From positions 736,001 through 800,000 of the forward strand of contig CAWABA010000006.1 in NCBI GenBank assembly GCA_963780185.1: a stretch of DNA of 64,000 bases, in the 5' to 3' direction. Under the pieces are notes generated by a model, which worked only from the letters and a program-made list of their open reading frames with translations, was not told the DNA's origin and did no database searches. Position 1 is the stretch's first letter; every line of letters begins with the position of its first letter. The translations under genes and the position numbers were made by a program. The DNA is from Candidatus Bathyarchaeota archaeon (GTDB lineage Archaea > Thermoproteota > Bathyarchaeia > Bathyarchaeales > Bathycorpusculaceae). This document shows, one piece after another, positions 1 through 64,000 of the stretch.

Positions 1-2737
1 AAGAGGGCGAATCTGAGAATGCAATTCTTGTGGAAAAGTACCTTAACACTTGGCTAACCAACCCTAAATCAAATCACCTATCAGTTCTCGGTGAGTATGG
101 GACAGGAAAAACTTGTCTTTGTAGAAAACTGGCCCACGATTTAGCAATGCGTTATAAGCAAAACCCGTTGACTAATAGAATTCCAATACTCATAAATTTA
201 AGAGATTATTCAAAGGTAATGACCGTCCGTCAACTGATCACGGATCTTCTAATTAATGAATACGGGCTCCGTGGAATTGACTACCCGTTGTTTGAGCGAA
301 TGAACGAGGATGGCCTACTACTATTAATATTCGATGGCTTCGATGAAATGGCTCAGAAGGTTTTGTTTGATGATGCCTATTCGAATTTTTCCAAAATTGC
401 CGAACTTGCAGGTCCGCAGAAAAGCAAGGTGATTCTGACATGCAGAACTGAATTCTTCCGAACACATGCTAAGGAAAAAGAAATACTTGTGGACATAGAC
501 AAAAGAACTAATTTTTCAATGATTTACCTCAAACATTTCACCGATTCTCAAATTAAGGAATTTCTGAAAAAGAGGGCACCAATGGTTGAAAAAGGAAAGA
601 AAAAAAGAAAAGGTTGGTTGTACTACTACCAGAAAATACAACAAATCTTTGATTTGCGTGATCTCGCCAAACGGCCTGTTTTGTTGGAACTAATAGTCAA
701 GTATCTTCCACAACTCATTGAAAAGGATGTTAGTATCAGTGCGTCCACGCTTTATCTTACAACCATTGAAGAGGAACTAAATCGTAGACTTAGAATAGGC
801 AAGACAGTTATTCAGCGTACTGACCGCATAAAATTAATGAAACTGTTGGCAATGTGGATGTACAACAATGACCACTTATCAGTTTTCTATGAAGATATTC
901 CCGACTTGCTAAATTTAAAGCAGAACTTCGAACTTAAGACCGCAACCGAAATTGAATATCATTTGAGCGACTTTCTCACCTGCTCGTTCTTAAGCCGTGA
1001 TGTCTCTGGCAATTATCAATTCTCTCACAAGTCGTTTGTAGATTTCTTGGTTGCTAACTACTTTGTCGACGATATTGCAAAGGATAATCAATCTAACTTT
1101 AGAGTGAAACCAGTAACTTTTGAAGTAATCCAGTTTATCAAAAATTTTAATGTCAACGTTAACCGACTCTATGATTGGATTTTATACACTAAAGGCAAGT
1201 CATTTCAAGAAGTAACCTATATAGGTGGCAATTCAGTTTCACTTTTGAATGCACTTGGTGAACAGTTTAAAGATAAGTCGATTGATTTTTCTAATAGTAT
1301 TCTGAACAATGCGAATTTTTCTGGTCAAGACTTGTCTGAGTTGAAGTTCAGAGGCGCTCTTTTAATTAACGCAAATTTAAACAATACCACTCTAAGAAAT
1401 ACTGATTTTTCCAGAGCAAATTTAGCTGGCGCCGCTTTCGGAGAAACAAACCATATACAAGCCCTTGAATGGAGCCCTGATGGACGATACGTTGCGTGCA
1501 TGGGTGATAGTTCGATAAAAATCTGGCGAGCAGGAACTTGGGAGTATATGGCAGAATTGGAGAATCATGTTCCTTTGCTTTCATTTAGTTGGGGACCTAT
1601 TCCCCCTATGGTTATTGGTCAATCAGCTAATCAACTGTCTTTGTGGGAAGATTTCACTCTTGACAAATTATGTATTAATGTACCTACACAAGGGAACGGA
1701 AGAAACATTACGCGCCTAAAATATTTCGCTTATTTGAAAGCTCGAAAATACGTCCCGAATCAAGAAGAAAAATTTGACCCCAGTCTATATCGTCATTCGA
1801 GTGCAATTTATTTGCCCAGAAAAATTGGGACATTTCCATTGAAATGGAATCGGGATAACGTACTGATACTCCGAGATTACGCCCTCCATCTCGACAAAAT
1901 AAATGAACGGAAAGTTGAGTCAACACTATGCAAAATAAATTACGACGCAAATCAAGAGTGTTGAGCACTGCTGTAGGCTATGCGCAGAATTTTCCAGAAT
2001 ACATTTTTCTCGATTCTGTCAATACGGTTATAGGCATTAAGAAAACCGAATGTCAAAGTTCTGTGATCGATAAGATAAAGAGCTTCCAAAGTAATAACCC
2101 CACTCAAATTGCAATTAGTCCCAGCAATAAGTACTTGGCATTCGTGACAGTAAGAGAGTGGAATCATCTTCATATTTGGAACCTGGAAACGGGGACGGCG
2201 AACGTCATCTTGCTTGAGCATTATCCACAACGAATTATCTTTCAGAATGACTTGAAATTACTCGTTTCTTTTTTTGGATTTAACAAAACATCAGTCAATA
2301 AAAAAGAGTCAACCCGATCTTACAGAATTAATTATTACGGCTTTTTTATTAAGCAATATACTATTGATGAATCACTCAAGCCATTTGGACAAGTTTCTGC
2401 AGAGTTTCTTGATAAATCTTTGAACGAGCCAATATTTAGCGGTAAAAAAACATTTATTTTTGCGGAAACCAGAATCAGAAATTTATCAGCTTCAATTGAC
2501 GGAAAGTATGTTGCTGCCAGCGTGAAGGGGGGAATTGAAATCTGGGATGCTGATAATAATAGCGCTACATTTGGTAAGCATCTCATTAGAATAGAACAAA
2601 GGATTGGCTGTTTGGGAATGAAAATAGGCGGCGCAAGAGGCCTTACTGAGAAAGACCGAGCGTTCTTAATGAAAAGGGGAGCAGTCCTTGAAGAATCCCT
2701 TGAACACATAATGAATAGCGCTCATTCCTCGTACTGA
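1..2737 (+). CDS. NACHT (STAND) NTPase with pentapeptide repeats and WD40-like C-terminus; 5' truncated by the window, one frameshift near 1950
   Basis: Walker A GEYGTGKT, Walker B LLIFDGFDEM, VILTCR, winged-helix motif FSHKSFVDFL, pentapeptide repeats (ANLNNTTLRNTDFSRANLAGA), WD motifs (WSPDGRYVA, ISPSNKYLA, SIDGKYVA). ORF 1928-2737 ends in GMKIGGARGLTEKDRAFLMKRGAV, the typical tail of NACHT-WD40 proteins. The frame is open back to position 3. Confidence 0.85.
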
Positions 2738-2815
2738 ATTTCATTAGTTGGCGAATTTCCAGAGAGGTTAAGAAGAAAACCCGCTGAGAACGGCTTTTGG
2801 CTGTTCTTGGGTAAA

Positions 2816-2847
2816 GGTCGTCGGTTCAAATCGGGCCGGCCCCCCAA
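2816..2847 (+). mobile_element. tRNA 3'-half remnant (probably tRNA-Pro-like), putative att site of an integrated element
   Basis: GGTCGTCGGTTCAAATCGGGCCGGCCCCCCAA has a T-arm (GTCGG-TTCAAAT-CGGGC, one mismatch) and the acceptor 3' strand CGGCCCC; no matching 5' half upstream. Confidence 0.7.
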
Positions 2848-2889
2848 ATCTTCTTTCCTTTCACACGAAATCTCTTCTATTTGAAGCTT

Positions 2890-2945
2890 GTAGATGCAAA
2901 GTGTATATGGTTTCCGTATATGGTTTGCCTACCTATCGGGTACCC
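2890..2945 (-). repeat. Copy A of conserved element: GGGTACCCGATAGG followed by three 13-bp-spaced 8-mers (CCATATAC, CCATATAC, GCATCTAC)
   Basis: Core at 2932-2945, repeats at 2916-2923, 2903-2910, 2890-2897; aligns with 4573-4628 and 13275-13330. Confidence 0.85.
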
Positions 2946-3197
2946 TTGCACAAAAACGAAAAGGGGCTTAAACAGCCTATTATTTTATGGCAAATAACTT
3001 GGCAATATCTTCACATCCAGATGCTTGCAGAGTTTAGAAAGGGAAAAAAGCCTGTATACTGGGCATGATAAGATTTGATAAATTTGTTAGTCAAATAATC
3101 TTAAGAGTTTGTTTAGGCTTTAACTGGCTCAAGAGAGGGTGCTTGAAACAGCCTTAATGGCAACGCTGAGATGTGAAAAGATGGGGAGTAATCACTC

Positions 3198-3897
3198 ATG
3201 ACGGTTGAATTTTCAAATCTTCACAAAATCCTCAAGGACCCTACACGCAAAACATTTGAAATGCCTCAGCGAAGGCGGTTCTTTGTCATATGGGGAATTG
3301 ATGGCGCAAGCCGAGGTCACTAACACGGGAAGGTTCAACTATCACCTGAAAATCCTCAACGGGCTAATAGAAAAACAACCCGACGGAAAATACAGCTTAA
3401 CAGAGAAGGGTCGCCTAGCCGTTCAACTGCTCGACAAGTTCAATGAAGAGAAGCCCCAGACGAAAAAACACAAATCAAGAGAGAAAAAGCTGGCGGTAGC
3501 GGCCGTATTGATTCTTGTCGCGATAGTTGCTGTGGCTTCTTTGTTGATAATTATGCAGCCAAAACCCGAAGGCTTCACCGTGACTTATTGGAGGCAGCAG
3601 CCAGACCAGCTTATACCCAACTCAAACGATATCCAATACGTCTTCAACATCACCGGAGCAGACAACTCTATCCAGCTGGCATCAAGCCAAACCCTTGACA
3701 GCCTTCTCGCGCCGCTGACGACCAAGTACCCCGTTGCCAACATGACTCTGGGAGGCTCAACCTTTCCCGCATGGGCCAGTGAGACATTGGGCAACGGAAA
3801 ATTCATTTTCGATTTGACACTAAAAAACAGCCTATCCAGCGGGCAATTGGACTCGTTAACGCATGACCTAAAGCAAGCCTTGAAAACCACCCAGTAA
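3198..3897 (+). CDS. ArsR-like winged-helix regulator with a transmembrane helix and external domain (frameshift near 3250)
   Basis: ATG at 3198 gives MTVEFSNLHKILKDPTRK, which joins LKCLSEGGSLSYGELMAQAEVTNTGRFNYHLKIL; TM segment LAVAAVLILVAIVAVASLLIIM. Confidence 0.75.
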
Positions 3898-4222
3898 CAC
3901 CTACCGAAATCAACCGAGCCGCAGAAATAATGAAGAGTTCGTTGCCGCCGAAAACAAAGATCATCTGGGCACAAGAGTTGACAAAAAACTACAAGGCGCC
4001 GTTTCAGTCATGGCAGTAATCACAGGCGTAGAAAGCGCGTTCCTACGAAAAAACGAAAAACACCTAGGACCACTCAGATTCAGCAGATAACAGCAAACTC
4101 TTCTTTCCTTATTTTTTTTGTTCAAATCTCACCTGTTAGGCAACGACGAACGCAATTTCGTTGGATGCCTTCTTATTTTAGAAGGAAGCTTTTCTTTACA
4201 ATGAGCATTGAAGGCAGAAAGC

Positions 4223-4558
4223 CTAAGGCATCTTCTTTAGCGTTTCTTCAATTTCTTTTCGCAAACCAATGTCGTCAACTCTCGGCAGGAGTTCCAGCAA
4301 ACGACCTCTTGTGCTTGTTTCGGCTTTGCCTCCGAGGTTTACCCAATATTTGCCTTCTTGGAGCCAAGCCAGCATCACCCGCGCCTCAACTTCCCAAGCC
4401 TCACTTTTGGCTGACGGAAAAACAAGGCCAAATTTAACCGCTTCCGCCATGAACTTTTCAAGTGCGCCAGTTGCCGTGTAGCCGTTTTTTGAGGCTAATT
4501 CCTTGAAATTCAGGTATAATTGAGGGTCAAGTCGGAATGCTTTGAAAATTTTTGGCGA
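4223..4558 (-). CDS. Small ribbon-helix-helix-like DNA-binding protein, paralog of 13345-13683; no canonical start codon (TCG at 4558)
   Basis: In-frame extension gives SPKIFKAFRLDPQLYLNFKELASKNGYTATGALEKFMAEAVKFG...; shares EARVML.WL..GKYWVNLGGK.ETSTRGRLL with 13345-13683. Confidence 0.7.
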   Translation of the reverse strand, partial: SPKIFKAFRLDPQLYLNFKELASKNGYTATGALEKFMAEAVKFGLVFPSAKSEAWEVEARVMLAWLQEGKYWVNLGGKAETSTRGRLLELLPRVDDIGLRKEIEETLKKMP

Positions 4559-4572
4559 GCTCTCACTCTCCT

Positions 4573-4628
4573 GTATTGACGAATTGTATTGACTTTCTGT
4601 ATTGACTTTGCCCTCCTATCGGGTACCC
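4573..4628 (-). repeat. Copy B of conserved element: GGGTACCCGATAGG followed by three GTCAATAC repeats at 13-bp spacing
   Basis: Core at 4615-4628; GTATTGAC on the + strand at 4599, 4586, 4573; lies directly upstream of the RHH-like gene. Confidence 0.85.
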
Positions 4629-4692
4629 GTAGCACAAATCTGAGGCAGATTCGTTCTTGTGCTGTTTCAGGCTGCACATTATTTTTCGCCAT

Positions 4693-5004
4693 TCACTTTC
4701 TCAAGGTAATTCGTCTTTTCCAGCCCTGAACGTCTGGCCTGACAAACCTGCGCATCCTGCCTTCAGCATTTACCCGCCCAATAAAATCGCCCAATGTTTC
4801 CTCGTCAACCTCAGAGTGTTCGCCTTTTTGGGCAAGCAGTTTGTTGATGGCGATCGAGTGGTATGCGAGAGAGTTAGCCACACGGATCTTTTCGCTTCGG
4901 GAAAGCGACGGGTCACCCATCATCTTTCGCAACTCAGTCATCAGTTCCCATTCCATGTGGATAAGCTCGTCAACCGTTACTTCTTCCTTAGCAGTCAAAG
5001 ACAT
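4693..5004 (-). CDS. Hypothetical alpha-helical protein, possibly of mobile-element origin
   Basis: 103-aa ATG ORF with purine-rich leader (AGAAAGGAAGAC); protein-like composition. Confidence 0.55.
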   Translation of the reverse strand: MSLTAKEEVTVDELIHMEWELMTELRKMMGDPSLSRSEKIRVANSLAYHSIAINKLLAQKGEHSEVDEETLGDFIGRVNAEGRMRRFVRPDVQGWKRRITLRK

Positions 5005-5218
5005 GTCTTCCTTTCTATTTGGGGAAATTTTAGAATGTACTTTTCAGCTTTTTAAGCCACCTAAGAAACGACAGTTTCAAGCAGGGGAGGGATGGCTGAA
5101 AATGAAAGTTGGACTATTCCCATTAAGAATCATGCCATACCGTCGTAGCGACCTGCCCATTTTTTTCCGAGAAAATAATTATGGCCCACTTCTTTCAGGT
5201 ATTTTGTTTTCAATCTTT

Positions 5219-5552
5219 CTAGAATTTCATTAGTATGTCTTCGTTTTCAATTTTTACTGGATAAGATGTTTCGTCTTTGATTTTTGGGTGAAAGAGACCC
5301 ATTTTTGGCGGCGAAATTACTTTGCCAGTTGTGACGTCGAATTTTGATTTGTGTTTTGGACAAGTGACAACATTGCCTTCCAATGTGCCCTGAGAGAGGT
5401 CTCCGCCCGCATGGGTGCATACATTGCTTATTGCATAGAAACTTCCGTTTATGTTCGCGATCAAAACTTCTTTGCCTTGGGATACAAATTTCTTCATTTT
5501 TCCAACAGGGTATCTCTGATTTCTCAGCAATCTTCACGTAGCCTGATTCCAA
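5219..5552 (-). CDS. Rieske [2Fe-2S] ferredoxin (frameshift near 5510)
   Basis: CTHAGGDL and CPKHKSKFDVTTG motifs; N-terminus MESGYVKIAEKSEIP lies in another frame. Confidence 0.9.
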
Positions 5553-5696
5553 AAACTAACTCTCCTACTACTGCTTGTTCTATTGAACCTCTAGGTATTT
5601 CTTGCTCATTCGGAGGGAGTTCAATTTATATTGTCCAAAAAGGAGAATCTATTTCTTTAGCATAATGACTCATCTAGCGACTGCGATGGCGCATTT

Positions 5697-6386
5697 ATGT
5701 CAGAAAAAAGCATTAATAATTCATCAATGACCGAGGAAGACGTTGTCGCAAAAGTCGCTGAGTTAATGGAGACTCTTGATCAAGTCAAAAAATACAACGC
5801 TCTCACTAGTTCTCTGAAGAGATTTGCCTTAATTGTCATTGGCTCTATCCTAGTTTTCCTCGCAGTTGGAGCCTCAATAGGTTTCTTAAATCTAGTGGCA
5901 ACACTGGATAAGCCTCAATTCTTCCTGTTGGCAATTCTACTATTGCTTATCCCTATTAGCGGAATCTCCATAGGGGTATATTTCATTAGGAAAAAAGTAA
6001 ATTCAATCAAAACCGGAGAATGGCAAGAGGAACTCTCACATGGCTTCCCCTCTGCCCTAAAAATTTTGACTGAACTCGATTGGGATAAAACGTTTGATGA
6101 AATATCGTCTGGAAGAGTCGACTATGCCTTGTATAGTCTCTTGAAAGGGGCTGCTTATTTTATCATTACTCTGTTTACGTTAGGCCTTGTAGGTAACCTT
6201 GTGACGTTCATTTTTCTGCATCGGGCATTGTTAGGCGGACCAGTTTTAGGGTTAATTTCACTTTTGGTTGTTTACCTGCTATTGAGAGAAGACTTTGCGA
6301 GGCGTTATAATCAGATCAGGGCGTTAGATAACCTTCTTTGGGAGTTGCGGTGGTTCAGCGTTGAGCTTAGGAGAGCCGAGTTCTAA
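5697..6386 (+). CDS. Four-TM membrane protein of unknown function
   Basis: Four hydrophobic segments; overlaps the following wHTH gene. Confidence 0.7.
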   Translation: MSEKSINNSSMTEEDVVAKVAELMETLDQVKKYNALTSSLKRFALIVIGSILVFLAVGASIGFLNLVATLDKPQFFLLAILLLLIPISGISIGVYFIRKKVNSIKTGEWQEELSHGFPSALKILTELDWDKTFDEISSGRVDYALYSLLKGAAYFIITLFTLGLVGNLVTFIFLHRALLGGPVLGLISLLVVYLLLREDFARRYNQIRALDNLLWELRWFSVELRRAEF

Positions 6387-6657
6387 ACCCGATCTCTACG
6401 TCATCGCCCGCATAATAAAGGCGTTGAAAGAGAAAAACAAGATGAATAAAACTGCCCTCGCTACTTCCACCGGCTTGGCATATGATAAATTAGTGAAATA
6501 TTTGGCTTGGATGTCTGAGCGAGGGTTCGTAACGGTTAATGAAGATGCCCTTGTATGCTTGACTAAAGAAGGCTCTGAAGCCTACGATGAATTAGTGCAA
6601 TGGATAATGAAGTATGTTGGGAAGCTAAAATTCCCCAGACTAAAACTCCGCACCTAA
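6361..6657 (+). CDS. Small winged-helix transcriptional regulator
   Basis: NKTALATSTGLAYDKLVKYLAWMSERGFV...LTKEG pattern of archaeal wHTH proteins. Confidence 0.8.
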   Translation: MSLGEPSSKPDLYVIARIIKALKEKNKMNKTALATSTGLAYDKLVKYLAWMSERGFVTVNEDALVCLTKEGSEAYDELVQWIMKYVGKLKFPRLKLRT

Positions 6658-6733
6658 ATTTTTACCTCTCCTCCCTCAGAATGAGTTCGCTTTATAAGCT
6701 ACGGAATCCTGTTTGCTCGGGAGATGACTCTTT

Positions 6734-7690
6734 ATGCCATTGACAGATGTTCCAACGATAGAAGCCGTAAAGCTTACAAAAAAATACGGTTCATTTGAAG
6801 CCGTTTCAGACTTGAACATCAAAATTGAAGGCTCAAAATGTGTCGGTTTCCTAGGCCCAAACGGCGCGGGAAAAACAACAACGCTTAAAATGTTCACCGA
6901 TCTGATCCGTCCCTCTTCAGGAGAAGCCTTGATCAACGGCATAAACGTACACACTCATAAGAAAGCGGCTTTGGCTTCTGTTGCAGCGCTTATTGAAACC
7001 CCAGAAATTTACCCTTCATTGACGCCCCGCGAAGGACTGTCGATGATTGCAGAAATCAGAGGAGTCCCAGCGAGCGAGACTAAGAAGAGAATTGAGGAAG
7101 CAGTCGCTGAAGTTCACATGGATGAATGGATCGATAAACGGGTCGGCAGATTCTCCAAGGGAATGAAGCAGAGAATTGTTATTGCCTCAGCGCTTCTAAG
7201 TGACCCACAGATTCTTTTTCTTGATGAACCCACCACCGGGCTTGACCCCAGAGGCATGAGTGAAGTTAGGGACATCGTGAAATCGTTGAAGAGCAAGAAG
7301 CGACTCATTTTCATGAGTTCACATATTCTAAGTGAAGTCTCAGACGTATGCGACGAAGTCGCCATGATAGACCACGGTAAACTAATCGTTTACAACACCA
7401 TCTCGAACGTAACCGCAAAATTTGCAGGCGGAAACAACGTTGTGGAAGTTGGGTTGACGCGTCCGATCGATGGCAGAATACTTTCAAAGACTATTCCTTC
7501 TTTGCCAGGTGTCGTAAACGCTGAAAGAGTCGATGACAACAACCTTAAGATAACTTTCGGCGGAGGCTTAGAGGCTCAAGAGCGCCTGCTTAGCGAGATG
7601 GTTAGGCTGAACCTCGGCGTTGTAAGCTACAAGGTTGCGTCGTCTGAACTTGAAGAAGCATATCTAAAATTGATAAAAGCTACGTTGTGA
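6734..7690 (+). CDS. ABC transporter ATP-binding protein (ABC-2 exporter)
   Basis: GPNGAGKTT, FSKGMKQR, LFLDEPT, SSH. Confidence 0.95.
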   Translation: MPLTDVPTIEAVKLTKKYGSFEAVSDLNIKIEGSKCVGFLGPNGAGKTTTLKMFTDLIRPSSGEALINGINVHTHKKAALASVAALIETPEIYPSLTPREGLSMIAEIRGVPASETKKRIEEAVAEVHMDEWIDKRVGRFSKGMKQRIVIASALLSDPQILFLDEPTTGLDPRGMSEVRDIVKSLKSKKRLIFMSSHILSEVSDVCDEVAMIDHGKLIVYNTISNVTAKFAGGNNVVEVGLTRPIDGRILSKTIPSLPGVVNAERVDDNNLKITFGGGLEAQERLLSEMVRLNLGVVSYKVASSELEEAYLKLIKATL

Positions 7691-8550
7691 TAAACATGAC
7701 CGAACCAAATTTAAATTACAAAAATTCAGCACCAGCTAGCCTTACTCAAGCAAGAATAATTACAAAGTACTCGTTACTTGACTACATACGATCCCGAAGA
7801 TTCTACATCCTTCTAGCCATAACAGTCATAATCGGATCAATACTGACAATTGTGGCGCATTTTCGACCCACATTCTTTAACACTTCCTTGCTTGGCTTCT
7901 ACTCAACTTGGTGGGGTCTCTCGGTCTCCTTTGTGGTAGTGCTCTCCGCGATTTTCTTTGGAGGCGATGCAATTTCAGGAGAATTCCAAAACAAAACAGG
8001 TTATTTTGGCGTTCCTAACCCGATTCGACGATCATCAGTATACATTGGAAAATGGGTAGCTGCACTCATAGCTTCAACAGTTATACTCGGAGTATTCACT
8101 GCCATCACAATAGCCAACGGCGTATTCTATGTTGGAGGTGTACCCTATCAATTTGGTGAGTCTTTGCTTTTCGCATGGTTCTACCTCGTTGCAGTTCTCG
8201 GTTTCACATTCTTCTTCAGCTCAGTATTCAAAAGCAGCTCAATGTCCATACTAGTAACCGCTATTCTGTTCCTATTTGCCTTTACACTTATAGACGAACT
8301 TATCGTAAACTTTGTCCAAATTGAGCCTTGGTTCCTCATAAACTACGGCGCAGGAATAATAGGAAATGTTCTGTCATCGCCTTACCCAGGGCATAAAGTT
8401 ACAACAACAGGTCCCGGGTTTGGGGGACGTATTACTACAACAACCACATTCTCCGCTTCAATACCCGAGGGACTCGCTATAATGGGGATTTACTTCGTCG
8501 TTACCGCAATCATAGGCTTGATACTGTTCGAAAGAAAAGAATTCACCTAA
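7687..8550 (+). CDS. ABC-2 type permease
   Basis: Six TM segments, DAISGEFQNKTGY...PIRR motif; coupled to the ATPase gene. Confidence 0.9.
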   Translation: MINMTEPNLNYKNSAPASLTQARIITKYSLLDYIRSRRFYILLAITVIIGSILTIVAHFRPTFFNTSLLGFYSTWWGLSVSFVVVLSAIFFGGDAISGEFQNKTGYFGVPNPIRRSSVYIGKWVAALIASTVILGVFTAITIANGVFYVGGVPYQFGESLLFAWFYLVAVLGFTFFFSSVFKSSSMSILVTAILFLFAFTLIDELIVNFVQIEPWFLINYGAGIIGNVLSSPYPGHKVTTTGPGFGGRITTTTTFSASIPEGLAIMGIYFVVTAIIGLILFERKEFT

Positions 8551-8640
8551 ACAGAGCAATCAATGCAAACAGTTAGCCGTTGCCTAACGTCATGGATGAT
8601 AGTAAAATTTAACTACTAAAACATACTAAGGCACGGTCTA

Positions 8641-9810
8641 ATGAGAAGACTTCCATTACAGTTCGTCGGTTCGGTGTGTACAAACCCCAGTTTAGTCATG
8701 AGTTTCGGCAGGGGAGCTTATCGAGAATTTGTCAAATCCAAACTTGATTACCGAAATGAAGATGGAAGCAGCTCTGCACTTTGGCTGCTGAGCCTAAGAA
8801 TCACCCATCGATGCAACCACCGCTGTGCCATATGCGCGCAGTGGGGACAAAGCGGATACAACGCGAGGGATGACACGCCTAAAGTCACTGGCGAAGTCCC
8901 CGTTGAAGTTTACAAGAAAATAATAGACGAGGTTGCACCCAAGAAAGTTCATGTTTACATAACGGGCGGCGAACCGTTCCTCTATGAGTCGCTTGTTCCT
9001 TTTGTCAATTACATCAAAGAGAAGGGTCTGACAGTTCAAATCGTAACCAACGGGGTCGGGTTAGAACGTAACGCTGAAACCATCGTGGATAATGGCTGGG
9101 ACATGATATGCGTCTCTTTTGATGGCCCCAGAGAAATCCATGACAAATGCCGAGGAGTCCCCGGAGCCATGGACACAGCGATTAAAGGGTTGTCGGCAAT
9201 TCAGAGGATAAAGAAAGAGAAAAAGAAGAGAAAACCCGCCATCTTCACCCTGACCACGATTTCCCAAAATAACCAGTACACGTTGGTTGACACAGTGAGG
9301 GAAGCAGAAAAGCTGAATCCCACAGGCATAGTTATCTATTACTCGTGGTTCACGCGCGAGGAGATTGGACAGAAACACACGAAAATAGTCAATGAGAAAT
9401 TGGGGATCACGCCTTTCGCTTGGAAAGGTTATGTCCGTGACACCTCAACGTTGGACATAGACGCAATTGTTAAGCAAGTGAAGGAAATAAAAAGCAACAA
9501 ACACTTCAACAATGTTCTTTTCGTACCCGACCTCAAATTCGAAGACATCCGAACCTACTACACTGAACCAGAAAACTTCTTCGGCTACAAAAAATGCATC
9601 TCCCCCTGGTACCAACTTGACGTAATGCCGAACGGCGACGTAGTTACCTGCAGGGATTTCCCAGACTTCGTCACAGGAAACATTATGGAGTCGCCGCTAC
9701 TTGACATTTACAACAGCGAAAAACACCGCAAGTTCAGGCGCGCTCTGCGAAGCTGCGACAACGGCGTTTTTCCAATATGCTCCCGATGTTGCGGCTTAAT
9801 GGGGTATTAG
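8641..9810 (+). CDS. Radical SAM protein with SPASM/twitch domain
   Basis: CNHRCAIC, TGGEPFL, C-terminal CISPW...PNGDVVTC...GNI...CSRCC. Confidence 0.9.
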   Translation: MRRLPLQFVGSVCTNPSLVMSFGRGAYREFVKSKLDYRNEDGSSSALWLLSLRITHRCNHRCAICAQWGQSGYNARDDTPKVTGEVPVEVYKKIIDEVAPKKVHVYITGGEPFLYESLVPFVNYIKEKGLTVQIVTNGVGLERNAETIVDNGWDMICVSFDGPREIHDKCRGVPGAMDTAIKGLSAIQRIKKEKKKRKPAIFTLTTISQNNQYTLVDTVREAEKLNPTGIVIYYSWFTREEIGQKHTKIVNEKLGITPFAWKGYVRDTSTLDIDAIVKQVKEIKSNKHFNNVLFVPDLKFEDIRTYYTEPENFFGYKKCISPWYQLDVMPNGDVVTCRDFPDFVTGNIMESPLLDIYNSEKHRKFRRALRSCDNGVFPICSRCCGLMGY

Positions 9811-9835
9811 AATGCCCCTAGAAAGGGGTTGATCC

Positions 9836-10573
9836 ATGATGGAGCGCATCGACGTCGCCATCCTCACCTATAACAGCGCCGTAAAGCTGCGGGAATGCAT
9901 CAACTCCGTTTACATGAATGTGCCCGTCAAAAACTTGATTGTTGTGGATGGCTTTTCAACCGACGCGACGCCAGCCATCGTGAACGATTTCCAAAAGCGG
10001 TACGGCAACGTTTTGTTCATTCAGGAAAAAGGAACCAGAGCAACTGCCAGACAGACGGCAATCCGACTGGTAAAAGGCGACTGGTTCATGTTTGTAGACA
10101 GCGATGTTGTCCTATCAAAGAACTGGTTTGCCGAAGCAGAAAAGCACGTAGGCGAGGACGTGGGTGCAATCTGGGGTATCGAAATTTGGTCGGTGCTGAG
10201 GGGTAAAAAGATTTTGGCTCTTTTTGAGAGGGTTACGCTTAAGATTTTTGAGCGGCGGGGCGGAACCCACGATATGCTGATTAGGCGAAAAACGGTTGAA
10301 GACATCAAAATCCCGTTTCAGCTGCACACTTACGAGGACGCATACATCAAATCGTGGATTGAGAAGAAAGGCTACAAAGTTCTAGGCGTTTACGAACCTC
10401 ACTGCATCCATTTTCGGGCAGACACAGTTTGGACCGCCAAAAAACACGTTGAACTCATGGTCAGCGACCTCAAATTTGCCCTCCGTCGCCCCCTTCTTCT
10501 GCTGCCCTACGGCTTCTACTCCGCAGTCGTAACCTACCAAATCGCCATCAACAACATCAAGCGCGCGAACTAA
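9836..10573 (+). CDS. Glycosyltransferase family 2
   Basis: VAILTYN, VVDGFSTD, FVDSD, YED motifs. Confidence 0.9.
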   Translation: MMERIDVAILTYNSAVKLRECINSVYMNVPVKNLIVVDGFSTDATPAIVNDFQKRYGNVLFIQEKGTRATARQTAIRLVKGDWFMFVDSDVVLSKNWFAEAEKHVGEDVGAIWGIEIWSVLRGKKILALFERVTLKIFERRGGTHDMLIRRKTVEDIKIPFQLHTYEDAYIKSWIEKKGYKVLGVYEPHCIHFRADTVWTAKKHVELMVSDLKFALRRPLLLLPYGFYSAVVTYQIAINNIKRAN

Positions 10574-10646
10574 AAAATCAAGATGGCAAAGACTGGTTTT
10601 CTTGCAGTTGATTGAAGAGCGAAATTTGCGTTTGCAGCTTGGGTAA

Positions 10647-10958
10647 TTATTGAAATTTGTTTGATGCTTGAAGTAGGACTTGCTGGGCAAGGTCCAATCG
10701 GATGGTTATTGATTTGCTATGCATGACAAGGGGGGTTGTTTTAAGTGAATCCTTATGGGCTTTGACATGGTTCTCTATTGCCAAGTTCATGGCTCTAAGT
10801 GACGGGATCATCAGGATCTCTTCGCTGCATTCGGGGCATTTGATGAACCCTTTTTTGAAGCGGTCATGATTTGGCTCAGAGACTACCCTCATATACATCT
10901 GTTTTAATCTTGCTTCACTTTCTTCAGAGACTATTTCAACCATGAGTGTTTTTTCCAT
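10647..10958 (-). CDS. Small Zn-finger-like hypothetical protein
   Basis: CPEC...HVKAH; SD-like GGAGGG upstream. Confidence 0.6.
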   Translation of the reverse strand: MEKTLMVEIVSEESEARLKQMYMRVVSEPNHDRFKKGFIKCPECSEEILMIPSLRAMNLAIENHVKAHKDSLKTTPLVMHSKSITIRLDLAQQVLLQASNKFQ

Positions 10959-11367
10959 TTTTTTGGCCCTCCAACTCTAATCTCATTTCTTGACTCTGAT
11001 TTAGTGAATCTGACTTAGCAATACTTGATATAAAACAATTCATAACACAGCCATATATCGGCGCAAAGCATGTGCGACCACTCCCAGCAGCATTCACCCC
11101 CAAAGTTCAAACATGAACCACGCAACCCCAATGGAAATTGCGGTACAAATTGCTCTTTTTCTACGAAAAATATTCCTTTAGTTTGGCAAGCTTAGACAAC
11201 TAATCCACAGATTTTGTCATAAGTCACACCGTGCTTTTTTTTGGAGGAATATGTTTAGCTCCTTGATTTTTTGTTTCATTTCTTGTTCGGTGAAAGAAAA
11301 TGAGTAGGGAATAGGCTAAAATAGGCTAAAATATATTCAAGCTAGAAATCAAACTAAGCGGATTGTC

Positions 11368-12163
11368 TTGGGGTTATCTCAAAAGCTTGGGCAGTTACGT
11401 AAAAGGGCACCACAATTAATAGCTATAGCCATCGTTGTTGCAGTTGTTCTTTACTTTGTTCTCGATATTTTGGATGACGTAGTTATCCAAGGCAATCCCG
11501 CGACAAGCGAGCCCCTAATTGGACTTGTCGTTTCTATAGTGAGCGGCGTCACCTCCACAGTGAAGGCGTTCGGGTACCCAGGCATCTTCGTGCTGATGTT
11601 TCTTGAAACCAGTTCGGTCCCTATTCCAAGCGAGGTCATTCTTCCTTTCGCGGGTTACTTGAGTTTCTCTGGGCAATTTAACGTTTATTTGGTCGTGGCA
11701 GTTTCGACATTTGCAGGGATATTTGGTGCATTAATTGACTACTACATTGGGCTAAAAGGCGTCGAATCCCTCATCAAGCATAAGATATTGGGAAAAGTCA
11801 TTCTGTCAACAGGTCAACTTCAAGTGGCGGAGAAATGGTTTGACAAACATGGCAGCATTGTTGTTTTTGCAAGCCGACTAATCCCTGGTTTTAGAACAAC
11901 CTTTTCTTTTCCCGCAGGAGCAGCAAAGATGCCACTAAAAAAATTCCTCGCTTACACTACCGCAGGTTGTCTCCTGTGGAACGCTATTCTGGTTTACTTG
12001 GGCTGGTATTTGGGTCAGAATTGGAAAGAGGTTGCGGGAATATCCCGTTACTTTATTCTAGGCATCAGTAGCCGCGGTTGTGATTTTGGTTGTCGGATAC
12101 TTGCTCGTTAGACGAAGAAATATGCGTAAACAAAAACTGTTGCCAGCGCAAACGGGCGTTTAG
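11368..12163 (+). CDS. DedA family membrane protein (frameshift near 12060)
   Basis: FLETSSVPIPSEVILPFAGY, SRLIPGFRT, PAGAAKM; the last TM helix continues in another frame to TAG at 12163. Confidence 0.9.
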
Positions 12164-13185
12164 ATTAGTTTTGTTATTTTCGGTTTCACTTCGCCTTTTA
12201 ACCCGAGGGCTTTTGCTTCCGTAACCTGCAGCATACAGTCGACACTTGAAGCGTCATTGAATGTTTTGTAATCCACCGTTTCGAGGAAGGCGCCGTCGAT
12301 TGAAACTGCTGAATCTGAAGCGAAGATTCCGACGTCTTTCATGACGGGTTCGCCTGGCATCGGTAAGCAGTCGCAGTTTGCAGTGATATCTTTGGCAAAG
12401 CTGACGAACGACACTTTCTTCGGCTTAAAGGTTGATAGAACCCCGTAGGCAGCTGAGGCGAGCGCCTTGCAGAAATCCGCCTGGTCTACGAAGCTTATGG
12501 CTTCCATTGGGCAAGCGTGCTTGCACATTGGGCAACGCATACACAGAGCTGAAGTGTTGTGTGCTTTTCCCTCAATAATATCAGGCAAATGGAGCGCGCA
12601 AGCGGCTTTGCATTTGCCGCAGCCAATGCATTTGGAAGTGTCTATTTCTAGCCCCACTACCCGATGTTGCCTGAGTTTTCCAGTTCTTGGCGTGCAGCCC
12701 ATGCCGAGGTTTTTTATGGCGCCGCCGAAACCGCTGAGTTCATGACCCTTGTCATGCGTGACAACAATCATGGCGTCGGCTTCCGCAATCATACCTGACA
12801 CCTCGATCTCGTGTAGGATGCCTTTGGTTGGAACAATTCGGAAATTTTCGCTTTTTAAGCCGTCAGCTGGGAAGAAGGGCGCCATGTTGAACCCGTTTGT
12901 CAACGCATTCATCGTGTGGTCGTAGCCGTTGCTGCGTTGGCCACCGTAGAGAGTGCTTGAGTCGGTGATGAAGGGTTTTCCGCCTGCTTCCTTAACCCTG
13001 CGCGCTATGTCGTTGACAAAAAAAGGCTGAACATAATACGGGTTGCCAAGCTCACCTACATGCAGCTTGATGGCTACGAGGTCGCCTTTCTGTACGCAGT
13101 CAAAGGTGCCTGCTTCTTCGTAGAGGCGGTTAGCCTCCTCCAACAAGTTACGAGATGGGTCCCAAGGAACTAAATGAACCGCCAT
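12160..13185 (-). CDS. DUF362 domain protein with 4Fe-4S dicluster
   Basis: VAIKLHVGE, KGHELSGFGGAIKNLGMGC, CIGCGKCKAAC and CMRCPMCKHACP, CDC. Confidence 0.9.
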   Translation of the reverse strand: MAVHLVPWDPSRNLLEEANRLYEEAGTFDCVQKGDLVAIKLHVGELGNPYYVQPFFVNDIARRVKEAGGKPFITDSSTLYGGQRSNGYDHTMNALTNGFNMAPFFPADGLKSENFRIVPTKGILHEIEVSGMIAEADAMIVVTHDKGHELSGFGGAIKNLGMGCTPRTGKLRQHRVVGLEIDTSKCIGCGKCKAACALHLPDIIEGKAHNTSALCMRCPMCKHACPMEAISFVDQADFCKALASAAYGVLSTFKPKKVSFVSFAKDITANCDCLPMPGEPVMKDVGIFASDSAVSIDGAFLETVDYKTFNDASSVDCMLQVTEAKALGLKGEVKPKITKLI

Positions 13186-13274
13186 GTAAAGAGTCTCCTG
13201 CCCAACTACCAGACAAAGAACCCGATATAAACTGGTCGGTGACTAATCGACAGTTGTTTTGTGTTTTTTCGTAG

Positions 13275-13330
13275 GGGCACCCGATAGGTAGGCAAAGCAT
13301 ATACGGAAAGACGGTACACTTTGACGGTAC
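13275..13330 (+). repeat. Copy C of conserved element: GGGCACCCGATAGG followed by GCATATAC, GACGGTAC, GACGGTAC at 13-bp spacing
   Basis: Core at 13275-13288, repeats at 13297, 13310, 13323; same geometry as copies A and B. Confidence 0.85.
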
Positions 13331-13344
13331 AGAGAGGCTTGTGT

Positions 13345-13683
13345 ATGCCTAAGGCAAGAAAAGGCTTCAGGTTCAACCCCCAAATCTACGACACCTTCCA
13401 AGAGTTAGCATCAAAAAACGGCTACACAGTGACAGCCGCTTTTGAAAAATTCATGTCCGACGCAATCAAGTACGGGCTATCCTTCCCATCAGACAAGAAC
13501 GCTGCTTTGGAAGCTGAAGCCCGCGTAATGTTGACCTGGCTTAAGGCGGGCAAATACTGGGTTAATCTGGGCGGCAAAGAAGAAACCAGCACCAGAGGAC
13601 GATTGCTGCAGTTGCTGCCGAAAATTGGTAGCGCCGAGCTGCGGAGAGATATCGAAGAAACGTTGAAAACCATGCCTAGTTAG
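13345..13683 (+). CDS. Small ribbon-helix-helix-like DNA-binding protein, paralog of 4223-4558
   Basis: N-terminal strand-helix-helix pattern KGFRFNPQIYDTFQELASKNGYTVTAAFEKFM; high identity to the paralog. Confidence 0.75.
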   Translation: MPKARKGFRFNPQIYDTFQELASKNGYTVTAAFEKFMSDAIKYGLSFPSDKNAALEAEARVMLTWLKAGKYWVNLGGKEETSTRGRLLQLLPKIGSAELRRDIEETLKTMPS

Positions 13684-13844
13684 TTCGGGCAGACGGCAAG
13701 ATTCTTGCCATGGGTTTCTCTTTGGATGGAGCGTAAATTGGGGATGGGATTGAACTTGTTTTTTCTTATTGTATGCTGATTTGTTTTTCCGAATGGAATA
13801 TACGCAGGCAGTCCATATCGGTATTTTCAAAGTTGTAGCACCCT

Positions 13845-14747
13845 ATGGGCAAGCTAGAATGTAACGGTTTATCAAAGGTTTACCAGGACCAACGCAAAGC
13901 GTTGGAAAACGTCACTTTCACAGTGGACACAAACGGCATCTTCGGCTTAATCGGCAGGAACGGCGCGGGAAAAACCACGCTCATCCGAATTTTAGCCACT
14001 GAACTTCAACCCACCGCTGGAACCGCAAGCATAAACGGTTTGGACATTCAAAAGCAGGAGGGAAAGCTTCGGGAAAGAATCGCGATTGTTCCGCAGGAAG
14101 CCCGCACTATTAGGTGGATGACGGCTAAGCAGATTGTTATGTCGTATCTTCTTTGGCGGGGTTACGGCTATGGTGAAGCGAAGAGGCTTGCTGATGAGTC
14201 ACTTGCTAAGCTTAACCTGCAAGAATTCGCAGATGTTTTGACCAGTCGACTTTCAGGTGGCACAAAACGGAAGGTTCTTCTGGCAACAGTGATGGCGTCT
14301 GAGGCAGATGTTATTTTTCTTGATGAGCCTACAACGGGTTTGGATCCGATTTCAAGAAGGGAACTTTGGGAAATCCTCAGGACTCTTGGTAAAGAACGTT
14401 TTATTTTTCTTACGACACATTACTTGGAAGAGGCAGAGGAGCTTGCGGACAAAATTGGTATTCTAAAAGATGGACAGCTAATTTCCGTCGGAACTCTTTC
14501 GGAGATTAGAAAAACTTCAAAATACCAGTACAGCATTAAATTGCCGCTTAAGGCGCCAGTTCCAGCGGTGAACGACGGTGAAGTAACCACAGAAGCGCAT
14601 GGATGCACTCAGATAATGACCAACGAAAACGAAGCTTTCCGCATAGCCAAACTGCTGTCTGAACAGGGAATCAAGTTCTCAATCAACCCCGTGACTTTGG
14701 ACGACATTTTCTTCTCTCTTGTGGGTGAAAAAGCGAGGGACGAATAG
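13845..14747 (+). CDS. ABC transporter ATP-binding protein
   Basis: GRNGAGKTT, LSGGTKRK, FLDEPT, TTHYLEEA. Confidence 0.95.
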   Translation: MGKLECNGLSKVYQDQRKALENVTFTVDTNGIFGLIGRNGAGKTTLIRILATELQPTAGTASINGLDIQKQEGKLRERIAIVPQEARTIRWMTAKQIVMSYLLWRGYGYGEAKRLADESLAKLNLQEFADVLTSRLSGGTKRKVLLATVMASEADVIFLDEPTTGLDPISRRELWEILRTLGKERFIFLTTHYLEEAEELADKIGILKDGQLISVGTLSEIRKTSKYQYSIKLPLKAPVPAVNDGEVTTEAHGCTQIMTNENEAFRIAKLLSEQGIKFSINPVTLDDIFFSLVGEKARDE

Positions 14748-15490
14748 TGAAACGCAACAAACTCAGCCAAATCCTCGCAGGGGTACTTGTAAACGCCGTC
14801 TACGAAATGAAAAATTACCCCATCGTCTTAATCAGCACCGTTATCTCCCCGCTTTCCCTTTTAGCAGTCGTCACCTTTGTGAGTAAAGGCAGCCTTTTCG
14901 GAACAGCCATCGAAGGCGGCTTAATCATGACTTTTTTCTCCAGCGGCATCGCACTACAATCTGACCTATCCCACTTGAAAAACGACTTTAAACTGCAGGA
15001 TATGGTTGTCAGTTCCCCTACGACTGCACGAGTCTACATGGGCGGGATGGCTCTTGCAGAAATCGTCTACTCTCTGCCAAGCATAGCCATTTTGGTCGCT
15101 TTAACGGGCATCTACCTGCATCCTTCCCTTCTTCAAATTGCAATCTTATCCATTGTCCTCTTAGTGATGTTCGCGATTTCAGTGGCGTTAGGTTTCATGT
15201 TATCAACTTTCTCAGCCGACGTAGTTCAAAGCTACGCGTTTTCCAGGCTGCTATCCCTGCTGTTTGCGACGTTGCCCCCAGTCTACTACCCGATAACTTA
15301 CATTCCGTCGCCATTCAACTACCTCGCTTACCTGTCGCCGACCACGTATGCAGCGGAAATCATGCATTCTGCAACGGGTTACCTGAAAATTTCTCTGAAT
15401 TTGCTCATTTTCGATTGGGTTGTACTATTGGCGGTAGGCGGAGTTATCCTTTTTATCGCGGTAAAGAAGACCAGATGGAAAGACGTGTAA
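14747..15490 (+). CDS. ABC-2 type permease
   Basis: Six TM segments, PVYYP...PTTYA motif. Confidence 0.9.
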   Translation: MKRNKLSQILAGVLVNAVYEMKNYPIVLISTVISPLSLLAVVTFVSKGSLFGTAIEGGLIMTFFSSGIALQSDLSHLKNDFKLQDMVVSSPTTARVYMGGMALAEIVYSLPSIAILVALTGIYLHPSLLQIAILSIVLLVMFAISVALGFMLSTFSADVVQSYAFSRLLSLLFATLPPVYYPITYIPSPFNYLAYLSPTTYAAEIMHSATGYLKISLNLLIFDWVVLLAVGGVILFIAVKKTRWKDV

Positions 15491-15492
15491 AC

Positions 15493-15744
15493 CTAATATT
15501 TTTTTCCATCGGCAAGTTTCTTGCCAATCTCAGCGACATCGGCTTCGCTGTCCGCTAAAATGTTGATCCACAGTTCAAACTCGGCTTTCGAAATTTCTTT
15601 TTGGATAACGCCTTTTTGGTCGCCTGAAAAAAACCTTGAGGACCCAGTGGAAAAAAGTTTGACGTAGAAGATTCTGTCGGCTATTGTGATTTTTGAGGAG
15701 CAGCCTGCCTTTTCTCCTGCGCAGTAGTTAACCTCGTATGGCAT
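15493..15744 (-). CDS. Hypothetical protein
   Basis: 83-aa ATG ORF with TATA-like TTTAAG upstream. Confidence 0.6.
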   Translation of the reverse strand: MPYEVNYCAGEKAGCSSKITIADRIFYVKLFSTGSSRFFSGDQKGVIQKEISKAEFELWINILADSEADVAEIGKKLADGKKY

Positions 15745-15923
15745 GTTTGAACCCGTCTTTGAGAAGCGCTGGTTTGTTACTTAAATTTTCTCTTTTGAAA
15801 GCATCCACCTTGCCAATTCAAATTTAATTTTTGGCTATAGATTCTATATAGTTTATCAAGTGAATCTCTATAGGAGCCTTCATGCTTTCACATGGTTGAA
15901 CATGTGGAAGAGGTGAAAAAAGA

Positions 15924-16097
15924 ATGCTATCACGAGACTGCGACGGCTGCACCAAACTCAGAGAATGCAGCGTCCGCTACAAAAAAGCCCTCAGAGGAGA
16001 CAAGGTTTACTGCCCCGACGGAACAGCGCACTTGATTGACAGCTCCAGCGTAAATCAAAGTGAAGATTTAGTGTGCTTCTTTGAAGCGTTTCAATAA
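15924..16097 (+). CDS. 57-aa Cys-rich small protein (not in the ORF track)
   Basis: MLSRDCDGCTKLRECSVRYKKALRGDKVYCPDGTAHLID...; SD GAGGTGA upstream; CxxC-x5-C...C-x5-H. Confidence 0.65.
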   Translation: MLSRDCDGCTKLRECSVRYKKALRGDKVYCPDGTAHLIDSSSVNQSEDLVCFFEAFQ

Positions 16098-16283
16098 TGC
16101 GAATAACCAAAAAAGCCTGAAAGGCTGCTAATCATGGATTGGCAGGTATTTATTTTTGGTATTTCGATTTTTTTCTTGGTTTTGTTTGGTCAACCATGTT
16201 TTTTATATAGTAAAACTCCATATAATATATAGTCTATATAGAGACACCTAATATAATTAGGCTGTCATAGAAAGCATATTGAC

Positions 16284-17342
16284 GTGTCCGCATTGACTAC
16301 GGAAGTTCAGAAACAAAACGAGGAGCAACGCAAGCTCCAAGTAACCGGTGGATCAACATTCATTCTTTCTCTTCCCAAAGAGTGGGCAATCCGAAACGAG
16401 CTTAAAAGAGGAAGCTCAATGGTTGTCCGCGAGGAAGACGACGGATCCCTTTGCGTTGCGCCTTCAAAATTTGCAAAAAAAGAAAAACAAGACGAAGCCT
16501 ACATCAAAGCCTCGGTAAGCGATAACCCTGACGCCATCATGAGAACGGCGATTTCGGCTTATTTAAGCGGCTACAACATTTTGCATATTAAGCCGCCTAA
16601 CCAAAAAGTGCTCTCATCCAAAGTTCGAAATCACCTGAAGACTTTTGCAAGGCATTATCTAGTCGGCACAGAAATCGTTATTGACACGCCGACGGAATTG
16701 ACGCTTCAAGTGCTACTTAATTACCCTGAGCTCACGGTTCAGAACGCGTTGAGTCGAATGTCAATAATTGCTTCATCCATGCATAAGGAAGCCTTGACGG
16801 CGCTCAAAAAACTGGATTATTCAGCGGCAAAATCCGTAATTGAAACAGACCGCGAAGTAAACCGTTTTGGGCTCTACATTGTTAGGCTTCTCAAGTTGGC
16901 TGTTTCAAACCCGCGGATCGTAAAAGAAATCGGGTTAAACTCTCAGAGAGACTGCTTGGGTTATAGGCTTATTGCGAAAGCCGTTGAGAGGACCGCGGAT
17001 CACGCGACCAAAATCGCTGAAAACACGATGAGCCTAAAAGAGCAGGTGCCCGCAGAGGTTTCGGAAAAGATAAGTGAACTCAGCGGTTTGGCTATATTGA
17101 TGTTTGAGAATTCCATGGACGCCTTGTTCAGACGCGACTTTAACCTGGCTGAAAACGTCATCGAAAGAATAAATCAGGTGCATAAACTGGAGAAGGAAAC
17201 CGTGCTTTCCATGCAAAACATCAAAACTGAAGACGCCGTGAACCTGAGATTGGCAATTGAAAGCGTGCGAAGAACAGCAGAATACGCCAGCGACATTTCA
17301 GAAGTCGTCCTAAACTTAAACGTCGAATCGGTACTGGGATAA
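16284..17342 (+). CDS. Archaeal phosphate uptake regulator (AbrB/SpoVT N-terminus plus two PhoU domains)
   Basis: RKLQVTGGSTFILSLPKEWA; DREVNRF...ERTADHA; ESVRRTAEYASDI. Confidence 0.92.
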   Translation: MSALTTEVQKQNEEQRKLQVTGGSTFILSLPKEWAIRNELKRGSSMVVREEDDGSLCVAPSKFAKKEKQDEAYIKASVSDNPDAIMRTAISAYLSGYNILHIKPPNQKVLSSKVRNHLKTFARHYLVGTEIVIDTPTELTLQVLLNYPELTVQNALSRMSIIASSMHKEALTALKKLDYSAAKSVIETDREVNRFGLYIVRLLKLAVSNPRIVKEIGLNSQRDCLGYRLIAKAVERTADHATKIAENTMSLKEQVPAEVSEKISELSGLAILMFENSMDALFRRDFNLAENVIERINQVHKLEKETVLSMQNIKTEDAVNLRLAIESVRRTAEYASDISEVVLNLNVESVLG

Positions 17343-17445
17343 TTCTCTAAACTTTTTCCCTCACCTTTTAGGGTGACCACTTCTTTTTTTGGGATTGAAA
17401 AGGAGTGGGGTTGCCGATTTGTTTGGCAAATTTTCTTTTCGATTT

Positions 17446-18111
17446 TTACCGTAGCGTTACTTTTTCGCCTGTTGCGATGTAGACGACGGCTTCCATGATG
17501 TGCATGGCGTGGTTGGCGATGCGTTCAAGGTACCTTACAACGAGGACGCTGGAGATTGTGCATTCGTTGGTGACGGCTGCCCGCTCGACAAGTTTATCCA
17601 GAAACTCGAAGTAAGTTTTGTCTACTGCGGATTCTTCTTCAGTCATGCTCTTGACAAGTACAGGATCTAAACGTTTGAGTGAGTTGATGCTTACCCGGAC
17701 CATTTCGAGGACTCTTTCAGCCATTTTTTTGATGTATTCAAATATCCATTCGTCGCAGTTGGCGGTTTTTCCGTTGAAACGGGAGGAGACGAAGGATATG
17801 TCCCAGGCGTATCTGCCGAAGCGTTCGAAGTCGTAGGCTACTTTCATGTAAGAGTTTATTATTCGCAGGTCGGAGGCAACAGGCTGATACTTAGCGATTA
17901 GGCTGAAGGCTTTTTCTTCCACTTCCACGGCTCTGTTTACAAGAATTTCCGAGAGTTCATGGACGTCTTTTGTGAAGTCTCTGCCTTCGACAAAGCCGTT
18001 TATTGACGCGGACAGGGCTTTCTCTGCAACCCCGCCCATCTTAAAAACCATCACGGTCAATTCTTCTAATCCAGCATCAATTAGTCTTTCCATATTGTTC
18101 ACCTTATCCAA
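17446..18111 (-). CDS. phoU: Phosphate transport regulator PhoU
   Basis: [25 protein letters not shown]; follows pstB. Confidence 0.93.
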
Positions 18112-18910
18112 ATTTCCCTGTTATGTATTTTTCGGTTAACTCGCTTTTCGGGTTCTCAAACACTGCCGATGTTTCGCCGAATTCTTCTAGTTTTCCAATG
18201 TACATGAATGCGGTGTAGTCTGATATGCGCGCAGCTTGCTGCAGGTTGTGAGTAACAATGACTACCGTGAACTCCTTCTTTAACTGAACAATTGATTCCT
18301 CAACCTTGGCAGTTGCCGTCGGGTCAAGAGCGGAACAAGGCTCATCCATAAGGATAACTTCAGGCTCAACCGCGAGAGCCCGTGCGATGCACAGCCTCTG
18401 TTGCTGTCCACCCGACAGAGCAGTTCCAGGCTTCTTTAAGTCACACTTGACTTCATCCCAAAGAAACGCCATTCGAAGACTCTTTTCCGCCAGTTCGTTT
18501 AGCTTTTGTTTATCTCTTACACCGTTTAGCTTCAGACCGGCTACCACGTTATCGTAAATAGACATTGTAGGAAAAGGATTGGCTTTTTGGAAAACCATGC
18601 CTATTCGTCTGCGAATCGCAACTGGATCAACTTGGGGCGCGTAAATGTTTTCCCCATCCAAAATAACTTCGCCTTCGACTTTTGCATTTGGAGTTAACTC
18701 ATGAATCCGGTTGAGGCATCTAATCAAGGTAGTTTTTCCGCATCCTGAAGGACCCATAATGGCAGTTACCTTATTTTGCGGGAAGCTCAAATTGATCCCC
18801 TTCAGAACTTCTACTTTGCCAAATTTAGCTCTCAAATCTTTTGTTGACAGCTTAACTGTCGATGAATCCAGATCTTTATATTTACTTATTATAAATTGGC
18901 CCCCTAACAT
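18104..18910 (-). CDS. pstB: Phosphate ABC transporter ATPase
   Basis: [50 protein letters not shown]. Confidence 0.97.
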
Positions 18911-18948
18911 GATTCTTTATGCATCCTATTGAATTTTTAGTCGTCATC

Positions 18949-19830
18949 CTACGTCTCCATCCTTGTTTTTGTTAGATTTCTTCCTATAGTAAGCTTGACC
19001 AAAAGATTCAGTGCAAGCATAACGATTATCAGCATTAATGCAGCTCCCCACGCCTGAGTTATCCAATTCGGAACCGAAGAAAGAGCATAATTGTAAATAA
19101 GAACCGTTAGTGAAGCTGTTGGCTGATTTAGATTTTTCACAAACAGAGTGCTTGTAGCCGCGGTAAATAGTAATGGAGCTGTTTCTCCCGCCGCCCGCGC
19201 CGTCGCTAACAGTATGCCAGTTAAGACGCCGTTTTTCCCTGTGGTTAAAACGATTCTAAGCACGGTTTTCCATCTTGGAATTCCAAGAGCCATCGAGGCT
19301 TCTCTTAGCGTGTTTGGGACAAGCTTTAGCGATTCGCTTGTTGTCCGCGCTATAATGGGAGTCATTATAAGACTCAGTGCGAAACCGCCTGCATAAGCCG
19401 AATTTTGATGTGGATTTGTATTCAAAACTATTATAATGTAAACGAACAGCCCCAACACCATTGTGGGAAAACCAGTAAGCACATCATTCAAGAAACCTGA
19501 AACCGTGGAAAGTTTAGATGTTGACCATTCTGAAAAGAAGATGCCTGCTCCAACACCTATCGGTACCGAGATAAGGGCGGCTAACCCCACCATAATAACA
19601 GATCCTTCTATTGCTGGGGCTATTCCTCCGCCTGGGAGGTTTGGTGCGGTAGGCTTCTTGGTCAGGAAGTCTATGTTTATGGCTGGGGCGCCTTTTATGA
19701 TTACGTCTCCCAGTATGAGTATTAGGGGTACTAGGGCAAGAACTACAGCCACCAGCACTAAGATTGTCATTGATTTGTTAGTAATTTTTCGCCGCAGTGA
19801 AATATTCGCTGGAAGGCTAGATTTTGTCAT
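18949..19830 (-). CDS. pstA: Phosphate ABC transporter permease PstA
   Basis: LREASMALG, ARAAGETAPLL. Confidence 0.95.
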   Translation of the reverse strand: MTKSSLPANISLRRKITNKSMTILVLVAVVLALVPLILILGDVIIKGAPAINIDFLTKKPTAPNLPGGGIAPAIEGSVIMVGLAALISVPIGVGAGIFFSEWSTSKLSTVSGFLNDVLTGFPTMVLGLFVYIIIVLNTNPHQNSAYAGGFALSLIMTPIIARTTSESLKLVPNTLREASMALGIPRWKTVLRIVLTTGKNGVLTGILLATARAAGETAPLLFTAATSTLFVKNLNQPTASLTVLIYNYALSSVPNWITQAWGAALMLIIVMLALNLLVKLTIGRNLTKTRMET

Positions 19831-19845
19831 TTACCGTAGCACCTC

Positions 19846-20776
19846 TCAAACTTTGACCTGTTGTCCACGAGTCATCCTCCAAAGCAAAACTCGAGCAACA
19901 ACGTTAACTAATAAAGCAACAGCAAACAGGATTAATGCTATTTCAATTATAGAAGATTCGATAAAGCCCTGTAGACTCGCCAAATTCATTTGCGATTAGC
20001 GACGACAAGGTGTATCCTGTAGAAAACAAATTGGGAGTAATGTTAGGAATGTTGCCTATTACCATGACCACAGCCATTGTTTCTCCGAAGGCACGTCCGA
20101 GCCCCAAAATGAATCCGCCAAATATACCTGACCGAGCATAGGGCAAAACGCTTTTCCACGTGACTTCCCAGTCTGTAGCACCAAGCGAGTACATCGCTTC
20201 ACGCTGACTGTTTGGAACAGCATTTAAAACATCTCTAGAAACTGCCGACATTGTCGGAATAATCATTATGGCTAGCACGATTCCAGCGCTAAAAAAATTG
20301 AAACCCGAAGGATTACGCCCCGCGAATAATGGGATGAAACCTAAATAGTGATTCAGGGGCCTTTCTAGATATGTACGCAAGAGGGGAACCAAAACAAATA
20401 CTCCCCATAAACCGAAAACAACACTGGGAACAGCTGCTAGTAGGTCTACAATTGTTCCCAATGAGTAACCAAGGGTTTGGTGGGCTTTTAGCTTCTCTGT
20501 TATAAAGATAGCTACGCCCAAGCTAATGGGGAATCCAACTAAAATGGCGATCCCCGATGTAACTAAGGTTCCGTAAATAAAAGGTAAAGCACCAAACTGG
20601 TTCTTATCTGAGTTCCATTTTGTTCCGACCAGAAATTTTGGTCCGAACTGGAATATTGAGGGCTCCGCGATATGATACAGCTCAACTGCAAGTGCAACAA
20701 CAAGAGCCACAATGAATAAGGCTGCAGCTGCGAGAAGGATTTTTAGTATTGTATCTCCGCGCAGTCTTAACTGCAA
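19846..20776 (-). CDS. pstC: Phosphate ABC transporter permease PstC (frameshift near 19960)
   Basis: LLAAVPSVVFGLWG, GRAFGETMAV, IANEF; last TM helix IALILFAVALLVNVVAR in another frame, ending at TGA 19846. Confidence 0.95.
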
Positions 20777-20837
20777 CTTTTCTATCCTCAGTATTTTTCG
20801 TTAATTTCAAAAAAATAGGGGTAGATTGCTTTTATAT

Positions 20838-22145
20838 CTACTTAAATGGCGTTCCGTTGTAGGTTACCAAGTGGAGTGCTGCGTTGTCAATGGCGACTAT
20901 GCTGGCGGGCAATGGAACGTATCCTTCACTTATCCCCAATGATTGGCCTGAGTTCACGATCCACGAGAAGAAGTCGACTAAAGCTGCGCCTTGGGCTTGG
21001 TTGGTTTGCACTTCATAGACCAAACCGTATGTCAATGTAACAATTGGGTATATGCTGGTGTCGGTTGTATCTTTGTATGTGTTGTCAATTATAGAAACAC
21101 CTGTCCATGAGGCGCTCCCCGCTGGAAGACTTGTTGCACCTGCTGCAAGCGTGGCACCTATGTTTGCATTGTTAGCTAAGATGTAATTGCCTGCAGCGTT
21201 TGCAACCGTTCCGTAGAAGAGCGTGGTTTGGCCTGGATTTTCAAGTATGTAGGAGATTTCAAGTGGGCCGATTGCGCCTGTGATTTCGCCAATGTCTGTT
21301 GCTACACCTGCGTTTTTGGTTCCTTCTTGCTCGCCTGGAAGAGATGGCCAGATTGATGCGCTTGTACTTGGCGCTCCAACGGATGTTGCCCAAGCAGTGC
21401 TTGTGTCATACAGGTAATCGGTGAAGGCGAACATGGTTCCGCTTGAGTCAGCTCGGTGAACGCAAGTTATCGACAAATTAGGTAATGTTGTTCCTGGGTT
21501 GATGTGTGCAAGTTGGGGGTCGTTCCAATTGGTTATGTTGCCCATGAAGATTTGTGCTAGAATAGGTCCTGTAAAGTTTAGAGTTGGAGTAGAGGCGCCT
21601 TCTCCAAGATTGTATGCTGGCACTACTGCGCTGGCAGTTAACGGAATGGTTAGGCAAGTTTGCCCTGAAGGCACAGCTGCGTACTGGGCTGCTGTTAGTG
21701 GTGCGTCCGATTCGCCGAAGTTGCCTATTCCATTATTTATGAAAGCGGTAATTCCTGCACCGCTTCCAACGGCATTGTAGGTAATTGAAATTTGGGGTTC
21801 GACTTGTGTGCTATATTGGTTTTCCCATGTTTGCATGAGTGGGTAGACAAGTGTACCTCCGTTTCCAGTTAGTGATGCTGACGCTAGTGGTGCTGGCGTT
21901 GGAGTTGGAGTTGGAGCGGGAGTTGGGGTGGGAGTTGGAGTTGGAGTAGCGGTAGGTCCTGAAGTTGGAGAGCTTGTTGGTTTCGCGGTTGGCGAAGTTG
22001 AAGGTGAGCCCGTTGGGGTTGCCGTTGGGCTTGGACTTGGGCCTGGCTTGTTTGAATTTGAAGATAGGTATGTGTAAGCGAATACGCTGCCTATTATTAT
22101 AACGATAACAACTACTGCAATGGTTATCATGTATGTAGTTTTCAT
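20838..22145 (-). CDS. pstS: Phosphate-binding protein PstS with N-terminal anchor and Pro/Thr linker
   Basis: GGTLVYP, VGSGAG, GESDAPL, HRADSSGT, YPI, GYVPLP. Confidence 0.95.
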   Translation of the reverse strand: MKTTYMITIAVVVIVIIIGSVFAYTYLSSNSNKPGPSPSPTATPTGSPSTSPTAKPTSSPTSGPTATPTPTPTPTPAPTPTPTPAPLASASLTGNGGTLVYPLMQTWENQYSTQVEPQISITYNAVGSGAGITAFINNGIGNFGESDAPLTAAQYAAVPSGQTCLTIPLTASAVVPAYNLGEGASTPTLNFTGPILAQIFMGNITNWNDPQLAHINPGTTLPNLSITCVHRADSSGTMFAFTDYLYDTSTAWATSVGAPSTSASIWPSLPGEQEGTKNAGVATDIGEITGAIGPLEISYILENPGQTTLFYGTVANAAGNYILANNANIGATLAAGATSLPAGSASWTGVSIIDNTYKDTTDTSIYPIVTLTYGLVYEVQTNQAQGAALVDFFSWIVNSGQSLGISEGYVPLPASIVAIDNAALHLVTYNGTPFK

Positions 22146-22348
22146 TTTTTTACCTCTATTTTACAAGCGACAATGTAGATTCAGTTGTTATATCGATTCC
22201 CAACATAATTACCATAGAATATATAGATGGAAAAAAGCCCCAAAAACCACGAAAAAACGTCAATCCATACTCAACCCACCTGTGAACCCCGTAAAAAATT
22301 GTCCCCACTTAACCTCCCGTCCGTGGCTTTTTGTCATGAATTGGGATA

Positions 22349-23012
22349 ATGTTCAAAAGCGACGTTTTGGCAATCAATAGAATAATGATTCCTATTCTGA
22401 ACGTTAATTGGCAGAGCCTTCCGTCTGACTACGACCTCAGCGAACGCGACGCTGACGTATTAGCGCTCATAGAAACGGAAGACTTAACCGTATTCACGTT
22501 TGATGGCTTAAAACGAAGAACATGCCTGCATCCTGAAACGTTGTCGCGAATCCTTAGCCGACTCGAAGAAGAAGGCATAGTCAAAGAAAGAACATGAAGG
22601 CTACAGGGTCTCGCCAAAAATAACCAAACTTAAACTCAACCAAACACACCCTGAAAAGCCGTCTACAACCCTTATTCAAACTTTCCTTCCGTCAGACCTC
22701 ATGACCCAGCACCTGATTCTTTCCCTCAGAGGCAAATGGTTCGGCATGCTGCGTTGGCTAGGCACCTCAGAGAACAACCGCGGCGTCACGTTAAAGTGGA
22801 TAACGGAAGACGGCGGAATCCAAATAGCCGCAAACATTCAGGGAACAACGCTTAACATCGAAGCGAAGTTTTTGACAAACAACGATTTGAACTTGGCGTT
22901 GAAAGCGTCTTACCAGCTTATGGCAAACATCGGCAAGCTTTGTCAAGGTTCACATGCAATGGCAAGAAACGTGGGTTACTTCGGCGGCTCAAACTTCTAC
23001 ATGCCAGCCTAA
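22349..23012 (+). CDS. Winged-helix (MarR-like) domain protein (frameshift near 22590)
   Basis: FTFDGLKRRTCLHPETLSRILSRLEEEGIV continues, after one shift, as HEGYRVSPKI...LPSDLMTQHL into ORF 22701-23012. Confidence 0.7.
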
Positions 23013-23184
23013 ACTGCCCCTTAGATTTTTGAAATATTTTCTTTTGCAAGAAGCGAAAGCAAGAAAAGCCTTAGATTGGGCGCTTGCTCGGTGTCGATTA
23101 AGGGGTAAATTGGGGAAAAGCATTTAAAAAGCAAACGTAAGCATGAACTGAAAAGAAGGCTGTTAGTGCGGGTCTGGTTACGTA

Positions 23185-24162
23185 ATGGTGGATCAAGAAA
23201 AAGAAGAGACGGAAGCGAAAAATTCAAAGCTTGATAAATTGAAAGCTGACGTCGGCTTCGATTATCATTCTTCCCGCTTCTTTTCCCTGATTTTCTTAGT
23301 AATCTACATCGTAGCCATAACGATTTTCTGTTTAAGATATAGTATTATTCCTGGTCCTGAATTTCTGGTTTTAGGCATCCTCTTCATCGCCGCCTACAAT
23401 AAACAGACTTACCGTGCACTGAAAGATTGGCTTCCCTTCATCACGATTTTTCTGTCTTACGAAGTCATGTACAGTTTCGTAGGCAAAGTTTCCATGGGCA
23501 ATCTTCACGGAGGACCAGAATTTGTGGATAAGCAGCTGTTTGGTCAGATCCCCAGCATTATTCTTCAACAAAGCTTCAGGCTGCCAATTTTAGATTATAT
23601 GGGAGCGTTCTTCTACTCGATATACTTTTTTGTGCCAACAATATTCGCCTATGTTGTTTGGAGGAAAAGCCCCAAAAACTACTGGAAATACACGGTAGCC
23701 TTCGGCGTACTCACCTACTCCGCCCTGATAACTTTCCTGTTTTACCCTGTTGCTCCGCCTTGGTGGCAGTTCAACTCCCTCCATAACGCTTCATACACGG
23801 GTCCCCAAATAATACGTGTCTTAACTGGGTCAGTTGACCCCAGCTTAGGCGTCCCAGTTTACAAGACGCTGTTTGACTTCTTAAGCCCCAACAACTTCGC
23901 AGCTTTCCCAAGTATGCACTCCGCGATTCCTTGGCTTGTCTTCCTGTTCGCCTTCAAAATCTGGAAATGGAAGTCGCTTCCAGTGCTTGCGATCCCTGTC
24001 GGCACATGGTTCAGCGCTGTATACCTCGGAGAACATTACTTCACAGATGTCATCGCAGGAATAATCTACGCAACAATTGCTTACTTCGCGGTCACAAAAC
24101 TGCTGCCTTACCTATCGGCGAGAGTAGGCTACTTGCAAAAGCATATTCCTGTGGAAAAATAA
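23185..24162 (+). CDS. PAP2/AUR1-like (inositol phosphorylceramide synthase-like) membrane phosphoesterase
   Basis: YPVAPPW, AAFPSMHSA, YLGEHYFTD. Confidence 0.9.
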   Translation: MVDQEKEETEAKNSKLDKLKADVGFDYHSSRFFSLIFLVIYIVAITIFCLRYSIIPGPEFLVLGILFIAAYNKQTYRALKDWLPFITIFLSYEVMYSFVGKVSMGNLHGGPEFVDKQLFGQIPSIILQQSFRLPILDYMGAFFYSIYFFVPTIFAYVVWRKSPKNYWKYTVAFGVLTYSALITFLFYPVAPPWWQFNSLHNASYTGPQIIRVLTGSVDPSLGVPVYKTLFDFLSPNNFAAFPSMHSAIPWLVFLFAFKIWKWKSLPVLAIPVGTWFSAVYLGEHYFTDVIAGIIYATIAYFAVTKLLPYLSARVGYLQKHIPVEK

Positions 24163-24186
24163 AAAGGGCAACTCATTAGGGGTAGC

Positions 24187-24366
24187 TTACTCGCCCAAGT
24201 TTTGTTTGCCTTTCTCATTTAGTTCTGCGTTAATTCGGGAAATTTCTTGGCACCATTTCCTTCTTTCTTTATGGTCCAAACTTAAGATTTCGTCAATGTT
24301 CCAATGAAAATAATAGGCTATGAAGGCTACTTCACTGTAGATTTGTTCAGCGGGGTAGCCCTTCAT
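24187..24366 (-). CDS. DUF6760-like small protein, C-terminal partner of the tail assembly chaperone (59 aa, not in the ORF track)
   Basis: MKGYPAEQIYSEVAFIAYYFHWNIDEILSLDHKERRKWCQEISRIN...; ATGA overlap with the chaperone gene. Confidence 0.85.
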   Translation of the reverse strand: MKGYPAEQIYSEVAFIAYYFHWNIDEILSLDHKERRKWCQEISRINAELNEKGKQNLGE

Positions 24367-24728
24367 GCCCCCGGGCTGCCTATCTCCACTTGAAAGTCAG
24401 TTTTGCAGTTTGGGCACGTAGCCTTTATTGTGGTGTTGCCTTCGCCGTTTATTTTGTTGTAGAAGGCTTGAAGGTACGATAGGTCTGATGCGAAGAGGTT
24501 CTCGACTGTTTTGGTGCTTACCGCGTTGAGGTCGCCTAATTTGGTTACGACTCGCGACAGCACTATTACGGTTAGGTATGCTGGGTTTTGCTGTACTCGG
24601 GGGTCTTTTAGAGGGAGAATTTCGTCGGCGGCGGTTGCAAGCCTCATGACGCCTTTTTTGTGGAGAGTGCCGCTGTCGTCGACGTATCCTTTCGGCAAAG
24701 TGAACTCGTATTCCACTTGGATAACCAT
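24363..24728 (-). CDS. eCIS tail assembly chaperone with C-terminal Zn ribbon
   Basis: FTLPKGYVD...GVMRLATAADEI...LFASDLSYLQ..Y..IN, CPNC. Confidence 0.85.
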   Translation of the reverse strand: MVIQVEYEFTLPKGYVDDSGTLHKKGVMRLATAADEILPLKDPRVQQNPAYLTVIVLSRVVTKLGDLNAVSTKTVENLFASDLSYLQAFYNKINGEGNTTIKATCPNCKTDFQVEIGSPGA

Positions 24729-24744
24729 TTAATCGCCTCGCAGG

Positions 24745-25188
24745 TTACTTTGCCCGTTGCATCGATTCGAAAGCTATTTCCAACGTTTCAATAGCCACAT
24801 CGTTTCCTTTGGCGTTCATGTCAGGAGCCTTGTATTTGCTTGGCCATGCGTTGCCGAATTCCCATCTTGCCGCGTCGTTGCCTTCTTCATCCATAAGAAT
24901 CACAGCGATGTTGCGTCGGGCTTGAGCTAGCTGTCCCTGCTCAACCATCTTGCGCCAGTTGTAAAGGTCCATCGAGTTGGTTATTCCCCACTTTAACACT
25001 AGAATGCCGTGTTTGGTGAGGCCTGACAGTTTCCTGGCGTACAGGACTGCTTCGGTGCCTTCTCGGTACTCAATTATGTCGGTTGATGAATCTGGGATTG
25101 TGGCTTCGCTGAAGCCTGCTTGCTGGATGCTGTCTATTTCTATTCGGAAACGGAAGTTTGCGAAGGGGTCTTTTCTTTGTGTCGACAT
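24745..25188 (-). CDS. Tail tube protein (T4 gp19 / Afp1-like)
   Basis: DPFANFRFRIEI, IEYREG, LKWG, NAWPSKY, VAIETLEI. Confidence 0.95.
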   Translation of the reverse strand: MSTQRKDPFANFRFRIEIDSIQQAGFSEATIPDSSTDIIEYREGTEAVLYARKLSGLTKHGILVLKWGITNSMDLYNWRKMVEQGQLAQARRNIAVILMDEEGNDAARWEFGNAWPSKYKAPDMNAKGNDVAIETLEIAFESMQRAK

Positions 25189-25202
25189 ATCTTTTCACCT
25201 CA

Positions 25203-27293
25203 TTACTCCGTTGCAGCGGAGCCTCCTTGCCATTGAGCTATACGGAATATCACGAACTCCGCGGGTTTTGTGGCTGCTACTCCGACAACCACTACTAATC
25301 TGCCGTTGTCGATGTCATCCTGAGTCATGGTTGTTCGATCGCACTTAACGAAGAAAGCTTGGTTGGGAGTGGTACCCATCAATGCGCCGCTCTTCCACTG
25401 CGTAGTTAGGAACTGCGAAATCGTTTGGATCATTCTTGCCCACAGTTTTTCGTTGTTGGGTTCAAAAACAACCCATTGGGTTCCCTGCTCGATTGATTGT
25501 TCAAGGAATATGAATAAGCGTCTTACGTTGATGTACTGCCAAAGCGGGTCAGATGAACAGGTTCTGGCGCCCCAAACGCGGATGCCTCTTCCCGTGAATG
25601 CGCGTATGCAGTTTACGCCTTTAGGATTAAGTTGGCCTTGGTCGGCGTTGTTGATGAGGTATTTGAGTTCAGTTGTGTTCTGGACAGTCTCGTTTGCAGG
25701 TGCCTTAAAAACGCCTTTGTCGTTGTCGGTGCGCGCGTAAACGCCCATGATTGAGCCAGAAGGCGGAATAAAGATGTCTGCGTTATCGACTGGGTCAAAG
25801 ACTTTGATCCATGGATGGTACAGCGCTGCGTAAGAGGTATCGAAAAGATCGCGGAAACTCAGCACATCAGAAATTTGCTGGTAGTTCGGCGGAGCATCAA
25901 GAACTGCAAAGCGGTCCTTGTACATGTCGCAGAAGTCGGTTAGATTCTTGAGTGTGTCTGCATCGTAGACACCGGGGATTGCCATTATGCTTACGTCGGT
26001 GACCTCTTGGAAAGCCTGTAGCCCTGTTCTTTTTCCTGGGCCGCCGTCGTTTCCTTCGAAATCAGCTGGGGTAACTTTGGTGTAATTGCCGTCTGAGCCG
26101 TTCTGTAGGCTGATGTACCATGTTCCATTTTGAAGGGTGTCGTTCTCAGGCATCATGAAGGGGTTGGTTGCGCCTGAAGCGTCGGACATCAGAGCTGAGG
26201 CTTGAGCTTCAGGCCACGACAACGTTACGTAGCTGGAGACGTCGTTAACCATTTTGCCAAAATAGTTGTCTACGTTAGGGTTCAATGAAAGGTTGCTGAA
26301 GGTTTCCTTCAAGTTTGCTACCTGCACGGTTTTTCCCTGCTTCAGGGCATCTTCAATCAGGTAAACTTCCAGTTTGAATTCGCAAGTCGATAGGATCCGC
26401 TCGGGATGTGCTCCTGAACCGACCACGTCGCCGTCGCCTGTTAGGTGGCTTGACAAGGTGAGTACGTCGCCTTGGATTGAGTTCACCTGGGCGTACTGTT
26501 TAGTTGATCCGCTGTCGAAAACTACGATTCCGCCCGCGTAAAAGCCATTTTTGCTTTTAAGTTGGTACTGGAGGCTTTTTGTAGCGTCGCCGACAACGCT
26601 TGAAATCAGGGTTTTTGCTTGGCTTACTGGAACGGAGCGAAGCAAAAGCTTGTTGCCCCAATCACCGACGCTTGTCGCTGAGAAAGTAACTGTTGCGGAG
26701 GCGCTTGCGCTCGGCAGATTCTTGACGGTAACACGTGTGGTTGCCAATGCGTGATCGGCTGCGAGGGGAGTAGTTTTGTCCAGTGTTACCGTTGATTTTG
26801 ATGGGTCGTAGGAGGCGATGATCAAATCAACTTCGTTTTTGACCCATTTTGTAGGGTCTGTAGGGTCTTGGTCTTCAATTACCAGTTTGCATTTGCTATC
26901 TAAGAACATAATTGACTCAAACTGCAACGAGGAGTCTGCAGCCTTAAGGTCATCTGCAAGCTGCAGGACGGGCACTATTGAGACGACGTCGTCGCCTGCT
27001 TGAGAAGCGTCTGAGGGAGCGACACGCATTACGTAGCAGCCGCTGCCGCCGTTGATGAAGAAATTGTTGATTGCTTGAGCTAAAAAGCGGTATTGACCGT
27101 AGTCGCTTGAGAGGTAATTTCCAAAGATGGATTGGAACTCTGAAAAGCTTGATATGAACTGGGGTTTTCCTATGGTTGGTCCTTTTTCAGCGAGGCCTAG
27201 GAACCCAGCTGTACTGGTGCTTACGCCTTCTATGGGTTTAGCGCCAATTTCAATCTCTTCAATATAAACTCCGGGTGTTGAATAGGTGGGCAT
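25203..27293 (-). CDS. Contractile tail sheath protein
   Basis: TPGVYIEEI, YAALYHPW, PPSG, GVFKAPAN, RVWGART, YINVRRL, WVVFEPN, KPAEFV. Confidence 0.97.
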   Translation of the reverse strand: MPTYSTPGVYIEEIEIGAKPIEGVSTSTAGFLGLAEKGPTIGKPQFISSFSEFQSIFGNYLSSDYGQYRFLAQAINNFFINGGSGCYVMRVAPSDASQAGDDVVSIVPVLQLADDLKAADSSLQFESIMFLDSKCKLVIEDQDPTDPTKWVKNEVDLIIASYDPSKSTVTLDKTTPLAADHALATTRVTVKNLPSASASATVTFSATSVGDWGNKLLLRSVPVSQAKTLISSVVGDATKSLQYQLKSKNGFYAGGIVVFDSGSTKQYAQVNSIQGDVLTLSSHLTGDGDVVGSGAHPERILSTCEFKLEVYLIEDALKQGKTVQVANLKETFSNLSLNPNVDNYFGKMVNDVSSYVTLSWPEAQASALMSDASGATNPFMMPENDTLQNGTWYISLQNGSDGNYTKVTPADFEGNDGGPGKRTGLQAFQEVTDVSIMAIPGVYDADTLKNLTDFCDMYKDRFAVLDAPPNYQQISDVLSFRDLFDTSYAALYHPWIKVFDPVDNADIFIPPSGSIMGVYARTDNDKGVFKAPANETVQNTTELKYLINNADQGQLNPKGVNCIRAFTGRGIRVWGARTCSSDPLWQYINVRRLFIFLEQSIEQGTQWVVFEPNNEKLWARMIQTISQFLTTQWKSGALMGTTPNQAFFVKCDRTTMTQDDIDNGRLVVVVGVAATKPAEFVIFRIAQWQGGSAATE

Positions 27294-27318
27294 ATTCTCT
27301 AACCAGATTGAGCTTATC

Positions 27319-27954
27319 TTAAGAAGTTATATTTAATTTTATTGCTAAGGCTGACTTGCTTGCCCCTTCAGCAACTTTGTCAATGCTCACGGACGCCTCA
27401 ACGATGCCAACTTGAGCCTTAATGGTCATGACAGTTGTGCTGCCGTTGGTGGTTGCTTCCACGAACCCGGTGTCTGAAATGTCGTTGCTGGTCAGCTTGT
27501 TAAGGTAGAAAACGTATTCTCCTCGGTCAGTTGTAGAGGTGCTTAAAGCTCGCTCAACAAGGGTGACGTTTGCGTTGGGTACGGGGTTGCCTGTTTCGTC
27601 TTTGACCATTCCACGGATGAGGGTTGCTCCGTGCGGGAACGGGTATGCGGGAGTCGGGTCAAGCGCTATTTCCGTCGAGTTAAGAACTACATTGTTGTCT
27701 TTGTCAGGAGGCAAAAGGGTGAGGGGCAACGATTCAGCGTCGAAATAGCATTCGCTTTTAACTTGGACTATGTACGTTTTTGTGGTTGGAAGATTAAAAA
27801 ACAGGTAGAAACCAGATGGGTTCTTTACAGCAATGTAATCTTCGTCTTTCAAGGATACGGTGACTTTTCCTATCGGCTGTTGCTTCGAATAGTTGTCGGT
27901 AAGGCTTACAGCCAGTGAAAGACTTAAAGTGAATACATCTTGCGCCTGGCTCAT
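27319..27954 (-). CDS. Carboxypeptidase-regulatory-like (beta-sandwich) eCIS accessory protein
   Basis: PAYPFPHGATLIRGMVKDETGNPVPNANVTL...TTDRGEY. Confidence 0.75.
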   Translation of the reverse strand: MSQAQDVFTLSLSLAVSLTDNYSKQQPIGKVTVSLKDEDYIAVKNPSGFYLFFNLPTTKTYIVQVKSECYFDAESLPLTLLPPDKDNNVVLNSTEIALDPTPAYPFPHGATLIRGMVKDETGNPVPNANVTLVERALSTSTTDRGEYVFYLNKLTSNDISDTGFVEATTNGSTTVMTIKAQVGIVEASVSIDKVAEGASKSALAIKLNITS

Positions 27955-28566
27955 TTAGCTAATGTCCCCTGGCTGTTTTTGTTTGTAAGTTGTTACCTTC
28001 TGAGTTACCAATGAGCCGCCTGGCAAGCGAGATGGGTCAATCCTTACTGGAGACACGCTGCAGCTACAGCAAAGTTTGAGGGGGGTCGAAAGCATCGTCC
28101 AAAGCTTGTTTAAATCGTCAATTGAAAGGGAATCCAAAGTCAGTCTGATGTCTTCGCCGTTTTCAATCAAGTTTCCCTGAAGGATCGTTCCCCTCAATAC
28201 GGGGTAGTCAACGAAGGTTTGGATTATTTTTCCTAGGATGGTTTGGTCGTTGCTTGCGTCTTGAGTAAACGGCGTAACCAGATAGTGAAGACTCAAGTAA
28301 ACAGGCGGGTTCTGTCGCGGTTGAGGAGAAGGCATATTCTTCATGGCTGAAAACTCAGCCACGTTGTATAGATAGATGGAGAGTTTTGCAGATTTTTCGG
28401 TTTTAACCTCTTCAGGCGACGCCAGAGAAACCTGGCTTTCCTGGCTGGCTTGACTGTTGAAGATTGAGCTGAGGTCAGGGTCGTTTGCCAAATTGACGAA
28501 TAGGAGGTTGGCTAACGTTTTGCTGGCGTCGTTGATGACTGTGCTGGTGTTGTTTTGGTTACTCAA
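27955..28566 (-). CDS. DUF4255 / Pvc16-Afp16-like cap (terminator) protein
   Basis: LSIYLYNV, LSLHYLVTP, LGKIIQTF, LSIDDLNKLW, VSPVRI. Confidence 0.9.
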   Translation of the reverse strand: MSNQNNTSTVINDASKTLANLLFVNLANDPDLSSIFNSQASQESQVSLASPEEVKTEKSAKLSIYLYNVAEFSAMKNMPSPQPRQNPPVYLSLHYLVTPFTQDASNDQTILGKIIQTFVDYPVLRGTILQGNLIENGEDIRLTLDSLSIDDLNKLWTMLSTPLKLCCSCSVSPVRIDPSRLPGGSLVTQKVTTYKQKQPGDIS

Positions 28567-28699
28567 GTCAGCTTTCCCTTTTCAGAGAATTATGCGGTTG
28601 ACCGCTTAAAGAACTTTGGGAAATAGAAGAGCAAGCTTACAAGCTGTCTCGTAAGAGAACAGAAAAAATTATATTCACTTCGAACCATATAGAAATAAC

Positions 28700-30247
28700 A
28701 TGAGTTTTGCCCGCACGCAAACCAAGGCGGAGACCACCCCTCAAAAAGTTGGGGGCACCTCTTCTCAAACTAGAAAAGAAGGGATCACGCGTTCAAACGA
28801 CGCTGTGTCTAACATCTTGAAACTTCAAGAAACGGTAGGTAACAGAGCCGTTTCGGAACTGCTTGCATCCAGCCTTATTCAAGCTAAACTGAATGTTAGC
28901 TCATCAAATGATCCGTGCGAAATGGAAGCTGACCGACTTGCAGACGAGGCGATGACAATGACCCCGTCTAGCCTTCAGCATCGGCAAAACGAACTTATTC
29001 AAACCAAGAGCTCTAAGCCGATAACTTCAACTGCAATGCACCAAACAAAAAGCTCAGACGAAGCCAGCAATAATGTTCTCGAATCTGAAGGAATTACTAG
29101 AGAAGCTTTTGGCAAGAGCGACGGTCAACCTATGGAATCTGGGTTACGATCTGAAATGGAAGCTTACTTCCTGCAGGACTTCAGCAATGTGCGCATTCAC
29201 GCCGACGCCAATGCGAATGAGCTATCTGAAAAACTTCACGCTGACGCCTTAACTTTCGGAGGAAACATTTTCTTGCGGTCAGGCATGAACGCTCCGAATT
29301 CGCAGCAAGGCAAAAAACTTTTGATTCATGAGTTAACCCACGTCGTTCAGCAGCAGTCTCCAAGCCAGATTTCTGGTGTTCCAGACATTCTCCGTCAGGA
29401 GTCTGAGCCGAAGGAAACACCTGCAGAAACTGAGCAGCCTGTGTCTGAGGAAGGCGAGGTGACCGCTCAAAACAAAGACACATTCTTTATCCTTTGGAAC
29501 TTCAAGAATAACAGTGCCGAATTAAATTCAGCGTTCAAGACCGCGATGAACCAAATTGTCCAAATCGCGAAAGTAAATGCCCCCGGTTCAACCGTGGAGA
29601 TCCATGGTCACGCAAGCCGAACTGGCCCAGAGGAACTTAACGATAGACTATCGGAAATGCGGGCAAACGCTGTCGCACAGTACATGCTTTCGCAGGGGTT
29701 ACCGTCCACTCAGATCATTGATCTCCAAGGCTTCGGATACAACAAACCTGTAGCAGATAACAAGACCCCGTTGGGACAAAGCAAGAATCGAAGAGTAGAA
29801 GTCAAAATCAACCTTAAGAGCCCCGAGCCCCCTGAACCTACTGTAACAGAATCAACTTCGCCGAAAAAGGAGCAGCCAGCAATAAAACCTGATTATTCAA
29901 TTCCAAAGCCGGAAGAAGAACGCGAATGCAGAGGCGTCTCTTGCAAAGCATTCAACTGGATCAAACAGCATTGGTTCCCGGTTATATCCGAAGAAGACGT
30001 GAAAGCTGCAATAAAAATGGAAAAAGATTTTCTTTACCGAACAAAGTATGATGTCGATTACAGCGCAGCGTTCACGAAGAGGAGGGATAAGACGCAAGCT
30101 GACCTTCTCATGTTAGATCAAAATGTTGAAGCTGACGCAAGAAGAAGAATATTCAAGTTTATAACTGATAACGACCCATCCTTCGGGCGAATGTTAGGTC
30201 AAGCAAATCCCGTTGAGAAAATGGTGCCAAGCAACTACGCGAGATAG
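28700..30247 (+). CDS. DUF4157 (eCIS core) domain fused to an OmpA/MotB-like C-terminal domain and an unknown tail
   Basis: LQETVGNRAV, IQAKL, EMEADRLAD; DFSNVRIH...LLIHELTHVVQQ (HExxH); IHGHASRTG...NDRLSEMRANAV...NRRVEV. Confidence 0.88.
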   Translation: MSFARTQTKAETTPQKVGGTSSQTRKEGITRSNDAVSNILKLQETVGNRAVSELLASSLIQAKLNVSSSNDPCEMEADRLADEAMTMTPSSLQHRQNELIQTKSSKPITSTAMHQTKSSDEASNNVLESEGITREAFGKSDGQPMESGLRSEMEAYFLQDFSNVRIHADANANELSEKLHADALTFGGNIFLRSGMNAPNSQQGKKLLIHELTHVVQQQSPSQISGVPDILRQESEPKETPAETEQPVSEEGEVTAQNKDTFFILWNFKNNSAELNSAFKTAMNQIVQIAKVNAPGSTVEIHGHASRTGPEELNDRLSEMRANAVAQYMLSQGLPSTQIIDLQGFGYNKPVADNKTPLGQSKNRRVEVKINLKSPEPPEPTVTESTSPKKEQPAIKPDYSIPKPEEERECRGVSCKAFNWIKQHWFPVISEEDVKAAIKMEKDFLYRTKYDVDYSAAFTKRRDKTQADLLMLDQNVEADARRRIFKFITDNDPSFGRMLGQANPVEKMVPSNYAR

Positions 30248-30297
30248 GGCACGCAATTCCCTGCGGAAAAGTCTTCTTTGAAAAGGCTAGGTACACG

Positions 30298-32371
30298 CTA
30301 TTTCGTGAGGCTAAGGTTCCTGCCTAATTCTTCTTTCCCAAACACTTTCCCTATTTTCTGGTATTCCCTTTTCGCAGCCTTAACCAAATGCGCCATTTCC
30401 ACGTTCCCGCCGTCTTCAGCTGCAAGAAAAGCCGCTGTCAAAGTTATGTTTTTTATGTTTCCGCCGCTAATTTGCAGTTTTGATAAAGACTCAAAATCTA
30501 TCTTGCCCAGCGGCGCCATTTTGGGGAATATTTTTTTCCAGATTTCAAGTCGATAAGCATCGTTTGGAAACGGAAATTCAACTATGAAGTTCATGCGTCG
30601 AATGAAGGCTTCATCCATGTTTTTCTGCATGTTGCTGGCGAGGACGACGATGCCTTCATGCTCCTCCATTTTTTGCAGCAGATAATTGATTTCGATGTTT
30701 GCGTATCGGTCGTGGGCATCTTTGACTTCACTTCGTTTCCCAAACAGGGCATCTGCCTCGTCGAAAAACAAGACGGCGTTGGTGTCTTCTGCATCTTTGA
30801 AGATTCGATTAAGGTTCTTCTCGGTTTCGCCGATATATTTGCTCACGACCATTGACAGGTCAATTTTGTACATGTCTAACCCGAGTTCGCCCGCGATAAT
30901 TTCTGCCGCCATCGTTTTCCCTGTTCCAGACGGACCTGAAAAAAGAACGTTTAAGCCTCTGCTTCTGCTGTGCTTGTCGAAGCCCCACGATTCGTAGATT
31001 GTCGGATAGTTTTTGACGTAGTTGCAGACTTCACGGAGTTGGTCTTTCTTGTCAGGCAGCAAAACAATGTCGTCCCATTTGTAAAGCGGCGAAAGCTTCA
31101 TTGCGAAAGAAACGGGGTTTAGCTGCGCTCGGCAGCCTGCATAAATGTCTTCAAGCGTCATTCTGGGCGAGGCTGGGGTCACGCAGCAAAGCGGCGCTTT
31201 TAGCTGCCTCAACTGCCGCCTCGGCTTTGTCTCGTCCGAACTTGAATTTGACCGCGACATCCCCAATTCCCACCACGTCACCTGCCAGCGTCTGCCACAT
31301 TTTAAGCCGATCCAAATATTTTGCCCGCGGAACAGAAACCGTAACTGTGTGTCTGCTCAGAACCATCGGGGCCTTACTCGCGACAAATGTTAACCCGTCA
31401 AACAACTCAAGCTCCTCTAACACGGCTCTTTTCACGTCTTCCCCTGCGGAGTCTAACTTGTCAAAGTACGCAGCTGCGTGCTGCAGCTTGGCTTCCCTGA
31501 AGAAAAGCCTCAAAAGTGCTGGCAGGTTTTCACCTTTTGTCTTATCCAAATCTGCGAATATAATAGGCTTCTTGGCTTGGTGGCAGATGGCTTGGGCGAA
31601 TTCCTGCAGTTCAAAACTGCCCTGCAGCTGAATGACAGGTTCAGGGGTTTTAAGCGATGAGGAAAACGCCTGTAACTGTTGTTTAAGCGGGTCGGGTATT
31701 GCCAGAGTTTCGAACCCGTTTTCGGGATACTTCAGCGTTGCGAATGATGCCACGTGAGCGTCGGGTTCGTCGTAGCCGAGTAGGAAACTGATGATGCGGT
31801 CGTCAAGCTTGAGGGTTTTCTCCAGAAGCGGGAGGTCGCCTTCCTGCAGATGAAAAATCAAGTTCCCGATCAATGGCGCTTTGTAGCTGAAATGTTGCCT
31901 TGCCGCAATCTGGTCTTCTTTATCTTTAAAAAACAAGTTGACAATTAAGCCGACTGTGGCGTGTTTTTTTGTGATGTCGTCTTGAAGGTACGCGAAAAGC
32001 TTCTCGTATTTTGAGTCGAACTCCGAGACTAAAGCCACAAGTAAAGCGTCAACTTCGAAGCTGTCAAGACCGAACATTTCGGCAAGAACTTCAAGCCGTA
32101 GCTCCGTTCCCTGCAGCTTGCACGCAATTTTTTCTTCGGCGATTTTCTGTGCCAACGTCTCTTGTTCTGCCCGAGTTTCAGCGTTTGATTCATTCGCCTC
32201 GGTTTCTTTTGCTATAAGTTGGTCGATTTCTTCTTCAGAAATGAAAAGGCCTGGGAAAGTTTGGTTCTTGCTTGATTTGCGCCAATGCTGGATGCTTTCG
32301 GCAACGATTAGGTCGATTCTTTTGAGTTCATCCAGAATATGCTTTAGGTTGCTTGCTTGTAGGGGATTCAT
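30298..32371 (-). CDS. eCIS AAA+ ATPase (Afp15/Pvc15-like); frameshift near 31160
   Basis: N-terminal winged-helix part (FGLDSFE...YLQDDITKK); C-terminal GPSGTGKT, VVSKYIGETEKNL, LFFDEADALFGKRSEVKDAHDRYAN. Confidence 0.93.
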
Positions 32372-32454
32372 GCCTTGCGTTGCTGGGTCGCTGGTTGCTG
32401 ATGTAATTTACCGTACGCTCCTAATTATCGTCTCGATGCCGCCGCTGGAGCCGT

Positions 32455-34365
32455 CTAGTTGATGGTGGCGTTTATCATCAAAGATGCCTGTTTTGTGCTG
32501 CCTTTGTAGACGTCGTTGGTTGTGAAGGTTTCTCCGGGATAGTTAACTTGGAGGGTATAGTTGCCTGCCACTACGGTCTCTTCGCCCGCTAGTTGGAAGC
32601 TTAGTTTTCCCGTGGAATCTGAGTTGTTGGGCCCTTTAGTGATTTTTTTGTTTTCAGGGTTGGTTACATCAAGAGTAATGCCGTGAAGGATGGTACCTTT
32701 TGGAGGGGCAGTAACGGCGACTGCGATGGTTACCGGGTAGCCCGTCGTAACTTTAGGGGGGTTTGCAGCAATTTTTATTATGGATGTGTTTGTCGGCGCC
32801 TTGACGACAAGGGGATTTGACGCTGTGCAAGCCATGTAATTCACGTTGGCGCTCGCGAAGAGTTCTCCAGAGTAATCGACCTTAATTGTGTAGGTGCCTA
32901 CTGTCGAAAAAGCTACGTTTGGAATGGAAAACTTGCCGCTGCCGTCCGAGTTGTAAGTTCCTTGCTGTATCGCATTTCCAGCAGGGTCTATAAGTGTTAG
33001 TTTAATGCTGTGGAAAGCGTCAGCGGATGTTGGTGGAGCAGGAGTTATTGAGCCGTTAATCGAAAGCGATTGCCCAGCGGTTATGGTTGCGGGGGTTGTG
33101 TCGAAGGTCATTGAAGTTTCAACTGGAACGTTAAGGATAATCCAGCTTTCAAAAAGACCGCCTTCGGAACTGTCGCCTGTCGGCAGTTTCCCGCCCAAAA
33201 GGTCGCCGTCTAAGGATTTCCCGTCGTTGTCAAGCACACAGTCGCCTTTTATTCGAATAACCAATCTAAGTTTCGAGTAGTTTTTGCTGATTTCAGGCCC
33301 GAAGTATTGGGGTGCGTTTTCTCCGAAGACATTCAAGTCAAGGTGCACTCGGGCAATAGTTTTCTTTGCGGGTAACAAACCGACAGCGCTGCAGGCAGGC
33401 GTAATGGCGAGGTCTTTCTTCTCGATAAATGGATTGCGCCTTCGATTGTTACTGTAGCATTCAAGCGTTAAAGATACAGTGTCTTCGTTAATCGTCGCCG
33501 TATCCATCAGTCGATCGAAAACCACGAGGAAACCTTCATTGCTAAAGAGTCTATCACGCCACAACTGCGAGTCAGTAAAAGTATTGCCGTGTTTCCAGTT
33601 CATTTCTTGGACTTTCGGCAGGTCCTTCTCAACTTCGTTTTTGAGGCACTGCAGCAGATTGTAAAGGGTTCCGTTCCCAAATACGAGGTTTCGGCTATTG
33701 CCTATCTGATTGATGGTTATGGTGCCGTCTGCGTTCCGTGTGAAGTACACTTCGGCGAGAAGAACCGCGCCTTCATTCGAGGGAGAACAAGTAGTTTTGC
33801 AGAAGCCGTCCTTGCTTGTGTCGCTGCGGTAATCATTCCATTCAGCGCAGATGTCCTCGGTATGGAGGGGACTCAGGACTAACAGGTTCTGCAGAACGAT
33901 TTTGAAGCCCTCTTGCAGGGTGCTGTAGCAGCAGTTGTCCTTGCAGTTGGATGCTTTCAAAACGTTGGTGGCTGGGTCTAACCCGCAGAAATCATATTTT
34001 ATGTAAACTTTTGCGGGGCTGGTTGCTGTTGGCGAAAGATTCGGTGCAAAACTGTAACTGTAAGGTTGGGCGACAACTATTTCTCGTCCACAGGGGTCCA
34101 ACGCGACTCCTGGCGAGACGATGATGTTTGTTGTTGTGCCGTCTTGGGTGACTTGTAAGCCGCAGACGACTCCGACGCCGTGGATGAGTCTGTTTGCGAG
34201 GCGTTGTTTGTTGATGAAGTATTGCTGTTCCATGCGGAAGTCGTTTACGGTTAGTAGTTTGCCGTAAAAGTAGTTATTTCGCCTAAACGTGGGGAACGAT
34301 TCACATTGCACGTCGGCTATATCGGTTGTGTTTGTATCTGACATCTCAGCGCACTCTCGGTTCAA
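32455..34365 (-). CDS. Putative eCIS fibre/baseplate-peripheral protein with two C-terminal Ig-like domains
   Basis: RRNNYFYGKLLTVNDFRMEQQYF...HGVGVVCGLQV...PGVALDPCGREI N-terminus; tandem beta-rich repeats SD.(S/T)GK...G.YT..V.Y.GE. Confidence 0.7.
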   Translation of the reverse strand: MNRECAEMSDTNTTDIADVQCESFPTFRRNNYFYGKLLTVNDFRMEQQYFINKQRLANRLIHGVGVVCGLQVTQDGTTTNIIVSPGVALDPCGREIVVAQPYSYSFAPNLSPTATSPAKVYIKYDFCGLDPATNVLKASNCKDNCCYSTLQEGFKIVLQNLLVLSPLHTEDICAEWNDYRSDTSKDGFCKTTCSPSNEGAVLLAEVYFTRNADGTITINQIGNSRNLVFGNGTLYNLLQCLKNEVEKDLPKVQEMNWKHGNTFTDSQLWRDRLFSNEGFLVVFDRLMDTATINEDTVSLTLECYSNNRRRNPFIEKKDLAITPACSAVGLLPAKKTIARVHLDLNVFGENAPQYFGPEISKNYSKLRLVIRIKGDCVLDNDGKSLDGDLLGGKLPTGDSSEGGLFESWIILNVPVETSMTFDTTPATITAGQSLSINGSITPAPPTSADAFHSIKLTLIDPAGNAIQQGTYNSDGSGKFSIPNVAFSTVGTYTIKVDYSGELFASANVNYMACTASNPLVVKAPTNTSIIKIAANPPKVTTGYPVTIAVAVTAPPKGTILHGITLDVTNPENKKITKGPNNSDSTGKLSFQLAGEETVVAGNYTLQVNYPGETFTTNDVYKGSTKQASLMINATIN

Positions 34366-34382
34366 TTGTATCGTAAGTATGT

Positions 34383-35492
34383 TTATTTAAAACTTTCATT
34401 AAGAACTACAGGCTTTAACTCGGCGGGCTTCTCAATCGGCTTAAGGATGATTGGCTCCTCGACAGGCTTAATCTCAATGGGTTGAGTGATGACTGTATCC
34501 ACCGGAACCGTGGCTGTGCCCACGTACATTTCAGCCTTATACTCCGTCAAAAACGAGTTAACCCCAAGGTAACTGTGCCAATCCAGCTGGATTTTGTTTT
34601 CCAAAACCACGAAGCCCCCGACGGTGTGGGCTGGCTTTTCGTTTTCGATGACTCGTTTTATGACTTTTCGGTCAACGTCGGTTCGCACCTGGTTAGGCCA
34701 AAGCAACACGCAGAAAGAATATTTGTCACCGAACAATGCATCCAGCATCGCCTGAAACTGCGGGCTCCCAGTCTTGAGCAGCACACGCTCAACAACGGCA
34801 ACGGGGTATCTTCCCGTGTAAATGTTTATGATTTCTTCAAGCTCTTTTTTGGTTCCGCGGTAACGGTAAAGCAGAGCGGCTTTGCTGAGGAATTCCCGCC
34901 ACTTCGCCTCAGGCCAGTTTTCATCCTTAACTGTGCCGACCCATGTTGAAAGCCACGGGAGAAATTCGCTCGGAGTCAATTTGGCGTCGACAAGCTCAGG
35001 CGTGTCTTCTATTTCGTTCTCGATTTTTTGAAGGGTAAGCTCGAAAATTGTGAGGTACCTCTGCAAAAAGTCGTTGCCTGCGGGGTCCTGCTGGTAAAAC
35101 TCGGGCAAATACTGCATGTAGTTTACGTTCGCAAAGAAAGCTTTCACGTTTTTAACGGTGGGGAACTGCCCTTTTTTGTTGCCTACTATGGTGATTTTAA
35201 GCCAAAGATTCTGTCCCTTCCCAGCGTCAATTATGACTTGACGCTGGTTAACTGCGGGCTGCGACCACAAAGGCTGCAGTGTGGTGATGTCGTGGCTTTT
35301 TTGCGAAGTGACAAAATACGAGACAGTTATCTGAGTTTTCTTCGGCAGAACCGCGTGGATCATGATTTTGTGCCATATGCAATCGGTTATTTGGCTGTCG
35401 ACGTTTACTATCTGCTCTTTTTTGGTCGCGGACTTTACTGTCCAGTTGTTAGGGATCTGCACGATTTGGGGTGAGGAGGTTTCGCTGCTCAT
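34383..35492 (-). CDS. Phage tail protein, P2 gpI-like baseplate component
   Basis: YLPEFYQ, FLQRYLTIFE, FLPWLSTW, YRYRGT, EKPAHT. Confidence 0.88.
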   Translation of the reverse strand: MSSETSSPQIVQIPNNWTVKSATKKEQIVNVDSQITDCIWHKIMIHAVLPKKTQITVSYFVTSQKSHDITTLQPLWSQPAVNQRQVIIDAGKGQNLWLKITIVGNKKGQFPTVKNVKAFFANVNYMQYLPEFYQQDPAGNDFLQRYLTIFELTLQKIENEIEDTPELVDAKLTPSEFLPWLSTWVGTVKDENWPEAKWREFLSKAALLYRYRGTKKELEEIINIYTGRYPVAVVERVLLKTGSPQFQAMLDALFGDKYSFCVLLWPNQVRTDVDRKVIKRVIENEKPAHTVGGFVVLENKIQLDWHSYLGVNSFLTEYKAEMYVGTATVPVDTVITQPIEIKPVEEPIILKPIEKPAELKPVVLNESFK

Positions 35493-35493
35493 T

Positions 35494-36364
35494 CTAAAGG
35501 GTGTACCTCCTGCAGGTTGCTTGAGAGCCGACGATGTTGATTTGATGCGTGCCAGAATCCACCAGCGCGTGGGCGCCGACGATTATGTTGCCGTTGACCA
35601 GTGTGCAGTCGCCTGTACATGAAAGGGTTAGGTTCTGTACGCAGTCAACACCTTCGATGCCTTCGATGAATGCGACGATTTCAGATTTGTAGACGCTTCG
35701 TCCGAAAGGCCATCCGTCGTGGTCCCAGCCGCCGATGAGGGGATTAAGAAAAACCTCCAGCTTTTCAACGACCGAGCTTTTCACAGCGTCTTCCGACGAC
35801 AAAGGCTTTGTGCGTATGTCAGTTTGAACGCTGATTGGCACGAACTCGGGATCTATGACTTCAATCAGGGTTGTCAGAAGCCTGCCCTCATTCAAATGCT
35901 CGCAGACAAGCCGTTTGGCTGCGTCACTGGCTGCGGTCAACGTGTTCACGGTCGGCGGCTTAACGCAGACGATGACTTCCACCTTGTCGCTGTTCCAGAA
36001 GGCTTGAGCGCGTTCAATGTTTGCTTTAGGGGTTTCTTTGGCTAAAAACTCGTAATCTGATAGCGTGACGGCGCGGTATGGTTTTTTGAAGTCTTTTTGG
36101 ACTGCGAATATGGCATTGTTTAGGTTGTCGCCTCTCCGTGTTTTGGTGCCGAGCAGTTTGAGGAATTTGCGGATGTCACGGTCAGTTATTTGGTCGAGGA
36201 AGAACACTTGCGCTTCAGTTAACCACGCCAGCAGCCTCGATTAACGTGATGCCGGGGTCATGAAGGTTGTAATCTGTCCAGCCTGTGCCGTACTGGGGAA
36301 TGCGTTTTTTGGCTTCCTCAACTAGCTGCGCAAAAGTTACGTCGTCAAGGACAGGAACATCCAA
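35494..36364 (-). CDS. Short baseplate J/gp6-like protein (frameshift near 36235)
   Basis: N-terminus MDVPVLDDVTFAQLVEEAKKRIPQYGTGWTDYNLHDPGITLIE in an upstream frame; RAVTLSDYE, GWPFGRSV, IEGVDCV. Confidence 0.88.
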
Positions 36365-36365
36365 G

Positions 36366-39300
36366 TCAGGTACCTCCCGAAAGCTTCACGTTGACTTGAT
36401 GTGTGCCGCTGCAGATAAGTGCGTAACCAGGCAAGACGATGTTGTTGTCTGAAGGCAAAGTGTCTCCCGTTTGTGCATCGCAGATTGTTACTTTCAGGTT
36501 TTGAATATAGTCGACTTGCGGGATGCTTTGAAGAAGCCCCAGAATATCTGAGTCGCAGGGAACCTTGCCGAAATCCCAGCCTTTGCCGTCTGAGCCGCCG
36601 TGGAGCGGATGCAGGAAAGTTTTAAGCGAATTCAACGCGGCGAAGTTAACTGCAGATGCAGAATTGATGTCTGCGACGTAAATGTCTGCGGTTACTGACA
36701 CCGCTAGATATGTTGGTCCCGTTACTGTGAGGGTTGATACGGATATGGGGTTGTGGCTTTTGAGGTAGTCTTCTACGGTTTGAAGCATCCGTGAAGAAGG
36801 CGTAGGCTGGTCCACTGGGCTTTCAGGGATTATTATGACGGCTACGCAGCCACTTTGAATTTGTCCTTCACTGTTCAGGTTAGGAATGCACTTAACCCTT
36901 GCGACGTCGCCTGAGGCTTCAATCGAGAGCCATTCATAGTCTTCCTGAGCCACCGCGCGGTCCCTGTTCTGAACCGTTTTAGGTCCTCTTTTCTTAGCGC
37001 GGTCCACGGTTTCAGCGTCGGCTCCGCCTTCTGCGTCGTCGATGTTGACGGCTCTGTCAATGCCCGCAAGCGCCGTAACCAGCTTCTTAACCTCGCCTAA
37101 AGCCACGTCGCCTATGACTCCGCCGCCAGTCTGGTAAGTTGCTTTGATTGAAGCGCCAACCGTGGGAATCATGCCGTTTTCGCCGTCGCCGAAGGTTATT
37201 TCGCCTGAGATTCTGTCAAGCATGTAGCTTCTGCTGTTTTCGTCTGAATCAAAAAAGTCATCAACTACCACCCATTGCACCCAGATTTTTGCCGGGTCAG
37301 ATTGATCAACTATGTAGTCTCCTTCTGTTGGGACGGCTGACTCCTGAACCCATAAGTTTGCCGAAGCCACTGGGGTTCTGCTCAATTTCAGAGGTGTAGC
37401 CATTAGTCCGTCGCTTGTTCCCAAGAGTTCGTCCGTGACGGTTTCAGCCTGCATAGCCAAAGTCGAATTAAGTGAAACCGCGTAGGGTATTGGGGCTGCA
37501 GGTATCTCTTTTATGGCGTTGGGAACTGAGAATTTTGCGTTGTAAATATCCACCTTGTTGCATGGTTGCCCACCTGTAGCCGTCGAATCTACATATTTTG
37601 CAAGTTGGGCATCTGGAATGTAATTCTGCATAATTCGGAGAAGCTGCGTGTTCAAACGGAAGCCTTTGGTTCCTAATGGAAGAAGCCGCATTTTGTTGGT
37701 GTCGCCCTCGGCGTTTACTAACGCATTAACTACGTCGGCTAATGTTTGCCCCAAGGATTGAAACTTGTTTTCGACGACTTCACCGCGGATCCAATACATT
37801 GTTTGCCCAAATTTTTCTTCAGCACCTATGTCGCTGGGAGCCAAGAACTCGATGGCGCCGCTCTGCGTCAAATTATCCGTTGAATCTTCAACTTCGATGG
37901 GAACCCATTCTTCCGCAGGCGTCTTCCTCAGGTAACTCCACACTATCCTCGGCTTTTTGTCATCCAAATACTCCTGTTTGCGCAGAGCGAAGAAAACGCT
38001 GATTGTGCCTTCCCCAAGCGGCGTGTCGAAGCCCAGATAAAGCGTTTGGTTGGCCTCTTGGACAGGCAAAAACGGTTGGAACGGAGCGGCTGTGTCTGTC
38101 CAGTTTTGGAGTTGCAGGTTGTTTTTTGCTGAACAGGTGACTGTTTGTGCGCTCATTTGATTTTTTATTATAATGTCGTAGATTTGGGGTGGGGCATCTT
38201 TTATTTCGGGTTTACTTCCCAAGGTTATTGACCGATAGTTGCCAGAGGCTATGCGTGCTCTAATCCAAAAGTTCTCTTTGTTGTTGACTTTTGTCGAGGT
38301 CATGTCGCTGGGACAGGTGAATATGACTTGAGGATAGTTTGTGTTAGGATTTATCTTCTCATCGAAGAGGCATTTGACGCCTTTCAGGTTGCTCCACGTT
38401 TTTCCGTCCCAGTACTCCCACGAAACCAAAAGCGGCGAATCACCCTTTGCGCCTGCCGCGTCAGTAATTACGCCTGGAACGCCAGCGGTCTCAACGGAGA
38501 AGCAGATTTCCACCCGCGTGTTTATCTTTGAAAAAGCTTCTTGGCTTCCAATGTAGAATACATCGGATGCGTTCGGTTGCATGCCGAAGGGGTAAAAATC
38601 CTGGGCTAAATAGATTGGAACATCATTGTAAAAGGCGAGGTCTGGACGGGTCACGTTGATAACTTTGGCTTCCAGAGATTTTAATGTGGGAAGCGCCGAG
38701 GGCAAGGCGGGGTCGACTTTGGCTCTTATCCAGAAAGTTTCGGTTTCGCCGACGCGTTTTTTCGCTGACGCCGTCGAGTTCCCTTTTGTTAGTGTTATTG
38801 TTTCTTTTCCGTTTCCTGCGGGGGCGGGAGTCGCAGTTGTGAAGTCTATCCAGTCTGTTTCAGCGTCTTGGGTGTCTTGGAAGCTGTAGGACCATTTGAC
38901 ATTGTTGGCAAGGCTTGCTTTTGGGTTTGGGTCCGCGTACTCAACCAGCAACTGAATTTGGGCAGACTGCGTTTCAGGAGGGTTCCTTCGTCTTGCCCCA
39001 TGCTTTAGTCGTCTACTTGCTCCTTTTTTGAGGTTAAAAAGCGAATCGTCACCTAAGTACAAGGCATGTTCCTGCATGGCGGGGCTGACGAAAAACGTTG
39101 TCTGCTTCGTATCCGAGTTTAACTCGGTTAAGTGGTCATAAACTTGATCCGTGCTCCGATCAACGCTCACTAAAGCTTTTAGCTGGGAAACCGTGGCGGT
39201 GAAGGGTCTTTCCGTTTCGAACATTATTTTGGTTTCAGTGGAAACTTGGGTTCCCGCTGGAACATCGACGTTTTCTTGGGCGCCTTTGCTTAGGATGAAG

Positions 39301-39575
39301 TTAATGGGCGTTCTTGCAGATTGGGGCGGCAGCAATTTCGTTCCTAAAACGTTTAGGTAGGCCACGGTTTGTTTGTCTGGAACCTGGTTTAGCTGGGTGA
39401 TTGTATGGTCAGCCATGTAGCTTAGGATTTGCAGTAGGGCGTACGCTACGTCTTTTCGGTTACGCCACGCCGCCACATCCGTTCCCGTGAGGTCAGGCAC
39501 CTGTTTGGAGGCTAAGTCTTCAAGCATTGCCAGGATTGCTGCGCGGTCTCGCGGATCGATGTTGGGTGCCGACAA
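36366..39575 (-). CDS. Large baseplate J/gp6-like protein (Afp11-like)
   Basis: LNQVPDK, VPAGTQV, WEYWDG, FGDGENG, RDRAVAQEDYE, FLHPLHGG..GW.FG. Confidence 0.92.
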   Translation of the reverse strand: MSAPNIDPRDRAAILAMLEDLASKQVPDLTGTDVAAWRNRKDVAYALLQILSYMADHTITQLNQVPDKQTVAYLNVLGTKLLPPQSARTPINFILSKGAQENVDVPAGTQVSTETKIMFETERPFTATVSQLKALVSVDRSTDQVYDHLTELNSDTKQTTFFVSPAMQEHALYLGDDSLFNLKKGASRRLKHGARRRNPPETQSAQIQLLVEYADPNPKASLANNVKWSYSFQDTQDAETDWIDFTTATPAPAGNGKETITLTKGNSTASAKKRVGETETFWIRAKVDPALPSALPTLKSLEAKVINVTRPDLAFYNDVPIYLAQDFYPFGMQPNASDVFYIGSQEAFSKINTRVEICFSVETAGVPGVITDAAGAKGDSPLLVSWEYWDGKTWSNLKGVKCLFDEKINPNTNYPQVIFTCPSDMTSTKVNNKENFWIRARIASGNYRSITLGSKPEIKDAPPQIYDIIIKNQMSAQTVTCSAKNNLQLQNWTDTAAPFQPFLPVQEANQTLYLGFDTPLGEGTISVFFALRKQEYLDDKKPRIVWSYLRKTPAEEWVPIEVEDSTDNLTQSGAIEFLAPSDIGAEEKFGQTMYWIRGEVVENKFQSLGQTLADVVNALVNAEGDTNKMRLLPLGTKGFRLNTQLLRIMQNYIPDAQLAKYVDSTATGGQPCNKVDIYNAKFSVPNAIKEIPAAPIPYAVSLNSTLAMQAETVTDELLGTSDGLMATPLKLSRTPVASANLWVQESAVPTEGDYIVDQSDPAKIWVQWVVVDDFFDSDENSRSYMLDRISGEITFGDGENGMIPTVGASIKATYQTGGGVIGDVALGEVKKLVTALAGIDRAVNIDDAEGGADAETVDRAKKRGPKTVQNRDRAVAQEDYEWLSIEASGDVARVKCIPNLNSEGQIQSGCVAVIIIPESPVDQPTPSSRMLQTVEDYLKSHNPISVSTLTVTGPTYLAVSVTADIYVADINSASAVNFAALNSLKTFLHPLHGGSDGKGWDFGKVPCDSDILGLLQSIPQVDYIQNLKVTICDAQTGDTLPSDNNIVLPGYALICSGTHQVNVKLSGGT

Positions 39576-39577
39576 GG

Positions 39578-39982
39578 TTAGGTTCCCTCGTTTAGGTAGA
39601 ATGGGTAAACTATGTTGAACTGGTTGTTTGTTGACCGCACAGTGTAGTCGATGCTGATGAGCAATTGACCATTCTGCGCTTGCTCCGTTGAAACATTCAC
39701 GTTAACCAGGGCGATGCGGGGTTCGTATTTGGTGAGGGCTTCGCGCACCGTCATTTCGATGAGGCTTAGCGTGGACATGTTTATTGTTTGGAAAACCATT
39801 TCGTGGATGCCGCATCCGAAATCTGGATGCATCAGCCGCTCGCCCTGCGCGGTGCTCAAAATAATGATTATTGACTCTTTGATGTCGTCTTCATATTTTG
39901 AAAGAGCAATTTTTCCAGACGACGCATCAACGCCTACAGGAAGCTTCCACCCGACACCCAAAAAATCCTTCGACACAGCCAT
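39578..39982 (-). CDS. GPW/gp25 sheath initiator (Afp9-like)
   Basis: FLGVGW, ILSTAQGERLMHPDFGC, YEPRI, VYPFYL. Confidence 0.95.
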   Translation of the reverse strand: MAVSKDFLGVGWKLPVGVDASSGKIALSKYEDDIKESIIIILSTAQGERLMHPDFGCGIHEMVFQTINMSTLSLIEMTVREALTKYEPRIALVNVNVSTEQAQNGQLLISIDYTVRSTNNQFNIVYPFYLNEGT

Positions 39983-39987
39983 CGCTC

Positions 39988-40290
39988 CTACCCTATTATC
40001 ACCGTTAAACACCCGTTAACTATCGTGTTGGGGGGACCTGCTTCGCTGATGATGTCGCCAACCCGTGCTGCAGGCAAATTGTTGATTAAAACAGTGGTGC
40101 TTCCCATCATGACGACGCCGCCTACGTGGGGGTTAGGGGTTGACAGGGGACAGGAATGAACGTCAGATGTTGCTCTCCAAGCAGGCTGCCCGCCTATCAG
40201 AACGTTTGAGCTGCCTAGCCCAGGAGACAGGGGGCTTCCATGACTTGTCAAATCTCCAACTCTTGCTGCCGGCGGCATACCATCCATCAA
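39988..40290 (-). CDS. PAAR spike tip protein
   Basis: PAARVGD twice, PAWR; no C-terminal toxin extension. Confidence 0.95.
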   Translation of the reverse strand: MMDGMPPAARVGDLTSHGSPLSPGLGSSNVLIGGQPAWRATSDVHSCPLSTPNPHVGGVVMMGSTTVLINNLPAARVGDIISEAGPPNTIVNGCLTVIIG

Positions 40291-40293
40291 CTC

Positions 40294-40935
40294 CTAGTTT
40301 ATCTTAACTATTGCTCCCTTAAGGTTCAAGCTTCCTGTCGCTTCAATATCTATGGTTGAATCAGCTTTTAATTCTATCATTTGCGCTTGAATACTCAGTT
40401 TGGTTTGAGCCTTGACGGTGATGGAGTTTTGGGCGGAATCTATGATTATCGAGTTGCTGTTTTTATCGATGATTTGTATCTTCTCGCTGCCTGAGGAATC
40501 GTCAAGAATGATTTGGTGTCCAGCTTGACTGTGAATTTCCACTTTTTCACTTCCCTTTGAGTCGTCTAAGATTATTTTGTGCCCCGACTTGGACACGATT
40601 AGACGCCTATCATCATTTCCTGATTTGTTTGTTTCGGGAGGTTGGTCTTTTCCATTCCACAGGGAGCCCACGACAAAGGGTAGATCTATCATGCCGTGGT
40701 CGAAGGCTACCAGCACTTCGTCGCCGACTTCAGGAAGGAAATAGGTTCCTCTGTTTTTTCCCGCCATAGGCACGGCGATGCGGACCCATGAGGTTTTGTC
40801 TGAGCCGTTTCTCCATGGAAACTGAAGTTTGACTCTTCCCAGCCCGTTTGGGTCGTTGTTGTCAGTTACTATGCCGACGACGACTCCGCTGATTGCGTTT
40901 TGGCTTGAAGTTTTGTCTTGTCCAATAATGCTCAT
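40294..40935 (-). CDS. Baseplate spike gpV / gp5 OB-fold (C-terminal half of a split VgrG)
   Basis: DPNGLGRVKLQFPW, FLPEVGDEVLVAF, VVGSLWN, SGHKIILDD repeats. Confidence 0.93.
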   Translation of the reverse strand: MSIIGQDKTSSQNAISGVVVGIVTDNNDPNGLGRVKLQFPWRNGSDKTSWVRIAVPMAGKNRGTYFLPEVGDEVLVAFDHGMIDLPFVVGSLWNGKDQPPETNKSGNDDRRLIVSKSGHKIILDDSKGSEKVEIHSQAGHQIILDDSSGSEKIQIIDKNSNSIIIDSAQNSITVKAQTKLSIQAQMIELKADSTIDIEATGSLNLKGAIVKIN

Positions 40936-42008
40936 ATTACGTCTCCTCTCACGTTGATTGTGGTTTTGTAGCCTGATTGGTCAACCGTGTGCGTTGATTT
41001 CTCCACGAAGTATTTTTGGCTGAATTTTTTTCCTAAACCCTGAAGCAAAACGCAGGTTCCCGCCCTGATTTCGGGCAAGCCTATGCATTCGGCGGTTCCC
41101 TGAACAAGCCCCACGGACAATTTGTTGAATAGGGCTTGGGCTAAAATGTCGGCTTGCTGCTGGCTGCATACGGGTTGGTCAGTGATTGTTTGCTCCACGG
41201 TGCCGTAGAGATTCGCCATTGTTTGTCCCCCGCTTAAGCCTCCGCTTGTTTGCAGGCTGGCTTTTCCTGTTATTTCCTGTTTTGTGTCGGGGTCCCATCC
41301 TTTCACGGTGACTTCGCTTACCTGGTTGGCGGTGTTTAGTTCAGGGGAGAAGCTTAGAAGAGATTTGCCGTATTCCAAGGTGATGACAGATGAGGTGTTT
41401 CTTTGGGGCGGACCAAAATAGACGTCTCTTTGGTTAATTGAAAACTCGAAAAAGTTGCGTTCCGCAAGCTTCTTGATGAACGCGTAGTCTGTTTCGCCGT
41501 TCTGCGTGACTGCATCAATTACAACATTGGTGCTTTGTATGTGCGGTGTGAGTTTTTGTTTGAGGTTGCCGTTTTTGATTATGTCTTCAACGACTTCGCT
41601 GTCGCGTTTGCTAATCCATGTCTTGCTGTTGCGTGCTCGCGTAAGTTGAAAGAAAAGATCGTAGCCGCTGGCTTCCGTCTGCAAAGTCACATCCGAAGGG
41701 AAAGTCGGCTTCAAGCTGGTAATCTCACCCAAAATCATGGAGGTACGTTTGTCAAGGTAACCCATTTGGATTTCAACGAGTTTTCCCGGGTCAAACAATC
41801 CGCTGTCCAAAACCTTGTATTGTGAGGAAGGCAACCTTTCGTCATTGAATGTCACGGAGAACCTGTGGGAAACATCCAGCGCATCTTCAAAACTTACACT
41901 CAAAATATCCACCAGGTTTTTCTTAACTACGTCTACGCCGTCGACAAGCACTCTGAAACTGGGAATTTGAAAATCGTTGTATTTGCCGGCGAAAGAAACG
42001 TAGCTCAT
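40932..42008 (-). CDS. Baseplate hub gp27 / late control gpD-like protein
   Basis: QNGETDYAFIKKLAER, VTVKGWDP, GLPEIRAG, GLGKKFS. Confidence 0.9.
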   Translation of the reverse strand: MSYVSFAGKYNDFQIPSFRVLVDGVDVVKKNLVDILSVSFEDALDVSHRFSVTFNDERLPSSQYKVLDSGLFDPGKLVEIQMGYLDKRTSMILGEITSLKPTFPSDVTLQTEASGYDLFFQLTRARNSKTWISKRDSEVVEDIIKNGNLKQKLTPHIQSTNVVIDAVTQNGETDYAFIKKLAERNFFEFSINQRDVYFGPPQRNTSSVITLEYGKSLLSFSPELNTANQVSEVTVKGWDPDTKQEITGKASLQTSGGLSGGQTMANLYGTVEQTITDQPVCSQQQADILAQALFNKLSVGLVQGTAECIGLPEIRAGTCVLLQGLGKKFSQKYFVEKSTHTVDQSGYKTTINVRGDVI

Positions 42009-42014
42009 CGTGGG

Positions 42015-42695
42015 TTACTCCAAAGGCGGAATCGTAAGGTCTGTGCCAGGTTTTATGGCGCGTGGGTTGTTGATTTTGTTTTTTTCTGCGATGGGTCGCC
42101 ATAGGTTTGCGTCGCCGTATTCTTCGGCAGCTATGCTCCAAAGTGTGTCGCCTTGTTTGACATGCCAGACTTTGGTTCGGTCGGCTGATTCGAAGGCGGC
42201 TTCCTGAAGCTGGGTTTGGTCATCTTTGTATTCTTTGAGTCTGATGCTTAAGGTGGCTCTGACGGGTACGCCGCTGGGAAGGAACATTGTGAATTTTTTG
42301 GTCGCATTTTCGATTATGCACCGAAAGATGAATGAGCCCCAGACAAAGTAGCAGATTGGCGGGGTGTGAAGGTCTGAGTCGATGTCCATTAAGCCCTTCG
42401 GTGCGAGTAGTCCTCCTGAGCTTGCGGAATCCCACCCGGTGATTTTGTCAGTTATGGTTCGAACGTCGGTGCCGGATTCGTAGGTGTCGAAGAAAAGGTT
42501 CATTGTTAGGGTTCGCGCGCCGCCTTTGACAAACTGGAATTTTGATGAGGGCATGCCGGGAAACTGTTTTTCAGCGTATTGGTTGGTTTTTTCTATGGTG
42601 AACTCGTTGGGGTTGAATAGGAAAGTGACTTTGCTCTGTCCCTCACCGTTCCCCTTCATGTCACGTTCACTTATCAGGTACGCCTTTTCAAGCAT
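42015..42695 (-). CDS. CIS tube initiator with LysM domain (Afp7-like)
   Basis: FNPNEF, LFFDT, GVPVRA; LysM VKQGDTLWSIA..YGD..W..IA..N. Confidence 0.93.
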   Translation of the reverse strand: MLEKAYLISERDMKGNGEGQSKVTFLFNPNEFTIEKTNQYAEKQFPGMPSSKFQFVKGGARTLTMNLFFDTYESGTDVRTITDKITGWDSASSGGLLAPKGLMDIDSDLHTPPICYFVWGSFIFRCIIENATKKFTMFLPSGVPVRATLSIRLKEYKDDQTQLQEAAFESADRTKVWHVKQGDTLWSIAAEEYGDANLWRPIAEKNKINNPRAIKPGTDLTIPPLE

Positions 42696-42697
42696 GC

Positions 42698-43648
42698 TTA
42701 TCCCCTCCGTTCCCGCTCGATACGGGCTTTTCTCTCAATTAGCTGGTAAACTTTATCCGCAAGCACATTCAAATCCGAAGCAGCCGTCTTCTGCTGGGTT
42801 CTGGCGGCTGCCGATTCATCGTCTGCCTGCTTCATCCTATTTCTTGCTATTTGTGACTGATTACTTATAAAATGTTCTTCAGCCCCCAACCCGTCGCCTC
42901 CAACGCCTCGCGGATTTCCCTTTTCATGAGCCGTTTCAAGCAGCCTAAGAGCAAGAGGCGCCTCAACATTGCCACCTTCCCCAACCCTTACACGACTAAC
43001 TACGGTTCTTTCAGAAAAAGAATGAAGCCTTTTAGAATGGACAAGTATCGATTGCGCAAAAAGGGTCCTGCGTGATTCTTGAAAAAGCCTGGCTTTTTGG
43101 GTTTGCAAGGCAACCTCGGTTTGGGCATATGGAGGGCTGGGTGTTTTAGCTGCAAGTTCAACTTCTTTGGTCATTGGAGATTTTTGCGGAAGCTGAAACG
43201 ACGTTCCATTGGACAGAACCAAACCCACTGGCGAAGCCAAAAGCAAACGTTCAGTCAAAAATGTCGTTTTGGGAAAGAAGTTCAGAGCCGTAAGAGCACT
43301 TGTTTTGACAACTGAGCTTTCGTACGTCGTCGATAATGACTGGCGTGGCGCCGCAGGCTCGGAGGAAAAAATCTGCGTTTGATAGTTAAGCGTTACTGGC
43401 TGATTGTTTATGGTCTGGTGGATGCGTTTTTGGGTTGTGGCGTCGCTTTTCTGAAAAAGGGTTGTGTAACGGTTGACAAGCATGAAGGGCAGCCTGTGGA
43501 TGAAAGCGATTCGTGATGGGAAAGCCATCGCGGGACCTGCCGCGGGCTTCAGAAGCCGTCGCCGGGCGAAAGCCAAATGCCTACTTATTTTGCAGTCAAA
43601 AACGCTAAAGTCCATCAGCGCCAATTTTGGTCGGGTTCCGAGCGGCAT
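42698..43648 (-). CDS. Low-complexity eCIS protein, tape-measure candidate
   Basis: Between tube and LysM genes; C-terminus DLNVLADKVYQLIERKARIERERRG as seen in eCIS loci. Confidence 0.7.
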   Translation of the reverse strand: MPLGTRPKLALMDFSVFDCKISRHLAFARRRLLKPAAGPAMAFPSRIAFIHRLPFMLVNRYTTLFQKSDATTQKRIHQTINNQPVTLNYQTQIFSSEPAAPRQSLSTTYESSVVKTSALTALNFFPKTTFLTERLLLASPVGLVLSNGTSFQLPQKSPMTKEVELAAKTPSPPYAQTEVALQTQKARLFQESRRTLFAQSILVHSKRLHSFSERTVVSRVRVGEGGNVEAPLALRLLETAHEKGNPRGVGGDGLGAEEHFISNQSQIARNRMKQADDESAAARTQQKTAASDLNVLADKVYQLIERKARIERERRG

Positions 43649-43650
43649 CT

Positions 43651-44079
43651 TTACCCCTTTTCCAGCCCTTCATGAACCAGCTCCAACGTTTCAATCGCAA
43701 CTGTGCTGCTGTCAGCTTTAAGGTCGGGTCCAACCCATTTGACGGGGTAAGCGTTTTTGAAGTGCCAACGCCACTTCTCGTTTCCTTCAAGGTCGATAAG
43801 TATCACGGCGCCTGAAGCCCGTTTTACTATTCCGTTGATTACGTCTTGGTGCCAACCCCACAGAGCCGTCGAGTCGCCGAGTCCCCTTTTAAGAACCAGA
43901 TTTGGGTACCGGGTTTTCTTGGGAAGCTTATGCACATAATCGTTGACGCCGCCTTCCTCAACCGTTTCAACTTCGGTTTCCGCCTGCAACCCCGAAACCT
44001 CAGAAAAGCCGCCTACGATGAAACCTTGAATCTCAACAAGAAACCTGAAAGCCACGTAAGGGTTCTTTTCTGACTGCAC
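43651..44079 (-). CDS. Second tail tube protein (gp19 / Afp5-like)
   Basis: FRFLVEI, GFSEVSGL, EGGVN, LVLKRG, AYPVKW.GP, AIETLELVHEG. Confidence 0.95.
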   Translation of the reverse strand: MQSEKNPYVAFRFLVEIQGFIVGGFSEVSGLQAETEVETVEEGGVNDYVHKLPKKTRYPNLVLKRGLGDSTALWGWHQDVINGIVKRASGAVILIDLEGNEKWRWHFKNAYPVKWVGPDLKADSSTVAIETLELVHEGLEKG

Positions 44080-44422
44080 AGCGCATACGCCCTTTCCTAC
44101 CTATTCCAAGCGCTAACTATTATATTTATGCAGCTTAACGGTTTTGCAGGCAAGTCAGTAGAGCTTTTGGAGTATTTTTCTCACAGGTCTTCTTCCGAGC
44201 TGTTTGCACGCGAAGGTTCTTGGGGTTGATTGCAATGTGGGCAAAAACGTGCCTACGAGCTTGTTTATTGCAGCTACGTCCGAAACTATCACAATCCTCT
44301 CGCTTAATGGACGCAAGCCAGTTTTTTGTAAATGCGTTACCCACATTTTGGTTTGCCGCAATAAAAAATGTTGGGAAATGGGGAATGGCCGAATGCCTTT
44401 TGGGGATTTCGTTGCTGTCGGG

Positions 44423-44986
44423 TTATTTGTTGATTACGGTCCGCGTGATGATGACGATTTGGGTTACTTTGGAGTTGGTTATGTCGACTTTGACAGTTGC
44501 GAAGCCTGAGTTGCCGTTCTGCAGTGTTATTATGGCTGTTGTGGCTTGAGTGGTTATTGTTCCGTCTGCCCCGATTACGCTGTGAATTATTGGGTTGATG
44601 GCTGTCACGTTGTAGCCTTGGGCGATGAGGTTTTGTACGTCGGTGTCGTTGGCGAGGATGCTGTTTATCGTCGCGTTGTAGGCTGAGCTTAATTCAAGGT
44701 TTTGCATTCCTTGCATGTTGCCCATTCCTCCTAGACCGCCGGGACCGTTGTGGCCTCCGCCGAGCGGTTGATTGCCGAATGCTTGGCTGTCTGCGAAGTT
44801 TCCGAAGGGTTGCATGCCTGATGTCTGGTTAACGTAGGAAATCACTGAAGTGGTGGCATTTATGCTTGTGTCCGCGGTTGACGATGTGTTACTTGCCGAT
44901 GCCGATGACATGATGAAGAGCGCACCTATTGTCACCGAAAGAACAGACAGCAGGATTAGACTAATGGCAACGGTTTTTTTGTTGAT
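44423..44986 (-). CDS. Secreted hypothetical protein (probable start ATC at 44986 after SD GGAGGTGA)
   Basis: In-frame extension INKKTVAISLILLSVLSVTIGALF forms a signal peptide; Gly-rich linker. Confidence 0.65.
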   Translation of the reverse strand: MNKKTVAISLILLSVLSVTIGALFIMSSASASNTSSTADTSINATTSVISYVNQTSGMQPFGNFADSQAFGNQPLGGGHNGPGGLGGMGNMQGMQNLELSSAYNATINSILANDTDVQNLIAQGYNVTAINPIIHSVIGADGTITTQATTAIITLQNGNSGFATVKVDITNSKVTQIVIITRTVINK

Positions 44987-45175
44987 TTGTTTTCACCTCC
45001 GAATCAAACATCCAAGAAAGCAATGTTTTATTAAACGATTTTTCAACATCCAAACCCAATCTGCTCTAAATCAATTCCAAATCAGTTCCAAATCTGACCA
45101 CCTTTCAAACCGAGCAGAGCAGGGAATAAGAGAAATCAAGCCTGAAGCAAGAAAACGCCGCGGGCCGGATTCCAA

Positions 45176-45643
45176 TCATTCAAAACTGATGTACAGTAAC
45201 GCGCAGAGCACTACAAACTCGAACAAGTCTGGCACAAACGCGAATGGACCGAGACCCTGTTGATGGTACCCGAAAACCCAAATCACCAGTGGACTTGAAG
45301 TTAAGTCTTTGACAAGGAATGCAGCCGAAAAAATCAGCAGTCCAAAGGTGAACTTGGAACGTGTCCTATGAAACATGTCGGCGTTGCTGACTAATAGAAA
45401 AACCAGTAGCGCAATGTTAAGAGACGAAACTACAGTCTCCGCGACGTAGAAAACCTCCAAGTCGCCGGGAATGCCTTGTGAAGGAGGTGGATTACCGTGG
45501 GAAGACAGGGGCGGCTGAGGGCTGAATGGACTGAGTGGCTTGAAGTAGGCGTATGAAGCCCAAATGGCTGTACCCAAGGCTACAATTATCAAAATAGCCA
45601 GAAGCAGGACGATTTTCGGGTTCTTGTACATATGTTTCTCCAT
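45176..45643 (-). CDS. Membrane protein associated with an HTH regulator
   Basis: Four TM segments; ATG at 45643 (MEKHMYKNP) directly downstream of the HTH gene. Confidence 0.75.
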   Translation of the reverse strand: MEKHMYKNPKIVLLLAILIIVALGTAIWASYAYFKPLSPFSPQPPLSSHGNPPPSQGIPGDLEVFYVAETVVSSLNIALLVFLLVSNADMFHRTRSKFTFGLLIFSAAFLVKDLTSSPLVIWVFGYHQQGLGPFAFVPDLFEFVVLCALLYISFE

Positions 45644-45662
45644 TTTCTCGTTTCTCCTTTTT

Positions 45663-45971
45663 CTACTTTTGCCACATTCTTTTCCTAATGTCCTCAAATA
45701 CTGCGTAATTGTCTTCCAAAGCGGGTGATAGGAAGTAAGTGACCCCATATCCACCGGATCTTCCCGCCGAAGTTATCATATTGTTCTTCTCAAGCAGCTG
45801 AACATGATGCCTAATCGTCTTGTAATCGACGTCTAACGTAGCTGCAAGCTGGTTCGCGTTTTGAGGGGTCTCCTTCAGAATCTCAATTACTTTGGCACGC
45901 ATCGGGCCGCCTCTTGAACCTGCAATTAACCACCCGAGCAGATATTTTAGTTGGCGGACGTTAACAGCCAT
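45663..45971 (-). CDS. ArsR-family winged-helix regulator
   Basis: WLIAGSRGGPMRAKVI...PQNANQLA..L.VDYKTIRHH...YG..YFLS. Confidence 0.9.
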   Translation of the reverse strand: MAVNVRQLKYLLGWLIAGSRGGPMRAKVIEILKETPQNANQLAATLDVDYKTIRHHVQLLEKNNMITSAGRSGGYGVTYFLSPALEDNYAVFEDIRKRMWQK

Positions 45972-46326
45972 TGAGAACAGCCCTAAATGGAAGGGATTAG
46001 GTTGAGTCTTAATTTAAGCAATTCCCCAAATGACAAAACGAGGTTGGCAGCGCCGCAACGAGTCTTCTCAAAAAAACATAACTGAAGGCATCTCCGCGAG
46101 AAACGGAAAAGCAACCTCGAAAAATCTGGCAACCAAGGAGCATACTATCGTTTGACGCATTGCTCTGTAACGGCATCGAAATGGTTTGTTTTGCTGTAAT
46201 CGCAGTTCTTGCAGTCGTCTTTTATGTCTTGACCAAACGGGCAACCCTTCAAATCAGCCATACCTTCACCTCTAATGCCTCAGCCTACACAGTGGCTAAG
46301 CAATTTCAAACTCTATTCTATGGCAC

Positions 46327-48271
46327 CTATTTATCGGTATTAGGTTTTGCGGTTACCCCGTGTTTCTTTTGCCACGCAACTAACGCAGCTGCAATCACCG
46401 CCACTGCAACCAAAGCAACCAGAAAGTAAGCAAACCATGGCTGAGTGACTATAGAACCATTTGATGCATGTGAAGAGCCCAATTCAAGGGTGATTCGGTG
46501 AGTGCTATGGTGATAGGTGAAGGACACAAGCCAACAATCGTCCGCTGATTTGACTGTGTAGGGTATTTTGTTTCCGTCAAGGTTCACTGTTAAGCCGTCG
46601 ATGCTGCTGATTAGAGATTTTGGAATGTAAATGTCAAGGTAGCCTGTGGTTCCTGAGGGTCCGCTGACGGTGAAGCTTAGCTGTTTGGCTGCTGAGTCGA
46701 AGTTGAGTTGTGACATTGTCGAGTTTGTTGTGATTGAGAAGAAGCCTTGCGAGTTGCAGGGGGTTATGGCGACGTTAAATATTGAGCTTGTCTGCGGGTA
46801 ACTGGAGTTGCCTGTCCATGTTGCGTTTAGAAGGTAGTTGCCTGTGGCTGAAGGAGTCCAGAGGACATTGAAGCCGCCGCTGGCATCTGTGTTTACGGAA
46901 GTAAGCTCATTCCAATGTAAACCGTTGTCAACGCTGTAAGACAGCAAGATTGATGCGTCGGCTATTCCTGTTCCGTTAGCCGTTAAGGTGCCCACGATGT
47001 TTGCTCTAATGTTGGTGGATGTTGAGCTTTGGCAGCTAAGCCAAATTGAAGCCTCGCCGCTTGGCGAAGTGGGCGGCGTAGGCGTTGCTGAAGGCTCAGG
47101 CGCAGGCGAAGTATAATTGGTTGCTTCAGAGCCTCCAACGATTTTAGTTATCCACGACCCGTCTTCACCCACGATAACATAATTTCCATCCGCGGTTTGA
47201 ATAACAGAGTTAGCCAAAGTTCCTGTGCTGGTCCCGTTAAATGACCATTGAACATTGCCTGCAGAGTCGGTTTTAGCCAGCACAAAATTTCTTCCGCCTG
47301 TGACTGCGTATCCACCGTCGCGTGTTTGAATCACCGAGGTAGCCCATTGCATGTTGGTTCCGATGTTTTTTGTCCACGCTATGTTGCCGGCTGAATCGGT
47401 CTTAAGAAGCAAAATTGGACCGGTGCCGCCGAGTGAGCTGCTTGCTACGCCGACAAGTGCGTATCCGCCATCTTTGGTCGGAGTCATACCGTAGGGCCAA
47501 TCCCAAAGGGATTCTGAGAAGCTTTGGTTCCACTGCATGTTCCCAGCTGAATCAGTTTTAACCAGCCAGAATTCGGGGTCATTGCCTGGGACTCCCGTGC
47601 AGCCAGCCATGGCGTACCCTCCATCTGTTGTTTGGACGATGACTTCGGCTCTGTCATCATCTAGACCCCCATACAGTTTTGTCCACTGCAGGTTCCCTGA
47701 CGAATCGGTTTTCATGAATAGAAAATTCCAGCCGCCGAGCCCAGTGTAACCAGTGTAACCGCCGAAGTCACCAGCTATAGCGTAGCCGCCGTCGCTTGTT
47801 TGAACCAGAGAATTGGCTTCGTAAACTCCTTGATTGTCTCCTAAAATTCTGTTCCATTGCATGGTGCCGTTTGAGTCTGTCTTGACAAGCCAAACGTGTC
47901 CCGCATAGCCTCCCTCTGACTGCCCCGTGCCAACTATGGCGTAGCCACCGTCCGATGTCTGAACAACAGACTTGGGGTACACAGCGTAAGAAGGAAGACT
48001 GTAGGTTTGGCTCCACTGCTCGCCGCCAGTTGAACCAAGCTTAGTTAACGTGTAACCTCCTAGAGGACTTACCGCCGCAAAGCCTCCGTCTGAAGTTTGG
48101 ATGGCATCATACGCCCCGTCCCCCGTGTATGTTTTGCTCCAGATAACTGTGGGGTTTTGCTGTTGCGTCGCGTCATTTGATGCTTTGACAGTGAGGGATG
48201 GTATAAAAATTAGAGAAGCTAGAAACAGGGCGACAAGAATCAAAGCTAAGGGTTTTACCGAGGGGTTTCAT
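46327..48271 (-). CDS. Membrane-anchored surface protein: beta-propeller (QTSDGGY repeats), Ig-like domain, C-terminal TM
   Basis: Repeats QTSDGGYAI...WLVKTDS.G..QW; ATG at 48271 with a frameshift near 48250; C-terminal TM plus basic tail. Confidence 0.85.
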
Positions 48272-48293
48272 GCTTACTCTTGGATTCATGTTG

Positions 48294-48351
48294 TGATAAA
48301 AGGGTTCTCGTAAAGGTTTCTTGACTGGGCTTAGTCAACGTTTCTTGACTA
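48294..48351 (-). promoter_or_regulatory. Operator/promoter element shared with 57217-57272
   Basis: Minus strand reads AGTCAAGAAACGTTGACTAAGCCCAGTCAAGAAACCTTTACGAGAACCCTTTTAT upstream of the surface protein gene. Confidence 0.75.
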
Positions 48352-48381
48352 GCGAAAAAGGTGTTGAGAAGTTTGTTTGGG

Positions 48382-48457
48382 TGGTAGCCCGGGAGAGACT
48401 CGAACTCTCGTCAAGGGCTCCAGAGGCCCCTATGCTTGACCGCTACACCACCGGGCT
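48382..48457 (-). tRNA. tRNA-Gln(CTG), CCA encoded, no intron
   Basis: AGCCCGGTGGTGTAGCGGTCAAGCATAGGGGCCTCTGGAGCCCTTGACGAGAGTTCGAGTCTCTCCCGGGCTACCA folds into a cloverleaf; A1-U72 pair typical of archaeal tRNA-Gln. Confidence 0.97.
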
Positions 48458-48599
48458 CCAATCAGAGATGTGCCACTAAAACAGGAAAACTAAGTAATAA
48501 CCTTAACGTTAACCCCACGACCTAAACCCGTTTGTAACGCCGCAGTTTTTTCAAGCCTGTATTTACCTACTTGGCGCTAATTTGGGGTTCAGGACTCTA

Positions 48600-51500
48600 T
48601 CATGTCAACGGCAAGTGGAGGTTGATTTTTTTGCGGTTTCGAAAGATGCCGACTGCTGCGAAGCAGGCGATTGTAGCTAAGAGTGCACCTAGTGAGTATT
48701 CGGGGGTTACAAAGAGTGGTGTACCTTGCAGTTGGGATAGTGTGAAGGTTGCGCACAAAGTAGATGGTGCATAGAATTGAGTATCTACAGGTATCCAGCT
48801 TTCGCCGTTCCAAAACATGATTTGGCTGTTCTCGTTAAAAGCGGGGTTAGTTATGTTGACGGATACAACGGTGTCCATAGGTAAACCAGAACTGGGGATT
48901 ACTTGCACGTCATAGTAGTTTCCCCCTACAGATATTGACGCTGTTGTCCCTGGCGGCAGGTTAGCACCGTAGTCTATGGTTTTGACAGTTAAGGATGCAC
49001 CATCTGGAATCGAAGGATCATCTACACCAACGCTGACCCCAGTTTCCGCTGACTGGTCTACTGTGACGCTGCCGTCGCTTACCGTTTGCGTCCCGAAGGC
49101 TTGCGCAACGATGTTTGATGGGAAAAGTGGGTAGTTGTCCACGTTTAGTGCGTCGATGTTGTAGGGTGTGTCACCTATGCCATCGTGGTTAGCGTCTTTC
49201 CCAGTGTAGTCGCTCCAATAGTTCCCCCCAGAGGGATATCCGTTGTCCCACACGTTTCCGTCGCCATTCACATATGCCTGAACCTGATTGTTCACGAACT
49301 GGTTATGGTACACCGTGTTGCCGTCAGACGAAACGAAGTAAAGGCCAAATTCATTGTTTGAAACGTTGTTCCCCAAAATGGTATTGCCATAAGAGGACCA
49401 AAGGCCAATGCCAACCCAATGGTTGTTTTGTAAACTGTTACCGGAGATGACGTTGTTAGAGGCTGATTCAAGTTTGACTCCAATTCCAAACTGAGCAATA
49501 CCTATGAAGTTTTCAACGTTATCTACGGAAATTGAAGGGGAAACAACTTGCCCATTGTTGTTTAAAACATTGTCGATTATGTTGTTGTGTGAAGAACTGG
49601 CACCAATGTCCACTCCATCATTCCAATTGTTTGAAATGTCATTGTCACGTATTTCTAAAAATGAACTTCCGCCTTGGACGGATACTCCGGCGCTCCCAGT
49701 GGCTGTAATGGAGTTTTTCTCTATGGTTGAACCGAATGAATCGTCGAAAAATACTCCAAAAGAACCGCCCGAAATTGTGTTATTGTTTAACAAGGCATTA
49801 TTGCAGTTTCCCTGCACTGAAATCCCATATTGATAGTCGCCAGCTAAGGAGTTGTTGCCGACAACAACGTTGTTTGCGTCATTTAGGAAAATGCCCATGA
49901 AGTTATCATTAATTGTGTTGTTCGCGATAACAGCTGACGATGCTTCACCATCAACTCTAATTCCAGCCGCGTCAGTTACCCACCCGTTATAATCCAAGGT
50001 GTTATGTGACACCAGATTATTTGTGCCCAACATAATGAACACGCCGTAGCCTTCGTTATCTGAAATGACGTTGTTGGTTACCTTAGCGTTTTCAACGTTA
50101 TCCAAGAAAACTGCCGATGCTTGGTCGGTGCTTCCACTTCCAGTTATGCCAAAACCCGAGATTAAGACGCCGTCAGCTGTAACGGACACTGTATTTCCGG
50201 TTCCATCTCCATTTATGAGAGTGTTCTGGTTGTTTTCACCTATCAAAGAAACTGATTTGTCTACCAGAATGTTTTCGTCGTAAGTGCCTGCAGCCACCTT
50301 TATCAAGTCGCCGGGGCTTGCGTGATTTATGGCTGCTTGAATGGTCAAATAGTCATTGACGGAAATTGCTGCGGTTTTGATGAGCCAAAAATCTGCATGA
50401 CCCGCGCCGTATGAAAGGGTGTACCCCGCGAGCGCGTATCCTCCGTCTTTGGTCTGCACAAGAGCATTCATTTCATCCTCGCTGGTTCCTCCGTATGTTT
50501 TGCTGCATTGCTCTTCTCCAAACGAATTAGTCTTTATGAACCAAAAATCATAGTTGTTTGAATCGGAATAAGTGCACCCGCCAATAGCGTATCCGCCTTC
50601 ACTGGTCTGAACGATTGACGACCCGAAATCATAGTTTGTGCCTCCATAAGTCTGGTTCCATTCCATATTCCCAGACGAATCAGTCTTAACTACCCAAGCA
50701 TCATATTGACCCGCGCCGAAGGAGGTTGAAGAGCCGCAAACGACGAATCCGCCGTCACTTGTCTGAACCACAGTCCGAGCTAAATCCGCGTTCGGTCCTC
50801 CGTAAGTTTGGTTCCACTGTTCGTTGCCAAAAGAATCTGTCCTGACAAGCCAATAATCGTAGCCGCCAGCCCCATAGGATGCGGTGTATCCTGCTAAAGC
50901 GTACCCACCATCGCTGGTTTGCACAACTGAATTAGCTTCATCAACATCGCTTCCGCCATAGGTGTGGTTCCAGACCGCGTAACCTAAAGAGTTGGTTTTG
51001 ATAAGCCAAAAATCACTTAGACCGGCACTTGCAGAAAATGCTCGACCAGCAATTGCATAGCCACCGTCACTCGTTTGTATCACAGATGAGGCGCGGTCGT
51101 CATATGCGTAGCCGTTGTGGATTCCTCCGTACGTTCGGCTCCACTCTAAGTTGCCTGAGGAATCGGTTTTTACAAGCAAAAAGCTGAAAATGACGTAGCC
51201 ATATGAGTCGCTGTAACCTGCAAGAGCGTAGCCACCGTCTTTTGTCTGCACAACCGACATTGCCTCATCCCATCCTGAGCCACCATAAGCCTTACTCCAT
51301 TCAACATTGCCCGACGAATCTGTTTTTACAAGCCAAAAATCCATTGTTCCGCTGAACGCCGTGGTGTATCCAGCCATTGCGTAGCCGCCATCGCTAGTTT
51401 GTACCATGGAGTATAGTCGCTCATCGGTAGATGTCCCGTATGTTTGGCTCCATTCGGTGACAGGAGGAAGAGTTTGACCTACAGTCAAAGTTGCTGCATT

Positions 51501-51668
51501 TGCAGGCGGAAGTTTAGAAACAAACGCGAATAATCCTAGAAGCAATAAAACCGTTAACGCAACGGCAACCGACCATTTGCTGAAGACTTTTGAGGCACGC
51601 CTAACAAGCAATCTCTGCCCAATTTTGTGCAAAACCTTCTCCCCTTTCAGTAGCAGTCTCAAAGGCAA
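48600..51668 (-). CDS. Large surface protein: beta-propeller, right-handed beta-helix (NosD-like), PEF-CTERM-like sorting signal
   Basis: QTSDGGY repeats; TIQAAINHASPGD..V..GTY.E; GNYWSDY..D...DGIGDTPY; C-terminus TPEYSLGALLATIACFAAVGIFRNRKK. Confidence 0.88.
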   Translation of the reverse strand: MPLRLLLKGEKVLHKIGQRLLVRRASKVFSKWSVAVALTVLLLLGLFAFVSKLPPANAATLTVGQTLPPVTEWSQTYGTSTDERLYSMVQTSDGGYAMAGYTTAFSGTMDFWLVKTDSSGNVEWSKAYGGSGWDEAMSVVQTKDGGYALAGYSDSYGYVIFSFLLVKTDSSGNLEWSRTYGGIHNGYAYDDRASSVIQTSDGGYAIAGRAFSASAGLSDFWLIKTNSLGYAVWNHTYGGSDVDEANSVVQTSDGGYALAGYTASYGAGGYDYWLVRTDSFGNEQWNQTYGGPNADLARTVVQTSDGGFVVCGSSTSFGAGQYDAWVVKTDSSGNMEWNQTYGGTNYDFGSSIVQTSEGGYAIGGCTYSDSNNYDFWFIKTNSFGEEQCSKTYGGTSEDEMNALVQTKDGGYALAGYTLSYGAGHADFWLIKTAAISVNDYLTIQAAINHASPGDLIKVAAGTYDENILVDKSVSLIGENNQNTLINGDGTGNTVSVTADGVLISGFGITGSGSTDQASAVFLDNVENAKVTNNVISDNEGYGVFIMLGTNNLVSHNTLDYNGWVTDAAGIRVDGEASSAVIANNTINDNFMGIFLNDANNVVVGNNSLAGDYQYGISVQGNCNNALLNNNTISGGSFGVFFDDSFGSTIEKNSITATGSAGVSVQGGSSFLEIRDNDISNNWNDGVDIGASSSHNNIIDNVLNNNGQVVSPSISVDNVENFIGIAQFGIGVKLESASNNVISGNSLQNNHWVGIGLWSSYGNTILGNNVSNNEFGLYFVSSDGNTVYHNQFVNNQVQAYVNGDGNVWDNGYPSGGNYWSDYTGKDANHDGIGDTPYNIDALNVDNYPLFPSNIVAQAFGTQTVSDGSVTVDQSAETGVSVGVDDPSIPDGASLTVKTIDYGANLPPGTTASISVGGNYYDVQVIPSSGLPMDTVVSVNITNPAFNENSQIMFWNGESWIPVDTQFYAPSTLCATFTLSQLQGTPLFVTPEYSLGALLATIACFAAVGIFRNRKKINLHLPLT

Positions 51669-51792
51669 GTATTATTTAACTTTTTTCCAAAAGCCTATAG
51701 ACGACATGTTCTTGTCACCATTTTTCGGTTAAAAAGGCTGATTTAGCTCAAAAAAAAGTTCCCTAAACAATGGTAAAGTATCTTGGCAGCCA

Positions 51793-51999
51793 CTATTTTC
51801 TTTTGTTCTTCTCCGCTTCGCGGACGCAGTAGCATTCTTGGCTGACCCTGTTGTAGCTTTCGCAGTGCCAAAGCGTGTCAACTATGGCGTTTTTGTTTTG
51901 GGCGTAACGGGTTGAACAGAAAACTTTGGCGGGGTAATCGTAGCTGTTGTGGCTGTCACAGTTGCCGCAGTATTTTTCTGCATCTGAGTTTTGAACCAT
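51793..51999 (-). CDS. Small Cys-rich (metal-binding) hypothetical protein
   Basis: MVQNSDAEKYCGNCDSH...C...C...CYC, starting just after the dys stop codon. Confidence 0.65.
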   Translation of the reverse strand: MVQNSDAEKYCGNCDSHNSYDYPAKVFCSTRYAQNKNAIVDTLWHCESYNRVSQECYCVREAEKNKRK

Positions 52000-52003
52000 A
52001 ACT

Positions 52004-53026
52004 TCAGCTTCCTTTCTCTGCTGGTTTCGCAAACTGGAAAAGCGGCTTACGCTTGAAGTTTTCGCCGAGGCGTTCAGTGGCGGAGGCGACAAGGAACGGG
52101 AAAATCATCAAGGCTTCACCGATGACCATAACGTGGGCTGCTTCGCCCTTCATTTTTCCCCAGCTCACCGTTTCCTCCAACGTGGAACCCGATAAGCCGC
52201 CTGTTTCCGGTCTGTCCAGCGTTATGACGATGCCGTAGTCTAAGCCTTTTTTGGAGGCTACTGCGGATGATTGGATGGTGTTGCGTGGCACTCCGCCGCC
52301 GATAACTATCATTCCGTTTTTGGGCGATTTGCTGCAGATTCCGCAGATGGTCGGCACATCTTTGAAGGCGTCTAGGAGCAAAACGGGTTTCGGTTTGTCC
52401 TGTGCGGCGTGTAGCCAATGGATGAACCCGAATTCTGAGTCCCGCACCGAGGGCAGGAAGATTGGTACGTTTTCTTCGTATGCTGCTCGCAGGATGGAGT
52501 TTTCGTCCGTTAAGCGTTTGCCGATTTCCCATGTGAACTCGTTTGAAGCTAAGCTTTCGCCTTTGCGTTGGCGGGCGATGTCATCGTACATTTCTGACAT
52601 TTTAACGTCCAGTCGAACGTAGTCTTCTTCAGGAACCAAAATGTCGTAGATGCGGAAAAGATGGTACTTGTAGAGTTCAGCGTCGTTAATTGACAAACTG
52701 GCTTTGTAGTGGTGTCCGCCGACGGCTTCTATGGCGTCATGAACCATGCAGGCACCCGTGCTGACAATCACGTCGACAAGCCGTTTCCGAATCAAATCCG
52801 TCACAATCGTGCGCATTCCCGCTGGAACCACGGCGCCTGAAAGAGCCAAAAATATTGTGCAGTCTTTGTCTCTGAGCATTTTTTCGTAGATGTCGCATGC
52901 CGTTGACAGTCTGCCTGCGCCAAGTGAGCCTGACTTCTTGAATTGCTGCATCAGCTGGTCAACGGTTTGGGCGCCATCTACTTTTATGTGCTCGACTGGG
53001 TTTTGCAGGTAATCTTTCCGTTCCAT
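52004..53026 (-). CDS. dys: Deoxyhypusine synthase
   Basis: GMRTIV..LI, VSTGA, RIYDILVP, DSEFG, GGGVPRN, GGLSGSTLEETVSWGK. Confidence 0.93.
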   Translation of the reverse strand: MERKDYLQNPVEHIKVDGAQTVDQLMQQFKKSGSLGAGRLSTACDIYEKMLRDKDCTIFLALSGAVVPAGMRTIVTDLIRKRLVDVIVSTGACMVHDAIEAVGGHHYKASLSINDAELYKYHLFRIYDILVPEEDYVRLDVKMSEMYDDIARQRKGESLASNEFTWEIGKRLTDENSILRAAYEENVPIFLPSVRDSEFGFIHWLHAAQDKPKPVLLLDAFKDVPTICGICSKSPKNGMIVIGGGVPRNTIQSSAVASKKGLDYGIVITLDRPETGGLSGSTLEETVSWGKMKGEAAHVMVIGEALMIFPFLVASATERLGENFKRKPLFQFAKPAEKGS

Positions 53027-53119
53027 CCAAGCTGCGCCTGTTGTAAGTTGTTTGATGGATATGGAGTTGCATTTTCATATTTAAAGTTGAATCAAATTGG
53101 CAGAGAATGGATGACCAAG

Positions 53120-53500
53120 CTATTTTTTGAGCAGACCCAGTATGCCGCCGATTAAGCCGAAGATTAAACCGAGGAGCCAGCCGCTGCCCACAAAGAGGCT
53201 GAGCACCGAAAAGATAACGACGATTGTGCCGCCGACCTCCGTCATCCCCGCATACATGAAATAAGCTCCAGCCATGATTATGATGGCGAAGGCGACAGCG
53301 ACTCCTCCGAGCAAGGTTATCGCGGTTCCAGCAAAAAGTCTGTGCTTTACAAAGTCTGAACCTGCGAAGTTAAGGATGTCGTGACCGACGATAATTCTAA
53401 CTATGCCTCTTAGAAGAATCATGATGGCGCCAATCAGGGATAATGCGAAGCCAATGACCGCACGTTTTGGCACGGTTTGGTTCATGTTAGGTTGCTGCAA
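53120..53500 (-). CDS. Small multi-TM membrane protein
   Basis: Four hydrophobic helices, GLIFGLIGGILGL. Confidence 0.7.
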   Translation of the reverse strand: MQQPNMNQTVPKRAVIGFALSLIGAIMILLRGIVRIIVGHDILNFAGSDFVKHRLFAGTAITLLGGVAVAFAIIIMAGAYFMYAGMTEVGGTIVVIFSVLSLFVGSGWLLGLIFGLIGGILGLLKK

Positions 53501-53862
53501 AATGAGTTTTCTCCTAAAGTTGGGTTAGCAAGCGGTAATTTAAAGTTTCCCAGCGCTTGAAGGCCAGTCGATGGCGGGCGTAATTATCGTTGTTGCATCA
53601 AGACATCAATTCCCTTAACTCAAGAAAAGCGTCTCAGTGGAAATAGTTAACCAAACATCCTGCAGAATAGGGGAAGAGATAGATTTTGGCGCGGACGGAG
53701 AAGAGGCAGCCAATTTACCGAAGCCGAATTTTAGTATTTGATGCAAGATATTTATTACAGAAGTTGGAAAGTTTAAACTTGTTTAAACAATTCATAGGAA
53801 AGTTTTATCTACAAAATCTTCTTTGCAGAAGGGTAAACCCAAAAAACGGAGCAAAAAACAAA

Positions 53863-54634
53863 ATGCAGTTGAAAGCCTTCAACATTGCCATAATGGCGGT
53901 TTGCGCCGCATTGTACGCGGTCATAGGGATCCTCACAAGTTTCGGCTTAACCTTCGGCGGAGTAGCCTTCTGGCCTGCCGCTTTCATCCCAGCAATCTTC
54001 GCCGTTTTGTTCGGTCCATATGAAGGCGGCTTCGGCGCAGCCATAGGAATATTCATCCACGACACCATAATTAATGGGCAACCTCTCCTGAGCCTCGCGG
54101 TAGGTGTCCCCGCAAACTTCGTAGCGTTCTTCTTAATCGGGTACCTTGCCCACAAAAAATTTGACAACAAAAAAACCATAATCAGCTTGATCGTCGGTTT
54201 CGTCGTTATCTTGGCGGGTCTCCTGTTGCCAATAATGATTTACCCTACCAACTTAATCGGCTTCGCTTTTTCAACGACTACCGTCGAAATACTCTTTGCG
54301 GTGCTTATGATTGTGTCTTTTGCTCTTTTCATAGGAATAGCCAAGTTCTCGAGAGAGTTCAGAAGCTTCGCCGTGAGGCTCAGTCATTGGCATGTCAATC
54401 GGCGCTCTAATAATCGCATTCGGCGTCTGGGCTTGGAGCCAAATTTTCTTCGGACCAAACCAGTTCTACTCAGCACAATTCACGGGTCCATTTGCATCCG
54501 CGGTGTTCGTGTGGACCTTCGTGACAGAAGCGCCGTTCGTCCTGCTGCTGGTTCCCCCAATCGTCAAAGCAGTCAGCCGTGCCTTCCCGTTTCTGAGGCA
54601 AAAACTTGAACGTCAAGAACAGGGGAACCGATGA
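53863..54634 (+). CDS. ECF transporter S-component-like membrane protein (frameshift near 54375)
   Basis: AVCAALYAV...FWPA...AVLFGP..G.FGAAIG.FI.D; continues into ORF 54392-54634. Confidence 0.75.
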
Positions 54635-55568
54635 CGAAGACAAAAACAGCCAGAGCCTTCGCTCCCGGCGCAATATCCAGCTTCTTTGAAATCCACGACA
54701 CCGAAAATGGCAAACCCATCACGGAATTGGCGAAAGTAGGTGCGAGAGGCGGCGGCTTCGGGCTTGAAAAAGGCGTGACAACAAAGGTCACCGCCAAAGA
54801 AGCCGAGAAATCAACAATCGACGTTTTCATAAACTCCCAGAGTGTGGAAGAAGCAAAAACAACAAAAAAAATGGTTCAGGAGCTTCTACGCGGGATGTCT
54901 GAAAAATATGAGGTAATCGTTGAGCACCAAATTGATGTTCCCATCGGGGCGGGCTTCGGCACCAGCGCTGGCGGCGCATTAACCGCGGGTTTAGCACTCA
55001 AGCAGGCGCTGGATTTGCCGCTAACCTACAACCAAATCGGCAAGGCAGCACACATTGTGGAGATTCAATGCGGAACAGGCTTAGGCACAGTGAGTTCATT
55101 AACGTTTACGGGTGGCTGCGTGCTGGTTGTTGAGCCGGGAGCGCCGGGCATCTGCCAGCTTGACCGCATCCCAATCCCCCAGACTACATGGTGGTAGCTG
55201 GGTTTTTCAATTCGCACATTCCTAAATCGTTGCTGGAGAACCCGCAGAGAAAACAAGTAATCAACCGCTACGGCAAAAAAACTCTGAAGGCAATCCTCGC
55301 CAAACCCACGTTGGGCAATTTTCTTGACAGATGCTGGGAGTTTTCCCAAGACGCGGGGTTTGCCACCGCCAATGTTCGGCAACTTGTCGGGTTGGCTAAA
55401 AAGGCGGGTGCAGTCGGTGCGTCGCAAAACATGCTTGGTGAAGCTGTGCATGCGTTGGTGCTTGAGGAAAAAGTTGAGGCGGTAGTAGAAGCTTTTAAGC
55501 GGGTTTTACCCTGTGAAAACACGTTTGTGAGCAAAATCGATTTCCAGGGTGCCAGGCTGATAGAATGA
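54631..55568 (+). CDS. Pantoate kinase, GHMP family (frameshift near 55180)
   Basis: [47 protein letters not shown]. Confidence 0.9.
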
Positions 55569-56055
55569 AAAGATTCAAGAAAGTCGCGGTTGGCGGAACA
55601 TTCGACAAACTACATAAGGGTCACGAATCGCTGTTGAGCACAGCTTTTGAAGTCGGAGAAAAAGTTGTAATCGGCTTGTCTTCTGACGAGTTTGTTTCAA
55701 AAATGGGCAAACCCCACCTGACTGCCTCGTACGCAGAAAGATTCAGTGAGGTTGCAGGCTTTTTTAGAGAAAAAAGGCTTGGCTGACAGGGCGGAAATTG
55801 TTCCCGCTAAAGGACCCTTTTGGGTTAACGGTGTCAGGCAAAGGCTTAGAAGCTCTGGTTGTTAGCAAAGAAACGGAGTCAAAGGTTGGCAAAATAAATG
55901 AAATACGCGCCAAAGCCAAGCTTCCGCCACTCAAAATTGTTGCTGTAAGCATGGTTCCCGCGGAAAACTGCGGCTCCATTTCCACGACGCGAATCAGAAG
56001 CGGGGAAATAGACCGAAACGGGCACTTGCTCAAAGAACGCAAAAACGCCTGTTAA
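55565..56055 (+). CDS. coaD: Phosphopantetheine adenylyltransferase, archaeal/eukaryotic type (frameshift near 55740)
   Basis: [40 protein letters not shown]. Confidence 0.92.
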
Positions 56056-56084
56056 AACAGCATTTTGCTCAGCCAATTGGGAGT

Positions 56085-57014
56085 CTACAAGATTTCTCCT
56101 ACTACGCTTATGGGTTTGCGGATAAGTGAGGTTAAATCTTCCAGTCGCTCTTTATCGACGGAAGCCAAAATTACGGTGGCTGGACCCGCTGACTTATTCA
56201 AATCCAAACCCTTCACCTCGCCGAGCTTAAGTTGTCTTCCAACGGCGTAGGCTATCATTCGGGCTTGGTCAGCGATGCCTAGACCGCCGACGGCTGCGAT
56301 GTCGTGGACGTATTTTTTGGTTGAGAGTTGGATTATGTTTTTGAGGTCTGCGATTTCGCCTTTGGCTTCGGCTATGAGGACTTCGTCGCCGACTTTTGGC
56401 TTGCCGACTGCAACAATCAAGTCGCCGGGAACCGTCTTTCCCAGCCGCAGGTCATCCTCGTTTGCGAAGCCGATTACGGTTAAGCCTGCACCTGTCTGGA
56501 CTGTTTCAAAGTTGTCTTCCGTGTTCTCCATCAGAACCTGGTCTGGGTCCAACCCGAGGGTTCTTGCTTCCCAACGAATGCCCTCCAGTATGTCGTTGCC
56601 TGTCGGGTCCTTCTCAACACCCAAAGTAACGGATAAAAGCGTGGGGAACGCGCCAGTTGCGATTACATCCATCAGGCTGACTCTTGCCAGAAACTTTCCC
56701 AGCACACGCCCGTCAACTTTGACTTTATCCATAATTTTAGGTCCAACCGCACCTGACGAAGTTGACCCAACTACAATCGCGTGCCCCGTGGGGATTCTAA
56801 CGATGGAAACGTCTCCTCTTCGCGTGTAAGTTAACTGGGCTGGCTTAACCTGAAAAGCAATGGGACGCAGCATCGTGCCGACGTTGTCTACAAGATGCAG
56901 GTAGACGGTTAAGGCTTGACGCATCACCTCTGACCGGGTCAGGCCATGCTTGTCGGCTAGTTTATCGATGTCTGAGGCAATCTTGTCGGGGAGGCGGACG
57001 TTCACAATTTCCAT
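56085..57014 (-). CDS. CopG/RHH domain fused to an AIR-synthase-fold, alpha-ribazole kinase (CblS)-like domain
   Basis: VNVRLPDKI...IDKLA...GLTRSEVMRQAL; ARVSLMDV, LGVEKDPTG, TEDNFETVQTGAGLTVIG, GKPKVGDEV, KSAGPAT. Confidence 0.75.
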   Translation of the reverse strand: MEIVNVRLPDKIASDIDKLADKHGLTRSEVMRQALTVYLHLVDNVGTMLRPIAFQVKPAQLTYTRRGDVSIVRIPTGHAIVVGSTSSGAVGPKIMDKVKVDGRVLGKFLARVSLMDVIATGAFPTLLSVTLGVEKDPTGNDILEGIRWEARTLGLDPDQVLMENTEDNFETVQTGAGLTVIGFANEDDLRLGKTVPGDLIVAVGKPKVGDEVLIAEAKGEIADLKNIIQLSTKKYVHDIAAVGGLGIADQARMIAYAVGRQLKLGEVKGLDLNKSAGPATVILASVDKERLEDLTSLIRKPISVVGEIL

Positions 57015-57216
57015 ATTCAAACACTCGCTAAACAAATGCTTACTCTGGGAAGCCTCTTATCCTTTCCCACAAGCATTATTTGACCAGAGAAACGATTACA
57101 TGCCGAATTCGTAAGAAACAACAACTAAAAATCTTTAACTATCTCTGTTCGGGCGTAGTTAAAAAAACCTCCGCAGTCTACTAATGGAAATCAGAGAAAC
57201 AATTGAAAAAGAGTTC

Positions 57217-57272
57217 AGTCAAGAAACTTTGACTAAGCCTTAGTCAAGAAACCTGAACAAGAAAACTTTTAT
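57217..57272 (+). promoter_or_regulatory. Operator/promoter element shared with 48294-48351
   Basis: AGTCAAGAAACTTTGACTAAGCCTTAGTCAAGAAACCTGAACAAGAAAACTTTTAT upstream of 57308. Confidence 0.75.
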
Positions 57273-57307
57273 TGGTTAACAATCCAAACCTCATTTAGAG
57301 AAAGCGT

Positions 57308-58702
57308 ATGGAAAGAAAGTTAGTAACGATTGCCTTAATTCTCTTGATGTTCTCAGCGCTCTTTCCATTTACCAAAGTTGAAGCTAACGCCAAAACCATA
57401 GTTGTGCCAGATAATTACAGAACCATAACCGATGCAATCGGTAATGCTACAAACGGAGATGTGATACTTGTAAGATCAGGTTTTTACAGCGAAATCCAAT
57501 TAGATTCAAACGTTTCTCTGTCATTGATAGGTCAAGGAGCAAGTACGACCACAATTAGCTTGCATCCACCTATTGTTAATACGACTATTGGGGACGTCAC
57601 ACTATCGGGATATGCCTCTCCTATCCAAATAAACGCTAACAACGTAGTCATATCAGGCTTTACTATAACCAGCACAGGCGGAAATCTTGCAATTAACGGA
57701 AATAACGCATGGCTAGCAAACAACGATTTAGCTGTCAACATTGCACTAAGCGGAAACTATGAAACTGTAACAAATAACACATTGAATCTTTCAGTAAACC
57801 CGATATTGGGAATAGGAATAGGCGGCTCTTACAGCAAAATTTGTCAAAACACTGGAACAGGCTTAATTGCGGTTGGTTCTGGGTCTTACAATAACGTTTT
57901 TGCTAACACAATAACTGGTGAAATCGGAGGCTTTGGAACTAGTTATTCCAACCTTTACTACAATAACGTGGTAGACGGCGGGATGGGCATGTCTGCTGCG
58001 ACCGGAGATTTTGTCGCCAATAACACTGTAGAAAACTGCGATCATGGCATTAGCATAGTAAATGGCTACAACAATTTGGTTATAGGAAATACAGTCGCAA
58101 ATAATGCCGGGGCAGGATTAATCAAGAAGGAAGGTCTAGCCAATTTGTTCTATGCAAACTACGTCGCCAACAATGGATTTGGCGTACAAATCGGCTCAAA
58201 TCAAATTGGTAATACCACTCTTTACGACAACGACTTCATTAATAACAGTAAGCAAGTCCAATATCTTTTCCCAGGTTCAATCGATCATTGGAATGAAAAT
58301 CAAGGCAACTATTGGAGCGACTACTCATCCAAGTATCCTAATGCTTCCCAAATAGACTCATCGGGAATTTGGGACACGCCCTACAACATTACAAACGGTG
58401 AACAGGACAATTATCCTCTGATCAGTCCCTTTGACATTTCAACCATCAATACTCAGTTACCAATTTGGGGAGATATCAACAATCCAACCCCACTACAATT
58501 ACCTTCGTTTCCTCCTCAAAAGCCGTTATCAAGCCCAACCTCAACTCCTGTGTCCTCATTTGCCCCCACAATGGCGCCAAGCCCAAGCTCAACTCCAACC
58601 GTTCCAGAGTTGTCTTGGTTGGTGCTTGTGCCTTTGCTTCTTTCCGTGTTCGCTGTTGCTGTGATTGTTAAGCATCGAAAAGACGTTAAAGCTAAGCGAT
58701 AG
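57308..58702 (+). CDS. Secreted right-handed beta-helix (NosD-like) surface protein with PEF-CTERM-like tail
   Basis: IVVPDNYRTITDAI, GNYWSDY, GIWDTPY, D.YPL, Pro/Ser/Thr linker, VPELSW followed by TM and basic residues. Confidence 0.88.
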   Translation: MERKLVTIALILLMFSALFPFTKVEANAKTIVVPDNYRTITDAIGNATNGDVILVRSGFYSEIQLDSNVSLSLIGQGASTTTISLHPPIVNTTIGDVTLSGYASPIQINANNVVISGFTITSTGGNLAINGNNAWLANNDLAVNIALSGNYETVTNNTLNLSVNPILGIGIGGSYSKICQNTGTGLIAVGSGSYNNVFANTITGEIGGFGTSYSNLYYNNVVDGGMGMSAATGDFVANNTVENCDHGISIVNGYNNLVIGNTVANNAGAGLIKKEGLANLFYANYVANNGFGVQIGSNQIGNTTLYDNDFINNSKQVQYLFPGSIDHWNENQGNYWSDYSSKYPNASQIDSSGIWDTPYNITNGEQDNYPLISPFDISTINTQLPIWGDINNPTPLQLPSFPPQKPLSSPTSTPVSSFAPTMAPSPSSTPTVPELSWLVLVPLLLSVFAVAVIVKHRKDVKAKR

Positions 58703-58857
58703 TCTTTTTTGTTATTTGTACCTGAAACAGACGCTTATTCGGGCAACGGCTTTTCTCCGCGGGGAAACTTGGCGGAGGCAGTAGCTCTGGGCTTTAATGG
58801 CTTTGTCAATTGATCCGCAAAGCGGATCCAAGCTGCCCAAACGCCTCATTGGGAACC

Positions 58858-59045
58858 CGCCCATAGCCGACAATACCTGACAATGCCGTCAACATCGCTT
58901 CAACATACAAAGTCGCATTCCGCCCATAGCAAAGTCGCATCCGACAATACGCCTAAAGCAGATTCAAGCTTAGAACCAAGAAAGCAACCCAAAACGCAAA
59001 GAAACCGGGGCGGAAAGTCGCAACTTATTCCTACGGGAAGTCGCA
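58858..59045. repeat. Cluster of short direct repeats (AAGTCGCA x4, CGCCCATAGC x2, CCGACAATAC x2)
   Basis: AAGTCGCA at 58910, 58932, 59015, 59038; CGCCCATAGC at 58858, 58921; CCGACAATAC at 58867, 58941. Confidence 0.75.
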
Positions 59046-59228
59046 ACTTTTTTATTTTCCTGAAAACACCGCCAAGCATGGATAATCAGGCGTTTTCCAG
59101 CCATTTCTTCAAGGGAAAAGCCGCTAAAACAGATTTACCACTTGGGAGAATGGCAAACGAGAGACTAGCACAAGAGTTATATGCCTAATTCAATAGAAAA
59201 CAGGAGGTAAAAAACATGGGGGATAATA

Positions 59229-60215
59229 TTGAATAAGAAAATTCTAGCTTTAAGTCTCATTTTAGTGTTAACAGTAGTGTACGTAACTTCAGTTTCAATA
59301 TCTACATCTAAAGCTCAAACAACCAGCCAGCAAACAACCGGTGGATGGATTACCTCGTACACCGTGAAAAACGCCAACAACCAAGCAACAATCATAGACA
59401 CATCCTCACACCAAAACGGCTACATATTAGAAGGCGACGAGTTAGCGGTCACCGCAACAATCAGCATCAGCCAAAGCAGCCCCTCCACAAGTCTATCGTT
59501 AACAACAAGCCTCCAGCACTCAGATTTACAGCAAAACATGTACTGGGAGCTTGACTCAACAAACTATAACCTCGGAGACTTTAACCCCAACTCACGGACC
59601 ATAACGTTCGCGGAGAACTCAGGCACCCTCCAGATTACCTGTTTCGGACTTGTTCCATCAGGGTCAGTAACCCAGAGCGGTCCCAACGGCATAACCTTAG
59701 ACATTCCAACCCCACTCAACCTGATTGTCCTTGAAGACCCAAGCGGCGCAACCCTTGACTCAGTCACCGTAAACATAACAGACTCCGCAATCAACAATTA
59801 CCTCAACGTTCTCAGCCAAAGAGAAAACACACTCAAAGGCTACAAGAGCTCAGGCGTTGACTCAGGATTCACACAGATTTACCAAAACGTCATTGACGCA
59901 TCCAAAGTTATGGAAGGCCAAGGCTTCGCAACTGCCGCTACCCAGATGCTTAACGGATTAAACGTCGCTTCACCTCCATCAGCAAGTACAGCGGGAATCC
60001 TTATCCCGGTTGCAGGTGTTATGGCAGCTGTAGCGGTTGTTTTTGCGTTCCTGTTCATGCGGATAAGAGGCAAAGTCAGCTACTTCCAACTTGTCGTTGA
60101 AGACCAAATCAAGGACTTAGAAGGCTTGAGCATGAGAATCTCAAGAATCGACAGAGCAGCTTCCTCAAACCTGGAATCAGTCAAAGACAGACTCAAAAGA
60201 TTAGTCGGAGCGTGA
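59229..60215 (+). CDS. Type I membrane protein: signal peptide, external domain, one TM helix, cytoplasmic coiled-coil tail
   Basis: MNKKILALSLIL...; TM ILIPVAGVMAAVAVVFAFLFM; tail VVEDQIKDLEGLSMRISRIDRAASSNLESVKDRLKRLVG. Confidence 0.8.
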   Translation: MNKKILALSLILVLTVVYVTSVSISTSKAQTTSQQTTGGWITSYTVKNANNQATIIDTSSHQNGYILEGDELAVTATISISQSSPSTSLSLTTSLQHSDLQQNMYWELDSTNYNLGDFNPNSRTITFAENSGTLQITCFGLVPSGSVTQSGPNGITLDIPTPLNLIVLEDPSGATLDSVTVNITDSAINNYLNVLSQRENTLKGYKSSGVDSGFTQIYQNVIDASKVMEGQGFATAATQMLNGLNVASPPSASTAGILIPVAGVMAAVAVVFAFLFMRIRGKVSYFQLVVEDQIKDLEGLSMRISRIDRAASSNLESVKDRLKRLVGA

Positions 60216-60221
60216 TAAGAA

Positions 60222-62909
60222 ACGAGAATTTACCAAAACAGTGTACAAGTGATCGGACTCGGTTCAGCAGGAACCAACATTGTAGAAACCTTCCTGACAA
60301 ACAAAAAAACCAGAGAGCTAATACAAAACGACCTCACAAGACTTTCGCTCTTAGCCATAGACATCGCTGACCCCGAAATCAGAAGCCTGCAGGAAACCTA
60401 CGAAGGCATCGAAAAATCCATGGTGAAAGCAGGCATACCCGCAGAAAGAATGCGCCTAATCGCCCAGTCAGTAAAGTTCCCAACAGCAGAAGCAATGTTT
60501 GACTTCATCAACCAGAAATACGGCGAATACCTCATCGGCGAAGGAGCCAAACTTGTCTTTCACCCTTGGCTGGAAACCACAATGGCTATTCCACCAATGG
60601 CCGGAGGCGCAGGCAGACGACGAGCCTTAGCCAAAGCAATCTACGCATTAAACTACTATCAACTCGGAATCATCAAAAACTGCATAAACAGCTTCAAAGA
60701 ACAAGCCCTCTCAGGAATCATCACGCCAACAGTGATTATTTGCTATGGTCTTGGCGGAGGCACAGGAAGCGGAGTATTCTTCGATTTCGCAAGGCACCTA
60801 CGAAAAGTCTTAGGTTCAGGCGTCGCAATCATAGCCTTCGTAGTCACCCCGTGCGGCGGAGACGATCCCCCAGCTAAAGGATGCTCAGCTTTCACTGTCA
60901 ATGAACGAGCTATCCCTGTTCCTCAATAAAGATTACAACGAATACGTCGTTAAAGAGTACGGTGAATGCTACCGAAACCCACTCAACGCCCTCATCTACC
61001 TGCCACTGCTGCCTGCCTACTGCAAAGTCGGCAACATCGTTAGCGCCCGAAGAGAAATGGACGACATGGTTGTCGACATGCTATACGTCTTGATGGACTT
61101 TGACTTAGCAGACTTAATGGGCGGAATCGGCACCGAAGTCGGCTTAACCTACAACTCAGCGCACACGTTGGGCATGGTAAAAGTCGAATTACCCAGTTGA
61201 AGAATACATTTCAGCCTACAAACTCAACTTCGAAGGCATCCAGCTGCTCCAAGACCTCAGAAGAGAAAAACTTGATATCCTCGACGAAATCGGCAACATC
61301 ATCGCCGTCGACCACGACGTAACAAGGGAACTCTTCCGCAACTACCTCATAAAAGCAGGCACATTCAACGAAGAACAATTCGAAGACAAACTGAAAACCG
61401 AAATCACCAGCAACCCACGACTTGAAGACGACCAAGAACTCCACGTCAAAGGCGTCGAAATACAGGTCAAAAACTGGCTTGCCGAAATCATGAAGCTTCT
61501 GTCAACCATAAAACTGATGGGAAAAACAGGCCCAATCGAAGACTCCATCATAAACCTCACACTGAAGAAAGAAGGCTCAAGAAAAATCGACAACTTAGAA
61601 ACCTTGCTAACCAACCTGACGAAGACGCATTTGGAATTCCGCGAGAAAAAAGCGCTCATCGTCGAACGACTCAACCAGCTTATCCCAAGCTCACAAGTGT
61701 TCACTGTTAGGCAAAAGAAGATTCTTGAAGACTTAGTCAACTTGGCGGAGATTGCTGAGAGAGCGCTGGATTTACAGCAGTTCTACGATGAAACCCGATA
61801 CTTAACTGACGCATTAATCAGGTACTATGAAGTTCTTCCTGAAAGCCAAAACGAACTCAACGACCTAAGAGACATCCAAGCAGAACTCTCAACAGTTTAC
61901 CTAATAATTCAACTCATGCTCAGAACACCCGCCGACGAAGCAAAAATGATCGACGAACACGTAACCTTCATCAACGAAATATTGGCAAGACGCATGCAGA
62001 ACCGAGGCAACTTCGACAACGAAGTCATGAGAGTACAAGAAACAAAGAAACGCAAAGAATTCGACAAAGAAAAGCTAGAGAGGCAATCAAGAAAACTCTT
62101 CGGCGGAAAACGCTACGCAAGAGAACAGCTTATGGAACTTGACAGGGACCTGAAGCGGATAGAGGAAGAAGAAGCCTTTGCGCTTGACAACCTAGGCAAA
62201 GTCGACGGCATAATCAACCTTTACGAAACTCTGGGCAAACGCTTTGAGTTAACCTCAGAATACCGCAAGAGACTCGGCAAGATCGTTGACATAAACCAAG
62301 AATACCAGGAAATGGTTGACCAAATCGTTGCACCAAAGAAGTTCTTCGAAAAATCAGCGGACCTAACAGAGACGGAGCAGCTTAGAATAATCTTCAAGAT
62401 ACTTACTGAACAGGAAGAAGGCCTCACCAGAGAAGTCATCAACAAAGACATCTTGGATTTGGAGCACTTCAAAGACTACATACGAAGCATAATCAGAGCC
62501 TTCAAGACACCGACCATCATGGGCTACAAGACCAACCTACAAAACCGACTACATCTGGGTCACCATAGTTTCGCCGCCTAACATGTGGACCGAAGACCTC
62601 TCACAGGAAGTCTACACGGCACTCGCAGGATACGTCACAAGCGAAGTATCAAGAACCATCACCGTCCGAGTCATCGAATCCCGAGACGCATGGACCACAA
62701 GAGTGCTAGTAATCGGCGGAAGAGGAAAACCCGAAGACATGGAAGCATACGACGAAATGCAGCTACTCTACAACAAATCAAACGACTTCGAAAGACACCT
62801 ATCCCGAAGCTACCTACTCGAACACGGCGTCTCAGCAGCAAACATCATCAAAAAAGTCAACGCAGAAAACGGCATAGCCCAACCAGCTAACAACAGCAAC
62901 AAAAAGTAA
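60222..62909 (+). CDS. Tubulin/FtsZ-superfamily GTPase with long helical (coiled-coil) insertion, about 890 aa; three frameshifts (~60898, ~61185, ~62530)
   Basis: VIGLGSAGTNI, GGAGRRRALAK, GLGGGTGSG, DFDLADL; ORFs 60249-60929, 60901-61200, the frame leading into 61490-62581 and 62583-62909 join by single-base shifts. Confidence 0.82.
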
Positions 62910-62911
62910 AA

Positions 62912-64000
62912 TCAGGCAGGAACTTCAGAAGAAGCTTCCTCATCCTTCTTTATACCCAAATTTTTCATCATACCCAACCATTCTTTTTTGTCCACAAAAC
63001 CCTTCTGCAAGGCGCGGCTTTTCAGGCTTTTAGATTTTTTTTCGTATTCAAGGAACATTTCTGTGGTTTCGAAGCCGCCGACAAACAAGATTACATCGAT
63101 GCGGTCGCTTGCGTCGTCAACGTAGATGGGTTCAGCTACGTAGATTGATTTAAGGTTGGCTTTTCCCTTAAACCACGTTGCTGCTGCCAACTCGATTTTT
63201 GCTCTCGGAAGCTTCTCTCTCATGCTTGAAGGCATACGGACAAGAACATAGAGCAATGAAACAGTGGATAAGTCAAAGTTCAAAAGCGGCTTAAGCAGGG
63301 TTGCGTCTAAGATGTTTTCGACTGTGCCGTAGATTTTGAAGCTTGCCCCCGGAGCCAGCAGCACAGTGTACATTTTAGCGCCGAAGGTTCTTGATTGCTC
63401 CGATAACTCTTCAACAAGCGTGTCTTTTGAGAGGAACAGGTTGACCAAGTAGTTGGCGACCAAGTTGCCTTTTATGAGTGAGCCAACCCGGTCGACGCCT
63501 TCATATTTTTCCAGCATGTCTCGCTCAAAAAGCAGAAGCGTCGCGCCATCTTCGTCCGCGCAGATGCCCAGTGAAGCAAGCGCGTTGAAGAAGGCGTCTG
63601 AAGGCTGAATTTTCGAGGGCAACAATCGCGATAGAAAGCGAGTTAATGTTGGAAGCTTTGAATTGCGAAATCAAAGTGGGAAGTGAAGCGCTGCCGATGC
63701 CATCCCACACCGAAGCCACCATAATTGCGTTACGCATTTTTTCAGTAGGCTTCTTCTTTAAGCCATTCATCAACGTTTCATCCTGTGAAACATACGGCAA
63801 AACGTTGTACCAGAAGTGAGTCTCAATGTTTGCGTCTTCAAAACCTAAAACCAAATGCGGATTAAACCCCTCTGGAAGCCACGTGTAAACCTCATCGCTT
63901 GACTTAGCCAACAGAACCTGCAGAGTTAACCCAGATTTGTCAACGTAGGGCTGCTTTAGCAGCACCTTAATCGGGTATTCACCGATGTAAACCGTAGCTT
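62912..64000 (-). CDS. Degenerate FtsZ/tubulin-like protein; 5' end outside the window, frameshift near 63620
   Basis: VYIGEYPIKV (T1-like), MVASVWDGIGSASLP (T4-like), FFNALASL...TLLLFERD, LLKPLLNFDLSTVSLLYVLV, DRIDVILFVGG match FtsZ secondary-structure landmarks. Confidence 0.65.

Follow-up and report, generated by a model that had tools for sequence, protein, structure and literature searches.

A candidate eCIS cargo protein with DUF4157 and OmpA-like domains encoded in a probable Bathyarchaeia genome

What would a protein with an OmpA-like domain, a fold of bacterial wall binding, do in an archaeon? This question is raised by an open reading frame (ORF) in the 64,000-nucleotide stretch of DNA analyzed here (the window). 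It lies inside a cluster of eCIS genes and encodes a 515-aa protein (28700..30247, plus strand, ATG start) composed of a leader, a DUF4157 domain, an OmpA-like domain, a linker and a tail domain. Peptidoglycan is absent from the archaeal producer, which has no bacterial-type cell wall. The archaeal nature of the host, assumed in the original prediction, was confirmed by an archaeal 16S rRNA (RF01959, 1472 bits) on another contig of the same assembly, by a deoxyhypusine synthase gene within the window, and by an in-window radical SAM protein that clusters at 90% identity with 'Candidatus Bathyarchaeia archaeon' proteins. mcrA was not found in the genome. The genome is archaeal and probably belongs to the Bathyarchaeia.

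Domain architecture of the 515-aa protein

Pfam scans gave scores above cut-off for both domains that had been called, DUF4157 with a HELTH motif and an OmpA-like domain. PF13699 (eCIS_core, formerly DUF4157) matched aa 144-220 (29129..29359; E 1.1e-25, 90 bits versus a cut-off of 22), which covered profile positions 1-77 of 79, and PF00691 (OmpA) matched aa 268-364 (E 5.7e-19, 68.7 bits versus a cut-off of 27.2). The HExxH motif of the DUF4157 domain reads HELTH (aa 210-214), and H167, H210, E211, and H214 were invariant in 25 aligned homologs. Together with a phmmer alignment to 3TD3 and a Foldseek match to 3td5_A, the Pfam match placed the OmpA-like domain at aa 250-372 (29447..29815). The 515-aa ORF was the only PF13699 gene, and also the only PF00691 gene, in the whole genome; PF00691 occurred in 6 of 14 control genomes, all six of them bacteria, and in none of the four archaeal controls.

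The N-terminal region (aa 1-143, 28700..29128; 78% polar or disorder-promoting residues) consists of a predicted disordered leader (aa 1-65 and 103-131) flanking a conserved helix (aa 72-93). In the full-length model, pLDDT was below 50 at aa 1-47, 49-65, and 103-131 and approximately 85-92 in the DUF4157 domain. Behind the OmpA-like domain, a Pro-rich linker (aa 373-404, 29816..29911; 88% polar or disorder-promoting residues, pLDDT below 50 for aa 377-399) leads to the C-terminal tail domain (aa 405-515, 29912..30244). The DUF4157, OmpA-like and tail domains were modeled with confidence, with no fixed inter-domain arrangement (pTM 0.35). Neither a signal peptide nor a membrane segment was found in the protein, whose N-terminus is polar and whose Kyte-Doolittle hydropathy, averaged over 19 residues, nowhere exceeds 0.79.

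Identity to the closest full-length homologs, P0002 and P0003, was highest in the OmpA-like domain (60-61%), the most conserved segment of the protein, followed by the tail (49%), the DUF4157 domain (45-47%), and the N-terminal region (30-32%). A phmmer search for solved relatives of aa 1-250 among PDB sequences yielded no match at E ≤ 1, to 6H56 or any other entry, and the best 60 of 78 matches in a profile search against solved chains were OmpA-like chains only.

DUF4157 has been described as a core domain specific to eCIS and located N-terminally in toxins, with loading, release, maturation, and trafficking as candidate roles (Geller 2021, PMC8213781), and is reported to be carried by 36% of known eCIS toxins (Danov 2024, PMC11297309). 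As in the EATs described in both sources, an HExxH DUF4157 domain near the N-terminus of the eCIS-encoded 515-aa protein is followed by a linker and a variable C-terminus; unlike EATs, the protein lacks a recognized toxin domain. Metallopeptidases of the VgrG2b C-terminal type are often annotated as DUF4157 as well, and are described as toxic only in the periplasm and in an HExxH-dependent manner (PMC6899460). The VgrG2b C-terminal domain and the Tpe1 family are likewise delivered by a contractile system. Unlike the genes for these effectors, the gene studied here has no adjacent immunity gene, and aa 1-250 gave no sequence match to them at E ≤ 1.

The OmpA-like domain and the C-terminal tail

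The phmmer alignment to 3TD3 of A. baumannii (E 1.2e-15) paired GHAS at aa 303-306 of the OmpA-like domain with GHTD, placing Ser306 where a DAP-binding Asp is expected; the Arg of LSxxRA (Arg321) and the NRRV motif were kept. The domain model matched the DAP-peptide-bound structure 3td5_A (Foldseek E 2.1e-9, TM 0.86 normalized by target). In AbOmpA, the DAP-binding residues are reported to be Asp271 and Arg286 (PMC5974059). Of these two positions the Arg is retained in the 515-aa protein (R321) and the Asp is lost, and because one DAP-binding residue is Ser, the classical mode of DAP binding may be weakened or changed.

The original prediction had noted GHAS in place of the canonical GHTD. 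The motif is as stated, but it does not represent a change particular to this host, since Asp was absent from 11 of the 14 DUF4157-linked OmpA-like motifs found (10 with AS, one with TS) and present in three. A Bacteroidota fusion (L003) and an Anaerolineales fusion (L033) have GYAS, likewise without Asp. Judged by these aligned motifs, the Asp-less GHAS-type motif is a subfamily trait that includes bacterial members rather than a host-specific change. The DUF4157-OmpA fusion as such is already present in bacterial sequence records, with 13 of 120 among the matches listed, e.g., in Acidobacteriota and in Azoarcus sp. CIB. The term 'OmpA' is absent from the main text of PMC11297309, PMC12210884, PMC8894135, and PMC11566945, whose supplements may list such architectures.

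The protein resembles the OmpA-like peptidoglycan-binding domains of 3TD3/3TD5, Pal, MotB, and YfiB in sequence, predicted fold, the Arg of LSxxRA, and NRRV. It differs from them in having Ser for Asp, in lacking a signal peptide, lipobox or membrane anchor, in the fusion of the domain behind DUF4157, and in a host without peptidoglycan. Members of the OmpA-like family are typically exported to the wall compartment of their own cell via a signal peptide, lipobox or membrane anchor; no hydrophobic segment that could mark such export was present in the 515-aa protein.

Behind the OmpA-like domain, an unknown tail of approximately 130 aa had been predicted. No known family or fold was indeed found for it, but its length was underestimated: 151 aa follow the Pfam OmpA match, comprising the Pro-rich linker and a folded domain of approximately 111 aa (aa 405-515). 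Structure prediction yielded a small helical domain (mean pLDDT 83.6, pTM 0.76); its C-x4-C hairpin (C410, C415) is invariant, and one of its helices reads ARxRIF...DPxF. The tail had no match in Pfam, which recognized only the OmpA part of the C-terminal half, and none in PADLOC, in which ZorB/MotB-type matches came through the OmpA part only; ESM Atlas gave no usable match. No Foldseek match of the tail model to PDB or BFVD was obtained at E ≤ 0.001, and the best Z of 5.9 against 48,161 chains (VIA-align) is generic for helical models. The tail family comprised 7 representatives among 1.84 billion proteins and 8 clusters among 5.8 billion proteins, and a profile of 7 tails returned the same 8. 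A word-indexed search for more distant relatives with the tail of P0001 returned P0001 alone, and a metagenome scan found 2 short loci with a single protein type. The tail domain represents a new small family without a fold match. At least one of its clusters comes from a second archaeal lineage, Methanomicrobiaceae, and at least 7 of the 8 have an OmpA-like stretch ahead of the tail. Their sequences suggest that the OmpA-like domain and the tail are an invariant pair within the tail's own tiny family.

These data bear on the possibility that the protein is a cargo whose Asp-less GxAS OmpA-like domain binds another ligand or partner, such as a different wall polymer, a target protein or the tail itself, with a target that is perhaps non-bacterial. 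Such a partner would be consistent with the 11 of 14 motifs that lack the DAP-binding Asp, the GYAS fusions L003 and L033 included, and with the occurrence of OmpA-like stretch and tail as if they were one unit; haloarchaeal DUF4157 CIS cargoes are, moreover, described as acting on other archaea (PMC11566945). However, Arg321, the NRRV motif and the entire fold are retained, the variant without Asp is also found in loci from bacteria that probably prey on cells with peptidoglycan, and the tail-family member P0121 retains Asp (GYSD). We know of no candidate alternative ligand for the Asp-less variant, and consider a different binding partner unlikely.

The eCIS cluster and the cap-ATPase interval

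Pfam scans, ORF lists and synteny with a Methanosarcinales locus (L005) and a congener locus (L090) delimited a complete Afp/PVC-type eCIS structural cluster on the minus strand (24363..44079). In the order listed, its genes encode a 121-aa protein conserved in other eCIS loci, a tube (24745-25188), a sheath (25203-27293), a CarboxypepD_reg protein (27319-27954), and a cap or tail terminator (Pvc16_N, Afp16-like; 27955..28566, Pfam E 1.6e-35). On the other side of the candidate cargo gene follow an Afp15/Alg15-like loading ATPase with a winged-helix N-terminal part and an AAA domain (30298..32371, Pfam), an Ig-like fiber (32455-34365), Tail_P2_I (34383-35492), a 237-aa protein conserved in other eCIS loci, Baseplate_J (36366-39575), gp25 (39578-40012), a 100-aa ORF that is PAAR-like by sequence reading only (39988-40290), a spike (40294-40935), a GPD-like hub (40932-42008), a CIS_tube+LysM protein identified by Pfam (42015-42695), a 316-aa protein conserved in other eCIS loci, and a second tube (43651-44079). 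The LysM domain on the CIS_tube protein indicates that wall-binding folds can be purely structural in such machines.

All Pfam-supported genes within 24363-44079 other than the cargo gene are on the minus strand, and all other plus-strand ORFs of at least 110 aa overlap long minus-strand genes. The gene at 28700..30247 is thus the sole plus-strand gene of the cluster, divergent from the cap gene, as had been proposed. It is separated from the cap gene by 133 nt and from the convergent AAA ATPase gene by 50 nt, and no ORF, e.g., for an immunity protein, was found in the gap from its stop codon (30247) to the ATPase gene (30298). GC contents of the cargo gene (0.467), the cluster (0.486), and the flanks (0.44 and 0.47) gave no compositional signal of recent transfer.

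The loading ATPase was found on two overlapping ORFs (WHD E 1.4e-50, AAA E 9.7e-29; Pfam). A tblastn search with an 852-aa Methanosarcinales homolog matched the locus in frame -1 (32323-31235) and then in frame -2 (31191-30301), with the frame break near a run of four C, and the ortholog in the congener is a single ORF of 699 aa. Because this gene reads in two frames in the assembly, the eCIS may be defective here. The split gene and the patchiness of related eCIS and DUF4157 genes in the genus could both reflect a decaying, non-functional island in which the cargo gene has no current role. However, all other cluster genes, including the 515-aa ORF, are intact, base composition matches that of the surroundings, and one frameshift at a homopolymer may stem from a sequencing error in the assembly. 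We regard such decay as very unlikely.

Upstream of the cargo gene, an A-rich stretch with TTATATT (28661..28675, plus strand) ends 24 nt before the ATG. All 15 bases were identical, at equal distance to the ATG, in the congener locus L090. Position and sequence mark this element as a putative archaeal BRE/TATA, which at 24 nt from the ATG would yield a leaderless or nearly leaderless transcript. The L090 cluster is closely related (tube 86%, AAA 80% identical), and its cap-ATPase slot contains an inverted 332-aa gene and a 140-aa gene. The first approximately 60 residues of the 332-aa protein are the same leader, without DUF4157 or OmpA behind it. Three inverted genes occupy the slot in another congener locus (L094), and the leader is present in two of them; the payloads of both congeners differ from that of the 515-aa protein. 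The motifs in common are MSFA at the start, L-x-L-Q-x-T-x-G-N, and IQAKL, and residues L42, Q43, G47, N48, and Q61 did not vary among 8 cargo-slot proteins whose C-termini differ. C-termini differed in L005, L069, L075, L036, L041, L044, L090, and L094. A check of whether C-termini vary among homologs had been suggested: variation after DUF4157 was wide, and with other payloads in the same slot of two congeners the architecture is not invariant, an outcome that favors a cargo.

An ATPase match was present in 37 of 72 related genome loci. The DUF4157 gene was on the strand of the ATPase gene in 33 of these 37 loci and on the opposite strand in four; in 23 of the 37, the ATPase gene lay upstream of it on the same strand within 5 kb. 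Inverted orientation is conserved in related eCIS of the genus (L090, L094) and rare elsewhere (4 of 37 loci), so that the predicted inversion is real but, with two further cases in the genus, not a one-off. We propose that cargo genes are exchanged in the cap-ATPase interval, an inverted slot served by a promoter-like element of its own. The 515-aa protein was matched in 3 of 401 genomes of a phylum sample, its own genome included, and DUF4157 with this eCIS type is rare in that sample. Across the genus, eCIS and DUF4157 genes are patchy.

Comparison of these loci also bears on an accessory or 'core' function in the machine, e.g., as a maturation or release protease whose OmpA-like domain is a relic of a bacterial wall anchor. 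This role appears quite unlikely, although the gene lies among structural genes and not at an operon end, the Pfam name of its domain is 'eCIS core', loading, release, maturation, and trafficking are among the roles listed (PMC8213781), DUF4157 is reported to be dispensable for AlgoCIS loading (bioRxiv 10.64898/2026.05.27.728243), and LysM in the tube-like protein is a wall-binding fold that persists as a structural part. Decay would be expected of a relic domain, whereas no part of the protein is better conserved than the OmpA-like domain. The closely related L090 machine has neither DUF4157 nor OmpA in the slot, which indicates that neither is needed for the machine. Furthermore, the leader is common to unrelated payloads and, without a signal peptide, the OmpA-like domain could not reach the producer's wall.

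Probable cargo function and possible target

Cgo1 and Cgo2 of AlgoCIS are described as proteins with a disordered NTD, a central DUF4157 and differing CTDs that fill the tube lumen (PMC8894135). Their loading is reported to need the NTD, together with the AAA protein Alg15, and not DUF4157 (bioRxiv 10.64898/2026.05.27.728243), and Cgo1 toxicity to be independent of its metalloprotease motifs (bioRxiv 10.64898/2026.05.27.728243; PMC8894135). Like Cgo1 and Cgo2, the 515-aa protein combines a predicted-disordered N-terminus, DUF4157 and a differing C-terminal part, lacks a secretion signal, and is encoded inside an eCIS cluster beside an Afp15/Alg15-type AAA ATPase, which is frameshifted here. 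Unlike them, it has a C-terminal part made of an OmpA-like domain and a rare helical domain, an archaeal host, and an inverted gene with its own promoter-like element; the Algoriphagus loci L037 and L044 have only the DUF4157 region in common with it. Whereas loading and lumen location were demonstrated for Cgo1 and Cgo2, they are predicted for the 515-aa protein. Comparison with these cargoes and with the congener slots supports a cargo role well, and the protein is probably an eCIS cargo of the Cgo1/Cgo2 kind.

In the mechanism that we infer, from loading and injection to wall binding in a bacterial target and any toxic effect, the protein lacks a secretion signal and would be produced in the cytoplasm. 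The neighboring Afp15-like AAA ATPase would recognize its disordered leader, and the protein would be threaded into the tube lumen. Contraction would release it into or at the target cell. The payload behind the leader would comprise the HExxH zincin-like DUF4157 domain, the OmpA-like domain, and the rare helical tail on its Pro-rich linker. The OmpA-like domain would hold the cargo on the bacterial wall, in the periplasm or wall zone, which would be the site of action of the zincin domain, the tail domain or both. Because the producer has neither peptidoglycan nor another OmpA-family protein, the target is the most likely place of action of the OmpA-like domain. The precedent of VgrG2b (PMC6899460) counts periplasmic action in favor of a cargo, and the missing second gene downstream, a candidate for immunity, would fit a target structure that the producer lacks. 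A cargo that is loaded, injected and held on the wall of a bacterial target has, in our assessment, slightly better than an even chance of being correct as a whole; action on bacterial peptidoglycan as such is plausible at somewhat less than even chances.

The single archaeal injection system studied to date is directed against fellow archaea. In Halogeometricum borinquense, the CIS/T6SS is likewise an archaeal contractile injection system with DUF4157 proteins, five of which reportedly reached higher secreted levels in wild-type cells than in a mutant of the sheath (PMC11566945). That system is described as cell-bound and directed at other haloarchaea, with immunity genes next to those of its toxic members (PMC11566945). 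By contrast, the cluster analyzed here contains cap and ATPase genes and belongs to the Afp/PVC eCIS type, has no adjacent immunity candidate, and encodes a payload that points to the bacterial wall, which suggests that the machine may be aimed at bacteria. A bacterial wall-binding fold as the best-conserved segment, a producer without such a wall, and no immunity gene make this locus a testable case of archaeon-against-bacterium antagonism. The common leader and the swapped payloads in congeners offer naturally occurring material on which the loading signal of archaeal eCIS can be tested.

A more far-reaching and more doubtful reading is that a Bathyarchaeia archaeon uses this eCIS against bacteria, that the Asp-less OmpA-like domain holds the cargo on prey peptidoglycan, that the OmpA-like domain and tail form a new wall-directed effector module, and that the inverted slot is a payload-swapping cassette site. 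An immunity gene would then be unneeded because the producer has no such wall. If this tentative reading is correct, only 8 protein clusters represent the wall-directed module, Methanomicrobiaceae contributing one or more of them, and these archaea swap payloads at an inverted slot that has a common leader and a promoter of its own.

The 515-aa protein had been singled out as the only plausible cargo of the locus, and this assessment was upheld: it is encoded by the sole PF13699 gene, and the remaining unannotated cluster ORFs (121, 237, and 316 aa) recur in eCIS loci elsewhere. Four ORFs beyond the cluster (24363-44079) were considered as cargo and rejected. ORF 44423-44935 reads as a secreted low-complexity protein, ORF 45176-45754 as a membrane protein, and ORF 45663-45971 as an HTH regulator. 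ORF 46327-48243, which gave a weak match to a papain-fold toxin (E 0.008), reads as a signal-anchored surface protein with repeats, Ig-like parts, and a C-terminal membrane segment.

Domain organization of the candidate cargo protein

The open reading frame at positions 28700–30247 (+) encodes a 515-aa protein in which Pfam detected an eCIS_core domain (PF13699, formerly DUF4157; aa 144–220, E 1.1e-25) and an OmpA-family domain (PF00691; aa 268–364, E 5.7e-19), both well over the curated cut-offs. These results bore out the original prediction of a fusion between a DUF4157 domain, with HELTH as its HExxH motif (aa 210–214), and an OmpA-like domain. A sequence check found neither a signal peptide nor a membrane segment in the protein. 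In an AlphaFold2 model (25-sequence alignment), a helix (aa 72–93), the DUF4157 domain (approximately aa 140–220), the OmpA-like domain (aa 250–372), and the tail (aa 400–515) were predicted with confidence, and pLDDT was below 50 at aa 1–47, 49–65, 103–131, 221–245, and 377–399. The pTM of the whole model was 0.35, so that it suggests no fixed domain-to-domain arrangement.

An alignment by phmmer with 3TD3, the OmpA-like domain of Acinetobacter baumannii (E 1.2e-15), set the GHAS motif of the protein (aa 303–306) opposite GHTD and showed that both NRRV and the LSxxRA Arg are retained. The modelled domain also matched 3td5_A, the same domain bound to a peptide containing diaminopimelate (E 2.1e-9; TM 0.86, normalised by target). 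In A. baumannii, Asp271 and Arg286 bind diaminopimelate (PMC5974059), so the protein departs at one of these two ligand-binding positions. GHAS is not special to this protein, because 11 of the 14 OmpA-like motifs in stored homologs with a DUF4157 HExxH lacked the Asp (10 with AS, 1 with TS). Fusions from Bacteroidota (L003) and Anaerolineales (L033), which carry other C-terminal domains after the OmpA-like part, likewise had GYAS. Absence of the Asp thus characterises a subfamily of OmpA-like domains linked to DUF4157 that bacteria share; it is not an adaptation to this host. Comparison with the two closest full-length homologs (P0002 and P0003) showed the OmpA-like domain to be the best conserved segment (60–61% identity, against 49% for the tail, 45–47% for DUF4157, and 30–32% for the N-terminus), which argues against its being a decaying relic.

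The C-terminal tail, originally put at about 130 aa, is real but longer: 151 aa follow the OmpA match, of which the last 111 or so form a domain behind a Pro-rich linker. Modelled on its own (8 sequences), the tail was confidently predicted as a helical domain (mean pLDDT 83.6, pTM 0.76), its helices preceded by a short hairpin with two invariant cysteines. Foldseek found nothing at E ≤ 0.001 for this model in PDB and BFVD, and the top Z of 5.9 against 48,161 representative chains was generic for helical models. Searched exhaustively with phmmer, 1.84 billion representatives yielded 7 proteins, and a profile search of a 5.8-billion collection returned 8 clusters; one tail-family cluster contains a protein whose name assigns it to a Methanomicrobiaceae archaeon. 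Pfam scored OmpA above cut-off in three of eight tail-family members (the subject protein, P0002, and P0003) and below it, at 19.0–23.4 bits, in four more (P0121, P0122, P0124, and P0125). The last three of these share a G-x-A-S...N-x-x-L-x-x-x-R-A motif, and P0121 has GYSD at the aligned position. P0123 had no Pfam OmpA hit, and its alignment in that region is doubtful; Arg321 is invariant across the eight-sequence alignment. From this evidence and the search counts, the tail and the OmpA-like domain form one very rare unit. DUF4157 is present in five of the eight members (the subject protein P0001 as well as P0002, P0003, P0124, and P0125); the three without it (P0121–P0123) lie on contigs of only 1.9–2.8 kb. 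In L077 (649–1758) and L078 (1447–2025), a gene with a Beta-lactamase2 match (PF13354, E 9e-7) lies downstream of P0123 in the same orientation, a further hint that the tail family may be connected with cell-wall chemistry.

The eCIS cluster and its archaeal host

The genes at 24363–44079 constitute a complete Afp/PVC-type extracellular contractile injection system (eCIS). Pfam-supported components, all on the – strand, are two gp19-type tubes, a sheath, a CarboxypepD_reg protein, a Pvc16_N cap, a winged-helix plus AAA ATPase, an Ig-like fibre, Tail_P2_I, Baseplate_J, gp25, an OB-fold spike, a GPD-like hub, and a CIS_tube protein with LysM; judged by sequence only, a 100-aa ORF (39988–40290) looks PAAR-like. 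The subject gene is, as had been proposed, the only + strand gene among them, divergent from the cap gene (133 nt between) and convergent with the ATPase gene (50 nt between). The Afp15-like loading ATPase (30298–32371, –) is encoded by two overlapping ORFs in different frames, a winged-helix part of 406 aa and an AAA part of 327 aa, with frame –1 running to about 31235, frame –2 starting from about 31191, and a run of four C nearby. Homologs are unsplit (852 aa in the Methanosarcinales locus L005, 699 aa in the congener L090), and the frame change may reflect a programmed shift, a genuine defect, or a mistake in the assembly. Just past the cluster lie a 638-aa surface protein (46327–48243, –) that has a signal-like start, Ig-like parts, numerous copies of a QTSDGGYA-like motif, and a membrane segment at its C-terminus, and then a tRNA gene (48385–48457, –), which could mark an island border, and a 1022-aa NosD/beta-helix protein.

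The source assembly (2.75 Mb, 13 contigs) contains an archaeal 16S rRNA. The window encodes deoxyhypusine synthase and a radical SAM protein whose 90%-identity cluster contains proteins named Candidatus Bathyarchaeia archaeon; mcrA was not found in the genome. Mis-binning of the eCIS is unlikely, because the cluster and its flanking archaeal-type genes share one 945-kb contig and further genomes of the genus carry closely related clusters. The only PF00691 and PF13699 domains genome-wide are those of the subject gene, and an OmpA-family search of 14 control genomes gave matches in six bacteria and in none of four archaea. The subject protein was matched in 3 of 401 phylum-sampled genomes and in 2 of 41 relatives, its own genome included in both counts. 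A second Pvc16_N match in this genome (G000:C9:26636–27091), separated by about 200 nt from the preceding 16S rRNA gene, lies in a 296-aa frame outside the eCIS cluster; similar frames of 288–316 aa occur in about 10 congeners.

An inverted putative cargo slot in the genus

Published work supports placing the protein in the class of eCIS cargo. DUF4157 has been described as an eCIS-specific core domain N-terminal to toxins (PMC8213781). In AlgoCIS, the DUF4157 proteins Cgo1 and Cgo2 occupy the lumen of the tube and disappear from it upon contraction (PMC8894135); their loading signal is a disordered N-terminus, whereas loading can do without DUF4157, and the AAA protein Alg15 has a part in it (bioRxiv 10.64898/2026.05.27.728243). 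The subject protein has the same plan, a predicted disordered N-terminus and DUF4157. In the case of a haloarchaeal CIS, a sheath mutant secreted less of five DUF4157 proteins than the wild type did (PMC11566945). Comparisons across loci support the cargo assignment directly. In 72 loci on genome contigs that encode relatives, nearly all matches end at about residue 220–270 (those in L003 and L033 extend further), and the sequences beyond were mutually unrelated in nine loci compared. Pfam found an OmpA domain in 2 of 10 proteins scanned (L003 and L033) and no other recurrent family. Among the 37 loci with an ATPase hit, the DUF4157 gene was co-stranded with the ATPase gene in 33 and opposite in only 4, and the ATPase gene lay upstream within 5 kb in 23.

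The Pvc16_N cap family was found in 34 of 81 genus genomes (own included), and 12 of its places were sorted by tblastn with window proteins. Two (L090 and L094) showed the multi-gene layout of the window, one (L097) another eCIS type with a DUF4157 match, and one the cap alone. At the other eight (L087–L089, L091–L093, L095, and L098), the cap directly adjoins a gp19-type tube gene encoding a protein 57–70% identical to the window tube, with no further match to window eCIS proteins within 18 kb (15 kb, to the contig end, in L095). Such pairs may represent a reduced or very divergent tail-like system common in the genus.

The L090 machine is close to that of the window (tube 86%, AAA 80%, cap 66% identical), and in its slot, flanked by cap and ATPase, lies an inverted gene for a 332-aa protein whose first approximately 60 residues resemble those of the subject protein and in which Pfam found no domain. 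A 140-aa gene without Pfam match (L090 10527–10949) follows and is a candidate immunity or partner protein. The L094 slot holds three inverted genes (792, 362, and 745 aa); the 362-aa protein carries DUF4157 and the 745-aa protein the leader with another C-terminus. Leader positions L42, Q43, G47, N48, and Q61 are invariant in eight slot proteins. As the L090 and L094 slots are likewise inverted with differing payloads, this lineage has conserved the orientation as a feature of an exchangeable cargo slot, and the refuting condition set originally, an invariant architecture, does not hold. The window and L090 share an identical A-rich/TTATATT element of 15 bases that ends 24 nt before the ATG; its sequence suggests an archaeal promoter with a leaderless message. 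On the cap side, an intergenic stretch common to the window (28574–28606), L090 (9367–9395), and L094 (8565–8595, –) contains GCTTAAGAA (with one extra A in the window), then 3–4 bases, T, 2–3 bases, and GGAAA, and may be a shared regulatory site of the cap/sheath unit.

Novelty and proposed action

Both Pfam domains occurred together in 13 of the 120 matches listed, including Acidobacteriota and Azoarcus sp. CIB records; the fusion is therefore already present in bacterial database records, and the DUF4157 eCIS cargo class is known. In one paper that names both DUF4157 and OmpA, OmpA serves as an export tag. A literature search pairing "Bathyarchaeia" with "contractile injection" found no paper, and passages of one paper on "Bathyarchaeota" note sheath homologs only. 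New are an archaeal candidate eCIS cargo with this fusion, the archaeon probably belonging to Bathyarchaeia, the inverted slot, which has a conserved promoter-like element and leader, and the rare module of OmpA-like domain and tail.

In the most likely mechanism, the ATPase would recognise the leader of the cytoplasmically synthesised protein and load the protein into the tube, and the wall-directed parts would work only after delivery. Because the producer lacks peptidoglycan and the OmpA-like domain has no export signal, this domain is most simply read as acting in a bacterial target. Wall-binding folds can also be structural heritage, since the tube-like CIS_tube protein of the same cluster (42015–42695, –) has a C-terminal LysM (E 5.7e-8); this second wall-binding fold of the archaeal cluster is probably a heritage of baseplate proteins. 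For the zincin part, published work offers two comparisons: Cgo1 toxicity was independent of its metalloprotease motifs (PMC8894135), and VgrG2b C-terminal-type metallopeptidases, often annotated DUF4157, were toxic in the periplasm only (PMC6899460), a precedent for action in the wall zone. Unlike the L090 payload with its small following gene, the subject gene is adjoined by no second gene, which fits an effector whose target is lacking in the producer.
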